A DNA stretch of 48,708 bases. Source: Candidatus Azambacteria bacterium (lineage in GTDB: Bacteria; Patescibacteriota; Minisyncoccia; UBA10092). The translations under genes were made by a program, and so were the position numbers. Each line of letters starts with the position of its first letter. Position 1 is the first letter of the stretch. The notes beneath the pieces are model-generated. The model was not told the origin of the DNA and made no database searches. It saw only the letters and a list, made by a program, of their open reading frames with translations. The stretch is taken from contig JAUSKX010000025.1 in the NCBI GenBank assembly GCA_030646675.1, positions 1 through 48,708 on the forward strand, written 5' to 3'. This document shows positions 1-48,708 of the stretch, in pieces.

Positions 1-297
1 CCGGCCGAGGCCTTCTGGCCGAGGCCGAAGGTGGATTCGGCTATTATAAAAATCATTCCGAACCTGCCTGCGCGGACAGGAAAAGCAGCATTTTTTAAGG
101 TCGTAAAAGCCGGATTTTCCCAGCCGAGAAAACAGCTAGCCAGTAATTTGGCAAAAAAATTGGAACTTACCAAAGAAAAAATTCTATCGGCATTCAAAAA
201 ATTAGGCATCCCGGAACTTTCCCGAGCAGAAAATTTGAGTATAGAACAGTGGGTTTCTTTATCAATTTCTCTACACCTTCCCGCTCAGAGAAAATAA
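1..297 (+). CDS. rsmA: 16S rRNA dimethyladenosine transferase RsmA/KsgA, C-terminal fragment (5' end lies outside the window)
   Basis: Frame 1 is open from base 1. The translation PAEAFWPRPKVDSAIIKI...FFKVVKAGFSQPRKQL...SRAENLSIEQW matches the FxPxPKVDS segment and C-terminal helical domain of KsgA. The ORF-track start at 31 is only an in-frame GTG. Confidence 0.8.
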   Translation, partial: PAEAFWPRPKVDSAIIKIIPNLPARTGKAAFFKVVKAGFSQPRKQLASNLAKKLELTKEKILSAFKKLGIPELSRAENLSIEQWVSLSISLHLPAQRK

Positions 298-305
298 CAG
301 ATTGC

Positions 306-446
306 TTTTCCGAAGCTTATGAAAGCATTTTAGCTTGGTTTCAAATTGCATGTTATCAGCCGATCGGAAATAAACATGCAATTTGAATAAAATGCTTTCA
401 TCGGACAGCGAAGCCCCGCGCTGGCGGGGCGAGCGCGCGAGGAAAG
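306..446 (+). repeat. 141-nt structured repeat, copy A: a long imperfect hairpin plus a GC hairpin, beginning 8 nt after the rsmA stop
   Basis: Near-identical to the reverse complement of 28467-28606. The arms ccgaagcttatgaaagcattttagcttggtttcaaattgcatgtt and aacatgcaatttgaataaaatgctttcatcgg pair with each other. They are followed by the hairpin GCCCCGC-GCTG-GCGGGGC. Confidence 0.85.
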
Positions 447-524
447 GCAATCTGTTATTTTGTCTCGCCCCCCTACTTATCCACAATTTACCCCACAAAA
501 CTTGTCCCGATATCGGGTTTTTTA

Positions 525-533
525 TGGTATAAT
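525..533 (+). promoter_or_regulatory. Candidate extended -10 promoter (TGgTATAAT) for the 546-11026 array
   Basis: TGGTATAAT lies 12 nt upstream of ATG 546, with AGGTGA (535-540) as a possible SD. The 12-bp palindrome CCCGATATCGGG (506-517) and a perfect DnaA box TTATCCACA (477-485) lie just upstream. Confidence 0.4.
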
Positions 534-545
534 TCAGGTGAAAAA

Positions 546-1328
546 ATGGCTTTAAAAAAATACCTGCCAATCGCGTTTACGATATCGGCCGGAGTCGCCT
601 TCGGGGTGTTTTTGTTTGCTCCCGTTTCCCAGACTCTTTACATAAAAAATAGTAATTCCTATCTCGCTTCCGCGGAGAATCAAATTGGCGACCTTTCAAA
701 TACTATTATTCCGCCTATCAATATCCCCAAAAATATTACTGAAAATTTCGCCGCTTCATTGACGCAAGAATTGATCTCTAAAAATTCTAACCCGCGAACC
801 GACTCATCCGGTCAGCCAGCGCTCGCCATGCCGGATATAAATACCATGGCGGAAGACTTTATCAAAAACGGCCTTTCCCAAGCTAATGAAAATATTTTAA
901 ATATTAAAACGCCGAATCTTAAGATTTCTTACGACAACAGTAAAACGGCAATTAAAAATTACTTTTCTGATTTTCAAACAATAATTAATAATAATCTAAA
1001 AACTGACGCTTCGCTTTTTTCCATTTTGGATGAAATAAATAAAAATAACGGTACGGGACTGGAAAAGCTTTTACCGATAATAGCGGCCCACGAAACGGCG
1101 GCCAATCAACTCGAAGAAAAGCCGGTCCCGTCAAACTTAAAAGATTTAATATCCGAAGAAATTAGACTATTAAGAATAACCGCCAATGTTTTTCGAGCAC
1201 TAACCAATATTGAGGGCGACCCATTGGGCGGTATGGCGGCTACCCGGCAATTCGGCGCCATAATGCAAAGTTGGAATGACTTGCAAATAAAAATGAACGC
1301 ATTTCTTAAAAAATTTAACCAGACATAA
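546..1328 (+). CDS. Hypothetical N-terminally membrane-anchored protein, first gene of the T4SS-like array
   Basis: 260-aa ORF with one N-terminal TM segment (LPIAFTISAGVAFGVFLFAPV) followed by a hydrophilic, helix-rich, Asn-rich domain. Its stop overlaps the next start (TAATG). I recognise no family. Confidence 0.6.
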   Translation: MALKKYLPIAFTISAGVAFGVFLFAPVSQTLYIKNSNSYLASAENQIGDLSNTIIPPINIPKNITENFAASLTQELISKNSNPRTDSSGQPALAMPDINTMAEDFIKNGLSQANENILNIKTPNLKISYDNSKTAIKNYFSDFQTIINNNLKTDASLFSILDEINKNNGTGLEKLLPIIAAHETAANQLEEKPVPSNLKDLISEEIRLLRITANVFRALTNIEGDPLGGMAATRQFGAIMQSWNDLQIKMNAFLKKFNQT

Positions 1329-2833
1329 TGATAAAATGTTTCGGTAAAAAATCGGCCATTATAGTCGCTATAACTCTGATACTTATTTTGGCCATGCCGA
1401 AACCGGCGCTTGCGCAATTGGCTACTGCCGAAGTCAATCCACTGGTATGGCTTTTCAATATTTTCTCGTCTTCTACCGGTAATGTTACCGCTGGAGCCAC
1501 CACTGCGCAGGTTGGGGAGACGCTTTTCGAATGGGCAGCTAAAATAGCCGTGCAAGCTTTAAAAAAACAATTACTCGACATGATAGTTGACCAGATTGTC
1601 AGTTGGATTCAGGGCGGCGGCGACCCTAAATTCATAACCGATTGGCCCGGATTTTTTAGAGACGCGGTTGACCAAGCCGGCGGAAAATTTATACAAAAAA
1701 TCGGATTGAGTCAGTTATGTTCGCCTTTCAAGCCTCTTTTGGGCGCAGGATTCATTCCAATTCCCACATTCACAGACCGCACTTCTTGTACCTTAAGTAA
1801 AATCGGAGTTAACATTGATGCTTTTCTCAAGGACTTCGAACAGGGAGGTTGGATAGCTTGGAGAGAAATGGTTTTGAAACCGCAAAATAACATCTACGGA
1901 GCGTACGCCTTGGCTTGGGACCAGTATGAAATCGAAAAATCTGCGGCGGCAAAATCCGCCGCCGCCGAAGCGCAAGCGGGTAAAGGATTTTTATCGGTAA
2001 AAAAATGCATAGAGTGGAGCGCTGAAGGACTCCAAGCCTGTATGGACCAGGGCGGAACAAGTTGGGAAGATTGCCAAAAGGTTGCCTGCATTAAAGAAAA
2101 AGATGTGACTCCCGGTTCCGTAGTCGGTGACATGGCGTCTAAAGCAGTTGGCGCGGACATTGATTTTATTGTCAATGCCGACGATTTGGCGGCCTATGTG
2201 GGAGCGATTACTAATGCCGTATTAAATAGAATGTTCGCCGAAGGTCTTAGCGGAATAAAAACATCTCTTTTCAGCGAAGGCTCAAGCGGGGGCGGTGGAG
2301 GAGCCGCCACTGCGCAAGCGCAATGCGCCCAGCTTTTGGGCACGGCAGCCTACAATGATTGTATAAGCGCCGTACAAATCGGTAAAGATATGCGAGAATT
2401 TCAAAAAGACACATTACTTTCTATGATAGACGAAGAACTGAAATATAGAAGCCAACTTTTGGGCGCCAAGCAAGCCACTTTAGCTATTTTAAACCAATCC
2501 ATCGGCGTTTTAACAGAGCTTGGAAATTGTCAGCACTATACCCCCCCATCAGAATTCCCGGAATTAGTTAAAATTCAGGGCGTCGCGTCAACCACTGTGG
2601 ACCAAGTTATCAAGACTCAATCCGATATTGTCGCCCTTCAGGTTAAACAGCAGGAGGTGAAAGCGGTGACAGATTTAACGCAAATCCCGGCCCTTTTTGC
2701 CAATATCTCTACCAATGTTAAACCGGCTCAGACTTACAGTTTAGTTTTAGCCGCCCAAGACGAAACCGTTCAAAAACAACAAGAATTGTCTAATTATCAA
2801 CAACAGTTAAATACCTGCCAAACAACGAATTAA
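1328..2833 (+). CDS. Secreted Cys-rich protein with a coiled-coil-like C-terminus, function unknown
   Basis: 501 aa. It has a signal peptide ending PALAQ. By my count there are 10 Cys in the mature part, plus a Gly/Ala linker (SSGGGGGAATAQAQ) and a Gln-rich heptad-like tail. It is translationally coupled on both sides. Confidence 0.65.
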   Translation: MIKCFGKKSAIIVAITLILILAMPKPALAQLATAEVNPLVWLFNIFSSSTGNVTAGATTAQVGETLFEWAAKIAVQALKKQLLDMIVDQIVSWIQGGGDPKFITDWPGFFRDAVDQAGGKFIQKIGLSQLCSPFKPLLGAGFIPIPTFTDRTSCTLSKIGVNIDAFLKDFEQGGWIAWREMVLKPQNNIYGAYALAWDQYEIEKSAAAKSAAAEAQAGKGFLSVKKCIEWSAEGLQACMDQGGTSWEDCQKVACIKEKDVTPGSVVGDMASKAVGADIDFIVNADDLAAYVGAITNAVLNRMFAEGLSGIKTSLFSEGSSGGGGGAATAQAQCAQLLGTAAYNDCISAVQIGKDMREFQKDTLLSMIDEELKYRSQLLGAKQATLAILNQSIGVLTELGNCQHYTPPSEFPELVKIQGVASTTVDQVIKTQSDIVALQVKQQEVKAVTDLTQIPALFANISTNVKPAQTYSLVLAAQDETVQKQQELSNYQQQLNTCQTTN

Positions 2834-2835
2834 TA

Positions 2836-4398
2836 ATGAGCTTTTTTATAAAAAATAAAAAATATTTCTATTCGCTCTTGTTGGTGGCGGTTGTTTTTAG
2901 TTTTGCGCTTTTACCGCCGCTGGCGGCTTTGGCGGAAGCCAATATTAAAGCTCCGGACGACTCTTCCAAAGCCGACGGCGGCGGCATAGTGTCGTGGCTC
3001 ACCGGAAAATCCATTCTCTTTGTTTCAAGCACCATCAGCTGGCTTTTCGGCGCTTTATTCGGAGTAATTCTTTATATAGAAGCGCAAATTATTGACTATG
3101 TTCTTTCGCCGGTTAATTTTCCTTTCGTCGGCGCCAATATAGTTAAAGTCGGCTGGGGCATTACGCGCGATTTGGCGAATATGTTTTTCATTTTGATTCT
3201 TCTGGTCATCGCTTTCGCCACTGTTTTGAAAATTGACTCCTATGCCATAAAACAACTTTGGTTTAAAACGCTCGTTGCCGCGCTCTTGATAAACTTCAGC
3301 CTGGTTATTGCCGGCTTGGTAATTGATTTCACTCAAGTTTTAACGACATTTTTCCTGAAGCAAGCGGTCGGCGGAAGCGGATTCGGAACAATCACTACCC
3401 GCCTGGCCTCCAGTATGCAAATTCTTAATTTCTATAATCCGGCGGCGCCCGGAAGTATTACCGGGGGCATAGCTCAATTTGGCGAAAGCGCCATAGCGGC
3501 GGTAATTGGAATAATATTGTCATTAGTAGGCCTCGTTATTACGGTCTTTGTTTTCGGCGCCACCGCCATATTTCTGGTTGTCAGAATTATCTGGATTTGG
3601 TTTTTGCTGATTGTCGCGCCCTTCGCCTGGATGCTTTGGATTTTGCCGGCGACCAGCGGCTATTTCAAACAATGGTGGGATAAGTTTATAAGCTGGACTT
3701 TTTTCGCCCCCGCTTACGCTTTTATGATTTATCTTTCGCTTTCCATTTTTGACGCTAATGGCAGATTCATGGCCGGCAATCTTCCCGCTAATTCAAGTGC
3801 AACTTGGGGAGTCGCGGTTCCGGGCATGTTAACAACCATCGCCATGCCGGCTGCTATCTTTCAATGGATTTTGGTTATCGCGCTGATGTTCGGCTCGCTG
3901 ATTGTGGCGAAATCAATTGGAGTTTTGCCGGGTAAATTAATCGACGCAGTAACCGGAGCAACAAAAGGCGCGGCAAGAGCAACGGCGCTTTCTGGTGTAA
4001 AAACATATGGTCACATAGCAACCGCTATTAGCAATATTGGAGCCAGCCGTCCGCCGGGTTTCGTGAGAACGATAACCGCCCCAATAAGAGGTATTGCTAC
4101 CGCCACGGGAATAAAAAGATTGGGTGCTTTGGCCACTGGCGCTAAAGGCGGCGTATACACGGCTCCTCTAAAATCCACTCCCAACAACCCATTAAAAGCC
4201 ATCACAAATGGCGCCGTAAAAGGTTCTGGCTTATGGAAAAATGATATTAAAGATTGGCAATGCGCATACGACCCAGCAATACAGGTTAGGTCAAAGAAAA
4301 AGCCAACATACGCATGCCCACAGGCACGAACAGTGCCTGGAAATCATCCCCAAACCGTTCCCCCAGGTGGCAATGATGTCGCCTGGATAGAAGTTTAA
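2836..4398 (+). CDS. Polytopic membrane protein, TrbL/VirB6-like
   Basis: 520 aa with an N-terminal signal/TM and then roughly 7-8 hydrophobic spans, followed by a Gly/Ala/Thr-rich tail ending in a 2-Cys segment. The architecture and the position upstream of VirB3/VirB4-like genes fit VirB6/TrbL. No sequence search was done. Confidence 0.55.
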   Translation: MSFFIKNKKYFYSLLLVAVVFSFALLPPLAALAEANIKAPDDSSKADGGGIVSWLTGKSILFVSSTISWLFGALFGVILYIEAQIIDYVLSPVNFPFVGANIVKVGWGITRDLANMFFILILLVIAFATVLKIDSYAIKQLWFKTLVAALLINFSLVIAGLVIDFTQVLTTFFLKQAVGGSGFGTITTRLASSMQILNFYNPAAPGSITGGIAQFGESAIAAVIGIILSLVGLVITVFVFGATAIFLVVRIIWIWFLLIVAPFAWMLWILPATSGYFKQWWDKFISWTFFAPAYAFMIYLSLSIFDANGRFMAGNLPANSSATWGVAVPGMLTTIAMPAAIFQWILVIALMFGSLIVAKSIGVLPGKLIDAVTGATKGAARATALSGVKTYGHIATAISNIGASRPPGFVRTITAPIRGIATATGIKRLGALATGAKGGVYTAPLKSTPNNPLKAITNGAVKGSGLWKNDIKDWQCAYDPAIQVRSKKKPTYACPQARTVPGNHPQTVPPGGNDVAWIEV

Positions 4399-4420
4399 TT
4401 TTAATTTGTAAAATCTAAAA

Positions 4421-5125
4421 ATGATATCTTTTAAAGACTTAACTGAGCAAAAAATATCGGAAAAATATAACGGCCTTTCACAAGGTCTTAAGGATGCCTT
4501 GTCGTCCGCAAATACTTCAGTTGTTATAGAAAATATTGCCGCAAAATATCAGCTGGACAAAGAAAAAACCGAAATGCTTGTTCAACTTGTCGGGTTGGTA
4601 ATTCTTGGATTCGCAGGCCTTGAAGATATGAAAAAAGAAATGAAAGAAACGATAGAGATTGATTCTAAAATTATTCCGTTAATTACAGATGAAATCCGTC
4701 AAAAAATATTTGCGCCGCTTATGAATTTTTTACCGAAAGTGCCGGTGCCTGCGGTGAGCAAAGTCGAACCGCCGACAGTTGCCACCGACCGATATCGCGA
4801 ACCCGCGGCGGGAAGTCCGGGAGTTGTTGATTTGAGAAACCAACCCAAGCCAGCGCCCGTTCCAGTAAAACCCTCTGTAGTTATCCCCCCCAGGCCGATT
4901 GCCCCGCCCGTGGTGAGTAAAATCGAACCACCGGCTCCTATTTTGCCTAAACCCATCCAGCGACCACCGTTGATAGAAGCTGAACCACATAAAGCTCCTA
5001 TTTCTATTCCCGTGCCCGCGCCGTTATCAAGAATGCCCCAAGTTATATTGAGGTCGCCCGGACTGCCGCCAACCGATTTGCCGCGCGATATTTTGGATTT
5101 AAGAAAAGATAAAGGAGAATTTTAA
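4421..5125 (+). CDS. Proline-rich single-TM protein
   Basis: 234 aa with one hydrophobic segment (LVQLVGLVILGFAGL). The C-terminal half is about one third Pro and carries a duplicated VSK(V/I)EPP motif (nt 4753-4773 and 4912-4932). The composition recalls TonB/VirB10 linkers, but only the composition. Confidence 0.55.
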   Translation: MISFKDLTEQKISEKYNGLSQGLKDALSSANTSVVIENIAAKYQLDKEKTEMLVQLVGLVILGFAGLEDMKKEMKETIEIDSKIIPLITDEIRQKIFAPLMNFLPKVPVPAVSKVEPPTVATDRYREPAAGSPGVVDLRNQPKPAPVPVKPSVVIPPRPIAPPVVSKIEPPAPILPKPIQRPPLIEAEPHKAPISIPVPAPLSRMPQVILRSPGLPPTDLPRDILDLRKDKGEF

Positions 5126-5553
5126 TGCAATATCAAGTGCCACAATTCGTTGATTTGGAAGACAGAATCATCGGGCCGCTTACGCTCAAGCAATTTTTAT
5201 ATTTGGCTTTTGCCGGAGCTTTTATTTTCGTTTTTTGGTTTTTATTAAACTTTTATGTGTGGCTCATTATTTCAATCCCTATCGCGGCGGCGGCGGCGGC
5301 TTTCGCTTTTTTAAAAATTAACGACCGGCCGTTTGTTTATTTTTTTCTTTCTTTCGTAAGATATTTTTCCAAGCCGAAACTTTACATTTTTTCCTCGAAA
5401 CCACCAGAATTGCCGTCCGTTGAGACGAGGGAACGAAGTCCGCTTCAACAAAATTCAACTTCGGCACCGGGACGGCTAACTCCCTCAAAATTAAAAGAAT
5501 TGGCGTTAAATTTAGACATCGGCTTCGACCGCTTAAATAACGAAACCCAATAA
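5125..5553 (+). CDS. PrgI/VirB3-like small two-TM protein
   Basis: The N-terminus MQYQVPQFVDLEDRIIGPLTLKQFLYLAFAG followed by two TM helices is the signature layout of PrgI-family (VirB3-like) proteins of Gram-positive-type T4SS. Its start overlaps the previous stop (TAATG). Confidence 0.6.
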   Translation: MQYQVPQFVDLEDRIIGPLTLKQFLYLAFAGAFIFVFWFLLNFYVWLIISIPIAAAAAAFAFLKINDRPFVYFFLSFVRYFSKPKLYIFSSKPPELPSVETRERSPLQQNSTSAPGRLTPSKLKELALNLDIGFDRLNNETQ

Positions 5554-5554
5554 A

Positions 5555-6211
5555 ATGCCCGAAGAACAAAAAATAATAAAAGGCCCGGCAACGCAGGACT
5601 TTGTGGATATAGAAAAAATAAAAGACGACATTGTTATTCTCAAGGACGGAGGACTTCGCGCGGTTTTGATGTGCGGTTCAAGAAATTTGGAACTTGAATC
5701 AATCGACAGCCAAAACGCCATCATCAGTGTTTATGCCGATTTTCTTAATTCCTTTGACTGGCCGCTTCAAATTGTCGTTCATTCAAGAAAATTGGATATT
5801 AATCCGTATTTGGCGTCGCTTGAGGAAAAATTAAAAGTTCAAGATAATGAACTTTTGAAAATTCAAACCGCCGAATATATTGCCTTTGTGAGAAGTTTCG
5901 TAACTCTTTCCGACATCATGATTAAAAGATTTTATACCGTCATTCCGTTTGACCCCATTGAGTCCAAGGGGGGTGAGCCGCTTGAAAAAATCGGTTCTCT
6001 CATTAAAATCGGCAAACAAAAAACTTCCGAGCTTTCCGAGGAAAAATTCCAGGAATATAAAAATCAATTATTACAACGAACCGAGCATATTATTTTATCC
6101 TTGGCGCATGTCGGCATCAAGGCGGCAATGTTGAGAACGGAAGAATTGATAGAATTGTATTATAATCTTTATAACCCCGAAGAATATGAACCCCATGCCA
6201 TTCAACAATAA
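5555..6211 (+). CDS. VirB4/ConE N-terminal-domain-like protein (separate ORF)
   Basis: 218 aa, soluble. The segment DIVILKDGGLRAVLMCGSRNLELES...FLNSFDWPLQIVVHSRKLD resembles the N-terminal region of Gram-positive VirB4 homologues. It overlaps the ATPase ORF by 26 nt in a +1 frame, and 218+585 aa is close to full-length VirB4. Confidence 0.45.
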   Translation: MPEEQKIIKGPATQDFVDIEKIKDDIVILKDGGLRAVLMCGSRNLELESIDSQNAIISVYADFLNSFDWPLQIVVHSRKLDINPYLASLEEKLKVQDNELLKIQTAEYIAFVRSFVTLSDIMIKRFYTVIPFDPIESKGGEPLEKIGSLIKIGKQKTSELSEEKFQEYKNQLLQRTEHIILSLAHVGIKAAMLRTEELIELYYNLYNPEEYEPHAIQQ

Positions 6212-7943
6212 TCAAGAAAACATCCGCAACGCCGCTTCCGCCCTGCGCGATATTTTGGCGCCGGCGGCCTTGGAAATCGCGCCCGGATTTTTGCGACTGA
6301 ATAAAAAACTGGCGCGCGTTTTCTTTGTTTTCAATTATCCGAGATTTTTGAACACCAACTGGTTTTCCGAAGTTATTAATTTGGATAAGACATTGGATAT
6401 AAGCTTCTACATTCATCCGATTGATACCGGTTCGGCGCTGAAGAATTTGAGAAAAAAAGTCGCCGAAGTTGAATCGGAACTGGCCATGCGCGATGAAAAA
6501 GGACTGGTTCGCGACCCGATGCTTGAAACCGCGTATCAGGACTTGGAAGATTTAAGGGACAAACTCCAGCAGGCGAGAGAAAAGTTTTTCAAATTCGGCC
6601 TCTATATAACAATATATGGAAATTCCCTTGAGGATTTGGATAAAATAGAAACATCATTGCGCTCTATTTTGGACGCGAAATTGGTGTATAGCAAAGCGGC
6701 GATATACCAGCAGGACAGCGGATTTGAATCCACATTGCCGCTGGCAACCGACAAGCTTGCTATAAACACGGCGATGAATTCAAGCCCCATAGCCGCCACT
6801 TTTCCCTTTGTTTCTTCAGATTTAACTTCCGACAGCGGTATTTTATACGGAATAAATCGGCATAATAATTCATTGATTCTTTTCGACAGATTTTCTCTTG
6901 AAAATGCCAACACCGTAATCTTCGGCAAATCCGGCGGCGGCAAATCCTACGCCGCGAAACTGGAAATTCTGCGCTCCTTGATGTTCGGGACCGATGTAGT
7001 AATCATCGACCCGGAAAATGAATATCAATATCTGACGGAAACTATCGGCGGCGCTTTCATAAAAATATCACTCACTTCCGAAAATCATCTGAATCCTTTT
7101 GACCTGCCTCCGGCCCAAGAAGGCGAGAACCCTGCCGATATTTTAAGAGCTAATATTATAAACTTAGTCGGCCTGTTGCGGTTGATGTTCGGCGGCTTGA
7201 CGCCGGAAGAAGACGCCATCATTGACAGCGCCGTAACTCAGACTTATGCCAGTCGCGATACCACCCCGACTATGTCCGATTTAAAAGTAGTTTTAGACAG
7301 TATGGCCGGAGCCGAATCGTTAAGCCTCCGTTTGGAAAAATACGTCACGGGTTCTTATGCCGGCTTTTTAAACAATCCCACCAATGTTGAAATTAAAAAC
7401 AAATTGGTCGACTTTAGCATAAGAGACATGGAGGAAGAATTAAGACCGGTGGCAATGTTTATAATTTTGCATTTCATTTGGAATCTGGTCCGTTCGGAAT
7501 TGAAAAAGAGAATTTTAATGGTTGACGAGGCGTGGTGGCTGATGAAAAACGACGACGGCGCCTCCTTTTTGTTCGGCATCGCCAAACGGGCGAGAAAATA
7601 TTTCCTGGGTGTGACAACCATCACGCAAGATGTAAATGATTTTTTGAATTCGTCTTACGGTAAGCCGATTTTGACCAATTCGTCGCTTCAATTTTTATTC
7701 AAACAATCGCCAACCAATATAGAAACCGTTCAAAAAACATTTAATCTGACTGATGAGGAAAAATTCCTGCTTCTTGAATCTGATGTCGGCGAGGGGCTGT
7801 TTTTTGCCGGTTCAAAACATGTGGCCATTAAAGTTATCGCGTCATACACGGAGGACCAAATTATCACTTCCGACCCGGCCCAGCTTTTACAAATTGAACA
7901 GGCAAAAAAAGAATTGGAAAAGGCGGAAGCCATGATTCCATGA
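6186..7943 (+). CDS. VirB4-type T4SS ATPase
   Basis: Walker A is VIFGKSGGGKSYAAK and Walker B is RILMVDEAWWL. The N-terminal block YPRFLNTNWFSEVI...LDISFYIHP and the FLGVTTITQD motif are typical of VirB4/TraE/PrgJ-like ATPases. Confidence 0.85.
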   Translation: MNPMPFNNNQENIRNAASALRDILAPAALEIAPGFLRLNKKLARVFFVFNYPRFLNTNWFSEVINLDKTLDISFYIHPIDTGSALKNLRKKVAEVESELAMRDEKGLVRDPMLETAYQDLEDLRDKLQQAREKFFKFGLYITIYGNSLEDLDKIETSLRSILDAKLVYSKAAIYQQDSGFESTLPLATDKLAINTAMNSSPIAATFPFVSSDLTSDSGILYGINRHNNSLILFDRFSLENANTVIFGKSGGGKSYAAKLEILRSLMFGTDVVIIDPENEYQYLTETIGGAFIKISLTSENHLNPFDLPPAQEGENPADILRANIINLVGLLRLMFGGLTPEEDAIIDSAVTQTYASRDTTPTMSDLKVVLDSMAGAESLSLRLEKYVTGSYAGFLNNPTNVEIKNKLVDFSIRDMEEELRPVAMFIILHFIWNLVRSELKKRILMVDEAWWLMKNDDGASFLFGIAKRARKYFLGVTTITQDVNDFLNSSYGKPILTNSSLQFLFKQSPTNIETVQKTFNLTDEEKFLLLESDVGEGLFFAGSKHVAIKVIASYTEDQIITSDPAQLLQIEQAKKELEKAEAMIP

Positions 7944-7955
7944 TAAAATAAACAT

Positions 7956-8390
7956 ATGCCAATAGCTGAAACGTTTAAAAACAAAATAACCGAAAAGTCC
8001 AAAAAAACCGAAAATGCCGAAGGGGCTTCTATTGACTCAATGGAATGGCTGATACTTTTTTTGGCCGCCGGTTATATTGATGTTCTTTTTATTCTTATAA
8101 CAATTATTGGTTTTATACCCTTCGTCGGCCAAGTGACCTATGTCATTTTGAATCCAATTTTAAACATGATAGCCACTGGTATTTTTTGGTTTTATTTGCA
8201 GAATAAGGGCCTCGGCGGCTATTGGTGGTTAGCCTTCGGCGGAGGATTGGCGGGATTAGTTCCTGTCGTCAATTGGTTCAGTTGGATAGTGTCGGTATTC
8301 GTTCTTTACGGCTTGGTAAAGGCAGAAAAAATCCCACTGGCCGGCGAAGCTATAAAAAAAGCCGCTGAAACGGCGTCAAAAATAAAATGA
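7956..8390 (+). CDS. Small 4-TM membrane protein, unknown function
   Basis: 144 aa with four hydrophobic spans and a basic, helical C-terminal tail. It has an ATGA overlap with the next gene. Confidence 0.55.
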   Translation: MPIAETFKNKITEKSKKTENAEGASIDSMEWLILFLAAGYIDVLFILITIIGFIPFVGQVTYVILNPILNMIATGIFWFYLQNKGLGGYWWLAFGGGLAGLVPVVNWFSWIVSVFVLYGLVKAEKIPLAGEAIKKAAETASKIK

Positions 8391-9424
8391 AAAAGCAAAA
8401 CAAAAATAATAATATAAAGTTTTATTTTTATTTTAGCTGTATAGTGTTACTGCCCAGTATTGCTAATGCACAATTTACTTTACCAACAAATCAACTACCG
8501 AATTTGAATATGAAACCAACTCTTTCCCTGACGATTAACACCCAGGCGCCGCTTCCAAGCGCCTTTGTTTCCGCGACCGCCAACCTTTCGGGAATAACAA
8601 ATGTCAGTAATCCCAGTTTTTCCTGGTTTTTGAACGGCGTGGCGCAAAAAGGGGCGTCCGGAGTAAATAAAAACACCTTCGCTTTTCAAGTTGGTAATTT
8701 GGGCGCTGTTTACAAAATCAGCCTTAACGCGTCAACACCGAATGGCGATAATTTTTCCGATTCAATTTCTGTAACCGTCAGCGATTTTGATTTAACCTGG
8801 GATGCCAATTCCCAAGCGCCCGCTCTATATAAAGGAAAATTACTGCCGACCCAAAAGTCAGTTTTGAACATTTCGGCCTTGCCGTTTGTTTATTCGCCGG
8901 GCACCAAAACACAATTAACAAATAGTAATTTAATTTATAACTGGTACGTTGATGATAAATTTTCAGCCGGCAGTTCCGGGGCGGGTAAATCAAATTTAAT
9001 CTTAACCGTGAATGATTACGCCGGCGCCAGTAAAAACATACGGCTTGAAATTAAAACTTCCGACGGCGCGGTATCTATAAGCAAGAGCGTAGAAATTCCC
9101 ATTGTTGGGCCCCAAGTATTTATCCATTTAACTGATTCTAAAACAGGCTTTCCATATGGGGTTGCTTTGAAAAATTTGACCGTGGGGCCGATTAGTTTAA
9201 ATTTTACGGCTCAAAATTATTTTTTCAACGCGACGCCCGATAATTTGCGCTGGCAATGGCTCATAGGCGACAAAGAGGTGGACAGTGGAAGCGAAAAACC
9301 ATGGCTCGCCTCATTAAATCTCGCCAATATAGGCCCGCTGTTTACACAAATTCAAGCCATAGTTAAAAGTTCAACCAACGAGCTGGAGACTGCCGGAGCA
9401 ACAATTAATCTGGAAGTGAAATAG
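8387..9424 (+). CDS. Secreted beta-rich protein with three internal repeats (Ig/PKD-like guess)
   Basis: 345 aa with a signal peptide ending SIANAQ. Three roughly 90-100-aa repeats each open with an aromatic-x-W motif (FSWFLNG, YNWYVDD, WQWLIGD) and end in alternating beta-strand-like patterns. Confidence 0.6.
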   Translation: MKKQNKNNNIKFYFYFSCIVLLPSIANAQFTLPTNQLPNLNMKPTLSLTINTQAPLPSAFVSATANLSGITNVSNPSFSWFLNGVAQKGASGVNKNTFAFQVGNLGAVYKISLNASTPNGDNFSDSISVTVSDFDLTWDANSQAPALYKGKLLPTQKSVLNISALPFVYSPGTKTQLTNSNLIYNWYVDDKFSAGSSGAGKSNLILTVNDYAGASKNIRLEIKTSDGAVSISKSVEIPIVGPQVFIHLTDSKTGFPYGVALKNLTVGPISLNFTAQNYFFNATPDNLRWQWLIGDKEVDSGSEKPWLASLNLANIGPLFTQIQAIVKSSTNELETAGATINLEVK

Positions 9425-9435
9425 CGACACACAAC

Positions 9436-10044
9436 ATGAAACACATAACACGTAACACAAAACTGATAATATTAATGGCTATTTTGTTTTTTGTTTCATG
9501 TTTTATGTTTTATGATTCAACGGCGGCGCAAGTTCAGCTTGAAACCGGGTTGCCGAACATCCCCGGCAACCGGCTTGATGCGGGCAAGGAATTGCCCCAA
9601 TATATCAATTATCTTTTCATTTTCGGATTAGGCGCCATTACTATTCTGGCGCTGGCACAAATGATGTCCGGGGGCATCCAATATATCCTCGCCGCCGGGA
9701 ATGTTGCCCAAACCGCGGAAGCAAAAAACACCATCCAACAAGCCCTTCTCGGCTTGGGATTATTATTGGCTTCTTATCTTCTTTTAAACACTATTAATCC
9801 CGACCTGGTAAATCTAAGAAATCCCAACCTCACTCCCGCGCAATTTAAAGGAAGTACAGCTGTGCCACCCAACACGATTGGCGGCGGAGGGGAAAGTTAC
9901 CAATGGACAATAATACCAATGAATAAATACTGTAAGGATGTCTTAGGGGCAGGTTGGGTTGGAGTTGGCGGCAATCTCTGTCAACCCCCCATACCTAGCT
10001 TATCCCATGATTGTTGCGGTTATTTTCCAAACAATCCAAAATAA
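9436..10044 (+). CDS. T4SS pilin-like protein (VirB2/TrbC-type) with a Cys-rich C-terminal extension
   Basis: Long signal peptide, then TM1 (INYLFIFGLGAITILALAQMM), the loop AAGNVAQTAEAKNTIQQA, and TM2 ending LLNTINPDLV. This is the layout I associate with the CPR T4SS-pilin family. The extra 70-aa tail carries 4 Cys. Confidence 0.55.
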   Translation: MKHITRNTKLIILMAILFFVSCFMFYDSTAAQVQLETGLPNIPGNRLDAGKELPQYINYLFIFGLGAITILALAQMMSGGIQYILAAGNVAQTAEAKNTIQQALLGLGLLLASYLLLNTINPDLVNLRNPNLTPAQFKGSTAVPPNTIGGGGESYQWTIIPMNKYCKDVLGAGWVGVGGNLCQPPIPSLSHDCCGYFPNNPK

Positions 10045-10045
10045 T

Positions 10046-11026
10046 ATGTCTAAAAAGACTTTTTACATAATTTTATCAATACTGGCCGGACTTGTTATAG
10101 TCGGCGGTTTGATTTGGTATTTCTTTTTTAAGCCATCAACACCGGCGCCAACCGATAGCGCTGGATTTACTTTACCGGGCCAAGAAATAACCGCTGGATT
10201 GGAACCAATCAGCGAAGGGCCCGCTGTCTCGGCGCATTTTGTTGGCGATATTCTTTTATTCTATGATTTTTCCGGCCAACTCTGGCAATTAAACAGCGGA
10301 GAATTGAAACCATCTCTATCGGCCCAACAGACGGCCGAAAACCCTAAGCCGGGGACTAAATCAATCGCTTTTTCGCCCGACGGCAAAAAAATTGCTTATT
10401 ATATTTCTGATTTAAAAAACAATTCATTATTTATTAGCGACGCCGACGGCAAGAATCAAAAAACTTTGTTCCAAAACTTTCCATTAAGGGATATTATTTT
10501 GAGCTGGCCCAAAACAAATCAAATAGCGATTACCTCAAAACCAAGTGGTCTTGTGGCCGGGGGATTGTGGACATTTGATATTATCACTTTAAAATTAACT
10601 AAAATCCTTGATAATTTACCCGGACTGGAGGTGATTTTTTCGTCAAGTGGAGACAATTTCATCTATTCTTTTGTCGACCCAAATGGTCAAAATCCGATTT
10701 TAATGGCTTTCAAAAAAGGCGTCTCCAAAAATCAGAACATTTCAACCATGGTTGATAAATGCGCATGGGCCGGCGACTCTATAAATATATATTGCGCCGT
10801 TCCAAAATCATGGCCCGATTCGGTCGTTTTGCCGGACGATTACTATAAGAGCGCCATATCAACCATCGACGACATTTGGAAAATTAATGCCGAAACCGGC
10901 GCGAAAAATGTAATTTTTGAAAATGTGGGGGACGCATCCAACCTTGCGGCAAGTGGGGGTGAAGATAATTTGATTTTTATTCTAAAAAACAGCGGGTTTT
11001 TGTATAAGCTAAAACTAACCCCCTAA
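10046..11026 (+). CDS. Membrane-anchored TolB-like (PD40-type) beta-propeller protein
   Basis: I chose the start at ATG 10046 (MSKKTFYIILSILAGLVIVGGLIWYFF is a TM anchor) rather than the ORF-track 9959, which overlaps the pilin gene. IAFSPDGKKIAYYISD...LFISDADGKNQKTL are PD40/TolB-like blades. Confidence 0.6.
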   Translation: MSKKTFYIILSILAGLVIVGGLIWYFFFKPSTPAPTDSAGFTLPGQEITAGLEPISEGPAVSAHFVGDILLFYDFSGQLWQLNSGELKPSLSAQQTAENPKPGTKSIAFSPDGKKIAYYISDLKNNSLFISDADGKNQKTLFQNFPLRDIILSWPKTNQIAITSKPSGLVAGGLWTFDIITLKLTKILDNLPGLEVIFSSSGDNFIYSFVDPNGQNPILMAFKKGVSKNQNISTMVDKCAWAGDSINIYCAVPKSWPDSVVLPDDYYKSAISTIDDIWKINAETGAKNVIFENVGDASNLAASGGEDNLIFILKNSGFLYKLKLTP

Positions 11027-11048
11027 ATCCCCCTTATCAAGTGGGTTT

Positions 11049-11510
11049 TTATTCAACAAACTTAATCACCACGCGCCTTTGCAGGCCTTCGCCGGTACTT
11101 TCGGTTTTTATGTCCGGATGCGCCGCAAGTTCCGCGTGGATAATTCTCCTATTGTAAGCCGACATCGCCTCCAAAGTTACCGGCTGTTTATAAAACCTGG
11201 CGCGGCGAGCGGCTTTTTTGGCGAGTTCTTTTAAAGACTCCTCTTTCGAACTTCTGTAATTATTAATATCCAAGCGTAAAAAAAACGCCTCGCCCAGTTG
11301 TTTTTTTATAAGCAAGCGCAATACGGCTTCGAAAGCGCCTATATTTTTACCGCCCTCGCCAATATATAAACTGGCGTCTTGAACGGATAATGAAACGTTG
11401 AGCGAGCCGCCGGCAGTTGCTTCAATGGTTTTAATTTCAAAATCAATGATTCCGGCTTTATTGAAAAAGTCGTTAATAACATCTTTAATTTTTATTAAGT
11501 TCTCTTCCAT
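11049..11510 (-). CDS. khpB: Jag/KhpB-like RNA-binding protein (KH + R3H)
   Basis: The C-terminal R3H signature is NRRIIHAELAAHPDIKTESTGEGLQRRVVIK. It sits downstream of yidC as in the conserved rpmH-rnpA-yidC-jag cluster. Confidence 0.8.
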   Translation of the reverse strand: MEENLIKIKDVINDFFNKAGIIDFEIKTIEATAGGSLNVSLSVQDASLYIGEGGKNIGAFEAVLRLLIKKQLGEAFFLRLDINNYRSSKEESLKELAKKAARRARFYKQPVTLEAMSAYNRRIIHAELAAHPDIKTESTGEGLQRRVVIKFVE

Positions 11511-12195
11511 TGTTTTGATTGAGATATTGCTGGAGTATGGTTAAAAGTGAAACCACAATCCAATAAAGAGGGAGCGCCGCGGGCAACGACCAAAAAATCA
11601 CAATGCTCAACACCGGTCCCAAATAAAGCATTTGTTTAGCCATCGTACTGGCAAAATCAGTCGCTTTATTGGCGGCGGGAAGAGGCATAATCATTTTTGT
11701 TTGAAAATACTGTAAAACGCCCGATATAACAGCTAATACCACGCTTCTTTGGGATAAATCAAATACCCCCAAAAAAACCAACTGAAGAGAACCTGGCGCC
11801 GGAATAAAAGAATAAAGCGAACCCATGTTCAAATTGGCGCTATTTAAAAACACTTGCCACAAAGCAATAATAATTGGTATTTGAATAATTATCGGCAAAA
11901 GACCCGCGAAGGGACTGATTTTGTTTTCGGAATAAAGCGCCATTAATGCCTTGGCCTGCCCCTCCTTATCGCCCTTAAATCTTCTTTTAATCTCTTCAAT
12001 TTGAGGTTGGATTTTGTTTAAAACCTTCTGGTTTTTAATTCCTTTATTTGTGAGCGGCCAAATAATGAGTCTGATTAAAATTGTCAGAATAATAATAGAG
12101 ACGCCAAAATCATGACCGGGAACAATATTGTATAAAAAAATCAAGCCGTTAAACAACGGTTGATAAAAAAATGTGTTAAATAAATAGGAGAGCAT
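11485..12195 (-). CDS. yidC: Membrane protein insertase YidC (short form)
   Basis: 236-aa polytopic protein. YidC/Oxa1-like motifs are present (RLIIWPLT, KxQxxQPxxxEIKxRFKGD, ISPFAGLLPIIIQIPI). It has the conserved position between rnpA and jag. Confidence 0.85.
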   Translation of the reverse strand: MLSYLFNTFFYQPLFNGLIFLYNIVPGHDFGVSIIILTILIRLIIWPLTNKGIKNQKVLNKIQPQIEEIKRRFKGDKEGQAKALMALYSENKISPFAGLLPIIIQIPIIIALWQVFLNSANLNMGSLYSFIPAPGSLQLVFLGVFDLSQRSVVLAVISGVLQYFQTKMIMPLPAANKATDFASTMAKQMLYLGPVLSIVIFWSLPAALPLYWIVVSLLTILQQYLNQNNGRELNKN

Positions 12196-12520
12196 TGTTT
12201 ATTAGTATGTTCTTAAAATTATTCAAAATCGCCTGATAGGCGGATTTTTTTAGCGCCGGCTTCGGCCAAACAATAATATCGAATCCCGGTTTTATGTTTT
12301 TTAACAAAAAATGAGCCACAGCCCTAAGGCGGCGCTTGATTAAGTTTCTGGAAACGGCCTTTGGCGCGAAAGCGTTGCTGACGACAAAACCGAATCGGGA
12401 ATGTTTCTTAAAATTTTTCAAAAATCTAATCTTTATAAGGTTACTCTCCGAGGTTTTTCCGTCATTAAACACTTTCTTAAAATCCTTATCCGCTTTTAAG
12501 CAATTTATTTTAGGCAGCAT
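12176..12520 (-). CDS. rnpA: Ribonuclease P protein component
   Basis: 114-aa basic protein. The central block SRFGFVVSNAFAPKAVSRNLIKRRLR is RnpA-like. It lies directly downstream of rpmH. Confidence 0.85.
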   Translation of the reverse strand: MLPKINCLKADKDFKKVFNDGKTSESNLIKIRFLKNFKKHSRFGFVVSNAFAPKAVSRNLIKRRLRAVAHFLLKNIKPGFDIIVWPKPALKKSAYQAILNNFKNILINNALLFI

Positions 12521-12526
12521 AACAAA

Positions 12527-12661
12527 TTAAACTGATAAACGCTGTCTTTTTTTGCGGCGGCGTCTCTCAATTGTTTTTCGTCCGCCGGGACTCTTCATCC
12601 TCTTTAAAAATCCGTGCTTTTTCTTTCTTTTACCCTTCTTGGGTTTAAATGTTTTACTCAT
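12527..12661 (-). CDS. rpmH: 50S ribosomal protein L34 (below the ORF-track size cutoff)
   Basis: My hand translation of the minus strand gives MSKTFKPKKGKRKKKHGFLKRMKSPGGRKTIERRRRKKRQRLSV (44 aa). This is the classic L34 pattern (KxHGFxxRM...GRxxxxRRRxKxR), divergent from dnaA. Confidence 0.85.
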   Translation of the reverse strand: MSKTFKPKKGKRKKKHGFLKRMKSPGGRKTIERRRRKKRQRLSV

Positions 12662-12819
12662 GATGAAAATACTTTAACATAAAATCAAATATTGAGTCAA
12701 ACATTTCCTGTGTTTTATACTTTCCCACAAATAATCCACACGTTATCAACTCTTTTGCGGTGAAAATATTTTTAAAAATTAATTATATCGGTGCTATACT
12801 CGGATAGTATTATAAAAAT
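12662..12819. promoter_or_regulatory. rpmH-dnaA intergenic region with DnaA-box-like sites (upstream half of a possible bipartite origin, plus the dnaA promoter)
   Basis: TTTCCCACA, TAATCCACA and TTATCAACT are clustered at about 12721-12760, each 1-2 mismatches from TTATCCACA. TATACT at 12795-12800 is a possible -10. Confidence 0.4.
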
Positions 12820-14196
12820 ATGGAACTAGACGAACTTTGGAAGGCGGCCTTGGGAGAAATAGAACTCCAGGTTTCAAAAGCGAATTTTAAAACGTGGTTA
12901 CAAAATACCTCCATCGCCGATAAGAGGGGAGGAGTTATTACCGTGGCCGTTCCGAATAGTTTTACAAAAGAATGGTTGGAAAATAAGTATCATAAATTTA
13001 TTTTAAGGTCGCTAAGGAATCTCGAGTCGGAAATTAAAGAGGTGAACTACCAAATTAAACAAAATCCTTCGGCTGAAACCCAAAAGGGGAAACTAGCCCC
13101 CAGAGAAGATGTGTTAAAAAAACAATTGGATTTTCAGGAGTTGAATATTGATGCCGCGACCAATTTAAATCCGCATTATACATTTGATAATTTTATAGTT
13201 GGCTCTTCAAATGAACTGGCGCATGCCGCCGGTTTGGCGGTAACTAAAAATCTTGGAAGAAAATATAACCCCCTATTTATCTATGGCGGAGTAGGGCTTG
13301 GTAAAACTCATTTAATTCAAGCCATAGGAAATGCCGTAAAAAAAGAAAACCCTTCAAAAAAAATAAAATACGTCACCTCCGAAAGATTTACCTCTGAAGT
13401 AATTTCCGCGTTAAGGGCCGGCTCTTTAAGACCGACCGATATAGATGATTTCAAAAAACGATGGAGAGAAATTGATTTATTAATAATAGACGACATCCAA
13501 TTCCTGGCCGGCAAGGAAAAAACGCAGGACGAGTTTTTTCATACTTTCAACGCTCTTTATAATGCCGGCAAACAAATAATTTTATCATCAGACAGGCCGC
13601 CAAGGTCGATACAAACACTGGAAGAGCGCCTACGTTCTCGTTTCGAGGGAGGAATGATAGCCGATATTTCTTATCCGGATTTAGAAACCAGAATAGCCAT
13701 ATTAAAGGCCAAAGCGGGAGAAAAAGGAATAGAACTTTCGGATGAAGTGTTGGAATATGTGGCTCAAAACATTAAAAAAAATGTCAGAGAGCTGGAGGGC
13801 GCGTTAAATAGGCTGGTGGCCGCCAACTACCAAACAAATATGGCCGCATTGAGCGTTGCGGATGTTAAAAAGTTATTAAATTCAATTCTAAATACGCCTA
13901 AAAAGAGCACGAATATTAAAAGTATAATAAAAGCTGTCGCGGAATTTTATGATATCAGTGAAAAAGAAGTATTGGATAGGTCGCGGAAAAAGGAAATTGT
14001 TAAGCCTCGCCAAGTTATCATGTATTTATTAAGGGAAGAGTTAAAAAGTTCCTTTCCTTTTATTGGGTTTAAAATCGGAGGAAGGGACCATACAACAGCT
14101 ATCCACGCGTGTGAAAAAATAAAAAGAGAAATAGAAAAAGATTCTAATTTAAACGACGAAATAAATTTAATAAAAGAAAAACTTTATTTGATTTAG
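12820..14196 (+). CDS. dnaA: Chromosomal replication initiator DnaA
   Basis: Walker A is GGVGLGKTHL, with LLIIDDIQFL and the sensor motifs. The C-terminal DNA-binding helix region is VKPRQVIMYLLRE...IGGRDHTTAIHA. Confidence 0.95.
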   Translation: MELDELWKAALGEIELQVSKANFKTWLQNTSIADKRGGVITVAVPNSFTKEWLENKYHKFILRSLRNLESEIKEVNYQIKQNPSAETQKGKLAPREDVLKKQLDFQELNIDAATNLNPHYTFDNFIVGSSNELAHAAGLAVTKNLGRKYNPLFIYGGVGLGKTHLIQAIGNAVKKENPSKKIKYVTSERFTSEVISALRAGSLRPTDIDDFKKRWREIDLLIIDDIQFLAGKEKTQDEFFHTFNALYNAGKQIILSSDRPPRSIQTLEERLRSRFEGGMIADISYPDLETRIAILKAKAGEKGIELSDEVLEYVAQNIKKNVRELEGALNRLVAANYQTNMAALSVADVKKLLNSILNTPKKSTNIKSIIKAVAEFYDISEKEVLDRSRKKEIVKPRQVIMYLLREELKSSFPFIGFKIGGRDHTTAIHACEKIKREIEKDSNLNDEINLIKEKLYLI

Positions 14197-14432
14197 TTGT
14201 GGAAAAACATCTCATTAGCCGGTGCATTACTGGTTATTAAAGTCTTCAAAACAACTGATTAAAAAGTTAATCGATTAGATACCAAAAAGTTCTCAAACCT
14301 TTATCAACAATATTATCAACAATTTAATTCAAAAATAACGGCTCAACTTAGTGATAAAAAAGATATTTCCACAATTTTCACAACCACTAATAATAAAAAG
14401 TTTTATATTAATATAAATAAATTATAATTATA
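14197..14432. other. Candidate oriC: DnaA-box cluster plus an AT-rich unwinding element between dnaA and dnaN
   Basis: The boxes are TGTGGAAAA (14198-14206), TTATCAACA twice (14301-14309 and 14313-14321), ATTTCCACA (14365-14373) and ATTTTCACA (14374-14382). A nearly pure A/T stretch follows at about 14388-14432. Confidence 0.6.
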
Positions 14433-15563
14433 ATGAACATCACATGCACTCAGGAAAACTTAAAAGAAAGTTTGGACCACGCTTTAAGAATTGTTAAACA
14501 AAATTCTACTTTGCCGATTTTAAATAATTTTTTGCTATCCACCGATAAAGGGAGGCTTAAAATTTCTTCAACAGATTTGGAGATTGGATTCACTTCTTGG
14601 ATATCTTCAAAGGTTTTGAAAGACGGAAGCATCACTATTCCTGCCCAGCTCTTAAGTCAGTTTATTGGTAATCTTCCCAAGAAGAATATTAATTTGGAAG
14701 TAAAAGACCAAAAACTACACATAGTTTGCGACAATATTAAAGCGTCTATCAGTGGTTTGAATTCCGATGATTTTCCAATTATTCCCAAAGTTAAAGACAC
14801 TTTTAATTTGGTTGTAAATTCAAAAGTATTGAAAGAATCTCTAAGTGATGTGGTTAATTCCGCGGCGCTTTCAAGCGCCAGACCGGAAATATCAAGCGTT
14901 TATTTAAGGGTTGAGCCGGATTGTATAAAATTCATATCAACCGACGGTTTTCGCTTGGCGCATAAAACATTATTACTGTCTTCGGAATATCTTAAAGATA
15001 AAATAAGGGTTGATTTTTCAAAATCTCAAAACATTATTATTCCGCTAAGAACGGTTGGGGAGGTTTTGAGGATTTTGGGTGACAAAAATACCGAAATTCA
15101 AATAAATGTAGACCAAAATCAAATTTTATTTAATTTTGGAGAAATACATTTGATTTCCAGGTTGATAGAGGGGAATTATCCGGATTATGAGGCCATTATT
15201 CCTAAATCATCTGAAACAAGGTGTTTTGTTTCCAAGAATGGATTAGAGGAGGCGGTGAGATTATCCGGGTGCTTTTCATCGAGATTGAACGACATAATAT
15301 TAAAAACAATAAGCGCTCAATCTTGTCTTGAGGTTTTTTCCAACAATAATGAAATCGGCAACCATAAAACCAATATTGATTCTGAAATTAAAGGAGAAGA
15401 TGTTAGTATAACATTTAACTGGCGATATTTTTTGGATGGATTGAAAAATATTCGCGGCGATGAAATTATTTTGGAATTTAACGGAGACCAAAAACCGGCG
15501 GTTGTAAAACCGGCGCGGGGCATTGATTTCTTTTATATCCTAATGCCGATAAAAAACGTTTAA
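14433..15563 (+). CDS. dnaN: DNA polymerase III beta sliding clamp
   Basis: 376 aa immediately after dnaA, with three-domain beta-clamp periodicity. Typical segments are LPILNNFLL, TDLEIG, TDGFRLA and the C-terminal PIKN tail. Confidence 0.93.
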   Translation: MNITCTQENLKESLDHALRIVKQNSTLPILNNFLLSTDKGRLKISSTDLEIGFTSWISSKVLKDGSITIPAQLLSQFIGNLPKKNINLEVKDQKLHIVCDNIKASISGLNSDDFPIIPKVKDTFNLVVNSKVLKESLSDVVNSAALSSARPEISSVYLRVEPDCIKFISTDGFRLAHKTLLLSSEYLKDKIRVDFSKSQNIIIPLRTVGEVLRILGDKNTEIQINVDQNQILFNFGEIHLISRLIEGNYPDYEAIIPKSSETRCFVSKNGLEEAVRLSGCFSSRLNDIILKTISAQSCLEVFSNNNEIGNHKTNIDSEIKGEDVSITFNWRYFLDGLKNIRGDEIILEFNGDQKPAVVKPARGIDFFYILMPIKNV

Positions 15564-17821
15564 CTATCGTAATCTTTCGGTAAGTAATTATAGGGACCGC
15601 CGCTATAATTATTTTTTAACCAATTTTGCAGCGATTCTTCCCAGTTTTTGAATTGTGAGTCATTTTCCGGATTATTTGGCGGCGGTCCCTGCGGATTTGT
15701 TTTATCCAACCAGTACAAAATTTCATGTATTTCGGTAAACGACTTATTTTGAATTAAATCGGCGGGAGTTTTATCCGTTGACAAAAGGCCGTTATTTTTA
15801 TTTATTTTTAGATTAACCGTAATCTGATATTGCCCGTTAAGGATTGGCTTGTCGGTTAAAATAGGTTCTGGCTTGGTGAAATTTTCTATAGGCGTTCCTG
15901 CCAGCGCCTTTTTCATGAAATCATTCCAAATAGGGCCGGCGGCGCCGGAACCGCTTTTATCTACCGGCGTATTATCATTATTACCAGCCCAAACCCCCGC
16001 AACCAATGATGGCGTGTAACCGATAGTCCAAGCGTCCCGCGATTTAGTTTCGTCCTTGGGGTCTTGAGTGGTGCCGGTTTTGACCGCCGCCGGCCTATCG
16101 CCCAATGAAAGCGTACTGTATAAACCGAACATCGGCGCCCGAGCATTATTATCGGATAAGATTTCATTAATCTCTCTTGCCACCTGCTCTTTCATAACTC
16201 TTTGACCTTGTTCTTTATATTCTTCCAACACTTGTCCGTTGCCATCTTCGATTTTTAATATGCCGGTCGGCTCCCTTTTAATTCCTTCTTGGTCAAAAAC
16301 ACTATAGGCCGAAGTCATATCCAATAATTTAACTTCAGCGGCCCCCAGTACCAAAGAGAGTCCATAGCGTGAGCGGTCTTTTAGCGTAGTAATGCCCAAA
16401 CTTTCTGCCATATCTATAGAATTATTTATACCGGCTAGGTATAAAACTTTGGCCGATGGAATATTTAACGAATTAGCCAGCGCCTGCTTTAGAGTAACGG
16501 GACCCCTCACTTTGCCATCGTAATTTTTTGGTTTATAGCACGTCTCCGGGTCAACTCCCGGACCGGCGATGCCGTCCCAAGAGCATTGCGGATTGAATTC
16601 TGTGGGAATATCCCAAATTACAGTATCGGGAGTGTAGCCATTATTTATTGCCGTGGCATAAACAAATGGCTTAAAGGCCGAACCAGGCTGTCTTAATCTT
16701 GTTGTCACATTAACATTTGGTTCAAATTGACAATTTTTTCCCGGCTCGCAACCCTCCGGTTCCGACGTTCCATCGTAATTTTTAGAACCAACCATCGCCA
16801 AAATTTGGTCGGTTTTAGGGTCGATGGCTAATAAAGCGGCGTTCTTAACATTAAACGCCTCGTTGCGCTTGGCCCCGTCTTCCACTGATTTTTCGGCAAT
16901 TTTTTGTAAATCAAAATTAAGTGTTGTCGTGACCTTCAGTCCGCCCTTCTCAACAACATCTTCCCCGTATTTTTCGGTTATATAGTCGCGGATAAACATT
17001 ACAAAATGGGGCGCGGAAATATTGGTTTTTTGACCGACAAAATTAACAGTTGTTTTTAACGCATTATTATATTCGTCGTCGGAAATGTATTTTAATTCGT
17101 GCATTCGCCCCAAAATATAATTGGCGCGCGATTTTAATTCTTCTCCATGATTTCCATAGGGCGAATAATAAGACGTGGCTCTCGGCAGCGCGGTTAAATA
17201 CGCGGCTTCGGCCGCGTTCAGTTCTTTGGCATGTTTGTTAAAATATGTCTGCGCCGCCGCTTCAATACCATAGGAGTTGGAACCGTAAGGAATTTGGTTT
17301 AAATAAAAATTGAGAATTTCGTCTTTCGAATATCTTCTTTCAAGCGCAATCGCCAAAATAACCTCCTTAATTTTTCTGCTAAAAGTTCGTTCGGAGGAAA
17401 GATAGGCATTTTTTATAAGTTGTTGCGTAATGCTGGAGCCGCCCTCAAGCAGCGCCCCTCCTTTTATATCGGTCCAGACGGCCCGGAGAATTCCTCGGAT
17501 ATTAACGCCGGAATGATTATAGAACTCAACATCTTCGGCTACAATCGTCGCGTCTTTAACGACTTTAGGAATTTCCTCAAAGGGAATAATGGTCCGCTTT
17601 TCCTCGCCGTGAATTTCGTAGAGAAGGTTTTTATTTTCGCGGTCATATATTTTTGTCGATTGGATTACCCTTCTATCTTGCCAAGTATTGGGATTGGGTA
17701 ATTGGCGGCTATAGTAGAAGAATATTAAAATAAACAAAACAATCAAAATAAATAAGGCAATAATGCCCCAGAGGACCACGTGGGATAATAGTTGGCGTCG
17801 TTCCATATCTATTTTATACAA
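15560..17821 (-). CDS. Class A penicillin-binding protein (glycosyltransferase + transpeptidase)
   Basis: It has an N-terminal TM. The GT51 motifs are AEDVEFYNHSG, GGSSITQQL and RKIKE. The transpeptidase motifs are SAFKPF (SxxK), SLN and KTGTT. Confidence 0.9.
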   Translation of the reverse strand: MYKIDMERRQLLSHVVLWGIIALFILIVLFILIFFYYSRQLPNPNTWQDRRVIQSTKIYDRENKNLLYEIHGEEKRTIIPFEEIPKVVKDATIVAEDVEFYNHSGVNIRGILRAVWTDIKGGALLEGGSSITQQLIKNAYLSSERTFSRKIKEVILAIALERRYSKDEILNFYLNQIPYGSNSYGIEAAAQTYFNKHAKELNAAEAAYLTALPRATSYYSPYGNHGEELKSRANYILGRMHELKYISDDEYNNALKTTVNFVGQKTNISAPHFVMFIRDYITEKYGEDVVEKGGLKVTTTLNFDLQKIAEKSVEDGAKRNEAFNVKNAALLAIDPKTDQILAMVGSKNYDGTSEPEGCEPGKNCQFEPNVNVTTRLRQPGSAFKPFVYATAINNGYTPDTVIWDIPTEFNPQCSWDGIAGPGVDPETCYKPKNYDGKVRGPVTLKQALANSLNIPSAKVLYLAGINNSIDMAESLGITTLKDRSRYGLSLVLGAAEVKLLDMTSAYSVFDQEGIKREPTGILKIEDGNGQVLEEYKEQGQRVMKEQVAREINEILSDNNARAPMFGLYSTLSLGDRPAAVKTGTTQDPKDETKSRDAWTIGYTPSLVAGVWAGNNDNTPVDKSGSGAAGPIWNDFMKKALAGTPIENFTKPEPILTDKPILNGQYQITVNLKINKNNGLLSTDKTPADLIQNKSFTEIHEILYWLDKTNPQGPPPNNPENDSQFKNWEESLQNWLKNNYSGGPYNYLPKDYDS

Positions 17822-17835
17822 TAAAAATCACCAGT

Positions 17836-17864
17836 TTGGCAAAAATGGAATAATTTGCTAGAGT
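17836..17864 (+). promoter_or_regulatory. Candidate sigma70-type promoter of tyrS (TTGGCA-17-TAGAGT), giving a near-leaderless mRNA
   Basis: The -35 is at 17836-17841 and the -10 at 17859-17864. ATG 17872 begins 8 nt after the -10 and there is no SD. Confidence 0.4.
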
Positions 17865-17871
17865 CATATTT

Positions 17872-19077
17872 ATGAAGGTTATTACAGAAAAAACAAAAGT
17901 AGAATCACTTTTAACCAGAGCGGTTTCCGAAGTTATCGTCAGCGCTCATTTGAAAGAAGGGCTCGAATCCGGAAAAAAATTGAGAGTGAAATTTGGAATC
18001 GACCCGACCGCGCCCGATATTCATTTGGGGCACGCGGTTTCGTTGATGAAACTAAAAGAGTTTCAAAATCTTGGCCACCAAGCGGTTTTAATCATTGGCG
18101 ACTTTACGGCCAGAATTGGCGACCCCACGGGAAGAATTGAAGCTAGAAAAATATTGTCGCCCCAGGCGATAAAACAAAATTTAAAAGGATATTTAAAACA
18201 AGCAGGTAAAATAATTGATATAGAAAAAACAGAGATTCGCTATAATAATGAGTGGTTTGGTAAAATGGGGGCGGTGGAATTTTATAATCTGGCCGGAAAA
18301 GTCACCGTTCAGCAGATTATTAAAAGAGAAGATTTTAAAAAAAGAATTCAAAACGACCAAAATCTCACATTGAACGAAATGATGTATCCGATTTTTCAAG
18401 GATACGACTCGGTTATGGTTAAGGCCGATATTGAAATTGGCGGCGAAGACCAAAAAGTTAATCTATTAATGGGGCGCAGGGTTCAGCGGGCATATGGGAT
18501 GCCGGAGCAAGATATTTTAACATTATGGCTTCTTGAGGGGACAGACGGCACTAAGAAAATGAGTAAGAGCAGCGGTAATTTTATTGGCGTATCCGAAAAG
18601 CCGGAAATAATGTTTGGGAAAATTATGTCCATTCCGGACGCTCTTATTGTTAAATATTTTAGGGCGCTTACCGCGGTTCCGGATTTAAATATTGATAAAT
18701 TTGAAGAAGAATTGAAAAACCCGAAAATTAATCCTAGGGATATCAAAAAAATATTAGCCGGCGAAATTGTTAAGATTTATCATGGAGAGAAAAAAGCGGA
18801 AAAAGCGATGGCGGAATTTGAGAGGGTTTTTACCAAGAAAGAATTACCGGAAAACATTCAAGAAATTACTATTACCGCAAAGAAGCGCGATATTGTAGAA
18901 TTATTGATTCAATTGCATTTAGCGCTATCCAAGGGTGAAGCCCGCCGTTTGGTCATCGGAAATGCAGTAAAAGTGGATGGTAAAATAATCAGCGATTTCA
19001 AAGCGGAAATTAATGCGCGCTCGGGAATGATTGTGCAAGCCGGCAAGAGGCACTTCGCGCGAATTAAAACAAAATAA
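17872..19077 (+). CDS. tyrS: Tyrosyl-tRNA synthetase
   Basis: Class I signatures are present: PDIHLGH (HIGH) and KMSKSSGN (KMSKS). There is a C-terminal S4-like domain (SKGEARRLVIGNAVKVDG). Confidence 0.9.
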   Translation: MKVITEKTKVESLLTRAVSEVIVSAHLKEGLESGKKLRVKFGIDPTAPDIHLGHAVSLMKLKEFQNLGHQAVLIIGDFTARIGDPTGRIEARKILSPQAIKQNLKGYLKQAGKIIDIEKTEIRYNNEWFGKMGAVEFYNLAGKVTVQQIIKREDFKKRIQNDQNLTLNEMMYPIFQGYDSVMVKADIEIGGEDQKVNLLMGRRVQRAYGMPEQDILTLWLLEGTDGTKKMSKSSGNFIGVSEKPEIMFGKIMSIPDALIVKYFRALTAVPDLNIDKFEEELKNPKINPRDIKKILAGEIVKIYHGEKKAEKAMAEFERVFTKKELPENIQEITITAKKRDIVELLIQLHLALSKGEARRLVIGNAVKVDGKIISDFKAEINARSGMIVQAGKRHFARIKTK

Positions 19078-19104
19078 AATAACCCCGCTTAGCGGGGTTA
19101 TTTT
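19076..19104. terminator. Bidirectional intrinsic terminator (AAAATAACCCCGC-TTA-GCGGGGTTATTTT)
   Basis: A perfect GC-rich hairpin flanked by an A-run and a T-run, placed between the convergent tyrS and the ruvC-side small ORF. Its core is CCCCGCTTAGCGGGG. Confidence 0.7.
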
Positions 19105-19105
19105 A

Positions 19106-19285
19106 TTATATTTCCTCTTCCTCCTCTTCCTCCTTTTCCTTAAAGCCATCCTCGGCGGAATCGGCGGTTTCGTCAAATCCCAAATCTTTTGAACTTTTCG
19201 GCATTAAAATACCATCTTCTTCGCCCATGCCCATTTCGGGGACCTCCGGGTCGGGGTCTACTAATTCGTCTTCTTCTATGGTCAT
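19106..19285 (-). CDS. Possible 59-aa highly acidic small protein (not in the ORF track)
   Basis: My hand translation is MTIEEDELVDPDPEVPEMGMGEEDGILMPKSSKDLGFDETADSAEDGFKEKEEEEEEEI. The ATG lies 4 nt after the ruvC stop, and the ORF ends 1 nt before the terminator hairpin. There is no homology evidence. Confidence 0.35.
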   Translation of the reverse strand: MTIEEDELVDPDPEVPEMGMGEEDGILMPKSSKDLGFDETADSAEDGFKEKEEEEEEEI

Positions 19286-19289
19286 GTTT

Positions 19290-19778
19290 TTATTTATTAA
19301 TGAATAATTTAGGGCTAGTATAACAGGCTGTCAAGGCGATGGCAAGGGCGTCGCTGGTGTCGTCTAATTTGGGTTTTTTCTCGATATTCAGAATCCTGCA
19401 AACCATTTGTCTGACCTGTTCTTTTTCCGCTCTGCCGTATCCCGTTACGGCAAGTTTAACTTCCAATGGCGTGAAGTCGAAAATTTTAAGATTGGCGTTG
19501 TTGGCGTTGTTAAAAATGACGCCGCGGGCCTCGGAGACATCAAGCGCCGTTTTTACATTTTTTGTAAAAAATATTTTTTCAATCGCCAAAATTTCCGGGT
19601 GGTATTTCACAATTAAATCGGAAACAAATTTGGAAATTTCACCCAGGCGTTCTTTTTGTCCTTTAACTTTCGGCTCCAAACACCCGCAAGTCATTAAAAT
19701 AAGATTGTCGCTATCTTTTTTTTCGATAACCGCGTAGCCGATTCTTGTGGTGCCCGGGTCAATCCCCAATATTATCAT
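19290..19778 (-). CDS. ruvC: Holliday junction resolvase RuvC
   Basis: The N-terminus is MIILGIDPGTTRIGYAVIE. The conserved acidic residues include IEKIFF and a C-terminal DTSDALAIAL. Confidence 0.9.
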   Translation of the reverse strand: MIILGIDPGTTRIGYAVIEKKDSDNLILMTCGCLEPKVKGQKERLGEISKFVSDLIVKYHPEILAIEKIFFTKNVKTALDVSEARGVIFNNANNANLKIFDFTPLEVKLAVTGYGRAEKEQVRQMVCRILNIEKKPKLDDTSDALAIALTACYTSPKLFINK

Positions 19779-20298
19779 ATATTTCGGTTACTTCTTGCTG
19801 GTCGTCCAACGCCTCACAAAGGGACTCCAGTTCTTTTTTAATATTTTCATCTTCTATTTTTACGGGACTGTTGGCCGCCCAATCGGCCCCATCGCGGCGA
19901 AAGAGCCATTGGATGGAATTTAATTCGGCGAATTTAGCATTGTGAGCCGGTAAAATTTTTTTAATTTCCGCCAACGTTCTATTTTTATTATCGGTAACGG
20001 CGGTGATTAAAAAAACCGAACCGCCGGCGCCGAAGGCGCCGTAAGCGACCTCTTCAAGCGCGGCGCCGGCAATTTCTCCCGTGCCCCGTTTTATGGCGCG
20101 CTCAATGTTTTCTTTTGGGACATTAACTTCGCGGGCGTTTTCAATCATCGTCCGCAAATTCGGATTTTTGTCGGGGTCGCCGCCTTTTCTGGCGGCGATG
20201 GTTATGAGCGAGGTAATCTTGGAAAAAACCTTGGACCTCTTGGCGTCCGTCAGAGCTTTTTTGTGTTTGATTGTCGACCACTTAGAGTGTCCGGACAT
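19759..20298 (-). CDS. YebC/PmpR-family protein (short form)
   Basis: I chose the start at ATG 20298, giving MSGHSKWSTIKHKKALTDAKRSK, the invariant YebC N-terminus. The ORF-track 5' extension to 20520 runs into ruvB and is rejected. Confidence 0.85.
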   Translation of the reverse strand: MSGHSKWSTIKHKKALTDAKRSKVFSKITSLITIAARKGGDPDKNPNLRTMIENAREVNVPKENIERAIKRGTGEIAGAALEEVAYGAFGAGGSVFLITAVTDNKNRTLAEIKKILPAHNAKFAELNSIQWLFRRDGADWAANSPVKIEDENIKKELESLCEALDDQQEVTEIYDNIGD

Positions 20299-20302
20299 GT
20301 TT

Positions 20303-21322
20303 TTACAGTAAATTCTGATTTTCCGGAGGGAGTTGAAAGCCCAAATGCTCGTAGGCGAGTTTGGTGGCGATGCGGCCGCGGGCGGTGCGCTGTAGAAAAC
20401 CGATTTGGAGCAGGTACGGCTCGTTAATATCTTCAATCGTATCCAGCTCTTCCGAAGTGGCAGCGGCCAGCGCCTGCAGTCCAACCGGCCCGCCGTTAAA
20501 TTTCTTGATAATCGCCTCAATCAAGCGCCGATCGGTTGATTCGAGGCCGAGTTCATCAACTTCCAAAAGAGCCAGCGCCTTTTGGGTGATATTTTTATTT
20601 ATTATTCCTTCTCCTTCAACCTCGGCGTAATCGCGCACTCTTTTAAGTAAGCGATTGGCTACGCGGGGGGTGCATCTTGAAGAGGTGGCGATTTGCCTCA
20701 AAGCGTCGGGTTCCGTTTGGAGGTTCATCAGCGAGGCGGACCTTTTTAAAATTTTTTCAATATCTTCTAGGTTATAAAAATCCAATCGGAAAGTGACGCC
20801 AAATCTGGAGCGGAGCGGATTGGTTAACAGGCCGACCCGGGTGGTTGCCGCAATCAACGAAAACGGAGGCAAGTCCAATTGAAGGGTTCTTGCCGAAGGG
20901 CCCTTTCCTATAATAATATGAAGCATGCGGTTTTCCATCGCCGGATAGAGAATCTCTTCAACTGTTTTGTTAAGCCGGTGCGCTTCGTCTATAAATAATA
21001 TATCGCCGCTGTTGAGATTGGTTAAAATAGAAGCCAGGTCGCCGACTTTCTCAATCGCCGGCCCGGATGTTATTCTTATGTTAGCTCCCATTTCTCTGGC
21101 TACTATATAGGCTAGCGTGGTTTTGCCTAGGCCGGCCGGGCCGTATAAAAGCAGATGGTCAATCGGTTCGGAGCGTTTTTTTGCCGCTTCCAAAAGAATC
21201 TTCAGGTTGGCCTTGACCTTATCTTGACCAATATACTCATCCCAGACGCGGGGACGCAGCGCTTGGTCGAGCGTCTTGTCTTCCGGCTTCAGTTTTGAAG
21301 TTGTCGCGTTTATATCGTCCAT
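20303..21322 (-). CDS. ruvB: Holliday junction branch-migration ATPase RuvB
   Basis: Recognisable motifs are LRPRVWDEYIGQ, Walker A GPAGLGKTT, Walker B LFIDEAHRL, the sensor TTRVGLLTNPLRSRF, and a winged-helix C-terminus. Confidence 0.95.
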   Translation of the reverse strand: MDDINATTSKLKPEDKTLDQALRPRVWDEYIGQDKVKANLKILLEAAKKRSEPIDHLLLYGPAGLGKTTLAYIVAREMGANIRITSGPAIEKVGDLASILTNLNSGDILFIDEAHRLNKTVEEILYPAMENRMLHIIIGKGPSARTLQLDLPPFSLIAATTRVGLLTNPLRSRFGVTFRLDFYNLEDIEKILKRSASLMNLQTEPDALRQIATSSRCTPRVANRLLKRVRDYAEVEGEGIINKNITQKALALLEVDELGLESTDRRLIEAIIKKFNGGPVGLQALAAATSEELDTIEDINEPYLLQIGFLQRTARGRIATKLAYEHLGFQLPPENQNLL

Positions 21323-21351
21323 TTGACAAAAGTGTTTATTTTTAGTATAAT
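21323..21351 (+). promoter_or_regulatory. Perfect-consensus sigma70 promoter TTGACA-17-TATAAT with no downstream plus-strand CDS
   Basis: TTGACA is at 21323-21328 and TATAAT at 21346-21351, with an exact 17-nt spacer. It begins 1 nt after the ruvB start codon, on the opposite strand. Confidence 0.6.
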
Positions 21352-21357
21352 CAGTAA

Positions 21358-21523
21358 GACTTTGAGAACAAAGTCGTTCTTAATGACCTCGAGGCAATAA
21401 AGGCTTTACACACTATTTGGCCTTTCCGGGGACTTTACTTGTTTGGGTGGCCCGGTTCCGACTGGGTTATTACACAAATTGGCCCTATCCCTTCAAGCCT
21501 GCTTGAAGGACTATTGCCTCGAG
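21358..21523 (+). ncRNA. Candidate structured small RNA of unknown class
   Basis: It would start about 7 nt after the consensus -10. There is a 5' hairpin GACTTTG-AGAA-CAAAGTC (21358-21375). A 12-bp closing stem CTCGAGGCAATA/TATTGCCTCGAG (21388-21399 with 21512-21523) encloses an 8-bp hairpin CCTTCAAG-CCTG-CTTGAAGG (21490-21509). There is no coding potential. Confidence 0.4.
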
Positions 21524-21527
21524 ATTA

Positions 21528-23195
21528 TTAAGAGCGAAAACTGCCAAGAACTCTCTCCGCCTCCTCAATGGTGGTAACGCCGTCGAGGATTTTTATAACC
21601 GCGTCTTGCGCCATGGTGACCATTCCGGATTTTAGGGCGACTTCTTTCAGTTCCGCTTCAGCCGGCGATTTCAAAATCATTTTTTCAATCTCATCAGTGA
21701 TTTCAAATAATTCCAACACAGCTACCCGCCCCGAATAGCCGCTATGGCAATCCTGACAGCCCTGCGGTTCCAATATCTGCGATTTTTCATCCAGTTTATT
21801 TTTTAGCTCGGCTCTTGCCGGCAAATTTGCGATTATTTTTTTAAAATCCTGCAATTCTTCTTTGGTTAAGGGTCTTTTTTTGGCGCATTTCGGACAAACT
21901 CTTCTTAAAAGCCGCTGCGCGATTACCAGATTGATGGCTGGCGCTATAATTGGCGGCTTAACTCCCAAATCTATTAAACGAGGGACGGCTCCAATAGCGT
22001 CGTTAGTGTGCAAAGTTGAGAAAACAAGATGTCCGGTCAAGGCCGCGTGCATAGAGATTTCCGCGGTTTCATAATCGCGAATTTCTCCTACAAGAATGAC
22101 GTCCGGGTCTTGGCGGACAATTGATTTCAGGCCGTTATCAAAAGTGTACCCCTTCTCCGGTTCAACCTGTGTTTGTGAAATTCCAGCAATGCGATATTCG
22201 ATAGGGTCTTCAATGGTAATGATTTTAATATCAGGAGTAAGAATTTTTTTAATAAAGGCGTAAAGAGTTGTGGTTTTTCCCGAGCCGGTCGGGCCGGTGG
22301 AAAGAATCATTCCGGTTGGCTTCTGTAATTCCCGGTTAATTATTGTTAAGTCGTCTTCCCTTATTCCTAAATCTTGAAGATTTATTTTTACTACGCGCGG
22401 GTCCAAAATTCTCATCACAATGTTTTCGCCGTAGGCGCCCGGCAATGCGGAAGTTCTGATTTCAATGGCTTCACCGCCGTTGGTTATGCCGAATCTTCCA
22501 TCTTGGGCTTTTTCGCGGATATTTAATTTCAAACCCGACAGTAATTTGATTCTGTTGAGCGCCAACAAGTAGGTTGCCGAAGGGATTTCAACAATGTTTT
22601 CCAAAATTCCATCAAGGCGGAATCGGATGCGAACATTGTTTTTTTCCGGTTCGAAATGAATATCCGATGCTTTTAGAATCAACGCTCCCGCTAAAACCGC
22701 CTCAACTATTTGAGACGCCCTTGCTTCGAATAATCCTTCCAAAACTTTTTGCAGAGTTTCAATGCCGGTAATTTTTTTCTGCAACTCAACTAAAGCGTCG
22801 GTTGAAATTTCAACTTGGCCGGTTATTTCTTTTACCGTTTCCAGAGATGAATAATGAGCGAGCGCCTTCTTTAAACTGCTTTCTGAAATAATAAAAATTT
22901 TCACTTCATAACCGGATTTTTGAAAATCAGAAATCAATAATTGAGTTTCTTTGTCGTTGGGGCTCAAAACACCAAGGTGTAGTATTTTGTATTCTTCATT
23001 AATGGCGACGGCGCCGGCTTTTATAGCTTTTTCTTTCGGTATTAATTTTAGCGCGTCGACTTCAATTGGGATAAAAGACAGGTCAAGATAGGGAAAATTG
23101 GTTTTTCCCGCCAAAAGCTTCGCGCGCCCCTCTTCTTCTTCGCGATGGACATTGGCTAAAAGCTCTTCTTGTTTTTCTTCCCCTTTAAAAACCAT
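21528..23195 (-). CDS. pilB: GspE/PilB-family secretion/pilus assembly ATPase
   Basis: Walker A is GPTGSGKTTTLYA, with Asp and His boxes (IRDYETAEI, GHLVFSTLHTN) and a tetracysteine motif (CPKC...CQDCH). No pilC or pilM is adjacent in the window. Confidence 0.9.
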   Translation of the reverse strand: MVFKGEEKQEELLANVHREEEEGRAKLLAGKTNFPYLDLSFIPIEVDALKLIPKEKAIKAGAVAINEEYKILHLGVLSPNDKETQLLISDFQKSGYEVKIFIISESSLKKALAHYSSLETVKEITGQVEISTDALVELQKKITGIETLQKVLEGLFEARASQIVEAVLAGALILKASDIHFEPEKNNVRIRFRLDGILENIVEIPSATYLLALNRIKLLSGLKLNIREKAQDGRFGITNGGEAIEIRTSALPGAYGENIVMRILDPRVVKINLQDLGIREDDLTIINRELQKPTGMILSTGPTGSGKTTTLYAFIKKILTPDIKIITIEDPIEYRIAGISQTQVEPEKGYTFDNGLKSIVRQDPDVILVGEIRDYETAEISMHAALTGHLVFSTLHTNDAIGAVPRLIDLGVKPPIIAPAINLVIAQRLLRRVCPKCAKKRPLTKEELQDFKKIIANLPARAELKNKLDEKSQILEPQGCQDCHSGYSGRVAVLELFEITDEIEKMILKSPAEAELKEVALKSGMVTMAQDAVIKILDGVTTIEEAERVLGSFRS

Positions 23196-23335
23196 AATTT
23201 AATCTTTATTAGGGAACATACCGCCGTTAAATCGGCTCCGTCAACTTTTCTGTGGATAAGTCAGGTAGTAGAACTTTGACCGCCTATGGCAATTACATTT
23301 TCGCTACAGCGAAAATGTTGTCAAAGTTTCACTAC

Positions 23336-23363
23336 TTGATAAGTTTTAATAAACTTTTATAAT
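23336..23363 (+). promoter_or_regulatory. Candidate promoter of tsaE (TTGATA-16-TATAAT)
   Basis: The -35 is at 23336-23341 and the -10 at 23358-23363. GGGGAG lies just before ATG 23391. Confidence 0.45.
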
Positions 23364-23390
23364 CTGGGTTTATTTGCTACGATTGGGGAG

Positions 23391-23852
23391 ATGCCGACAA
23401 ACAAAATAATCACTAATTCGTCGCAAGAAACCAAGAAGGCCGGCATGGAGCTGGCCATGGCTATAAAGGATGGAAAAACAGCGGCAAAATACGCCACGGT
23501 AATTGCTTTTGAGGGCGATTTAGGATCGGGAAAAACAACTTTTATCCAAGGGCTGGCCGCGGAACTCGGCGTTAAAGAAAATGTTTTAAGCCCGACGTTT
23601 GTCATTCAAAAAGATTTTTCATTATCTCTTGAAAATTATAAGAATTTTTATCACATTGACGCCTATCGGTTGAAAAACTCTGAAGAACTTTTGGAGTTGG
23701 GATTTAGCGACTTGGTAAAAAATCCGGAAAATATAATTGTCATAGAATGGGCGGATAAGATTAAAAATATTTTGCCAAGCAATGTCATTAATATTAATTT
23801 TGAGAATTTGGGGGAAGATAAGAGGAGGTTAATAATTAATTTTAAAATCTAA
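23391..23852 (+). CDS. tsaE: tRNA t6A biosynthesis ATPase TsaE (YjeE)
   Basis: The P-loop is EGDLGSGKTTFIQGLA, followed by SPTF and HIDAYRL motifs typical of TsaE. Confidence 0.8.
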   Translation: MPTNKIITNSSQETKKAGMELAMAIKDGKTAAKYATVIAFEGDLGSGKTTFIQGLAAELGVKENVLSPTFVIQKDFSLSLENYKNFYHIDAYRLKNSEELLELGFSDLVKNPENIIVIEWADKIKNILPSNVININFENLGEDKRRLIINFKI

Positions 23853-32075: not shown

Positions 32076-32983
32076 AACTTTCAGGACTGGGCCGCGGTTT
32101 GGAATCGTTAATTCCAAGAACAACGCCGTTAAGCCAACAACAAAACACAGCAGACAGAAGCGCGGAACAGCCGCGCCATAAAGAAAGCATTTTTTTGCTT
32201 GAAGTCGATAAGGTAAAAGAAAATCCGCTTCAGCCGCGCCGCGATTTTGACGAAACTGAATTAAGGTCTTTGGCCGATTCCATCCGCGAACACGGTGTTT
32301 TACAGCCGATTATTGTTACAAAAATAGAAGAAGAAAATTTATCGGGTATAAAAGTTTCTTATGAGTTGATAGCGGGCGAGAGACGGCTTAGAGCCGCGAA
32401 AATGTCGGGGCTTGATTTTGTTCCGGCGATAATCAGGAAAAAAACCGACGATAAGGAAAGGTTAGAACTTGCGTTAGTTGAAAATGTTCAACGCGCCGAT
32501 TTAAATGCCATAGAGAAAGCCCGGAGCTTTGAACGTTTAACCGGAGAATTCGGTTTTACGCAAAAACAAGTTGCCGAAAGAATCGGCCAATCAAGAGAAT
32601 TGGTCGCCAATACTATTCGTCTTTTACAATTGCCCATTGAAATCATGCGAGCGGTTGAAATGGGAAAAATTTCAGAAGGCCATGCCAGGGGGATTTTGTC
32701 GGTTGATGATGAAAATCAGAGAATGGCGCTTTATAACGAAATAATAACGAAAAATCTGACGGTAAGAGCTGTGGAAAGTTTAGGGAGAAAAATGAAAGGC
32801 GTCTCAAAGAGAACGAATAGCGGCTTTCTTGACCCGGAATCGAAAATTTTAGAATCGCGGCTGGAAGATTTTTTGGGGACTCGGGTTAAACTGGCCAAGG
32901 AAGACGGAAAGGGCAGTATTTTAATCGAATTTTATTCTCCCGAAGAATTCAATTCTATTATAGACAAAATTTTTAAGTCCTAG
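32072..32983 (+). CDS. parB: Chromosome partitioning protein ParB/Spo0J
   Basis: Recognisable motifs are GLGRGLESLIP, the ParB box GERRLRAAK, and the HTH QKQVAERIGQSRELVANTIRLL. It has an ATGA overlap with parA. Confidence 0.9.
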   Translation: MKLSGLGRGLESLIPRTTPLSQQQNTADRSAEQPRHKESIFLLEVDKVKENPLQPRRDFDETELRSLADSIREHGVLQPIIVTKIEEENLSGIKVSYELIAGERRLRAAKMSGLDFVPAIIRKKTDDKERLELALVENVQRADLNAIEKARSFERLTGEFGFTQKQVAERIGQSRELVANTIRLLQLPIEIMRAVEMGKISEGHARGILSVDDENQRMALYNEIITKNLTVRAVESLGRKMKGVSKRTNSGFLDPESKILESRLEDFLGTRVKLAKEDGKGSILIEFYSPEEFNSIIDKIFKS

Positions 32984-34133
32984 TCTTTTTCGGTTTCCCC
33001 GCCCCGCGGGTGGCCGTCCGAAGGATGGTATTTTTTTCCCGCAAAAAACTTTTTATCCTATCTTTTGCCGTATCCGTTTTCACGAAATTAAGCCAATCTA
33101 TAGAGGGCTTTTTTCCTTTCTGAATTAAAATCTCTATTGAATCCCCGGTATTTAATTTAGTATCGAGCGGCGCCATTTTGCCGTTTATTTTCGCGCCGAC
33201 GCATTCGTTGCCGATGGTGGTGTGCACATAAAAAGCAAAGTCAACGGGCGTGGCGCCGCCGGGCAAATCAATCACGTCTCCTTTCGGGGTTGAAACAAAA
33301 ACGTGATTTTTGAAAGATTCGATTTTCAGGGATTTAAAAAATTCATCACTGCCCCTTACGGCTTTTTGCCACTCTCTCAATTGTTCAATCCACGCGGTTT
33401 CTTCGTCTCTTGTTTTTGAATATTGATTTTTTTCTTTGAAATTTCTTTCTTTATACGCCCAATGAGCGGCGATGCCGTTTTCGGCTTGCGCGTGCATTTC
33501 CGGAGTCCGGATTTGTATTTCGATTATTTTTTCTTCCGGGCCAAAAACCGAAGTATGCAAACTCCGATACCCATTCGGTTTGGGTATCGCGATATAATCT
33601 TTAACTTGGCCGGTAACCGGTCTCCATGCCTGATGTATGGCGCCGAGCGCCAGATAGCAGTCGTTTGCGTCTTTTGCGATGACGCGAGCGGCGATAAAAT
33701 CATGAATTTCATCAAAATTCATATCGCACCGCAGTAATTTCTTATACAGGCTATAAAAATGCTTGACCCGAGCGCTGATTTGGAGCGGAACAATTTTTTC
33801 CTTTCCAAGAATATTATGAAGTTCCGGCTCGATTTTATTCAGATATTCGGCGCGAGCTTCATATTTTTTGGCCGCCTCGCTTTCAACGAGCTTAAATTCC
33901 TTTGGGTACAAACACTTAAAAGCTGCGTCTTCCAATTTGCTTTTAAGCTCTCCCATGCCCAGCCGGTCGGCTGTCGGCGCGTAAATTTCCAGGGTCTCTA
34001 AAGCGTTTTCTTGGCTGACGTTGCGATAACGAGCGGTCAATTTGGCTAAAACAACCCGGATATCTTTGGCCGCGAGCAAAAATAATTTTATTTTATTATC
34101 TTCATTTTCATTCATCTTCTTTTTGCTTATCAT
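32973..34133 (-). CDS. RelA/SpoT-homologue: (p)ppGpp synthetase + TGS domains, with the HD hydrolase N-terminus and C-terminal regulatory domains absent
   Basis: The synthetase motifs are HFYSLYKKL, DFIAARVI, GYRSLHTSV and EIQIRTPEMHAQAE.GIAAHWAYKE. The TGS segment is VFVSTPKGDVIDLPGGATPVDFAFYVHT. The protein is only 386 aa, and there is no HD dipeptide in the first 100 residues. Confidence 0.85.
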   Translation of the reverse strand: MISKKKMNENEDNKIKLFLLAAKDIRVVLAKLTARYRNVSQENALETLEIYAPTADRLGMGELKSKLEDAAFKCLYPKEFKLVESEAAKKYEARAEYLNKIEPELHNILGKEKIVPLQISARVKHFYSLYKKLLRCDMNFDEIHDFIAARVIAKDANDCYLALGAIHQAWRPVTGQVKDYIAIPKPNGYRSLHTSVFGPEEKIIEIQIRTPEMHAQAENGIAAHWAYKERNFKEKNQYSKTRDEETAWIEQLREWQKAVRGSDEFFKSLKIESFKNHVFVSTPKGDVIDLPGGATPVDFAFYVHTTIGNECVGAKINGKMAPLDTKLNTGDSIEILIQKGKKPSIDWLNFVKTDTAKDRIKSFLREKNTILRTATRGAGKPKKTRT

Positions 34134-36159
34134 CTTCCGAATCTCCCGGAGGGGGATTTTTTTCCGGATTTTCCCACGTGGCGTAATCGCATTTTGGCCA
34201 ATTGGAGCATCCCCAGAAAGTCCGCCCTTTTTTGGTGCGCCGTTTGACGACTTTCCCCGTATTACATTTGGAGCAACTGCCCAAGTCTTCTTGTTCCTGT
34301 AATGGCGCCGTATATTTGCATTTTGGAAAACCGGAGCAGGCGTAAAATTTGCCGAACCGCCCCATTCTTATTATTACTTCTTCACCGCATTCCGGGCATT
34401 TCAGGGCGGTTTTTTCAATTGAAACTTCTTTTTTTATTTCAATGGATTTTAGAGCAAGGTTTTTTGCGAAAGGTTCCCAGAAATCCCTTATAACCGGCTG
34501 CCATTCTTTTTTTCCCTCGGCGATTTCATCCAGACTGTCTTCCATTCTGGCGGTAAATTTTATGTCAACAATATCGGGAAAATGTTTCACCAAAAGATTA
34601 TTTACCAAAATACCGATATCCGTCGGCTTAAGTCTCTTATCTTCGTCTTTTATAACGTAACGGCGCGTCTGAATTGTCGCCAGAGTCGGCGCGTAGGTCG
34701 ACGGCCGGCCGATGCCATATTCCTCAAGAGCCTTGATTAAACTGGCTTCATTATAGTATGCCGGCGGTTCTGTGAAATGCTGGCTCGGCCCCAACTCTTT
34801 AAGTTCCAGGGCGTCTTTTTCTTTAAGTAAGGGAAGAGAATTTTCCGATAATTTTTGAGGATAAACTTTTAAAAATCCGTCAAATTTCAAAACATTTCCC
34901 GTAGCTCTGAAGGTCCAATTATTATTGGCGTTTTCCGCCAATACAGCTATGCCGGTGGCTTCAAAAATAGCGCTGGACATCTGACTGGCAATAAATCTTT
35001 TCCAGATTAAATCGTAAAGCTTGAACTGTTGCGGCGCGAGCTTCTCTTTTAATTTCTCGGGGTCTTTTTCGGGCGCCGTCGGCCGTATAGCTTCATGCGC
35101 TTCTTGGGCCGTTTTTGATTTTGTTTTGTAAATTCTGGGAGTTGCCGATAAATAATTTTTTCCAAAATCTTTTTTTATTTTTTCATTTGCCGCGGCAACG
35201 GAATCTTTTGATAAATTGAATGAATCGGTGCGCATGTAGGTAATCAGCCCGGTCTCATAAAGCTGCTGGGCCAGAAGCATGGTTTGCTTGGCGCCGAAGC
35301 CGAACCAGCTCCAGGCGGTCTGCTGAAGCGTTGAAGTTATAAATGGCGGTAGCGGCTGGCGTTTCGATTCTTTTTTCTCTATTTTAGAAACATGCCATTT
35401 GGCATCATTTAAATCGGCGACTATTTTTTCTGCTTCGGCGGTTGTTTTTATAGAAAATTTTCCTAACTTGTCTTTTCCAATTTGCGTCAATTGGGCTTCG
35501 AATTCCTCATTTTTTAGCAGAATTGCGGAAATTGTGTGATATTCTTCCGGCTTGAAATCTTCTATTTCTTTGGCGCGCTCAACAACTAGACGGACGGCAA
35601 CCGATTGAACGCGGCCGGCCGACAATCCCTTGGCGACTTTTTTCCACAAAAGAGGCGATAACTTGTAACCGACCAAACGGTCCAGAATCCGGCGCGCCTG
35701 CTGGGCGTCAACCAATTTTAGGTCAATATCGCGGGGGTTTTTTAACGCTTCTTTTATGGCGCTTTCCGTAATTTCGTGAAAAACAATCCGCTTCACTTTG
35801 ACATTTAACATTTGACCCTTGACATTTGACTTGTCATTTGTCAATTGTTTTTGGTCAATTGTGTTCAGGCTTAATGCCTGGACTAAATGCCATGCTATGG
35901 CCTCGCCTTCGCGGTCTTCGTCAGTCGCGAGAATAACTTCGCTTGATTTTTTTGCCGCCGATTTCAGCTCGGCCACTCTTTTTTTGGCTTTGGGCAGAAT
36001 CGTATATTTCGGCTCGAAATTATTATCAACATCAATGCCCAGCTGTCTTTCTGGCAGGTCGCGGACATGGCCATACGATGATTCTATTTTATAATCATCG
36101 CCAAGAAACTTTGAAATTGTTTTCGCCTTTGTTGGCGACTCAACTATTATAAATTTCAT
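34108..36159 (-). CDS. topA: DNA topoisomerase I
   Basis: The Toprim N-terminus is MKFIIVESPTKAKTISKFLG and ATDEDREGEAIAWH. The active-site region is YMRTDS. The C-terminal zinc ribbons are CPECG...C..FPKC and C.KCN...C.NWPKC. Confidence 0.95.
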   Translation of the reverse strand: MKFIIVESPTKAKTISKFLGDDYKIESSYGHVRDLPERQLGIDVDNNFEPKYTILPKAKKRVAELKSAAKKSSEVILATDEDREGEAIAWHLVQALSLNTIDQKQLTNDKSNVKGQMLNVKVKRIVFHEITESAIKEALKNPRDIDLKLVDAQQARRILDRLVGYKLSPLLWKKVAKGLSAGRVQSVAVRLVVERAKEIEDFKPEEYHTISAILLKNEEFEAQLTQIGKDKLGKFSIKTTAEAEKIVADLNDAKWHVSKIEKKESKRQPLPPFITSTLQQTAWSWFGFGAKQTMLLAQQLYETGLITYMRTDSFNLSKDSVAAANEKIKKDFGKNYLSATPRIYKTKSKTAQEAHEAIRPTAPEKDPEKLKEKLAPQQFKLYDLIWKRFIASQMSSAIFEATGIAVLAENANNNWTFRATGNVLKFDGFLKVYPQKLSENSLPLLKEKDALELKELGPSQHFTEPPAYYNEASLIKALEEYGIGRPSTYAPTLATIQTRRYVIKDEDKRLKPTDIGILVNNLLVKHFPDIVDIKFTARMEDSLDEIAEGKKEWQPVIRDFWEPFAKNLALKSIEIKKEVSIEKTALKCPECGEEVIIRMGRFGKFYACSGFPKCKYTAPLQEQEDLGSCSKCNTGKVVKRRTKKGRTFWGCSNWPKCDYATWENPEKNPPPGDSEDDKQKEDE

Positions 36160-36170
36160 AATTCGGTAAT

Positions 36171-37088
36171 TTATTTCATTCTGACAAATTTACCGCTGCC
36201 GATGTTTTTTATAATTTTTTTTATTTCTAAAACGGAAACGGCTGACAACACTTGACTAGCGGCCATTTTAGACGTCTCGCAGATTTTGTCAATGTTGGTC
36301 GGCTCCTTCTCAATAATAGTGAGAATTATTTTTTCTTCATCCGACAAGCTTTCTTCGTCGCCGGATTTCTTTTTGGCTTTTAATTCCGCCATATTTAATT
36401 CTTCCAAAATATCGTCAACGGAAGTAACAACCCTGGCGCCGCCTTTTATGAGCATATTTGTGCCGGCGGAATTTTTGGAAAAAATTGAACCGGGGATGGC
36501 GAAAACGTCGCGATTCTGTTCCAGCGCCATGCGGGCGGTAATCAGGGCGCCGGATTTTTCCGGCGCTTCGACAACCAGGACGCCGCGGGAAAGGCCGGAA
36601 ATTATGCGGTTGCGTTCCGGGAAAAACCAGATTTCCGATTTGGTGCCGGGGGCGTATTCGCTTATAACCGCTCCGCCGGAAGATATTATTTTTTTCGCCA
36701 GTTTTAAGTTGGAAGCAGGATAGATGGAATTATCGTCTATGGCGGAACCGATTACGGCAATTGTTTTCCCATGGCCTTCCAGTGCTCCGCAGTGCGCCTC
36801 GGTATCAATGCCTATGGCCAGCCCGCTTACTATATTAAATCCTAACTCGGCAAGTTCTTTGGCAATTTTGGAAGCCAAGGTTTTTCCGTATTCGGAAGCG
36901 GCTCTCGTGCCGACAATGGCAAAATTCATTTCATGGTTGCCGGGCAGTTCGCCTCTGATATAAAGCTGTTTAGGAGCGCCGGAAATTTCTTTCAAAATTT
37001 CCGGATAATTCCGCGACGATTTTTTTATAACCGCAATTTTTTCTTTTTCATCCATAATGCTAAACATATCAGAAATAGCGGCAAGCAT
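36171..37088 (-). CDS. dprA: DNA processing protein DprA/Smf
   Basis: The Rossmann-like core has AIVGTRAASEYG, SGLAIGIDTEAHCGAL and FPERNRIISGLS. There is a C-terminal winged-helix-like tail. I prefer the start at ATG 37088 to the TTG at 37091. Confidence 0.85.
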   Translation of the reverse strand: MLAAISDMFSIMDEKEKIAVIKKSSRNYPEILKEISGAPKQLYIRGELPGNHEMNFAIVGTRAASEYGKTLASKIAKELAELGFNIVSGLAIGIDTEAHCGALEGHGKTIAVIGSAIDDNSIYPASNLKLAKKIISSGGAVISEYAPGTKSEIWFFPERNRIISGLSRGVLVVEAPEKSGALITARMALEQNRDVFAIPGSIFSKNSAGTNMLIKGGARVVTSVDDILEELNMAELKAKKKSGDEESLSDEEKIILTIIEKEPTNIDKICETSKMAASQVLSAVSVLEIKKIIKNIGSGKFVRMK

Positions 37089-37097
37089 CAATCAAAC

Positions 37098-37126
37098 TTG
37101 ACAAAAGTACTAATTTGGAGTACTAT
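37098..37126 (+). promoter_or_regulatory. Candidate promoter TTGACA-17-TACTAT for the small membrane-protein cassette
   Basis: The -35 at 37098-37103 is an exact consensus, the spacer is 17 nt, and the -10 is at 37121-37126. SD AAGGAGG (37134-37140) and ATG 37148 follow. Confidence 0.55.
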
Positions 37127-37147
37127 AAAAACAAAGGAGGATATACT

Positions 37148-37369
37148 ATGAAGAAAATTGGTTGTTTGTGCGTCTTAAGTGTCGTACTCTTCTCAATCTT
37201 CTATCTGTATCTCATATCTCCCGCTCTTGAGCATCCATTGGGATGGCGGCTTTTGCCCCTGCTTGCCTTAGGGGTCGGGGCTTTGTGGGCCTTCGCTGAA
37301 GCTCTTTACACTGCGATGCGTCTCTATGTGGAGCCGTTTCTAAAAAAACGGTTTCCCGAGTGGGCTTAG
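37148..37369 (+). CDS. Small (73-aa) two-TM membrane protein in a self-contained cassette
   Basis: I chose the start at ATG 37148, 7 nt after the SD. The hydrophobic helices are IGCLCVLSVVLFSIFYLYLI and LLPLLALGVGALWAFAEALY. Its stop codon sits in the loop of a terminator hairpin. Confidence 0.5.
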   Translation: MKKIGCLCVLSVVLFSIFYLYLISPALEHPLGWRLLPLLALGVGALWAFAEALYTAMRLYVEPFLKKRFPEWA

Positions 37370-37828
37370 GCCCACTTTTTTTATTGTATGGTTCAAGGTT
37401 TTCAATTCAGTTGGTGTGAATTTTTTTAAGATAATCTTGTCGGCTGATATATGTTTTTTAAGTGTTGGTTGAATCCCAATTCTTAGTCGCCAGAAATTTT
37501 TGGTTTTTAGCGCCTTAATAATTGATTCAACGCCCTTGTGGCCGGCCGATGAATGGCCGAAAGAAAATTTAAAATTGCCCCATGCGATATCAATATCGTC
37601 ATGGACGATTAAAATATTTTCCGGTTTTATTTTATGAAGTTTGGACAGAGCTAAGACCGCGTCGCCAGATTTATTCATAAATGTCTGGGGCTTTTCGACT
37701 ATAAAATTGGTTTTAACTTGTTCCGATAATTTATCAATAAAAATAAATCCCATATTATGGCGGGTGTTTTCGTATTCTTTTCCCGGATTTCCGAGACCGA
37801 TAATAAGCTTGATATTGATTTTATCCAT
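37340..37828 (-). CDS. pth: Peptidyl-tRNA hydrolase
   Basis: Recognisable motifs are LIIGLGNPGKEYENTRHNMGF, VHDDIDI and GHKGVESI. Confidence 0.9.
   Translation of the reverse strand: MDKINIKLIIGLGNPGKEYENTRHNMGFIFIDKLSEQVKTNFIVEKPQTFMNKSGDAVLALSKLHKIKPENILIVHDDIDIAWGNFKFSFGHSSAGHKGVESIIKALKTKNFWRLRIGIQPTLKKHISADKIILKKFTPTELKTLNHTIKKVGLSPLGKPFF
37360..37382 (+). terminator. Intrinsic terminator GTGGGC-TTAG-GCCCAC plus T7, embedded in the 3' end of the convergent pth
   Basis: A 6-bp GC stem is followed by seven T residues. The region also encodes the last 13 codons of pth on the opposite strand. Confidence 0.5.
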
Positions 37829-37873
37829 TTTTTAATATAGAATAGCATAAAATATGCCCAAATATACAACTTT

Positions 37874-38410
37874 ATGAATTTTTTGAAGTCGCTTTTCGAT
37901 ATTGTGAAGATTGCCGTCGTGGCCCTGGTTCTCGCGCTTACCGTCCGCTATTTTTTGGTTCAGCCATTTTTTGTCGAGGGCGCCTCGATGGAGCCCAATT
38001 TTGAAAGCGGTGAATATCTTTTAATCGATGAGGTCAGTTATAATTTTAAATCCGCCAGTCGCGGAGAAGTTATTGTTTTTCACTATCCTTTGGACACTTC
38101 AAAATATTATATAAAAAGAATCGTAGGCCTTCCGGGAGAAACGGTTGAAGTTAAAAATGGCAAAGTAATTATTTATAACAGCGCGAGTCCCGACGGCGCT
38201 ATTTTAGACGAAGGCTACTTGTCTGAAAATTTAGCGACCAGCGGCCAGACAAAAAAGAAATTGAGCGCGGATGAATATTTTGTTTTGGGAGACAATAGGC
38301 CGGTTTCTTCCGATTCGCGTATTTGGGGCTCTTTGCCAAAGAGCGATATTGTCGGCCGGGTTTGGATTAGGGTTTGGCCGTTTAACAGAACTGTAATTTT
38401 TAATTATTAA
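37874..38410 (+). CDS. lepB: Signal peptidase I
   Basis: It has an N-terminal TM. The catalytic Ser box is GASMEPNF and the Lys box is YIKRIVGLPGE. GDNRPVSSDSR is also present. Confidence 0.9.
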   Translation: MNFLKSLFDIVKIAVVALVLALTVRYFLVQPFFVEGASMEPNFESGEYLLIDEVSYNFKSASRGEVIVFHYPLDTSKYYIKRIVGLPGETVEVKNGKVIIYNSASPDGAILDEGYLSENLATSGQTKKKLSADEYFVLGDNRPVSSDSRIWGSLPKSDIVGRVWIRVWPFNRTVIFNY

Positions 38411-38411
38411 C

Positions 38412-39740
38412 ATGCCAAGAACGCCAAAAGCAAAATCTTTTCAGGCTCCAAAAGGAATGAACGACGTCTTGCCCGGCGTTCAAAAATATTGGGATAAATT
38501 TTATAGAGTCGTCAGGGAACTCTCGCTGTTTTACGGTTTTGAAACTCTGGAAACACCGGTTTTGGAATTTGCCGATTTGTTTAAAAAGGGAATCGGACTA
38601 AACACCGATGTGGTGGAGCACGAAATGTATACTCTTAAAACGAAGGGGGGCGATTTTTTGGCATTGAGGCCGGAGTTAACGGCGTCTATTGTCAGGGCAT
38701 ATATAGAAAATGGATTCGCCAATCAGCCGCAGCCGGTTAAATTTTTTCATCACGGGCCTGTATTTCGGCATGAATCGGCTCAAGCCGGGCGCTACCGCCA
38801 ATTTCATCAGGCCGATTTTGATATTATCGGGGAAAGCGACCCGGTTGTTGATGCCCAGGTTATTCAGGTGGTTTACGCCGTTTTAAGCGAGCTTGGATTG
38901 AAAGGGCTTTCCATTCATATAAACAGCATCGGCGACAAAACCTGCTGGGTTAAATATCGCGACGAATTGAAGTTATACTATCGCAATAAGATGGGTCGTT
39001 TATGCCGAAATTGCAAAAAGAGATTCAAAGAAAATCCCTTGAGACTGCTTGATTGCAAAGAAGAGGAGTGCGTCGCGCTTAAGGCCGCGGCGCCCAATTC
39101 GATTGATTATTTGGACAAGCCCTGCCACGACCATTTTAAATTGGTTTTGGAGTTTCTGGATGAGCTTAACGTTCCCTATGTTTTGGACCCCTATCTTGTC
39201 AGAGGACTTGACTACTACACGCGCACGGTTTTTGAAATTATACATGATGACGCGACCGGCTCTCAAACTGCGCTGGCTTCCGGCGGCCGCTATGATTATC
39301 TGGTTTCCCAACTTGGGGGTAAGCCGGCTCCGGCTATTGGAGGTTCGATTGGTATTGAGCGGGCGATTAATGAAATGCGCCGGCAGGATGTGAAAGTTGC
39401 CGCCATTAAACCCAAGGTTCGGATTTTTCTGGCCCAAATCGGGGATTTGGCGAAGAAAAAATGCTTGGGACTTTTTGAAGAATTCAGAAAAAACAATATA
39501 TACGTTTCCGAATCGCTTGGGCGCGACTCCATAAAGGCTCAGTTAAGGGTGGCCGACCGCTTGGGCGCCGATTTGGCGTTAATTATAGGGCAAAAAGAGG
39601 CGCTCGACGAAACGGTGATTTTAAGAGAAATGCAATCCGGCGTCCAAGAAGTTATTCCTTTGGCGAAAATTATTGATGCCGCGAAAAAACGCCTTAAAAA
39701 AATCCATCCTCGCGCTATTGCCAATAGCAATAATTCGTGA
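38412..39740 (+). CDS. hisS: Histidyl-tRNA synthetase
   Basis: Class II motifs are present: LRPELTASIVRAY, FHHGPVFRHE..QAGRYRQFHQ and GGRYDYL. There is a C-terminal anticodon-binding domain. Confidence 0.9.
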   Translation: MPRTPKAKSFQAPKGMNDVLPGVQKYWDKFYRVVRELSLFYGFETLETPVLEFADLFKKGIGLNTDVVEHEMYTLKTKGGDFLALRPELTASIVRAYIENGFANQPQPVKFFHHGPVFRHESAQAGRYRQFHQADFDIIGESDPVVDAQVIQVVYAVLSELGLKGLSIHINSIGDKTCWVKYRDELKLYYRNKMGRLCRNCKKRFKENPLRLLDCKEEECVALKAAAPNSIDYLDKPCHDHFKLVLEFLDELNVPYVLDPYLVRGLDYYTRTVFEIIHDDATGSQTALASGGRYDYLVSQLGGKPAPAIGGSIGIERAINEMRRQDVKVAAIKPKVRIFLAQIGDLAKKKCLGLFEEFRKNNIYVSESLGRDSIKAQLRVADRLGADLALIIGQKEALDETVILREMQSGVQEVIPLAKIIDAAKKRLKKIHPRAIANSNNS

Positions 39741-39790
39741 TATAAAAGGTGTAAAATAAGTTCTTTAATACAAGGGGGGGGAGGTGCTAA

Positions 39791-40147
39791 ATGACAAAGG
39801 TTGAAGGAAGATTTGAAATAGGCGATACAATGTTTGAATTGATTGACTTTTTCGAGCCCAATGAGATTTTTGTTGAAGGCACCATTATGCTTAAGCGTGG
39901 CAGAAAAATGGGCATTAGGCTCAAGAAAGAAATGGTTAAAAAACTACTTGAAAATAAACACCTCATTCCGGGGGAATTGGGAGAGTTTGACATCGTTCTC
40001 GCAGGTGTCAAAATCAAGTTTGGCGAGCGCGAAATTAAGATGATTCCCTATATTCATAAATTGGGGAATAATTGGGTCGTGGGGTATGGCGGCATCAAGT
40101 ATGATTGGCATAGGCGCGCTCGCCTTGCCCGTTCTTGTGAGCAGTAA
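39791..40147 (+). CDS. Hypothetical 118-aa protein in a self-contained cassette
   Basis: The SD is very strong (GGGGGGGGAGGTG, 39774-39786) and there is a clean terminator downstream. I recognise no family. Confidence 0.5.
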   Translation: MTKVEGRFEIGDTMFELIDFFEPNEIFVEGTIMLKRGRKMGIRLKKEMVKKLLENKHLIPGELGEFDIVLAGVKIKFGEREIKMIPYIHKLGNNWVVGYGGIKYDWHRRARLARSCEQ

Positions 40148-40153
40148 AAATTT

Positions 40154-40181
40154 GGCCTTGACGATGTCAAGGCCTTTTGTT
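40154..40181 (+). terminator. Intrinsic terminator GGCCTTGAC-GAT-GTCAAGGCC plus a T-run
   Basis: A perfect 9-bp stem is followed by TTTTGTT, 7 nt after the stop of the 118-aa ORF. Confidence 0.65.
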
Positions 40182-40195
40182 ATACATAATCTCGT

Positions 40196-40528
40196 ATGGA
40201 TTGTATCTTTTGCAAGATAGCCAATAAAGAAATAAATTCGGAAATAGTTTCCGAAGACGATAATTTCGTTGTTTTTAAAGATATCAATCCGAAAGCGCCG
40301 GTGCATTTGCTGATAGTTCCCAAAATACATATCGGGCCGGTAAATTCTTTAGTTCTTAAAGATAAAGAAACTATAAGCGGAATAATTTTGAAAGCGAAAG
40401 AAATCGCGGAAAAAGTTGGTGTCGCGGAAAACGGCTACAGATTAATATTTAATGTCGGCAAAGACGCGGGGATGGAAGTTAACCATCTTCATTTGCATCT
40501 TTTGGCCGGCAAGCCGTTACAATTTTAA
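40196..40528 (+). CDS. HIT-family (histidine triad) nucleotide hydrolase
   Basis: Recognisable motifs are CIFCKI, NPKAPVHLLIVPK and the triad HLHLHLL. Confidence 0.85.
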   Translation: MDCIFCKIANKEINSEIVSEDDNFVVFKDINPKAPVHLLIVPKIHIGPVNSLVLKDKETISGIILKAKEIAEKVGVAENGYRLIFNVGKDAGMEVNHLHLHLLAGKPLQF

Positions 40529-40551
40529 ATTTTAAATTCTAAATTTTAAAT

Positions 40552-40785
40552 ATGGCAATTGAAGTTAAAAAAAGAGAAAAAGAATCAGCGCAAGGCATGT
40601 TGAGGCGCTTTACGAGGCGCGTTCAGCAAAGCGGCATTTTAATCAGGGCCCGCCGAGGCCGTTTTTATGTTTCCCCGCTTTCTAAAAGGCAAAAAAAATT
40701 AGGCGCTTTAAGACGGCTGGTTAATCAAAAAGAAAGAGAAAAACTTTATAAATTAGGAAAATTAGAAAATGAGTATAAAAGATAA
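40552..40785 (+). CDS. rpsU: 30S ribosomal protein S21
   Basis: A basic 77-aa protein with the S21-like pattern ESAQGMLRRFTRRVQQSGIL...ARRGRFYVSPLSKRQKK. Confidence 0.85.
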   Translation: MAIEVKKREKESAQGMLRRFTRRVQQSGILIRARRGRFYVSPLSKRQKKLGALRRLVNQKEREKLYKLGKLENEYKR

Positions 40786-41272
40786 AATAAACGAAGATAT
40801 AAAAACAGCGTTTAAAAGCGGCGCGAAAGAAGAAGTTTCTACATTGCGCTTTTTAAGCAGTGTCATAAAAAATAAAGAATTGGAAAAAAGAGCCCGTTTA
40901 TCAAAAGAAAATAAAGACGCGGCAGAACTTGAAAAACTATCCGAACTTTCCGATGAGGAAGTCACTGGCGTGGTTTCAAGTGAAATTAAAAAAAGAAAAG
41001 ATTCAATCACTCAATATGAAAAAGGCGGCCGGGACGATTTGGTAAAAAAAGAAATGACAGAGCTCGAAATTTTAAAAAAATACGCCCCCGCGGAAATGCC
41101 CGAAGAAGAATTAAGAGCTTTAATTAAAAATAAAATAGCAGGCCTGACTGCGCAGGCAGGCCAAAAAGATTTCGGCAAAACTATGGGCATTGTAATGGCC
41201 GAAGTTAAAGGCCGCGCTGACGGAGAAGCGGTTAAGAGAATAATTGAGGAAGAGATGAAAAATGAAACATGA
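40769..41272 (+). CDS. GatB/YqeY-domain protein
   Basis: MSIKDKINEDIKTAFKSGAKEEVSTLRFL... and the C-terminal FGKTMGIVMAEVKGRADG are typical of YqeY. It is adjacent to rpsU, as in many bacteria. Confidence 0.8.
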   Translation: MSIKDKINEDIKTAFKSGAKEEVSTLRFLSSVIKNKELEKRARLSKENKDAAELEKLSELSDEEVTGVVSSEIKKRKDSITQYEKGGRDDLVKKEMTELEILKKYAPAEMPEEELRALIKNKIAGLTAQAGQKDFGKTMGIVMAEVKGRADGEAVKRIIEEEMKNET

Positions 41273-41675
41273 AGTATTAATTTACAACAAAACTCGGGAA
41301 AAAATTCCCGAGAAGTTTATAAAAACTACAATTACAAAAGCTTTGTGTTTTCTGAAATTAAAACAGCCAGTTGAAATGGCTGTTTTAATTGTCGGTAAAA
41401 ACGAAATTCTCCGGCTGAATAAAATTTGGCGGAATAAAAATGAAATTCCTGATGAGCTTTCTTTTGGCTTAAACAGCCGCAAAGCGGCGGTAGTTGCAAA
41501 AGAGCAAAATGGCGTGTTAAACTTAGGCGAGATAGTTGTTAATGTTGATAAAATTTCCGATAAAAAATATTTATCAAAAATTCTGGTTCACGCATTATTG
41601 CATTTATTGGGCTATAATCATAAGCAAATAGAGAAATTTGAAACATGTCGCGCGAAAACATTATTGTCGGTTTAG
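41262..41675 (+). CDS. ybeY: rRNA maturation endoribonuclease YbeY
   Basis: The zinc-binding motif is HALLHLLGYNH (HxxxHxxGxxH), in a small 137-aa protein. Confidence 0.8.
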   Translation: MKHEVLIYNKTREKIPEKFIKTTITKALCFLKLKQPVEMAVLIVGKNEILRLNKIWRNKNEIPDELSFGLNSRKAAVVAKEQNGVLNLGEIVVNVDKISDKKYLSKILVHALLHLLGYNHKQIEKFETCRAKTLLSV

Positions 41676-42859
41676 ATGTCGGGACCACTTCCATCCAAGC
41701 GGTAGCCGCTTCTAAAAACAAGACGCAAGAAGCGCCTCAAGTTATCGGGTGGGGCGAGGCGGATTCGCGCGGAATGAGAAAAGGCGCGGTAGTTGATATT
41801 GAAGAAGCCGCTTCCGCGATTCGCGAAGCTTTTCAAAAAGCAATCAATCATGCCGGAATTAAACACGCCGAAGCGGTAGTGAGTATCGGGGGTGGTAATA
41901 TTTTTGTGAGACCATCTAAAGGAGTCGTTATTGTTTCGAGAGCCGACCGGGAAATTTCAAGAGAGGACATTCAAAGGGCGCTTCTTCAAGCTGAAGCAAT
42001 TCCGGCCAGTCCCAATCGTGAGATTTTACATAACCTGGCCAGAGAGTGGACCGTTGACGGCGAAAAAGGCATCAAAGACCCAATGGGGATGACGGGTATT
42101 AAACTTGAAGTTGATACTTTAGTTATAGAATGCGGGGCGTCGGCGCTAAAAAATCTTCGCAAGGCTGTAAGCTTGGCTGGTATTAAAATCAAAGAATTGG
42201 TTTTGTCGCCTCTGGCGGCCAGCTACTCCGTATTAAGCCCTCGCCAAAAAGAATTGGGGACTTTAGTTTTGGATATCGGGGGCAGAACCACTGGCTTGGT
42301 TATTTTTGAAGAAGGAGATATTTTTCACGCGGCGGTTTTGGGAGTCGGTTCTTCGCACGTCACTCATGATTTGGTGTGCGGCCTGCAAGTTGATGTTGAC
42401 GCGGCGGAGAAAATTAAAAAAACTCACGGTTCGGCTTTGGCGGAGAGCACCAGTTCGCGGGATATGATTGACCTGAAGAAAATGGGCGGCGAGAATACAA
42501 TCCAAAGAAAAGAAGTCGCCATTATTTGCGAAGCTCGTTTTTCCGAGATTTTTGATATGGCGCAAAAAGAGCTAAAAAAAGTGGGCAGGGCGTCAATGTT
42601 GCCCGGTGGCGCCGTTTTGACCGGCGGGGGCAGCAGAATTCCCCGCTTGGACAAGTTGGCCAAAAGAGATTTAAGTTTGCCGATAACCCGTGGCGTGGCC
42701 CAAAGAATTTTAGGCCCGGAAGAAATTGTTCAAGACCCGGCTTTTTCGACAGCCCTGGGTCTTGTCATTTGGGGATTTGACGAAACTTTCAATCGTGCTA
42801 CGATGGAAAATCACAATGAGTCCAGTTTTGTGGGCTGGTTAAAAAATTTCATTCCTTAA
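41645..42859 (+). CDS. ftsA: Cell division protein FtsA
   Basis: It has an actin-like ATPase fold, with IVGLDVGTTSIQAV, LDIGGRTTGLVIF and VLTGGGSRIP. It lies immediately upstream of ftsZ. Confidence 0.9.
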   Translation: MSRENIIVGLDVGTTSIQAVAASKNKTQEAPQVIGWGEADSRGMRKGAVVDIEEAASAIREAFQKAINHAGIKHAEAVVSIGGGNIFVRPSKGVVIVSRADREISREDIQRALLQAEAIPASPNREILHNLAREWTVDGEKGIKDPMGMTGIKLEVDTLVIECGASALKNLRKAVSLAGIKIKELVLSPLAASYSVLSPRQKELGTLVLDIGGRTTGLVIFEEGDIFHAAVLGVGSSHVTHDLVCGLQVDVDAAEKIKKTHGSALAESTSSRDMIDLKKMGGENTIQRKEVAIICEARFSEIFDMAQKELKKVGRASMLPGGAVLTGGGSRIPRLDKLAKRDLSLPITRGVAQRILGPEEIVQDPAFSTALGLVIWGFDETFNRATMENHNESSFVGWLKNFIP

Positions 42860-42868
42860 TTTATTGCT

Positions 42869-44002
42869 ATGGCGCGTGTAAAACCTGATGTAGAAACATT
42901 TGCGAGAATAAAAGTTGTCGGTGTCGGCGGCAGCGGCGGCAATGCCGTTACCAGAATGTTTGACGCGCAAATTAAAGGCGTTGATTTTATCGCGATTAAT
43001 ACCGACGCTCAAGACCTTCACCATGTTAAAGCGCAAACCAAGATTCACATTGGAAAAAATTTAACCAGGGGACTGGGCGCCGGAATGAATCCGGATATAG
43101 GCCGGCAGGCGGCGGAAGAAAATCGCGACGAAATTCAAGATGCTCTGAAAGGAGCCGATTTGGTTTTTATCACCTGCGGTTTGGGCGGCGGTACCGGTTC
43201 CGGAGCTTCTTCGGTTATAGCCGATGCCGCTCATGATGTTGGTGCTTTGGTGGTCGCCGTTGTTACCAAGCCGTTTTCTTTTGAAGGAAAAAAACGCTCA
43301 ACTATCGCGGAAGAAGCTTTAATGTCGCTTCGCGACCGCGTCGATACTTTAATTACGATTCCCAATGATAAAGTTTTGAATTTAATTGATAAAAATACTT
43401 CCATTCTCGGAGCATTTATGATTATTGACGATATTTTGAAACAAGGAGTTCAGGGCATTGCCGATTTAATTACATATCCCGGAATCGTTAATGTTGATTT
43501 TGCCGATATAAAAGCAATTATGGCGTCCGCCGGTTCGGCGCTGATGGGTATTGGAAGAGCTACCGGGGAAGGCCGCGCGGTTACGGCCGCTAAAGCGGCA
43601 ATTAGTTCGCCGCTTTTGGATATTTCAATTGACGGAGCGAGCGGTGTTTTGTTTAATGTTTCCGGAGGAATTGATTTGAGCATGGCCGATGTTAATGACG
43701 CCGCCAAGGTAATAACCGAATCTATAGACCCTGATGCCAGGATTATTTTTGGAGCGACTCATGATAGCCGCCTTAAAAAGGGCGAGGTCAGAGTCACGGT
43801 AATCGCGACAGGATTTGGAACCGGTAAGTACGGCAATGGAAATACAAATAGTAACTCCGGCGGCAATCCGATTACGGTTCCGGTTGTCGCGAGTATCAAA
43901 AAGCCGTCGGTAAATATTGAAATAATAGACGAGGAAGAGGAATGGGATACTCCGGCTTTTCTGCGAAGAAAAAAAGATAAAGATAGGAATGAAGAAAAGT
44001 AA
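42869..44002 (+). CDS. ftsZ: Cell division GTPase FtsZ
   Basis: It has VVGVGGSGGNAV, the tubulin signature GGGTGSGA, and NVDFADI. The C-terminal peptide is DTPAFLRRK. Confidence 0.97.
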   Translation: MARVKPDVETFARIKVVGVGGSGGNAVTRMFDAQIKGVDFIAINTDAQDLHHVKAQTKIHIGKNLTRGLGAGMNPDIGRQAAEENRDEIQDALKGADLVFITCGLGGGTGSGASSVIADAAHDVGALVVAVVTKPFSFEGKKRSTIAEEALMSLRDRVDTLITIPNDKVLNLIDKNTSILGAFMIIDDILKQGVQGIADLITYPGIVNVDFADIKAIMASAGSALMGIGRATGEGRAVTAAKAAISSPLLDISIDGASGVLFNVSGGIDLSMADVNDAAKVITESIDPDARIIFGATHDSRLKKGEVRVTVIATGFGTGKYGNGNTNSNSGGNPITVPVVASIKKPSVNIEIIDEEEEWDTPAFLRRKKDKDRNEEK

Positions 44003-45368
44003 AATTTTCGCCCTCATTTTAACGAGTTTTGTTGGTGGCATATTTTTATATTCAATAACAAAAACTCCGCCGCTTATAATCGGCGGAGTTTTTGTTATGG
44101 CTCTCTGTATTTTGGTTAACGCCTTTCTATCCGCCAGAGGCGGATCCGCCTTGGGCGGAAAAAATAAAATAATTTTCGGAGTTTGTATTTTGTTTGTCGG
44201 TCTCGGCCTATGGCGCAGTATCGAAGTTTTCAGCCGCAGCGATGAAGCGGCCGCTAAAAATTTTCCCAAAGAAAAAATAGTTTTTTCCGGAAAAGTAATT
44301 GAAGAGCCGGACCGGCGGACTGATTTTTCGCAGTATGTCGTAGAAAACGAAGCATACGGCCGCGTTCTTGTAAAAACCGACCTTTATCCGGAATATTTTT
44401 ATGGCGACAATTTGAAATTAAATGGAAAAATTTCCACGCCGGAATCAAGCGCGGATTTTGATTATAAAACATATTTGGCAAAAGACGGCATTTTTTTAAT
44501 AAGCAAATATCCCGGCATTACTTTAATTGAGCGCCCGGCAAGGCAAGATTTTTACGGCAGCCTTCTTAATGTAAAAAAATCTTTTATTGAAACAATTAAT
44601 AAGCTTTTTCCGGAGCCGCTCGCGTCTTTTTTAGCGGCTCTTTTGGTTGGCGCCAAAAAAACACTTCCCGCTGATTTAACGGATGCATTTAATAGAACGG
44701 GAACAAGCCATATAGTGGCAATTTCCGGCTACAACATTTCCATTATCAGCGCGATGCTTTTGAATCTTCTGGGATATTTATTTTTGCCGCGGAAATTTAT
44801 TTTTTGGTTAGTTGGTGTCGTCTTGGTTTTGTTTACTTTGATTGCGGGAGCGGAGGCTTCGGTGGTGCGCGCGGCCATTATGGGCGGATTGCTTATTTTA
44901 GCCAAACGCGAAGGCAGGAATTACCGGCTCACCAACGCGATTATTTTCGCCGGAGCGGCGATGCTTTTTTTCAATCCGTATTTGTTGCGCTACGATGCCG
45001 GATTTCAGCTTTCATTTTTAGCGACCTTCGGCCTGGTATATCTGGTGCCGTATTTTGAAAAATGGTTTTCCCGCTTGCCAAATTTTTTATCCTTTCGCGA
45101 TAATTTGGCGGCCACATTATCGGCGCAGGCCATGACTCTGCCGATTATATTTTTCAGTTTTGGCAGAGTTTCTTTAATCGCTCCGCTCGCGAATGTTTTA
45201 ATCTTGCCTTTCATCCCTCTGACCATGCTTTTCGGTTTTTTAGCCGGAATTGCCGGATTTATTTCGTTGGGTCTCGCCTATGTTTTTGTTTTTCCAACCT
45301 GGTTCCTACTTTCTTTCCAGATTTGGCTTATTAAATTATTAAGCTTACTCCCATTCGCATCTATATGA
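43989..45368 (+). CDS. comEC: ComEC/Rec2 DNA-uptake channel, N-terminal OB/DUF4131-like plus competence (polytopic) domains only
   Basis: 459 aa. After the first TMs comes an extracytoplasmic segment (FSGKVIEEPDRR...VLVKT...GDNLKLNGKI). This is followed by the segment FNRTGTSHIVAISGYNIS and multiple TMs typical of the competence domain. Confidence 0.8.
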   Translation: MKKSKIFALILTSFVGGIFLYSITKTPPLIIGGVFVMALCILVNAFLSARGGSALGGKNKIIFGVCILFVGLGLWRSIEVFSRSDEAAAKNFPKEKIVFSGKVIEEPDRRTDFSQYVVENEAYGRVLVKTDLYPEYFYGDNLKLNGKISTPESSADFDYKTYLAKDGIFLISKYPGITLIERPARQDFYGSLLNVKKSFIETINKLFPEPLASFLAALLVGAKKTLPADLTDAFNRTGTSHIVAISGYNISIISAMLLNLLGYLFLPRKFIFWLVGVVLVLFTLIAGAEASVVRAAIMGGLLILAKREGRNYRLTNAIIFAGAAMLFFNPYLLRYDAGFQLSFLATFGLVYLVPYFEKWFSRLPNFLSFRDNLAATLSAQAMTLPIIFFSFGRVSLIAPLANVLILPFIPLTMLFGFLAGIAGFISLGLAYVFVFPTWFLLSFQIWLIKLLSLLPFASI

Positions 45369-46225
45369 GCATAAAAAGAAAAATAATAATTTCATCCGGA
45401 CTTTTATTAGTCACGTTGGCGGTATGGATTTTGGTTTTAATTCCAAAAACAGGGCAAATTTTGGAAACGATTTTTTTGGATGTCGGCCAGGGCGATTCTA
45501 TTTTAATAAAAACGCCCCAGAATCAGAGCATTTTAATTGATGGCGGGCCGAATAATAAAGTTTTGGAAAAACTGGGCAAATATATTTTTTCACTCCCGAA
45601 AAAAATTGACGTTGTGATTTTGACCCATCCTCACGCCGACCATGTTACGGGTCTTATTGAAGTTTTGAAAAGATATAATGTCGGCTTAATTGTTATAAAT
45701 GGCGTTTATTTAAAAACAGATAATTACAACCAATTTCTAAACGCCGCCAAAAACAACGGCGCCAAAGTTTTAATCGCAGAGGCCGGTGAGGCCATTCATT
45801 TCGGCAAAGATTTGGAATTTGATATTATCGCGGCGCCAGGCGCCGGCGCGACAAATGACAATAATGCCAATGAAACGTCAATTGTCGGCAAGCTGATTTA
45901 TAAAGATTTTTCAATCATGTTTATGGGCGACGCGCCCGCGAAAATAGAAAATAAAATTATGGCTTACGGCGAGGGATTAAAATCGGATATTCTGAAAATC
46001 GGCCATCACGGCTCCAAATATTCATCGTTTATGAATTTTTTAAGCGCGGTCGCCCCGAAAGCGGGGATTATTGAAGTGGCCGAAAAAAATATTTATAATC
46101 TTCCTTCGCCGGCGGCTTTAAGCCGTTTCGCGATGTCGGGAATAAATATTTTTGAAACCGGCAAAAAAGGCGACATTAAAATCCTAAGCGACGGCTTCAC
46201 CGCGAGCATTTTTACTGAACATTGA
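45365..46225 (+). CDS. ComEC-type metallo-beta-lactamase domain protein (separate ORF with its own TM anchor)
   Basis: It has an ATGA overlap with the previous ORF and an N-terminal TM. The MBL motifs are FLDVGQGDS, HPHADHVTG and HHGSKYS. Confidence 0.8.
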   Translation: MSIKRKIIISSGLLLVTLAVWILVLIPKTGQILETIFLDVGQGDSILIKTPQNQSILIDGGPNNKVLEKLGKYIFSLPKKIDVVILTHPHADHVTGLIEVLKRYNVGLIVINGVYLKTDNYNQFLNAAKNNGAKVLIAEAGEAIHFGKDLEFDIIAAPGAGATNDNNANETSIVGKLIYKDFSIMFMGDAPAKIENKIMAYGEGLKSDILKIGHHGSKYSSFMNFLSAVAPKAGIIEVAEKNIYNLPSPAALSRFAMSGINIFETGKKGDIKILSDGFTASIFTEH

Positions 46226-46256
46226 AAATTATTTTTTTACGTGTTAAATTATTTTA

Positions 46257-46853
46257 ATGAAAAAAGAAAGGACATTGGTTTTAATAAAGCCAGACGGCGT
46301 TCAGCGTTCTCTTATCGGAGAAATTATTAAACGTTATGAACGCAGCGGTTTAAAGCTGGCCGGAATGAAAATGGTAGTATCGACCGCCGAACATATTGAA
46401 AAACATTATACGGTGGACCCAGAATGGCGGAGAATTACGGGCGAGAAAACGATTAAAAGCTATAAGGACAAAGGCCTGCAGCCGCCTTCGGAAGACCCGC
46501 TTGTTATCACAGATATTCTTTTGGGGAATTTAAAAAAATACATGGCTTCCGGTCCGGTTATCGCGATGGTCTGGCAGGGAGTACATGCAGTTAAAATTGT
46601 ACGAAAAATTACCGGCGGAACAGAACCTTTAACTTCGGATGTCGGGACAATTCGCGGCGATTTTGTTTTGGATTCTTATCAATTATCCGACGCGGATGGC
46701 CGCGCGGTGCGCAATCTGATTCACGCTTCCGGCTCGGTGGACGAAGCGGAAAAAGAAATCTCGCTCTGGTTTAAGCCGGAAGAAATCATCAATTACCGCC
46801 TGGTGCAGGAACAAATTTTGTATGATGTAAATTTGGACGGCATTTTGGAATAG
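46257..46853 (+). CDS. ndk: Nucleoside diphosphate kinase (long form with an internal insertion)
   Basis: Recognisable motifs are TLVLIKPDGVQRSLIGEII, GPVIAMVWQG, TIRGDF and the active-site segment NLIHASGS. It is about 198 aa, against the usual 140-150. Confidence 0.88.
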   Translation: MKKERTLVLIKPDGVQRSLIGEIIKRYERSGLKLAGMKMVVSTAEHIEKHYTVDPEWRRITGEKTIKSYKDKGLQPPSEDPLVITDILLGNLKKYMASGPVIAMVWQGVHAVKIVRKITGGTEPLTSDVGTIRGDFVLDSYQLSDADGRAVRNLIHASGSVDEAEKEISLWFKPEEIINYRLVQEQILYDVNLDGILE

Positions 46854-46901
46854 TTGCCTTGTGGATTACTTTTTTGCCGCTTTAGATGTTATATTGTAGA
46901 T

Positions 46902-47080
46902 GGATGGAGATAGTTGTTTTATAAGATTTTGGCCTAAACAATTTTATAAGGGAGTTCTATATTGTTCCGGCTCGTGGGCCGTGAACTGCGGACACCCACT
47001 TGGCTTGATGCCAAAATTATCTTAGAGATGGCTTCTCCAGCCACTAAAAAATCCCGCTTTAGCGGGGGTTTTTAGTGGCT
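46902..47080 (+). ncRNA. Candidate structured small RNA or 3'UTR element ending in a terminator
   Basis: There is a possible extended -10 TGTTATATT at 46887-46895. The stems are TAAGATTTTGGC/GCCAAAATTATCTTA, AACAAT/ATTGTT and GTGGG/CCCAC. A long terminator follows at 47039-47080. No ORF is present. Confidence 0.3.
47039..47080. terminator. Bidirectional terminator: outer stem AGCCACTAAAAA/TTTTTAGTGGCT around the inner hairpin CCCGC-TTTA-GCGGG
   Basis: It lies between the convergent ndk (+) and the rpmB-tRNA-Pro unit (-). The inner core is a variant of CCCCGCTTAGCGGGG. Confidence 0.6.
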
Positions 47081-47085
47081 CTGAT

Positions 47086-47120
47086 TTCGGGGTGCGGGGG
47101 GATAATGTAATCCCCGGGGC
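47086..47120 (-). pseudogene. Remnant copy of the tRNA-Pro 3' half (acceptor 3' strand plus a T-arm with a degenerate loop)
   Basis: TTCGGGGTGCGGGG at 47086-47099 is identical to 47204-47217. A hairpin with a non-canonical loop follows (GGGGGG-ATAATGTAA-TCCCC). No matching 5' acceptor strand lies upstream. Confidence 0.45.
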
Positions 47121-47204
47121 TTGGTGATCACCATAAGTGATATCGCCAAGCCCTTCAACTCCCGACGCGAGACAAGCAGTTGTCTCGCTCACCTCTCACT
47201 CCAT

Positions 47205-47275
47205 TCGGGGTGCGGGGAGTTGAACCCCGGCTACATGCACCCCATGCATGCGTACAACCGCTATACTACACCCCG
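47205..47275 (-). tRNA. tRNA-Pro (anticodon GGG)
   Basis: On the minus strand it reads CGGGGTG TA GTATAGCGGTTGTAC G CATGC ATGGGGT GCATG TAGC CGGGG TTCAACT CCCCG CACCCCG A. The acceptor, anticodon and T stems are perfect, and CCA is not encoded. Confidence 0.8.
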
Positions 47276-47446
47276 TCTTTTAATGCACTTAGCGCAGGCT
47301 TTGACTTTTTTTCCGCTAGCTAAAGTCATCCCTTGAAGATTGGGATATTTTCTTTTCTTTTCCGCCGGGTTATACTTACCCCGAAGTTTATTGCGCGGCG
47401 TTATAAGAGTTGAGCCCTTGCCGCAGATAGCGCATATGTTTGACAT
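47261..47446 (-). CDS. rpmB: 50S ribosomal protein L28
   Basis: MSNICAICGKGSTLITPRNK...KRKYPNLQ...KVKACAKCIK fits the L28 pattern (CxxCGK ... PNLQ ... CxxC). The last 15 nt overlap the 5' end of tRNA-Pro. Confidence 0.85.
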   Translation of the reverse strand: MSNICAICGKGSTLITPRNKLRGKYNPAEKKRKYPNLQGMTLASGKKVKACAKCIKRRGVV

Positions 47447-47473
47447 AGTTTTTTATTTCTAACACATACTTGC

Positions 47474-48085
47474 ATGTTAAATCAAGTTTTATTTTTATAT
47501 ATCATCATTGTAATTTCCGCGGTAGTTCACGAATGCGCGCACGGCGCCGTCGCCTATTATTTGGGAGATTCAACCGCCAAAGACGCGGGTAGATTAACTC
47601 TCAATCCGCTCGTTCATATGGATTTATTCGGCACGGTTATTTTACCTGTTTTTTTATTGCTCACGGGCGGAATTTTTATCGGTTATGCCAAGCCGGTTCC
47701 TTACAATCCGGATAATTTAAGAGACAAGAAATACGGTTCTCTAAAAGTGGCGCTGGCCGGCCCCGCCAGCAACTTATTTATCGCCCTGGTATTCGGATTG
47801 TTTCTAAGATTTTTTGCGCAGCTTATTTTATCTAACGGCGCCATCCCTCCGGTTTTTTTATCGCTCATAACGACGATTGTGATTATCAATATTGCTTTGG
47901 CTTTATTTAACATGATTCCTTTCCCGCCTCTTGATGGCTCTAAAGTATTATATGACCTGTCGCCAAAATGGGGGGCTCGTATTATGAATTTGGGCGCTTC
48001 GGGAATAATTTTGGCGCTTTTGGTTGCTTTTTTTCTGCTCCCAAGCCTTATGGACTTGGTTTTCCGGGTCATTGTCGGTTCTTGA
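47474..48085 (+). CDS. Site-2 protease (M50) family membrane metalloprotease, short form
   Basis: The HExxH motif is VVHECAHG in TM1. The protein is polytopic, with NMIPFPPLDGSK (the NxxPxxxLDG motif). Confidence 0.8.
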   Translation: MLNQVLFLYIIIVISAVVHECAHGAVAYYLGDSTAKDAGRLTLNPLVHMDLFGTVILPVFLLLTGGIFIGYAKPVPYNPDNLRDKKYGSLKVALAGPASNLFIALVFGLFLRFFAQLILSNGAIPPVFLSLITTIVIINIALALFNMIPFPPLDGSKVLYDLSPKWGARIMNLGASGIILALLVAFFLLPSLMDLVFRVIVGS

Positions 48086-48165
48086 CAAATTAGCTCGTTT
48101 GGAGTAGTATAAGAGTACAAACTATGAATCTCTGCTAAGGCGGGGATTTTTTGTTTGTCCAAAAA

Positions 48166-48675
48166 ATGCGTACAATACTAAAATATGGCATTAATTGGCT
48201 TAATAAAGCCATAATTGCCTTAATTATACTGGTTTTAGCGCTCAATATGCAGTTCAAGGAGGCCGACGCCGCTTGGAGCTTTGAGGATATCTCGGCCCTA
48301 ATAGAAGATAGGGTGAAAAACATAGGTGATTTGCCCTTGATGAGCGGCAGAGACTCAATTATGGGCGTAAGTGAATCATTGCCGCCCAAAATGCTTAGCG
48401 TTATCTTAACAGCCTATTCTTCAACGGTCGACCAGACCGACGACACGCCGTTTATTACGGCTTCCAACACGCGGACGCGCGATGGCGTTATAGCGGCCAA
48501 CTTTTTGGCTTTTGGCACCAAAGTAAAAATCCCCGGAATTTTCGGCGATAAGGTTTTTACGGTTGAGGACCGAATGGCAAAAAAACATGATGGCAAAATT
48601 GACATCTGGTTTTCTGAAAGATATTTGGCGAAAAAATTTGGTGTCCAAGAAGCCGACGTCCTGATTTTGGAATAA
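48166..48675 (+). CDS. 3D-domain (MltA/RlpA-like double-psi beta-barrel) cell-wall protein
   Basis: I prefer the start at ATG 48166 to the TTG at 48151. It has a TM/signal. LTAYSSTVDQTDDTPFITASNTRTRDGVIAAN...FGTKVKIP...TVEDRM...IDIWF is typical of 3D-domain proteins. Confidence 0.75.
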   Translation: MRTILKYGINWLNKAIIALIILVLALNMQFKEADAAWSFEDISALIEDRVKNIGDLPLMSGRDSIMGVSESLPPKMLSVILTAYSSTVDQTDDTPFITASNTRTRDGVIAANFLAFGTKVKIPGIFGDKVFTVEDRMAKKHDGKIDIWFSERYLAKKFGVQEADVLILE

Positions 48676-48706
48676 AAAATCCCCCGCTTAGCGGGGGATT
48701 TTTTTG
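48676..48706 (+). terminator. Intrinsic terminator AAAAATCCCCCGC-TTA-GCGGGGGATTTTTTT
   Basis: A perfect GC hairpin with a T-run starts immediately after the stop codon. Its core is CCCCGCTTAGCGGGG. Confidence 0.75.
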
Positions 48707-48708
48707 AT

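Follow-up and report, generated by a model that had tools for sequence, protein, structure and literature searches.

The window, that is, the whole 48,708-nt stretch of DNA analyzed, is one entire contig of a Candidatus Azambacteria MAG. Two near-identical hairpin copies, copy A on the forward strand (306–446) and copy B on the reverse strand (28467–28606), lie where the original prediction had placed them, as confirmed by the sequence and by probe matches. Within the window, a 21-nt probe and a 16-nt probe taken from the element both matched only copies A and B, and a full covariance-model scan of the window with the filters off found no third copy. The gene upstream of copy A is rsmA (Pfam RrnaAD) and the gene upstream of copy B is rpsT (Pfam Ribosomal_S20p); the gaps of 8 nt after the rsmA stop codon and 19 nt after the rpsT stop codon were both given correctly. 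Copy B separates rpsT from the convergent gene holA. Compared to shuffled sequences, copy A folded at −91.6 kcal/mol (z = −9.8) and copy B at −73.0 kcal/mol (z = −10.4). Independent Logan contigs of the same organism start or end within the shared part of the element, indicating that the repeat is real and breaks assemblies.

The flanks of copies A and B are unrelated in sequence, and in each copy they are inverted repeats of one another (287–311 with 441–465 in A; 28626–28601 with 28472–28447 in B). The full units occupy 287–465 (A) and 28447–28626 (B), about 180 nt each, and form a three-way junction closed by about 22 bp. The 141-nt hairpin element of the original prediction was real, but its extent was too short and the locus-specific closing stem had been missed. 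On the forward strand of copy A, the A-rich 5′ arm of the closing stem P1 (287–311, AGAGAAAATAACAGATTGCTTTTCC) includes the rsmA stop codon (295–297) and ends in an inner TTTCC (307–311) that is conserved family-wide. It is followed by J1/2 (312–318, GAAGCTT; identical in 75 of the 82 family copies) and by the long hairpin P2 (319–401), which has the base helix ATGAAAGCATTTTA/TAAAATGCTTTCAT, a 7-nt bulge that reads GCTTGGT here and GCATGGT in the family consensus, and a distal palindrome (340–387) that is variable and has the tip CCGATCGG. J2/3 (402–412) consists of C, GGACAGCGA and the unpaired A412, and leads into the short hairpin P3 (413–430, GCCCCGC-GCTG-GCGGGGC), whose stem varies by allele and whose GCTG loop is conserved; J3/1 (431–441, GAGCGCGCGAG) and the T-rich 3′ arm of P1 (441–465, GGAAAGGCAATCTGTTATTTTGTCT) complete the unit.

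On the reverse strand, the 5′ arm of P1 in copy B (28601–28626, GAAAAAAACATCAAATAATTTTTTCC) begins with the last base of the rpsT stop codon (28626–28628). J1/2 and P2 (28511–28600), with GAAGCTT at 28600–28594, are the same as in copy A except for the apical loop (TTAGAACC vs. TATCAGCC). J2/3 and P3 (28483–28510) read C GGACAGTGA and then ATTGCGC-GCTG-GCGCAAT (28500–28483), and J3/1 and the 3′ arm of P1 (28447–28482) read GAGCGCGCGAG (28482–28472) and GGAAAGAATTATTTGATTTTTTATTT, with a 2-nt overlap between the arm and the stop codon of holA (28446–28448). Direct reading verified that four P3 pairs are altered on both sides between the copies (G-C to A-T, C-G to T-A twice, and C-G to G-C). The apical loop had been described as the sole other difference, which was not so: C409 of copy A is T in copy B (GGACAGCGA vs. 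GGACAGTGA, GGACAG[C/T]GA), and the unpaired A412 of copy A accounts for a length difference of 1 nt. The reported lack of a U-run holds for the inner hairpins, but the 3′ arm of the closing stem and the sequence beyond it are T-rich (GTTATTTTG in A, TTTGATTTTTTATTT in B).

Database searches with patterns from the two halves of the element revealed a large family. The pattern for the 5′ half matched 7 copies in 4 Patescibacteria MAGs, and the independent pattern for the 3′ half matched at least 120 metagenome stretches, mostly from groundwater, along with four GC-rich false matches. Eighty-two distinct full-length copies were parsed among the matches listed; related loci or stretches compared with the window are designated by L-numbers (L007, L132, etc.). 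Orthologous proteins of the carrier loci were 60%–84% identical to those of the window, which places the carriers in an Azambacteria-like clade and not in all CPR. Hairpins A and B are thus members of a widespread interspersed repeat, here called type A, in Azambacteria-like Patescibacteria.

No Rfam 15 family matched at the gathering score when both window copies, a short-form copy and a type A plus type B pair were used as queries, and at E values up to 10 only miRNA-like hairpin noise far below the threshold was returned. BLASTN found no match to the element in plasmids or phages, and in viral contigs the 3′ pattern gave nothing but a GC-rich false match. Two 19-mer matches in viral contigs were both inside coding sequence and were set aside as chance. 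Inspection of either strand by eye for hammerhead, twister and K-turn cores found nothing consistent, and a K-turn reading is broken by GCGCAAG variants. Literature searches for a described CPR repeat or motif returned nothing relevant.

The type A unit was 130–212 nt long in the 82 copies (median 148). The AT-rich P1 stem has 22 pairs at the median; its commonest form is AAATAATAAATAAATTAT|TTTCC ... GGAAA|ATGATTTATTTATTATTT, and the consensus has U-G at one position. J1/2 has the consensus GAAGCUU. The 14-bp base of P2 is AUGAAAGCGUUUUA/UAAAACGCUUUCAU or the variant CCGCAG.../...CGAGGAC, and it carries the conserved 7-nt bulge GCAUGGU and then a distal hairpin, which is a short GC hairpin in most copies and extends up to the 48-nt palindrome of the window. 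The J2/3 consensus is C-GGACAGCGA and that of J3/1 is GAGCGCGCGAG. P3 has a 7-bp stem and a conserved GCUG loop, with 47 stem alleles in the 82 copies. Some copies contain an extra hairpin, CCCCGUAUAACAACAAGUUGUAUACGGGG, with a CGAG repeat within J3/1. In L009:5194–5405, L016:2240–2420 and L059:146–327, J3/1 contains a nested conserved hairpin, CCCCGTATAACAACAAGTTGTATACGGGG, flanked on each side by a CGAG repeat, at one shared position in different genomes.

Conservation of the fold was evident throughout the family. RNAalifold of 50 short-form copies gave three helices, with double changes at 36 of 46 pairs. Under the specified structure, 93.5% of cells paired, compared to 74.6% in column shuffles and 43%–54% with slid partners, and both sides changed at 41 of 49 pairs. 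This strong covariation upheld the suggestion that the structure is under selection. The junction strands, 71% purine, were invariant in 52–77 of the 82 copies, including in parts unconstrained by the search patterns. Columns of the candidate pairings between junctions (GCUU/GAGC and CAGCG/CGCUG) were invariant or uncompensated.

The fold of one particular strand is conserved, and it is the strand on which the element was originally written. In 77 of 82 copies the forward strand was predicted to fold more stably than its complement (mean values −69.0 vs. −61.9 kcal/mol). Counted as cells, not independent events, G-U combinations outnumbered A-C combinations (89 vs. 50, with a further 37 G-U at the P1 position with consensus U-G), and mismatches in the P2 base and P3 were purine-purine in 68 cells and pyrimidine-pyrimidine in 7; in P3 alone the corresponding cell counts were 50 and 1, with tandem G-A/A-G alleles such as GGGAGCC...GGCGACC.

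Many of the double changes were CG-to-GC flips, and together with the allele lists they show that whole hairpin modules are exchanged rather than repaired pair by pair. The four compensated pairs do not reflect stepwise compensation between A and B: their P3 stems are two of at least 47 alleles, each found in other genomes (GCCCCGC in L014, L042 and L129; ATTGCGC in L007 and L104). Hairpin modules and arms have been reshuffled among copies. At the rsmA site (copy A, L024, L050 and L062) the arms persist and the P2 tip and P3 vary, copies A and B have the P2 tip in common and differ in P3 and arms, and L012 and L042, on one contig, have the arms in common and differ in P2 and P3.

The comparison of orthologous sites demonstrates that gene boundaries have acquired and lost the unit, in either orientation, and that it decays by deletion. 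At the holA/rpsT junction, the stop codons overlap (TTATAG) without a hairpin in the closest relatives, L132 and L133 (HolA 84% and 83% identical); in L135 the two codons are 2 nt apart, again with no hairpin. Type A is present at this junction in the window and in L007 (HolA 80%) with the same arms and the same P3, and in L136 and L137 with different arms and a second element type; L139 retains one arm plus TTTTCTTC (8 nt), the deletion remnant of an L136-type insertion. The genes tsaE and polA overlap in L132 and L135 and are separated by the element in the forward orientation in L100 and in reverse in L028 and L048. The element also lies in opposite orientations at the scpB/dac site of related genomes. 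At the flipped sites the inner-arm asymmetries turn with the core and the outer arm ends stay. No copy was found in about 47 kb of sequence from relatives. In the window itself, the tsaE/polA spacer (23853–23943) consists of 91 nt of AT-rich DNA with TTTTAAAAT-like inverted and direct repeats.

Direct repeats at the unit boundaries of the 82 copies were at control levels (2-mers, 10 vs. 8.7; 3-mers, 4 vs. 3.6; 4-mers, 1 vs. 0.9), revealing no target-site duplication in a count that a TA duplication could escape, the stem boundary being fuzzy in AT-rich DNA. No autonomous copy was recognized: P2 contained no large insertion, and the truncated copies L017 and L097 had no transposase upstream. 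No transposase, reverse transcriptase or other candidate mobilizing gene adjoined any copy in the window or the fetched loci.

The neighbors of the element are unrelated housekeeping genes, including rpiB, a release factor gene, nusB, gatB, polA, tsaE, scpB, holA and rsmA. Relative to the element and by crude ORF calls in the related loci, the flanking genes of 60 fully flanked copies were (−,−) in 29, convergent in 19, (+,+) in 11 and divergent in 1, so that in co-directional pairs the element was antisense to the mRNA in 29 and sense in 11. At least one gene 3′ end almost always adjoins the element, and about 60% of the abutting genes terminate inside an arm. A convergent gene ends at the 3′ arm in about 80% of copies; a co-oriented gene ends at the 5′ arm in only about 55%, and the 3′UTR reading among the original candidates is therefore not general. 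Of 46 co-directional cases, 31 had the next start codon no more than 60 nt from the core, which leaves no room for a promoter and means that read-through must occur. Neither a scan nor inspection of the consensus found an own or outward promoter in or before the element. Local GC skew, used as a proxy for the replication strand, simply tracks gene orientation. The minimum of cumulative GC skew in the window lies at about 10000–13000, and parA/parB homologues, named after the Pfam annotation of the orthologous loci L132, L135 and L136, lie at 31305–32983; a replication origin near 10000–13000 is possible judging from these sequence features, in which case both window copies would be oriented alike relative to the fork.

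Arm composition was strongly polar, with the left arm 60% A and 27% T (78 of 82 copies) and the right arm 63% T and 22% A (82 of 82). This polarity on either strand provides TAA stops for incoming frames and a U-rich tail on transcripts from both sides. A simple terminator scan called no terminator in the element, yet the 3′ arm is 63% T and is followed by T-runs in copies A and B. The description of the element as not an ordinary terminator was therefore half right; the whole unit has the A-tract, structure and U-tract polarity of a bidirectional terminator. With this polarity, the element may contribute to termination, but many copies lie inside tight gene pairs, and the hairpin cannot be a strong terminator everywhere.

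Diverged elements of the same plan, with a long AT-rich closing stem and a GC-rich branched core, were also present, namely type B, a variant in L077 (4628–4779) and the small type C (L043:2127–2215 and L132 near 7935–8010). The type B core (AAGCGGGUURUGAGCGCGAGCGGGCAUGGU...CGCUGGG...GAGGAAAGCG) shares the GCATGGT bulge and the CGCTGG loop, and elements of the type B plan were found in L025:3883–4027, L100:2628–2774, L034:3790–3929, L136:11148–11292 and L111:6132–6276. Head-to-head pairs of types A and B, spaced 10–30 nt apart, were found repeatedly. The simple terminators of the window have one common GC hairpin, CCCCCGCTTAGCGGGGG, and the same A/T arms; located at 19076–19103, 31138–31165, 47046–47073 and 48675–48702, they constitute a small repeat family with the hairpin CCCC(C)GCTTAGCGGGG(G), and in other genomes short-form elements have a hairpin of this type as their P2 tip.

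Several other features were noted in the window and its relatives. An apparently independent, unannotated structured RNA gene lies at 21323–21540 on the forward strand, antisense to a pilB-like T2SSE gene (21528–23195, reverse strand) and ruvB (20303–21322, reverse strand). It has a perfect TTGACA-17-TATAAT promoter followed by a multibranch RNA of about 165 nt with a 24–26-bp closing stem and many G-U pairs on the forward strand; conservation of both promoter and RNA extends to L132, L135 and L136, and no Rfam match was obtained at E values up to 5. The DnaA-box consensus TTATCCACA occurs at 477–485, shortly past copy A, and recurs just past the 3′ arm, or ahead of a −35-like hexamer, at L005, L097/L017, L113, L096 and L100 (near 2590); the window contains 2 exact sites compared to 0.28 expected, and an association of the motif with promoters is possible. 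L139/L141 and L140/L146, which have identical HolA, carry two unrelated structured modules between ruvA and a tRNA gene (4383–4480), which indicates swapping of terminator-like modules at the strain level.

Among known systems, the Correia elements (CREE) of Neisseria have conserved terminal inverted repeats and a TA duplication, whereas the arms of type A are its most variable part, no duplication was detected and the core is a covarying GC-rich three-way junction; type A also has no sequence similarity to CREE and a host in another phylum. Both are small interspersed repeats (CREE about 100–160 bp) with inverted-repeat ends around a conserved core and an RNA hairpin fold, and both lie at gene boundaries and vary in presence between strains (PMC2649163). 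CREE are described as able to bind RNase III and influence neighboring genes (PMC2649163). ERIC, RUP and BOX elements, as generally known and reviewed (PMC10969869), resemble type A as noncoding imperfect palindromes of about 100–200 nt in transcribed intergenic regions, found in either orientation with insertion polymorphism; unlike them, type A lacks conserved terminal repeats and a target duplication and has covariation and invariant single-stranded junctions.

REP and REPIN sequences share with type A an extragenic location, hairpin formation, multiple copies, within-genome sequence populations and the lack of a target duplication, and roles in termination or mRNA stability have been proposed for them (PMC3116915, PMC3733652). 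REPs are palindromes of 20–40 nt and REPINs two inverted REPs, whereas type A is branched and 130–212 nt long, and its density is low in contrast to that of REP (2 in 48.7 kb of the window and 0 in 47 kb of relatives). The GTAG or CGTC tag given as a REP feature (PMC3733652) was present in 5 and 6 of 82 cores, respectively, and GACG in 30 of 82, depending on the allele; no RAYT gene was found in the window or the fetched loci. PATE elements of IS200/IS605 are marked by subterminal hairpins, a conserved 4–5-nt target/cleavage motif at the left end and no duplication; in type A no duplication was detected, no conserved flank motif was evident and the architecture differs. Traits of a MITE are seen in the small size, the noncoding nature, the 82 copies and the occurrence of filled, empty and remnant sites; its conserved terminal inverted repeats are lacking, since the inverted arms, present in every copy, differ in sequence even within one genome and the conserved part is internal. 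Without a target-site duplication and with variable arms, type A is not a classical MITE, REP or attC. Of the four candidates first offered, a REP/MITE-like mobile hairpin came nearest, given that there are more than 100 copies, that orthologous sites may be filled or empty, that both orientations occur and that assemblies break within the element, although the defining tests for MITE and REP failed. By analogy, type A appears to work most like Correia, ERIC or REPIN-type repeats (PMC2649163, PMC3116915, PMC3733652, PMC6006769).

We consider the chances about even that copies A and B represent a non-autonomous, structure-dependent mobile repeat with terminator-like polarity rather than a private regulatory RNA of rsmA or rpsT. 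A candidate mobilizing or copying machinery acting in trans would recognize the conserved single-strand fold, as DNA or RNA, and modules would be exchanged by recombination or template switching between copies. The host would tolerate insertions at gene ends, where the arms would bring TAA stops and a bidirectional terminator-like or processing hairpin; we infer that the element is tolerated because it mimics such hairpins and supplies stop codons. Several observations speak against a mobile repeat: no mobilizing gene adjoins any copy in the window or the fetched loci, no target duplication was seen, conservation is lowest at the ends, the reverse of what a transposase-bound MITE shows, and unpaired junctions that stay near-invariant in genomes with only 60%–84% protein identity are also expected of an RNA that benefits its host. 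The antisense bias (29 vs. 11) fits neither a 3′UTR role nor an obvious route through an RNA intermediate.

The invariant purine-rich junctions make a dedicated functional RNA a serious rival, although we regard it as unlikely. The forward-strand three-way junction would then bind a protein or ligand, or RNase III would cut the closing stem and free it as a stable small RNA, and the spread of the element would be secondary. All helices covary around the near-invariant junctions, tandem G-A/A-G and G-U pairs occur on one strand only, and optional extra hairpins and tips of variable length are seen, as in many structured RNAs. At a uniform length of about 22 bp, the closing stem has the dimensions of an RNase III substrate, and the same window encodes an independent structured RNA gene with a similar closing stem. 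The main difficulty for this reading is that the orientation is mixed, more often antisense than sense, and the distribution patchy: in co-directional pairs the other strand is in the mRNA 29 times and the forward strand 11 times, a given site may have the element in either orientation, and the element was found neither in close relatives nor in 47 kb of related sequence. Moreover, there is no promoter in or before the element, a neighbor's stop codon lies in or beside the arm, and no Rfam family matches.

It is doubtful that type A is a relic or satellite of a single-stranded DNA transposon in the style of REP/REPIN-RAYT or IS200/IS605 PATE, moved by a HUH (Y1) transposase encoded once elsewhere in the genome that would recognize the folded forward strand and excise and insert it precisely without duplication. 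The absence of a target-site duplication, the clean empty sites with overlapping stop codons intact, the extragenic location and the modules common to copies within a genome all agree with such an origin, as does a strand-specific fold with G-T and G-A pairs, which are tolerated in DNA hairpins too. IS608-type elements are described as recognizing subterminal secondary structures and targeting the lagging-strand template (PMC6006769), and type A has an orientation bias of about 70%–80% relative to gene direction and GC skew. This skew is not separable from gene orientation, though, and, should most genes run in the direction of replication, the conserved strand would be on the leading-strand rather than the lagging-strand template. 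No Y1 or RAYT gene lies near any copy, neither a conserved GTAG/CGTC tag nor a 4–5-nt target motif was found at the boundaries, and the three-way junction is unlike known REP or IS200 ends.

A similarly tentative place belongs to something new, either an undescribed mobile type, with the conserved one-strand three-way junction as its putative active module, that uses neither terminal-repeat recognition nor target duplication, or a new protein-binding RNA domain built by CPR bacteria into their terminators. An undescribed mobile type might move through an RNA intermediate, as a bacterial SINE-like retro-repeat or ribozyme-assisted element, or by a new structure-specific single-stranded DNA enzyme confined to CPR bacteria.

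It is very unlikely that the copies are ordinary bidirectional intrinsic terminators that evolved in place at each locus and resemble one another incidentally. Type A does resemble such terminators in its A-rich 5′ and U-rich 3′ flanks around a GC-rich structure and in its position at gene 3′ ends, often between convergent genes and in only 1 of 60 copies between divergent genes, and the simple terminators of the window (19076, 31138, 47046 and 48675) are similarly built and match the covariance model weakly, through their arms only. In contrast to intrinsic terminators, type A has a conserved three-way junction of 100–140 nt that is common to its loci and also lies between genes that must be cotranscribed; many copies sit inside tight gene pairs, and some separate genes whose counterparts in relatives overlap. 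Unrelated loci, in genomes with 60%–84% protein identity, share about 45 nt of identical unpaired junction sequence, and independent origin cannot produce such cores.

Chance similarity, a decaying local duplication or integron attC sites, which are also folded imperfect palindromes after genes, can hardly account for the element even though the window holds two copies only, as at least 100 homologues with pairing maintained rule out chance likeness and a decaying duplicated hairpin, while the cores lack the attC motifs GTTRRRY/RYYYAAC (1 of 82 contains GTTA or TAAC) and the neighbors are syntenic housekeeping genes, not cassettes.

Genomes of CPR/Patescibacteria are tiny and tightly packed, and we know of almost no characterized noncoding elements in them. 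Type A is a widespread structured element with strong covariation in at least 100 sequences and no entry in Rfam, and between essential genes it has repeatedly been gained, inverted, reshuffled and lost. Short-read assemblies of its hosts break up at the element, and because of this fragmentation and a possible shift of gene 3′ ends, annotation pipelines should know the element. If type A is functional, it would represent a new RNA or single-stranded DNA fold that is testable with a covariance model. If the non-autonomous mobile repeat that we favor is instead selfish, even minimal genomes would sustain a structure-dependent mobile repeat outside the rules of MITE, REP and attC.

Follow-up and report, generated by a model that had tools for sequence, protein, structure and literature searches.

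The window analysed here spans an entire 48.7-kb contig from a MAG of Candidatus Azambacteria, in the class Paceibacteria of Patescibacteria. Its array of 11 genes at positions 546-11026 very probably corresponds, in Paceibacteria, to the chromosomal Patescibacteria-clade T4SS, a system of Gram-positive MPF-FATA conjugation origin that is no longer tied to DNA mobilisation and is kept as a vertically inherited core operon beside the origin. Six conserved envelope or extracellular partners accompany the VirB4, TrsD-like, PrgI/VirB3, VirB6/TrbL-like, and VirB2-type proteins of this array. The array is a known Patescibacteria T4SS operon described in 2023-2025 and not a new discovery; its origin-side position, missing relaxase, and pilins, as well as speculation about ComB-like import, are in print already (PMC10633639; PMC12102498; PMC11665869), leaving no room for the novelty implied by the original prediction. 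A near-identical Azambacteria cassette (GCA_001774215.1) appears in the genome list of a published survey, with a "Yes" in a column read as VirB4 present.

Organization of the gene array

The array sits between rsmA and jag-yidC-rnpA-rpmH-dnaA (the latter genes and dnaN being identified by translations together with Pfam marks on orthologues) and consists of densely packed ORFs on the same strand, as established from their translations (Table 1). The junctions from g01 to g11 measure, in order, -1, 2, 22, -1, 1, -26, 12, -4, 11, and 1 nt, with start/stop overlaps of the form TAATG at 1326-1330 and 5123-5127 and ATGA at 8387-8390. The tight spacing (largest gap 22 nt) and the coupling predicted at 1328, 5125, and 8387 were thereby verified, and the 11 genes constitute a translationally coupled operon. 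Twelve ORFs had been claimed, but the itemised list accompanying that claim also sums to 11, and the gaps between the ORFs are too small to hold a twelfth gene. The longest ORF for g11 starts at TTG 9959, and its likely start is the ATG at 10046, one base past the g10 stop.

Table 1. Features of the T4SS array and its surroundings (positions refer to the window).
Feature	Position	Strand	Description	Evidence
DnaA-box-like site	477-485	+	Perfect DnaA-box-like 9-mer, TTATCCACA, upstream of the operon	Sequence match
Extended -10	525-533		TGgTATAAT	
g01	546-1328	+	260 aa; N-terminal TM anchor, all-helical bundle at residues ~64-259	TM prediction, AF2
g02	1328-2833	+	501 aa; secreted or TM-anchored, 11 Cys, conserved N-domain, C-terminal helical bundle	Translation, AF2
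g03	2836-4398	+	Polytopic VirB6/TrbL-like channel protein, ~7-8 TM	TM segments, orthologue matches
g04	4421-5125	+	234 aa; ~100-aa N-terminal helical domain, then Pro-rich region (15% Pro)	Translation
g05	5125-5553	+	PrgI/VirB3-type small membrane protein	PF12666
g06	5555-6211	+	TrsD-like; VirB4 N-terminal domain as own polypeptide	Weak NCBIfam matches, synteny
g07	6186-7943	+	VirB4-family ATPase, Gram-positive MPF-FATA / CD1110 type	NF045971, Pfam
g08	7956-8390	+	144 aa; 3-4 TM segments	TM prediction
g09	8387-9424	+	345 aa; secreted, signal peptide, repeated Ig-like beta-sandwich domains	Profile matches
g10	9436-10044	+	VirB2-type T4SS pilin; signal peptide, two TM helices, Cys-rich C-terminal extension	PF18895, orthologues
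g11	10046-11026	+	TM-anchored TolB-like beta-propeller	Profile match to TolB structures
rpmH	12527-12661	-		

Core components of the secretion system

The original prediction of a VirB4-type ATPase is borne out by g07, the translation of which contains Walker A (GKSGGGKS) and Walker B (ILMVDEAWW) motifs and scores 387 bits against the NCBIfam model conju_CD1110 NF045971 (cut-off 325), covering profile positions 172-734 of 752. Pfam matches were obtained to P-loop_TraG, AAA_10, and DUF87, and the best solved relative is VirB4 of Thermoanaerobacter (4AG5, 7e-52). The clade placement of this protein is judged by nearest homologues and HMMs; amongst its 120 closest homologues, all those with a source name come from Azambacteria, Parcubacteria, or Patescibacteria. 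The Patescibacteria VirB4 clade has been reported as nested in MPF-FATA, with TrsD, PrgI, VirB6, and VirB2 genes near virB4 (PMC12102498).

The split N-domain ORF upstream of the ATPase, earlier regarded as an orphan, is a TrsD-type protein, which is the commonest VirB4 partner in Patescibacteria (PMC12102498). The window protein (g06) gives weak NCBIfam matches to TrsD/TraD NF041427 (2.5e-4) and to the N-terminal regions of VirB4 models, while its orthologue in a related locus (L001) carries PF26593 TraC-like. The TrsD-like ORF is separate from VirB4 in 80/83 loci and the overlap between the two is kept (26 nt in the window, 23 nt in L001), indicating a true split rather than a frameshift error.

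The PrgI/VirB3-type protein g05, which begins with MQYQVPQFVDLEDRIIGPL in translation, exceeds the gathering score of PF12666 (35.8 bits versus 27), and a PrgI-type gene lies immediately 5' of the TrsD-VirB4 pair in 77 of the 83 loci. The two remaining core assignments, which had likewise been proposed from the window alone, are supported through orthologues. The polytopic protein g03 (520 aa, with longer orthologues of 650-1085 aa) gave no match in the Pfam scan, but TrbL (PF04610) was matched by 15/49 of its orthologues (best 1.3e-7) and TrbL_4 by one, and tblastn places a counterpart at the same position in 58/83 loci. The pilin candidate g10, containing 5 Cys, falls under the gathering score of T4SS_pilin PF18895 (20.7 bits versus 26.6) and has a weak NCBIfam match to the Mbov_0395 pilin-like model; T4SS_pilin is found in 35/41 orthologues (best 8e-14) and TrbC/VirB2 in 7. 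Among the cassette proteins, none was recognised as VirB8-like or as a VirB1-like cell-wall hydrolase.

Partner proteins

Six of the proteins originally left unassigned still have no T4SS assignment, although they can now be described as a helical bundle (g01), a secreted family (g02), a Pro-rich protein with a DPYREP tail (g04), a 3-TM protein (g08), an Ig-like repeat protein (g09), and a propeller (g11). Homologues of g01 (n=148 by sequence search) are confined to Azambacteria-like lineages, and they have no recorded Pfam domain and no source-given name other than "hypothetical"; positional analogues of ~330 aa with 1 TM segment are present in most related loci. The g01 anchor occupies residues 9-27, and the AF2 model averages a pLDDT of 73.5 and reaches 80-96 over most 10-residue blocks of its helical bundle. 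A Foldseek search of this model against the PDB returned nothing under E 0.1, and hence no VirB5 or VirB8 match.

On profile evidence, g02 belongs to a large unannotated family: at least 6,097 representative clusters match at a threshold of E<=1e-3, and 3,431 still do at E<=1e-30. The window protein has no match in Pfam or NCBIfam, and its AF2 model, which is confident for residues 330-501 only, gave no Foldseek match under E 0.1. Extra domains in some orthologues (Ig-like, F5/8-type-C, or CHB_HEX) suggest that the family is extracellular. The Pro-rich protein g04, also without a family match in Pfam or NCBIfam, carries the motif DRYREP at residues 123-128. DPYRE(P) or a close variant forms the last few residues in 33/45 positional orthologues; the motif is internal in the window and in L001, where an extra Pro-rich stretch follows it. 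Directly after VirB4, most loci encode a protein of 100-280 aa with 2-4 TM segments; the window representative (g08) has no Pfam family, and no family occurs in more than one of 46 positional analogues.

The best conserved partner without a T4SS assignment is g09, present in 64/83 loci. Its profile matches two Ig-like domains of T4 Hoc (4e-5), and its orthologues match BiPBP_C (9), Cadherin-like (4), Ig_3 (3), and PKD. The TolB-like propeller call for g11 holds at the family level: the family profile retrieves TolB structures from the PDB at 1e-11 and PD40 is found in 13/51 orthologues, while the PD40 match of the window protein is weak (E 0.008). The last position in most loci is occupied by a ~400-aa protein with 1 TM segment.

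The same sequence evidence would fit either the secretion system proposed here or a pilus and adhesion organelle only, in which a VirB2-type pilus and surface adhesins serve host attachment with no substrate translocation. The latter would agree with the conserved pilin, the Ig-like and propeller domains of the secreted partners (joined in some orthologues by domains of carbohydrate-binding type), the lack of a coupling protein nearby, and the ranking of T4SS pilins with the most strongly expressed genes of unknown function in methanogen-parasitising Patescibacteria, where they were interpreted as adhesion-related (PMC10936435). However, adhesion and motility are already provided by T4P in Saccharibacteria (PMC10633639; PMC12857230), and a VirB6 channel and VirB4 are kept as in translocating systems, though pilus biogenesis needs both too. 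A role restricted to adhesion is considered unlikely.

Relationship to known systems

The window array shares with the Patescibacteria-clade T4SS (Quinonero-Coronel et al. 2025, PMC12102498; Southlakia epibionticum SEML1_0006-0019, PMC10633639) a FATA-type VirB4, an adjacent TrsD-like protein, PrgI/VirB3, VirB6/TrbL, and a VirB2-type pilin, as well as a chromosomal cluster without relaxase or T4CP beside dnaA, dnaN, rnpA, ksgA, and rpmH, the virB4 neighbours reported for Paceibacteria (PMC12102498). The core order (VirB6 ... PrgI - TrsD - VirB4) is the same in the window and in the Southlakia cluster. However, the window has one pilin gene versus a 6-gene array in Southlakia, and neither an NTF2/VirB8-like protein nor a neighbouring peptidase or lysozyme could be recognised in it. 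The Paceibacteria-specific g01, g02, g04, g08, g09, and g11 hold fixed positions and are unannotated in published Patescibacteria T4SS maps.

Similarities to the Gram-positive MPF-FATA systems (pGO1/pSK41 Trs, pCF10 Prg, CTn2 CD1110) include a VirB4 above the CD1110 equivalog cut-off, PrgI, a polytopic VirB6-like protein, TrsD as a separate N-domain protein (as in pGO1), and a monoderm envelope without VirB7, VirB9, and VirB10. In contrast to those plasmid- or ICE-borne systems, the window array is a core chromosomal operon; a coupling protein, relaxase, oriT, PrgK/TraG-type wall hydrolase, and PrgL/VirB8-like protein were not detected here, and the cassette includes a VirB2-type pilin, which Gram-positive conjugative systems lack.

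The array and Helicobacter pylori ComB are both chromosomal T4SS subsets with VirB2-, VirB3-, VirB4-, and VirB6-like parts and no relaxase or coupling protein, but the original analogy does not hold as membership in that system. ComB belongs to the diderm-type systems of the MPF-T class and includes ComB7-10 (VirB7-10). The window array lacks VirB7-10, has a VirB4 of a different (FATA-type) lineage, and coexists with a separate competence set of T4P, ComEC, and DprA. The archaeal Ced system (CedA/CedB) also has a VirB4/HerA-type ATPase without a relaxase; no CedA-like protein was identified in the window, and g07 scores so far under the NCBIfam cut-offs (CedB 42.6 bits versus 700, CedD 22.6 bits versus 600) that the likeness is at the superfamily level only.

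These comparisons bear on whether the array might be a ComB-like or Ced-like inward T4SS, importing DNA, nucleotides, or other host material that offsets missing biosynthesis, as the original prediction had suggested for DNA or nutrients. Nucleotide synthesis is missing in Patescibacteria, for which a PNAS perspective of 2024, citing H. pylori ComB, named the T4SS as a candidate route of nucleotide acquisition (PMC11665869); the lack of a relaxase and T4CP in the window and the weak Ced matches, which arise via the shared VirB4-type ATPase fold, would also be compatible with import. Against this, the ATPase is not of ComB's MPF-T type, VirB7-10 are absent, and the predicted split ComEC, DprA, and PilB-type ATPase are indeed present in the window as a conventional competence set. 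In S. epibionticum, the only relative tested genetically, comEC can be deleted with loss of competence but not of viability, whereas the T4SS is essential (PMC12857230), so that the T4SS requirement does not act via ComEC-dependent transformation, although ComEC-independent import is still compatible with this result. An import system is considered quite improbable.

Conservation and mobility

The secretion system favored here is not confined to one genome: the synteny next to yidC-rnpA-rpmH-dnaA that the original prediction had singled out extends to ~80 species-level genomes, in which an identically ordered cassette is bounded by rsmA on one side and jag-yidC-rnpA-rpmH-dnaA on the other. Loci of Azam-, Giovannoni-, Kaiser-, Vogel-, Sungi-, and Terrybacteria agree in gene order, gene lengths, and TM topology; dnaA is downstream on the same strand in 47/50 related-species loci with enough downstream flank, and yidC, wherever it was located (55 loci), is always downstream on the other strand. 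This recurrence indicates that the operon belongs to the vertically inherited core rather than to a mobile element, in line with the original view that the locus is no ICE or plasmid remnant. Within the 48.7-kb window, a scan of 21 more ORFs outside the array (all those of >=250 aa beyond 15.5 kb and one of 153 aa) found no VirD4, relaxase, or integrase gene, matching their predicted absence. Patescibacteria genomes commonly carry VirD4-like genes elsewhere, often far from virB4 (PMC12102498), and the inspected part of this genome is 48.7 kb, but an ordinary conjugative system with its relaxase, coupling protein, and oriT elsewhere, or a decayed ICE, is exceedingly improbable given the identical placement in dozens of species, the intact and tightly coupled ORFs (11/11), the lack of integrase, relaxase, and flanking tRNA genes in the window, the uniform base composition with no GC anomaly, and the finding of relaxases in just 103/3,035 Patescibacteria genomes, rarely near virB4 (PMC12102498).

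The operon promoter and the origin

The cumulative GC-skew minimum at ~11-13 kb fits an origin beside dnaA, and the plus-strand array would accordingly run head-on to the leftward fork, as originally proposed. The DnaA-box-like 9-mer lies 42 nt 5' of the extended -10 and 61-69 nt 5' of the g01 start codon. A similar site (<=1 mismatch) occurs at -85 to -25 of 13/33 first genes of related loci compared with 15/810 other ORFs (Fisher p ~1e-12); DnaA may bind the box-like site of the operon promoter. No mention of a conserved DnaA-box-like site in the T4SS operon promoter was found in the literature searched.

Implications for the epibiotic lifestyle

From established T4SS knowledge, a VirB4 hexamer together with TrsD would attach to the VirB6 channel of the single membrane through PrgI/VirB3, and ATP hydrolysis would power pilin extraction and assembly of a pilus or conduit across the wall. 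The extracellular, host-facing part is probably formed or decorated by the Ig-repeat g09, the TolB-like g11, the Cys-rich g02, and the helical g01. By analogy with relatives, the T4SS would most probably serve protein export or as a contact conduit, and not conjugation. The machine probably acts at the site of contact between epibiont and host and is probably needed for host-dependent growth, just as Southlakia epibionticum cannot grow epibiotically without its T4SS cluster (Wang et al. 2023, Cell, PMC10633639); this Saccharibacterium, outside Paceibacteria, is the one species from which essentiality is known. A chromosomal, non-conjugative T4SS cluster adjoins the origin in most ultrasmall candidate phyla radiation bacteria and is biologically important.

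The cassette and its genomic setting

ORF calling on the window resolves the plus-strand T4SS-like array into 11 co-directional ORFs (g01 to g11 in order), one fewer than the twelve of the original prediction, whose own itemised list also totals 11. The gaps at successive junctions from g01 to g11 (-1, 2, 22, -1, 1, -26, 12, -4, 11, and 1 nt) are too small for a twelfth gene, and g11 most likely starts one base past the pilin stop codon. Apart from the gene count, the predicted array is real, including its place and its coupled TAATG and ATGA junctions.

Features of the T4SS-like cassette and of other sites in the window, with the size and transmembrane (TM) pattern of each cassette position in ORF maps of related loci
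Feature	Position	Strand	Description	Related loci
Array	546-11026	+	g01-g11	
g01	546 (ATG)	+	Helical-bundle protein (AF2 model)	~330 aa, 1 TM
g02	1328-2833	+	501 aa, no T4SS assignment	~500 aa, 1 TM
g03	2836-4398	+	VirB6/TrbL-like, through orthologues	650-1085 aa, 7-10 TM
g04	4421-5125	+	Pro-rich protein	~250 aa, Pro-rich
DRYREP in g04	~4787-4804	+	Residues 123-128	
g05	5125-5553	+	PrgI/VirB3	PrgI, ~140 aa
g06	5555-6211	+	TrsD-like VirB4 N-domain	TrsD, ~212 aa
g07	6186-7943	+	VirB4 ATPase	VirB4, ~607 aa
g08		+	Small membrane protein	~160 aa, 2-4 TM
g09		+	Ig-like domains	~330 aa, 1 TM
g10	9436-10044	+	VirB2-type pilin	Pilin, 150-400 aa, 3 hydrophobic segments
g11	10046 (ATG)	+	TolB-like propeller	~405 aa, 1 TM
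TAATG junctions	1326-1330, 5123-5127			
ATGA junction	8387-8390			
rsmA-g01 spacer	297-546		~250 nt	
Inverted repeat	~349-380		GCATGTTAT...ATAAACATGC	
GC-rich hairpin	~414-429		CCCCGCgctgGCGGGG	
Box copy 1	477-485	+	TTATCCACA, upstream of g01	
Extended -10	525-533		TGgTATAAT	
Box copy 2	23251-23259	-	TTATCCACA, upstream of the PilB-type ATPase	
GC-skew minimum	~11-13 kb		Cumulative	
rpmH	12527-12661	-		
ThyX ORF	29595-30929		444 aa	
tRNAs	31.2 and 47.2 kb		Rfam	
ComEC, first ORF	43989-45368		DUF4131 and Competence channel domain	
ComEC, second ORF	45365-46225		Metallo-beta-lactamase domain	

The cassette is shared widely among related genomes. The closest relative, also from Azambacteria and with a VirB4 84% identical to that of the window, carries the same 11 genes in a run from rsmA to jag-yidC-rnpA-dnaA-dnaN-PBP-tyrS. 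When a single genome was scanned for each GTDB species, 80 loci were obtained, from Azam-, Giovannoni-, Kaiser-, Vogel-, Sungi-, and Terrybacteria and unnamed Paceibacterota, and ORF maps demonstrate a single cassette pattern in almost every related locus. In the window, rsmA (the same gene as ksgA) lies upstream of the array and jag-yidC-rnpA-rpmH-dnaA-dnaN downstream. This predicted setting is conserved: of the 50 loci whose flank reaches 8 kb or more, 47 have dnaA downstream in the orientation of the array; yidC was found in 55 loci, always downstream and on the other strand; and rsmA is upstream in 31 of the 45 loci with sufficient upstream flank. The cassette is a vertically inherited core operon, and its reading as an ICE or plasmid remnant is therefore excluded, in agreement with the original prediction. 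A mobile element is likewise rejected on the conserved flanking synteny, with the position fixed across ~80 species. A conjugative T4SS is improbable: no relaxase, VirD4/TcpA coupling protein, or oriT, and no integrase, was found with the 21 ORFs scanned outside the array.

Outside the array, scanning another 21 ORFs with Pfam recovered housekeeping genes only (PBP1, TyrRS, YebC, RuvB, a PilB-type ATPase, PolA, Fpg, HolA, ThyX, ParA, ParB, RelA/SpoT, TopA, DprA, HisRS, FtsA, FtsZ, and a split ComEC) and, in agreement with the predicted absences, no VirD4, relaxase, or integrase. Rfam recovered only two tRNAs in the window, neither of which borders the array. The two ComEC ORFs overlap by 4 nt. 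The ThyX ORF is roughly twice the usual length and matches two Thy1 stretches, which suggests a tandem-duplicated or fused ThyX.

The cumulative GC-skew minimum places the origin next to dnaA, and the array is thus head-on to the leftward fork, as had been predicted, while jag-yidC-rnpA-rpmH are co-directional with it. The head-on orientation is shown to be a conserved trait of the lineage.

Core T4SS components

Five core components appear to be identifiable, either directly or through orthologues. The g05 protein passes the Pfam PrgI family (PF12666; 35.8 bits versus a gathering score of 27), which upholds its PrgI/VirB3 assignment. The reading of g07 as a VirB4-type ATPase is borne out by Pfam matches to P-loop_TraG, AAA_10, and DUF87 and by a score of 387 bits against the Gram-positive NCBIfam equivalog NF045971 (conju_CD1110; cut-off 325). 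The same protein falls far under the cut-offs of the Gram-negative VirB4, TrbE, and TraC NCBIfam models, reaching 37.8 and 38.6 bits with MPF-T VirB4 models whose cut-offs are 957 and 1050. Its sole solved relative by sequence is the C-domain of Thermoanaerobacter VirB4 (4AG5; 7e-52), and all source-named proteins among its 120 closest homologues come from Azambacteria, Parcubacteria, or Patescibacteria. These matches point to a VirB4 of the monoderm (FATA) lineage, a clade placement made from nearest neighbours and HMMs only.

The g06 protein matches the first ~80-200 positions of NCBIfam VirB4 models, with a weak match to TrsD/TraD (NF041427; E 2.5e-4), and its orthologue in the closest relative matches the Pfam family TraC-like (PF26593). 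A sequencing frameshift as the origin of this split is ruled out, because 80 of 83 related loci encode the TrsD-like N-domain in an ORF of its own and its short overlap with VirB4 is conserved across lineages; the split is genuine.

The remaining core calls depend on orthologues. The g10 protein, with a signal peptide and two TM segments, scores below the gathering score of the Pfam T4SS_pilin family (20.7 versus 26.6 bits), but 35 of 41 orthologues match T4SS_pilin and 7 match TrbC/VirB2, so the predicted VirB2-type pilin stands. A C-terminal extension of ~80 aa holds four of the five cysteines of g10, and the family consensus contains a matching, conserved C...C...CxG pattern; to our knowledge, classical VirB2 pilins have no such cysteine-bearing extension. 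The TrbL/VirB6-like assignment of g03 is only partly sustained: the topology (7-8 TM segments) fits and TrbL/VirB6 is matched by 15 of the 49 positional orthologues, whose identity is 19-55%, but the window protein itself has no match in Pfam, NCBIfam, or PDB sequence searches, and the family profile, searched against the PDB, brought up nothing beyond coiled-coil and low-complexity noise. Membership of g03 would thus be by transitive homology through orthologues. At 520 aa, g03 is shorter than its counterpart in the closest relative (751 aa) and than most orthologues (650-1085 aa), and it appears to be missing most of the hydrophilic C-terminal extension. Overall, profile searches found T4SS affinity for the proposed VirB2-, VirB3-, and VirB6-like proteins, either in the window protein or in its orthologues, and the original prediction is not refuted on this point.

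Partner proteins

Six partners have no T4SS assignment, and several of these can be assigned a fold. The g11 family profile matches TolB structures (1e-11) and PD40 is found in 13 of 51 orthologues, which identifies g11 at family level as a TM-anchored TolB-like beta-propeller. The g09 profile matches the Ig domains of Hoc (4e-5) and its orthologues match BiPBP_C, Cadherin-like, Ig_3, and PKD families, so that g09 is assigned repeated Ig-like beta-sandwich domains, with the repeat layout taken from HMM matches; a BLAST self-comparison detected no internal repeats. A TM-anchored helical bundle is modelled confidently for g01 by AF2, with no fold match in the PDB by Foldseek at E < 0.1. Positional analogues of g01 in other lineages carry a calcium-binding-type DxDxDG repeat, and g01 is without it. 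The small g08 protein has 3-4 TM segments, and Pfam scans of 46 analogues yielded no shared family.

The g02 protein begins with an anchor or signal and contains 11 cysteines and a strongly conserved N-domain, which is not confidently folded in the AF2 model; only the C-terminal helical bundle is modelled with confidence. No relatives were detected in Pfam, NCBIfam, a PDB profile search (noise only), or Foldseek (none at E < 0.1), and no family is common to 27 orthologues scanned with Pfam. The g02 profile nevertheless recovers 6,097 representative clusters (50% identity), of which 3,431 reach E<=1e-30, so g02 is a member of a very large family, one that has no Pfam or NCBIfam model and is unannotated. 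In some orthologues, Ig-like or carbohydrate-binding-type domains are added, which suggests that g02 is exposed at the surface. The proposal that g01 or g02 is VirB5-, VirB8-, or VirB1-like is unsupported by the Foldseek comparisons, and no such component was recognised in the cassette.

In g04, a helical N-terminal domain of ~100 aa is followed by a Pro-rich linker and a conserved DPYRE(P) motif, which resembles short linear motifs used for docking. Of 45 positional orthologues, 33 carry it at the extreme C-terminus, among the last few residues; in the window (as DRYREP) and the closest relative it is internal, and this Azambacteria form has a second Pro-rich stretch of ~105 aa C-terminal to it.

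A DnaA-box-like element upstream of the array

The perfect DnaA-box 9-mer occurs only twice in the window (versus ~0.37 copies expected by chance), both times in gene orientation upstream of a gene. One copy precedes the first T4SS start codon by 61-69 nt and is followed by an extended -10 element that ends 12 nt before the ATG; the other lies 56-64 nt upstream of the start of the PilB-type ATPase and directly precedes a TTGACG/TATGTT promoter-like pair. Across related loci, a box with at most one mismatch is present at -85 to -25 of 13 of 33 first genes, compared with 15 of 810 other ORFs (Fisher p ~1e-12, which overstates independence because the loci are phylogenetically related). The loci with a box include that of the closest relative (L001) and three others (L006, L019, and L066). 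The order box, 21-42 nt, TATAAT, spacer, start codon recurs (the final spacer being 9-12 nt in L001, L006, and L019 and up to ~30 nt in others), and the sequence around the box is not conserved.

These patterns suggest that the T4SS operon is directly controlled by DnaA or a factor of similar specificity, and that the operon and the PilB-type ATPase, both host-interaction machines, are under DnaA-linked control. Because the -10 ends 9-12 nt before the start codon in the window and its closest relatives, the g01 mRNA is probably leaderless or near-leaderless, with a predicted 5' end ~5-6 nt before ATG 546. A sigma-70/terminator scan of 1-13 kb was uninformative, missing the extended -10 because of its long spacer. 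Among the papers listed by a literature search, none joined a DnaA box with Patescibacteria or the candidate phyla radiation, and the 2025 survey of these systems (PMC12102498) makes no mention of a DnaA box, promoter, orientation, or head-on arrangement. The rsmA-g01 spacer is long for so compact a genome; it contains an inverted repeat and a GC-rich hairpin, and Rfam detects no known RNA in it.

Relation to known systems and proposed function

Systems of this kind have been described in a 2025 FEMS review as an established new branch (PMC12857230). A survey of 3,035 Patescibacteria genomes (Quinonero-Coronel et al. 2025; PMC12102498) included 34 Azambacteria assemblies, among them GCA_001774215.1, which carries the closest-relative cassette. 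VirB4 was present in 2,417 genomes, forming one clade nested in MPF-FATA, and relaxases in only 103; TrsD was the most abundant virB4 partner, with PrgI/VirB3, VirB6, and VirB2 pilins nearby. Paceibacteria neighbours included dnaA, dnaN, rnpA, ksgA, and rpmH, which the authors read as a gene-dosage effect (PMC12102498). The window shares the FATA VirB4, the adjacent TrsD-like protein, PrgI/VirB3, the VirB2-type pilin, and the chromosomal, origin-proximal Paceibacteria context free of relaxase and coupling protein. Wang et al. (2023; PMC10633639) used Tn-seq to show that the Saccharibacterium Southlakia epibionticum cannot grow epibiotically without its T4SS cluster, SEML1_0006-0019. That cluster resembles Gram-positive conjugation systems, includes essential pilin genes, lacks recognisable coupling or relaxase proteins, and has the same core order as the window cassette (VirB6 ... 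PrgI - hypothetical - VirB4). In Patescibacteria parasitising methanogens, the genes of unknown function with the highest expression include T4SS pilins (PMC10936435).

By analogy with characterised T4SSs, PrgI/VirB3 would tether VirB4, together with its detached TrsD N-domain, to a VirB6 channel in the single membrane, and the ATPase would drive the extraction of pilins and the assembly of a pilus or conduit. A wall-spanning, host-facing part may be built or decorated by the secreted partners (Ig-repeat, propeller, and helical proteins). The machine would then act at the epibiont-host interface and be needed for host-dependent growth, an extrapolation from one Saccharibacterium.

Protein export or a contact conduit ranks first among the possible roles, followed by an adhesion-only pilus and by import of host material, with conjugation last; sequence does not separate the first three. 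A 2024 PNAS perspective calls the role 'completely unknown' and had already proposed ComB-like nucleotide acquisition (PMC11665869). In S. epibionticum, deletion of comEC abolishes competence and leaves viability intact, so classical transformation does not account for why the T4SS is essential (PMC12857230). The ComB likeness raised in the original prediction does not hold as membership: the H. pylori system combines an MPF-T-type VirB4 with a VirB7, VirB8, VirB9, and VirB10 core (ComB7-10), whereas the VirB4 here is not MPF-T and none of the 11 proteins matches VirB8, VirB9, or VirB10 in Pfam or NCBIfam. Archaeal Ced DNA import is rejected (CedB NF041017, 42.6 bits versus a cut-off of 700). 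Taken jointly, it is improbable that the cassette is a pilus-bearing monoderm T4SS serving as a host-tapping conduit that imports host macromolecules or building blocks rather than exporting DNA, that its expression and the T4P ATPase are wired to DnaA through a conserved box in a near-leaderless promoter, and that the unannotated partners, including the g02 family of at least 6,097 clusters, form a new host-contact module.

The original prediction correctly recognised what kind of system this is and that it is not mobile. This system was known before, also from close relatives of the present genome, and the window adds no new kind. What is added here is a map of a fixed 11-gene Paceibacteria cassette, fold-level assignments for several previously unannotated partners, the recognition of g02 as a member of its large family, the conserved C-terminal DPYREP motif of g04, and a DnaA-box-like promoter element, which provides a link to regulation that can be tested and is more specific than the published idea of gene dosage. 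Patescibacteria, which are dependent on host cells, may account for a quarter of the diversity of bacteria, and the T4SS is among the few machines shown, in one cultivated relative, to be essential for this host-dependent life.
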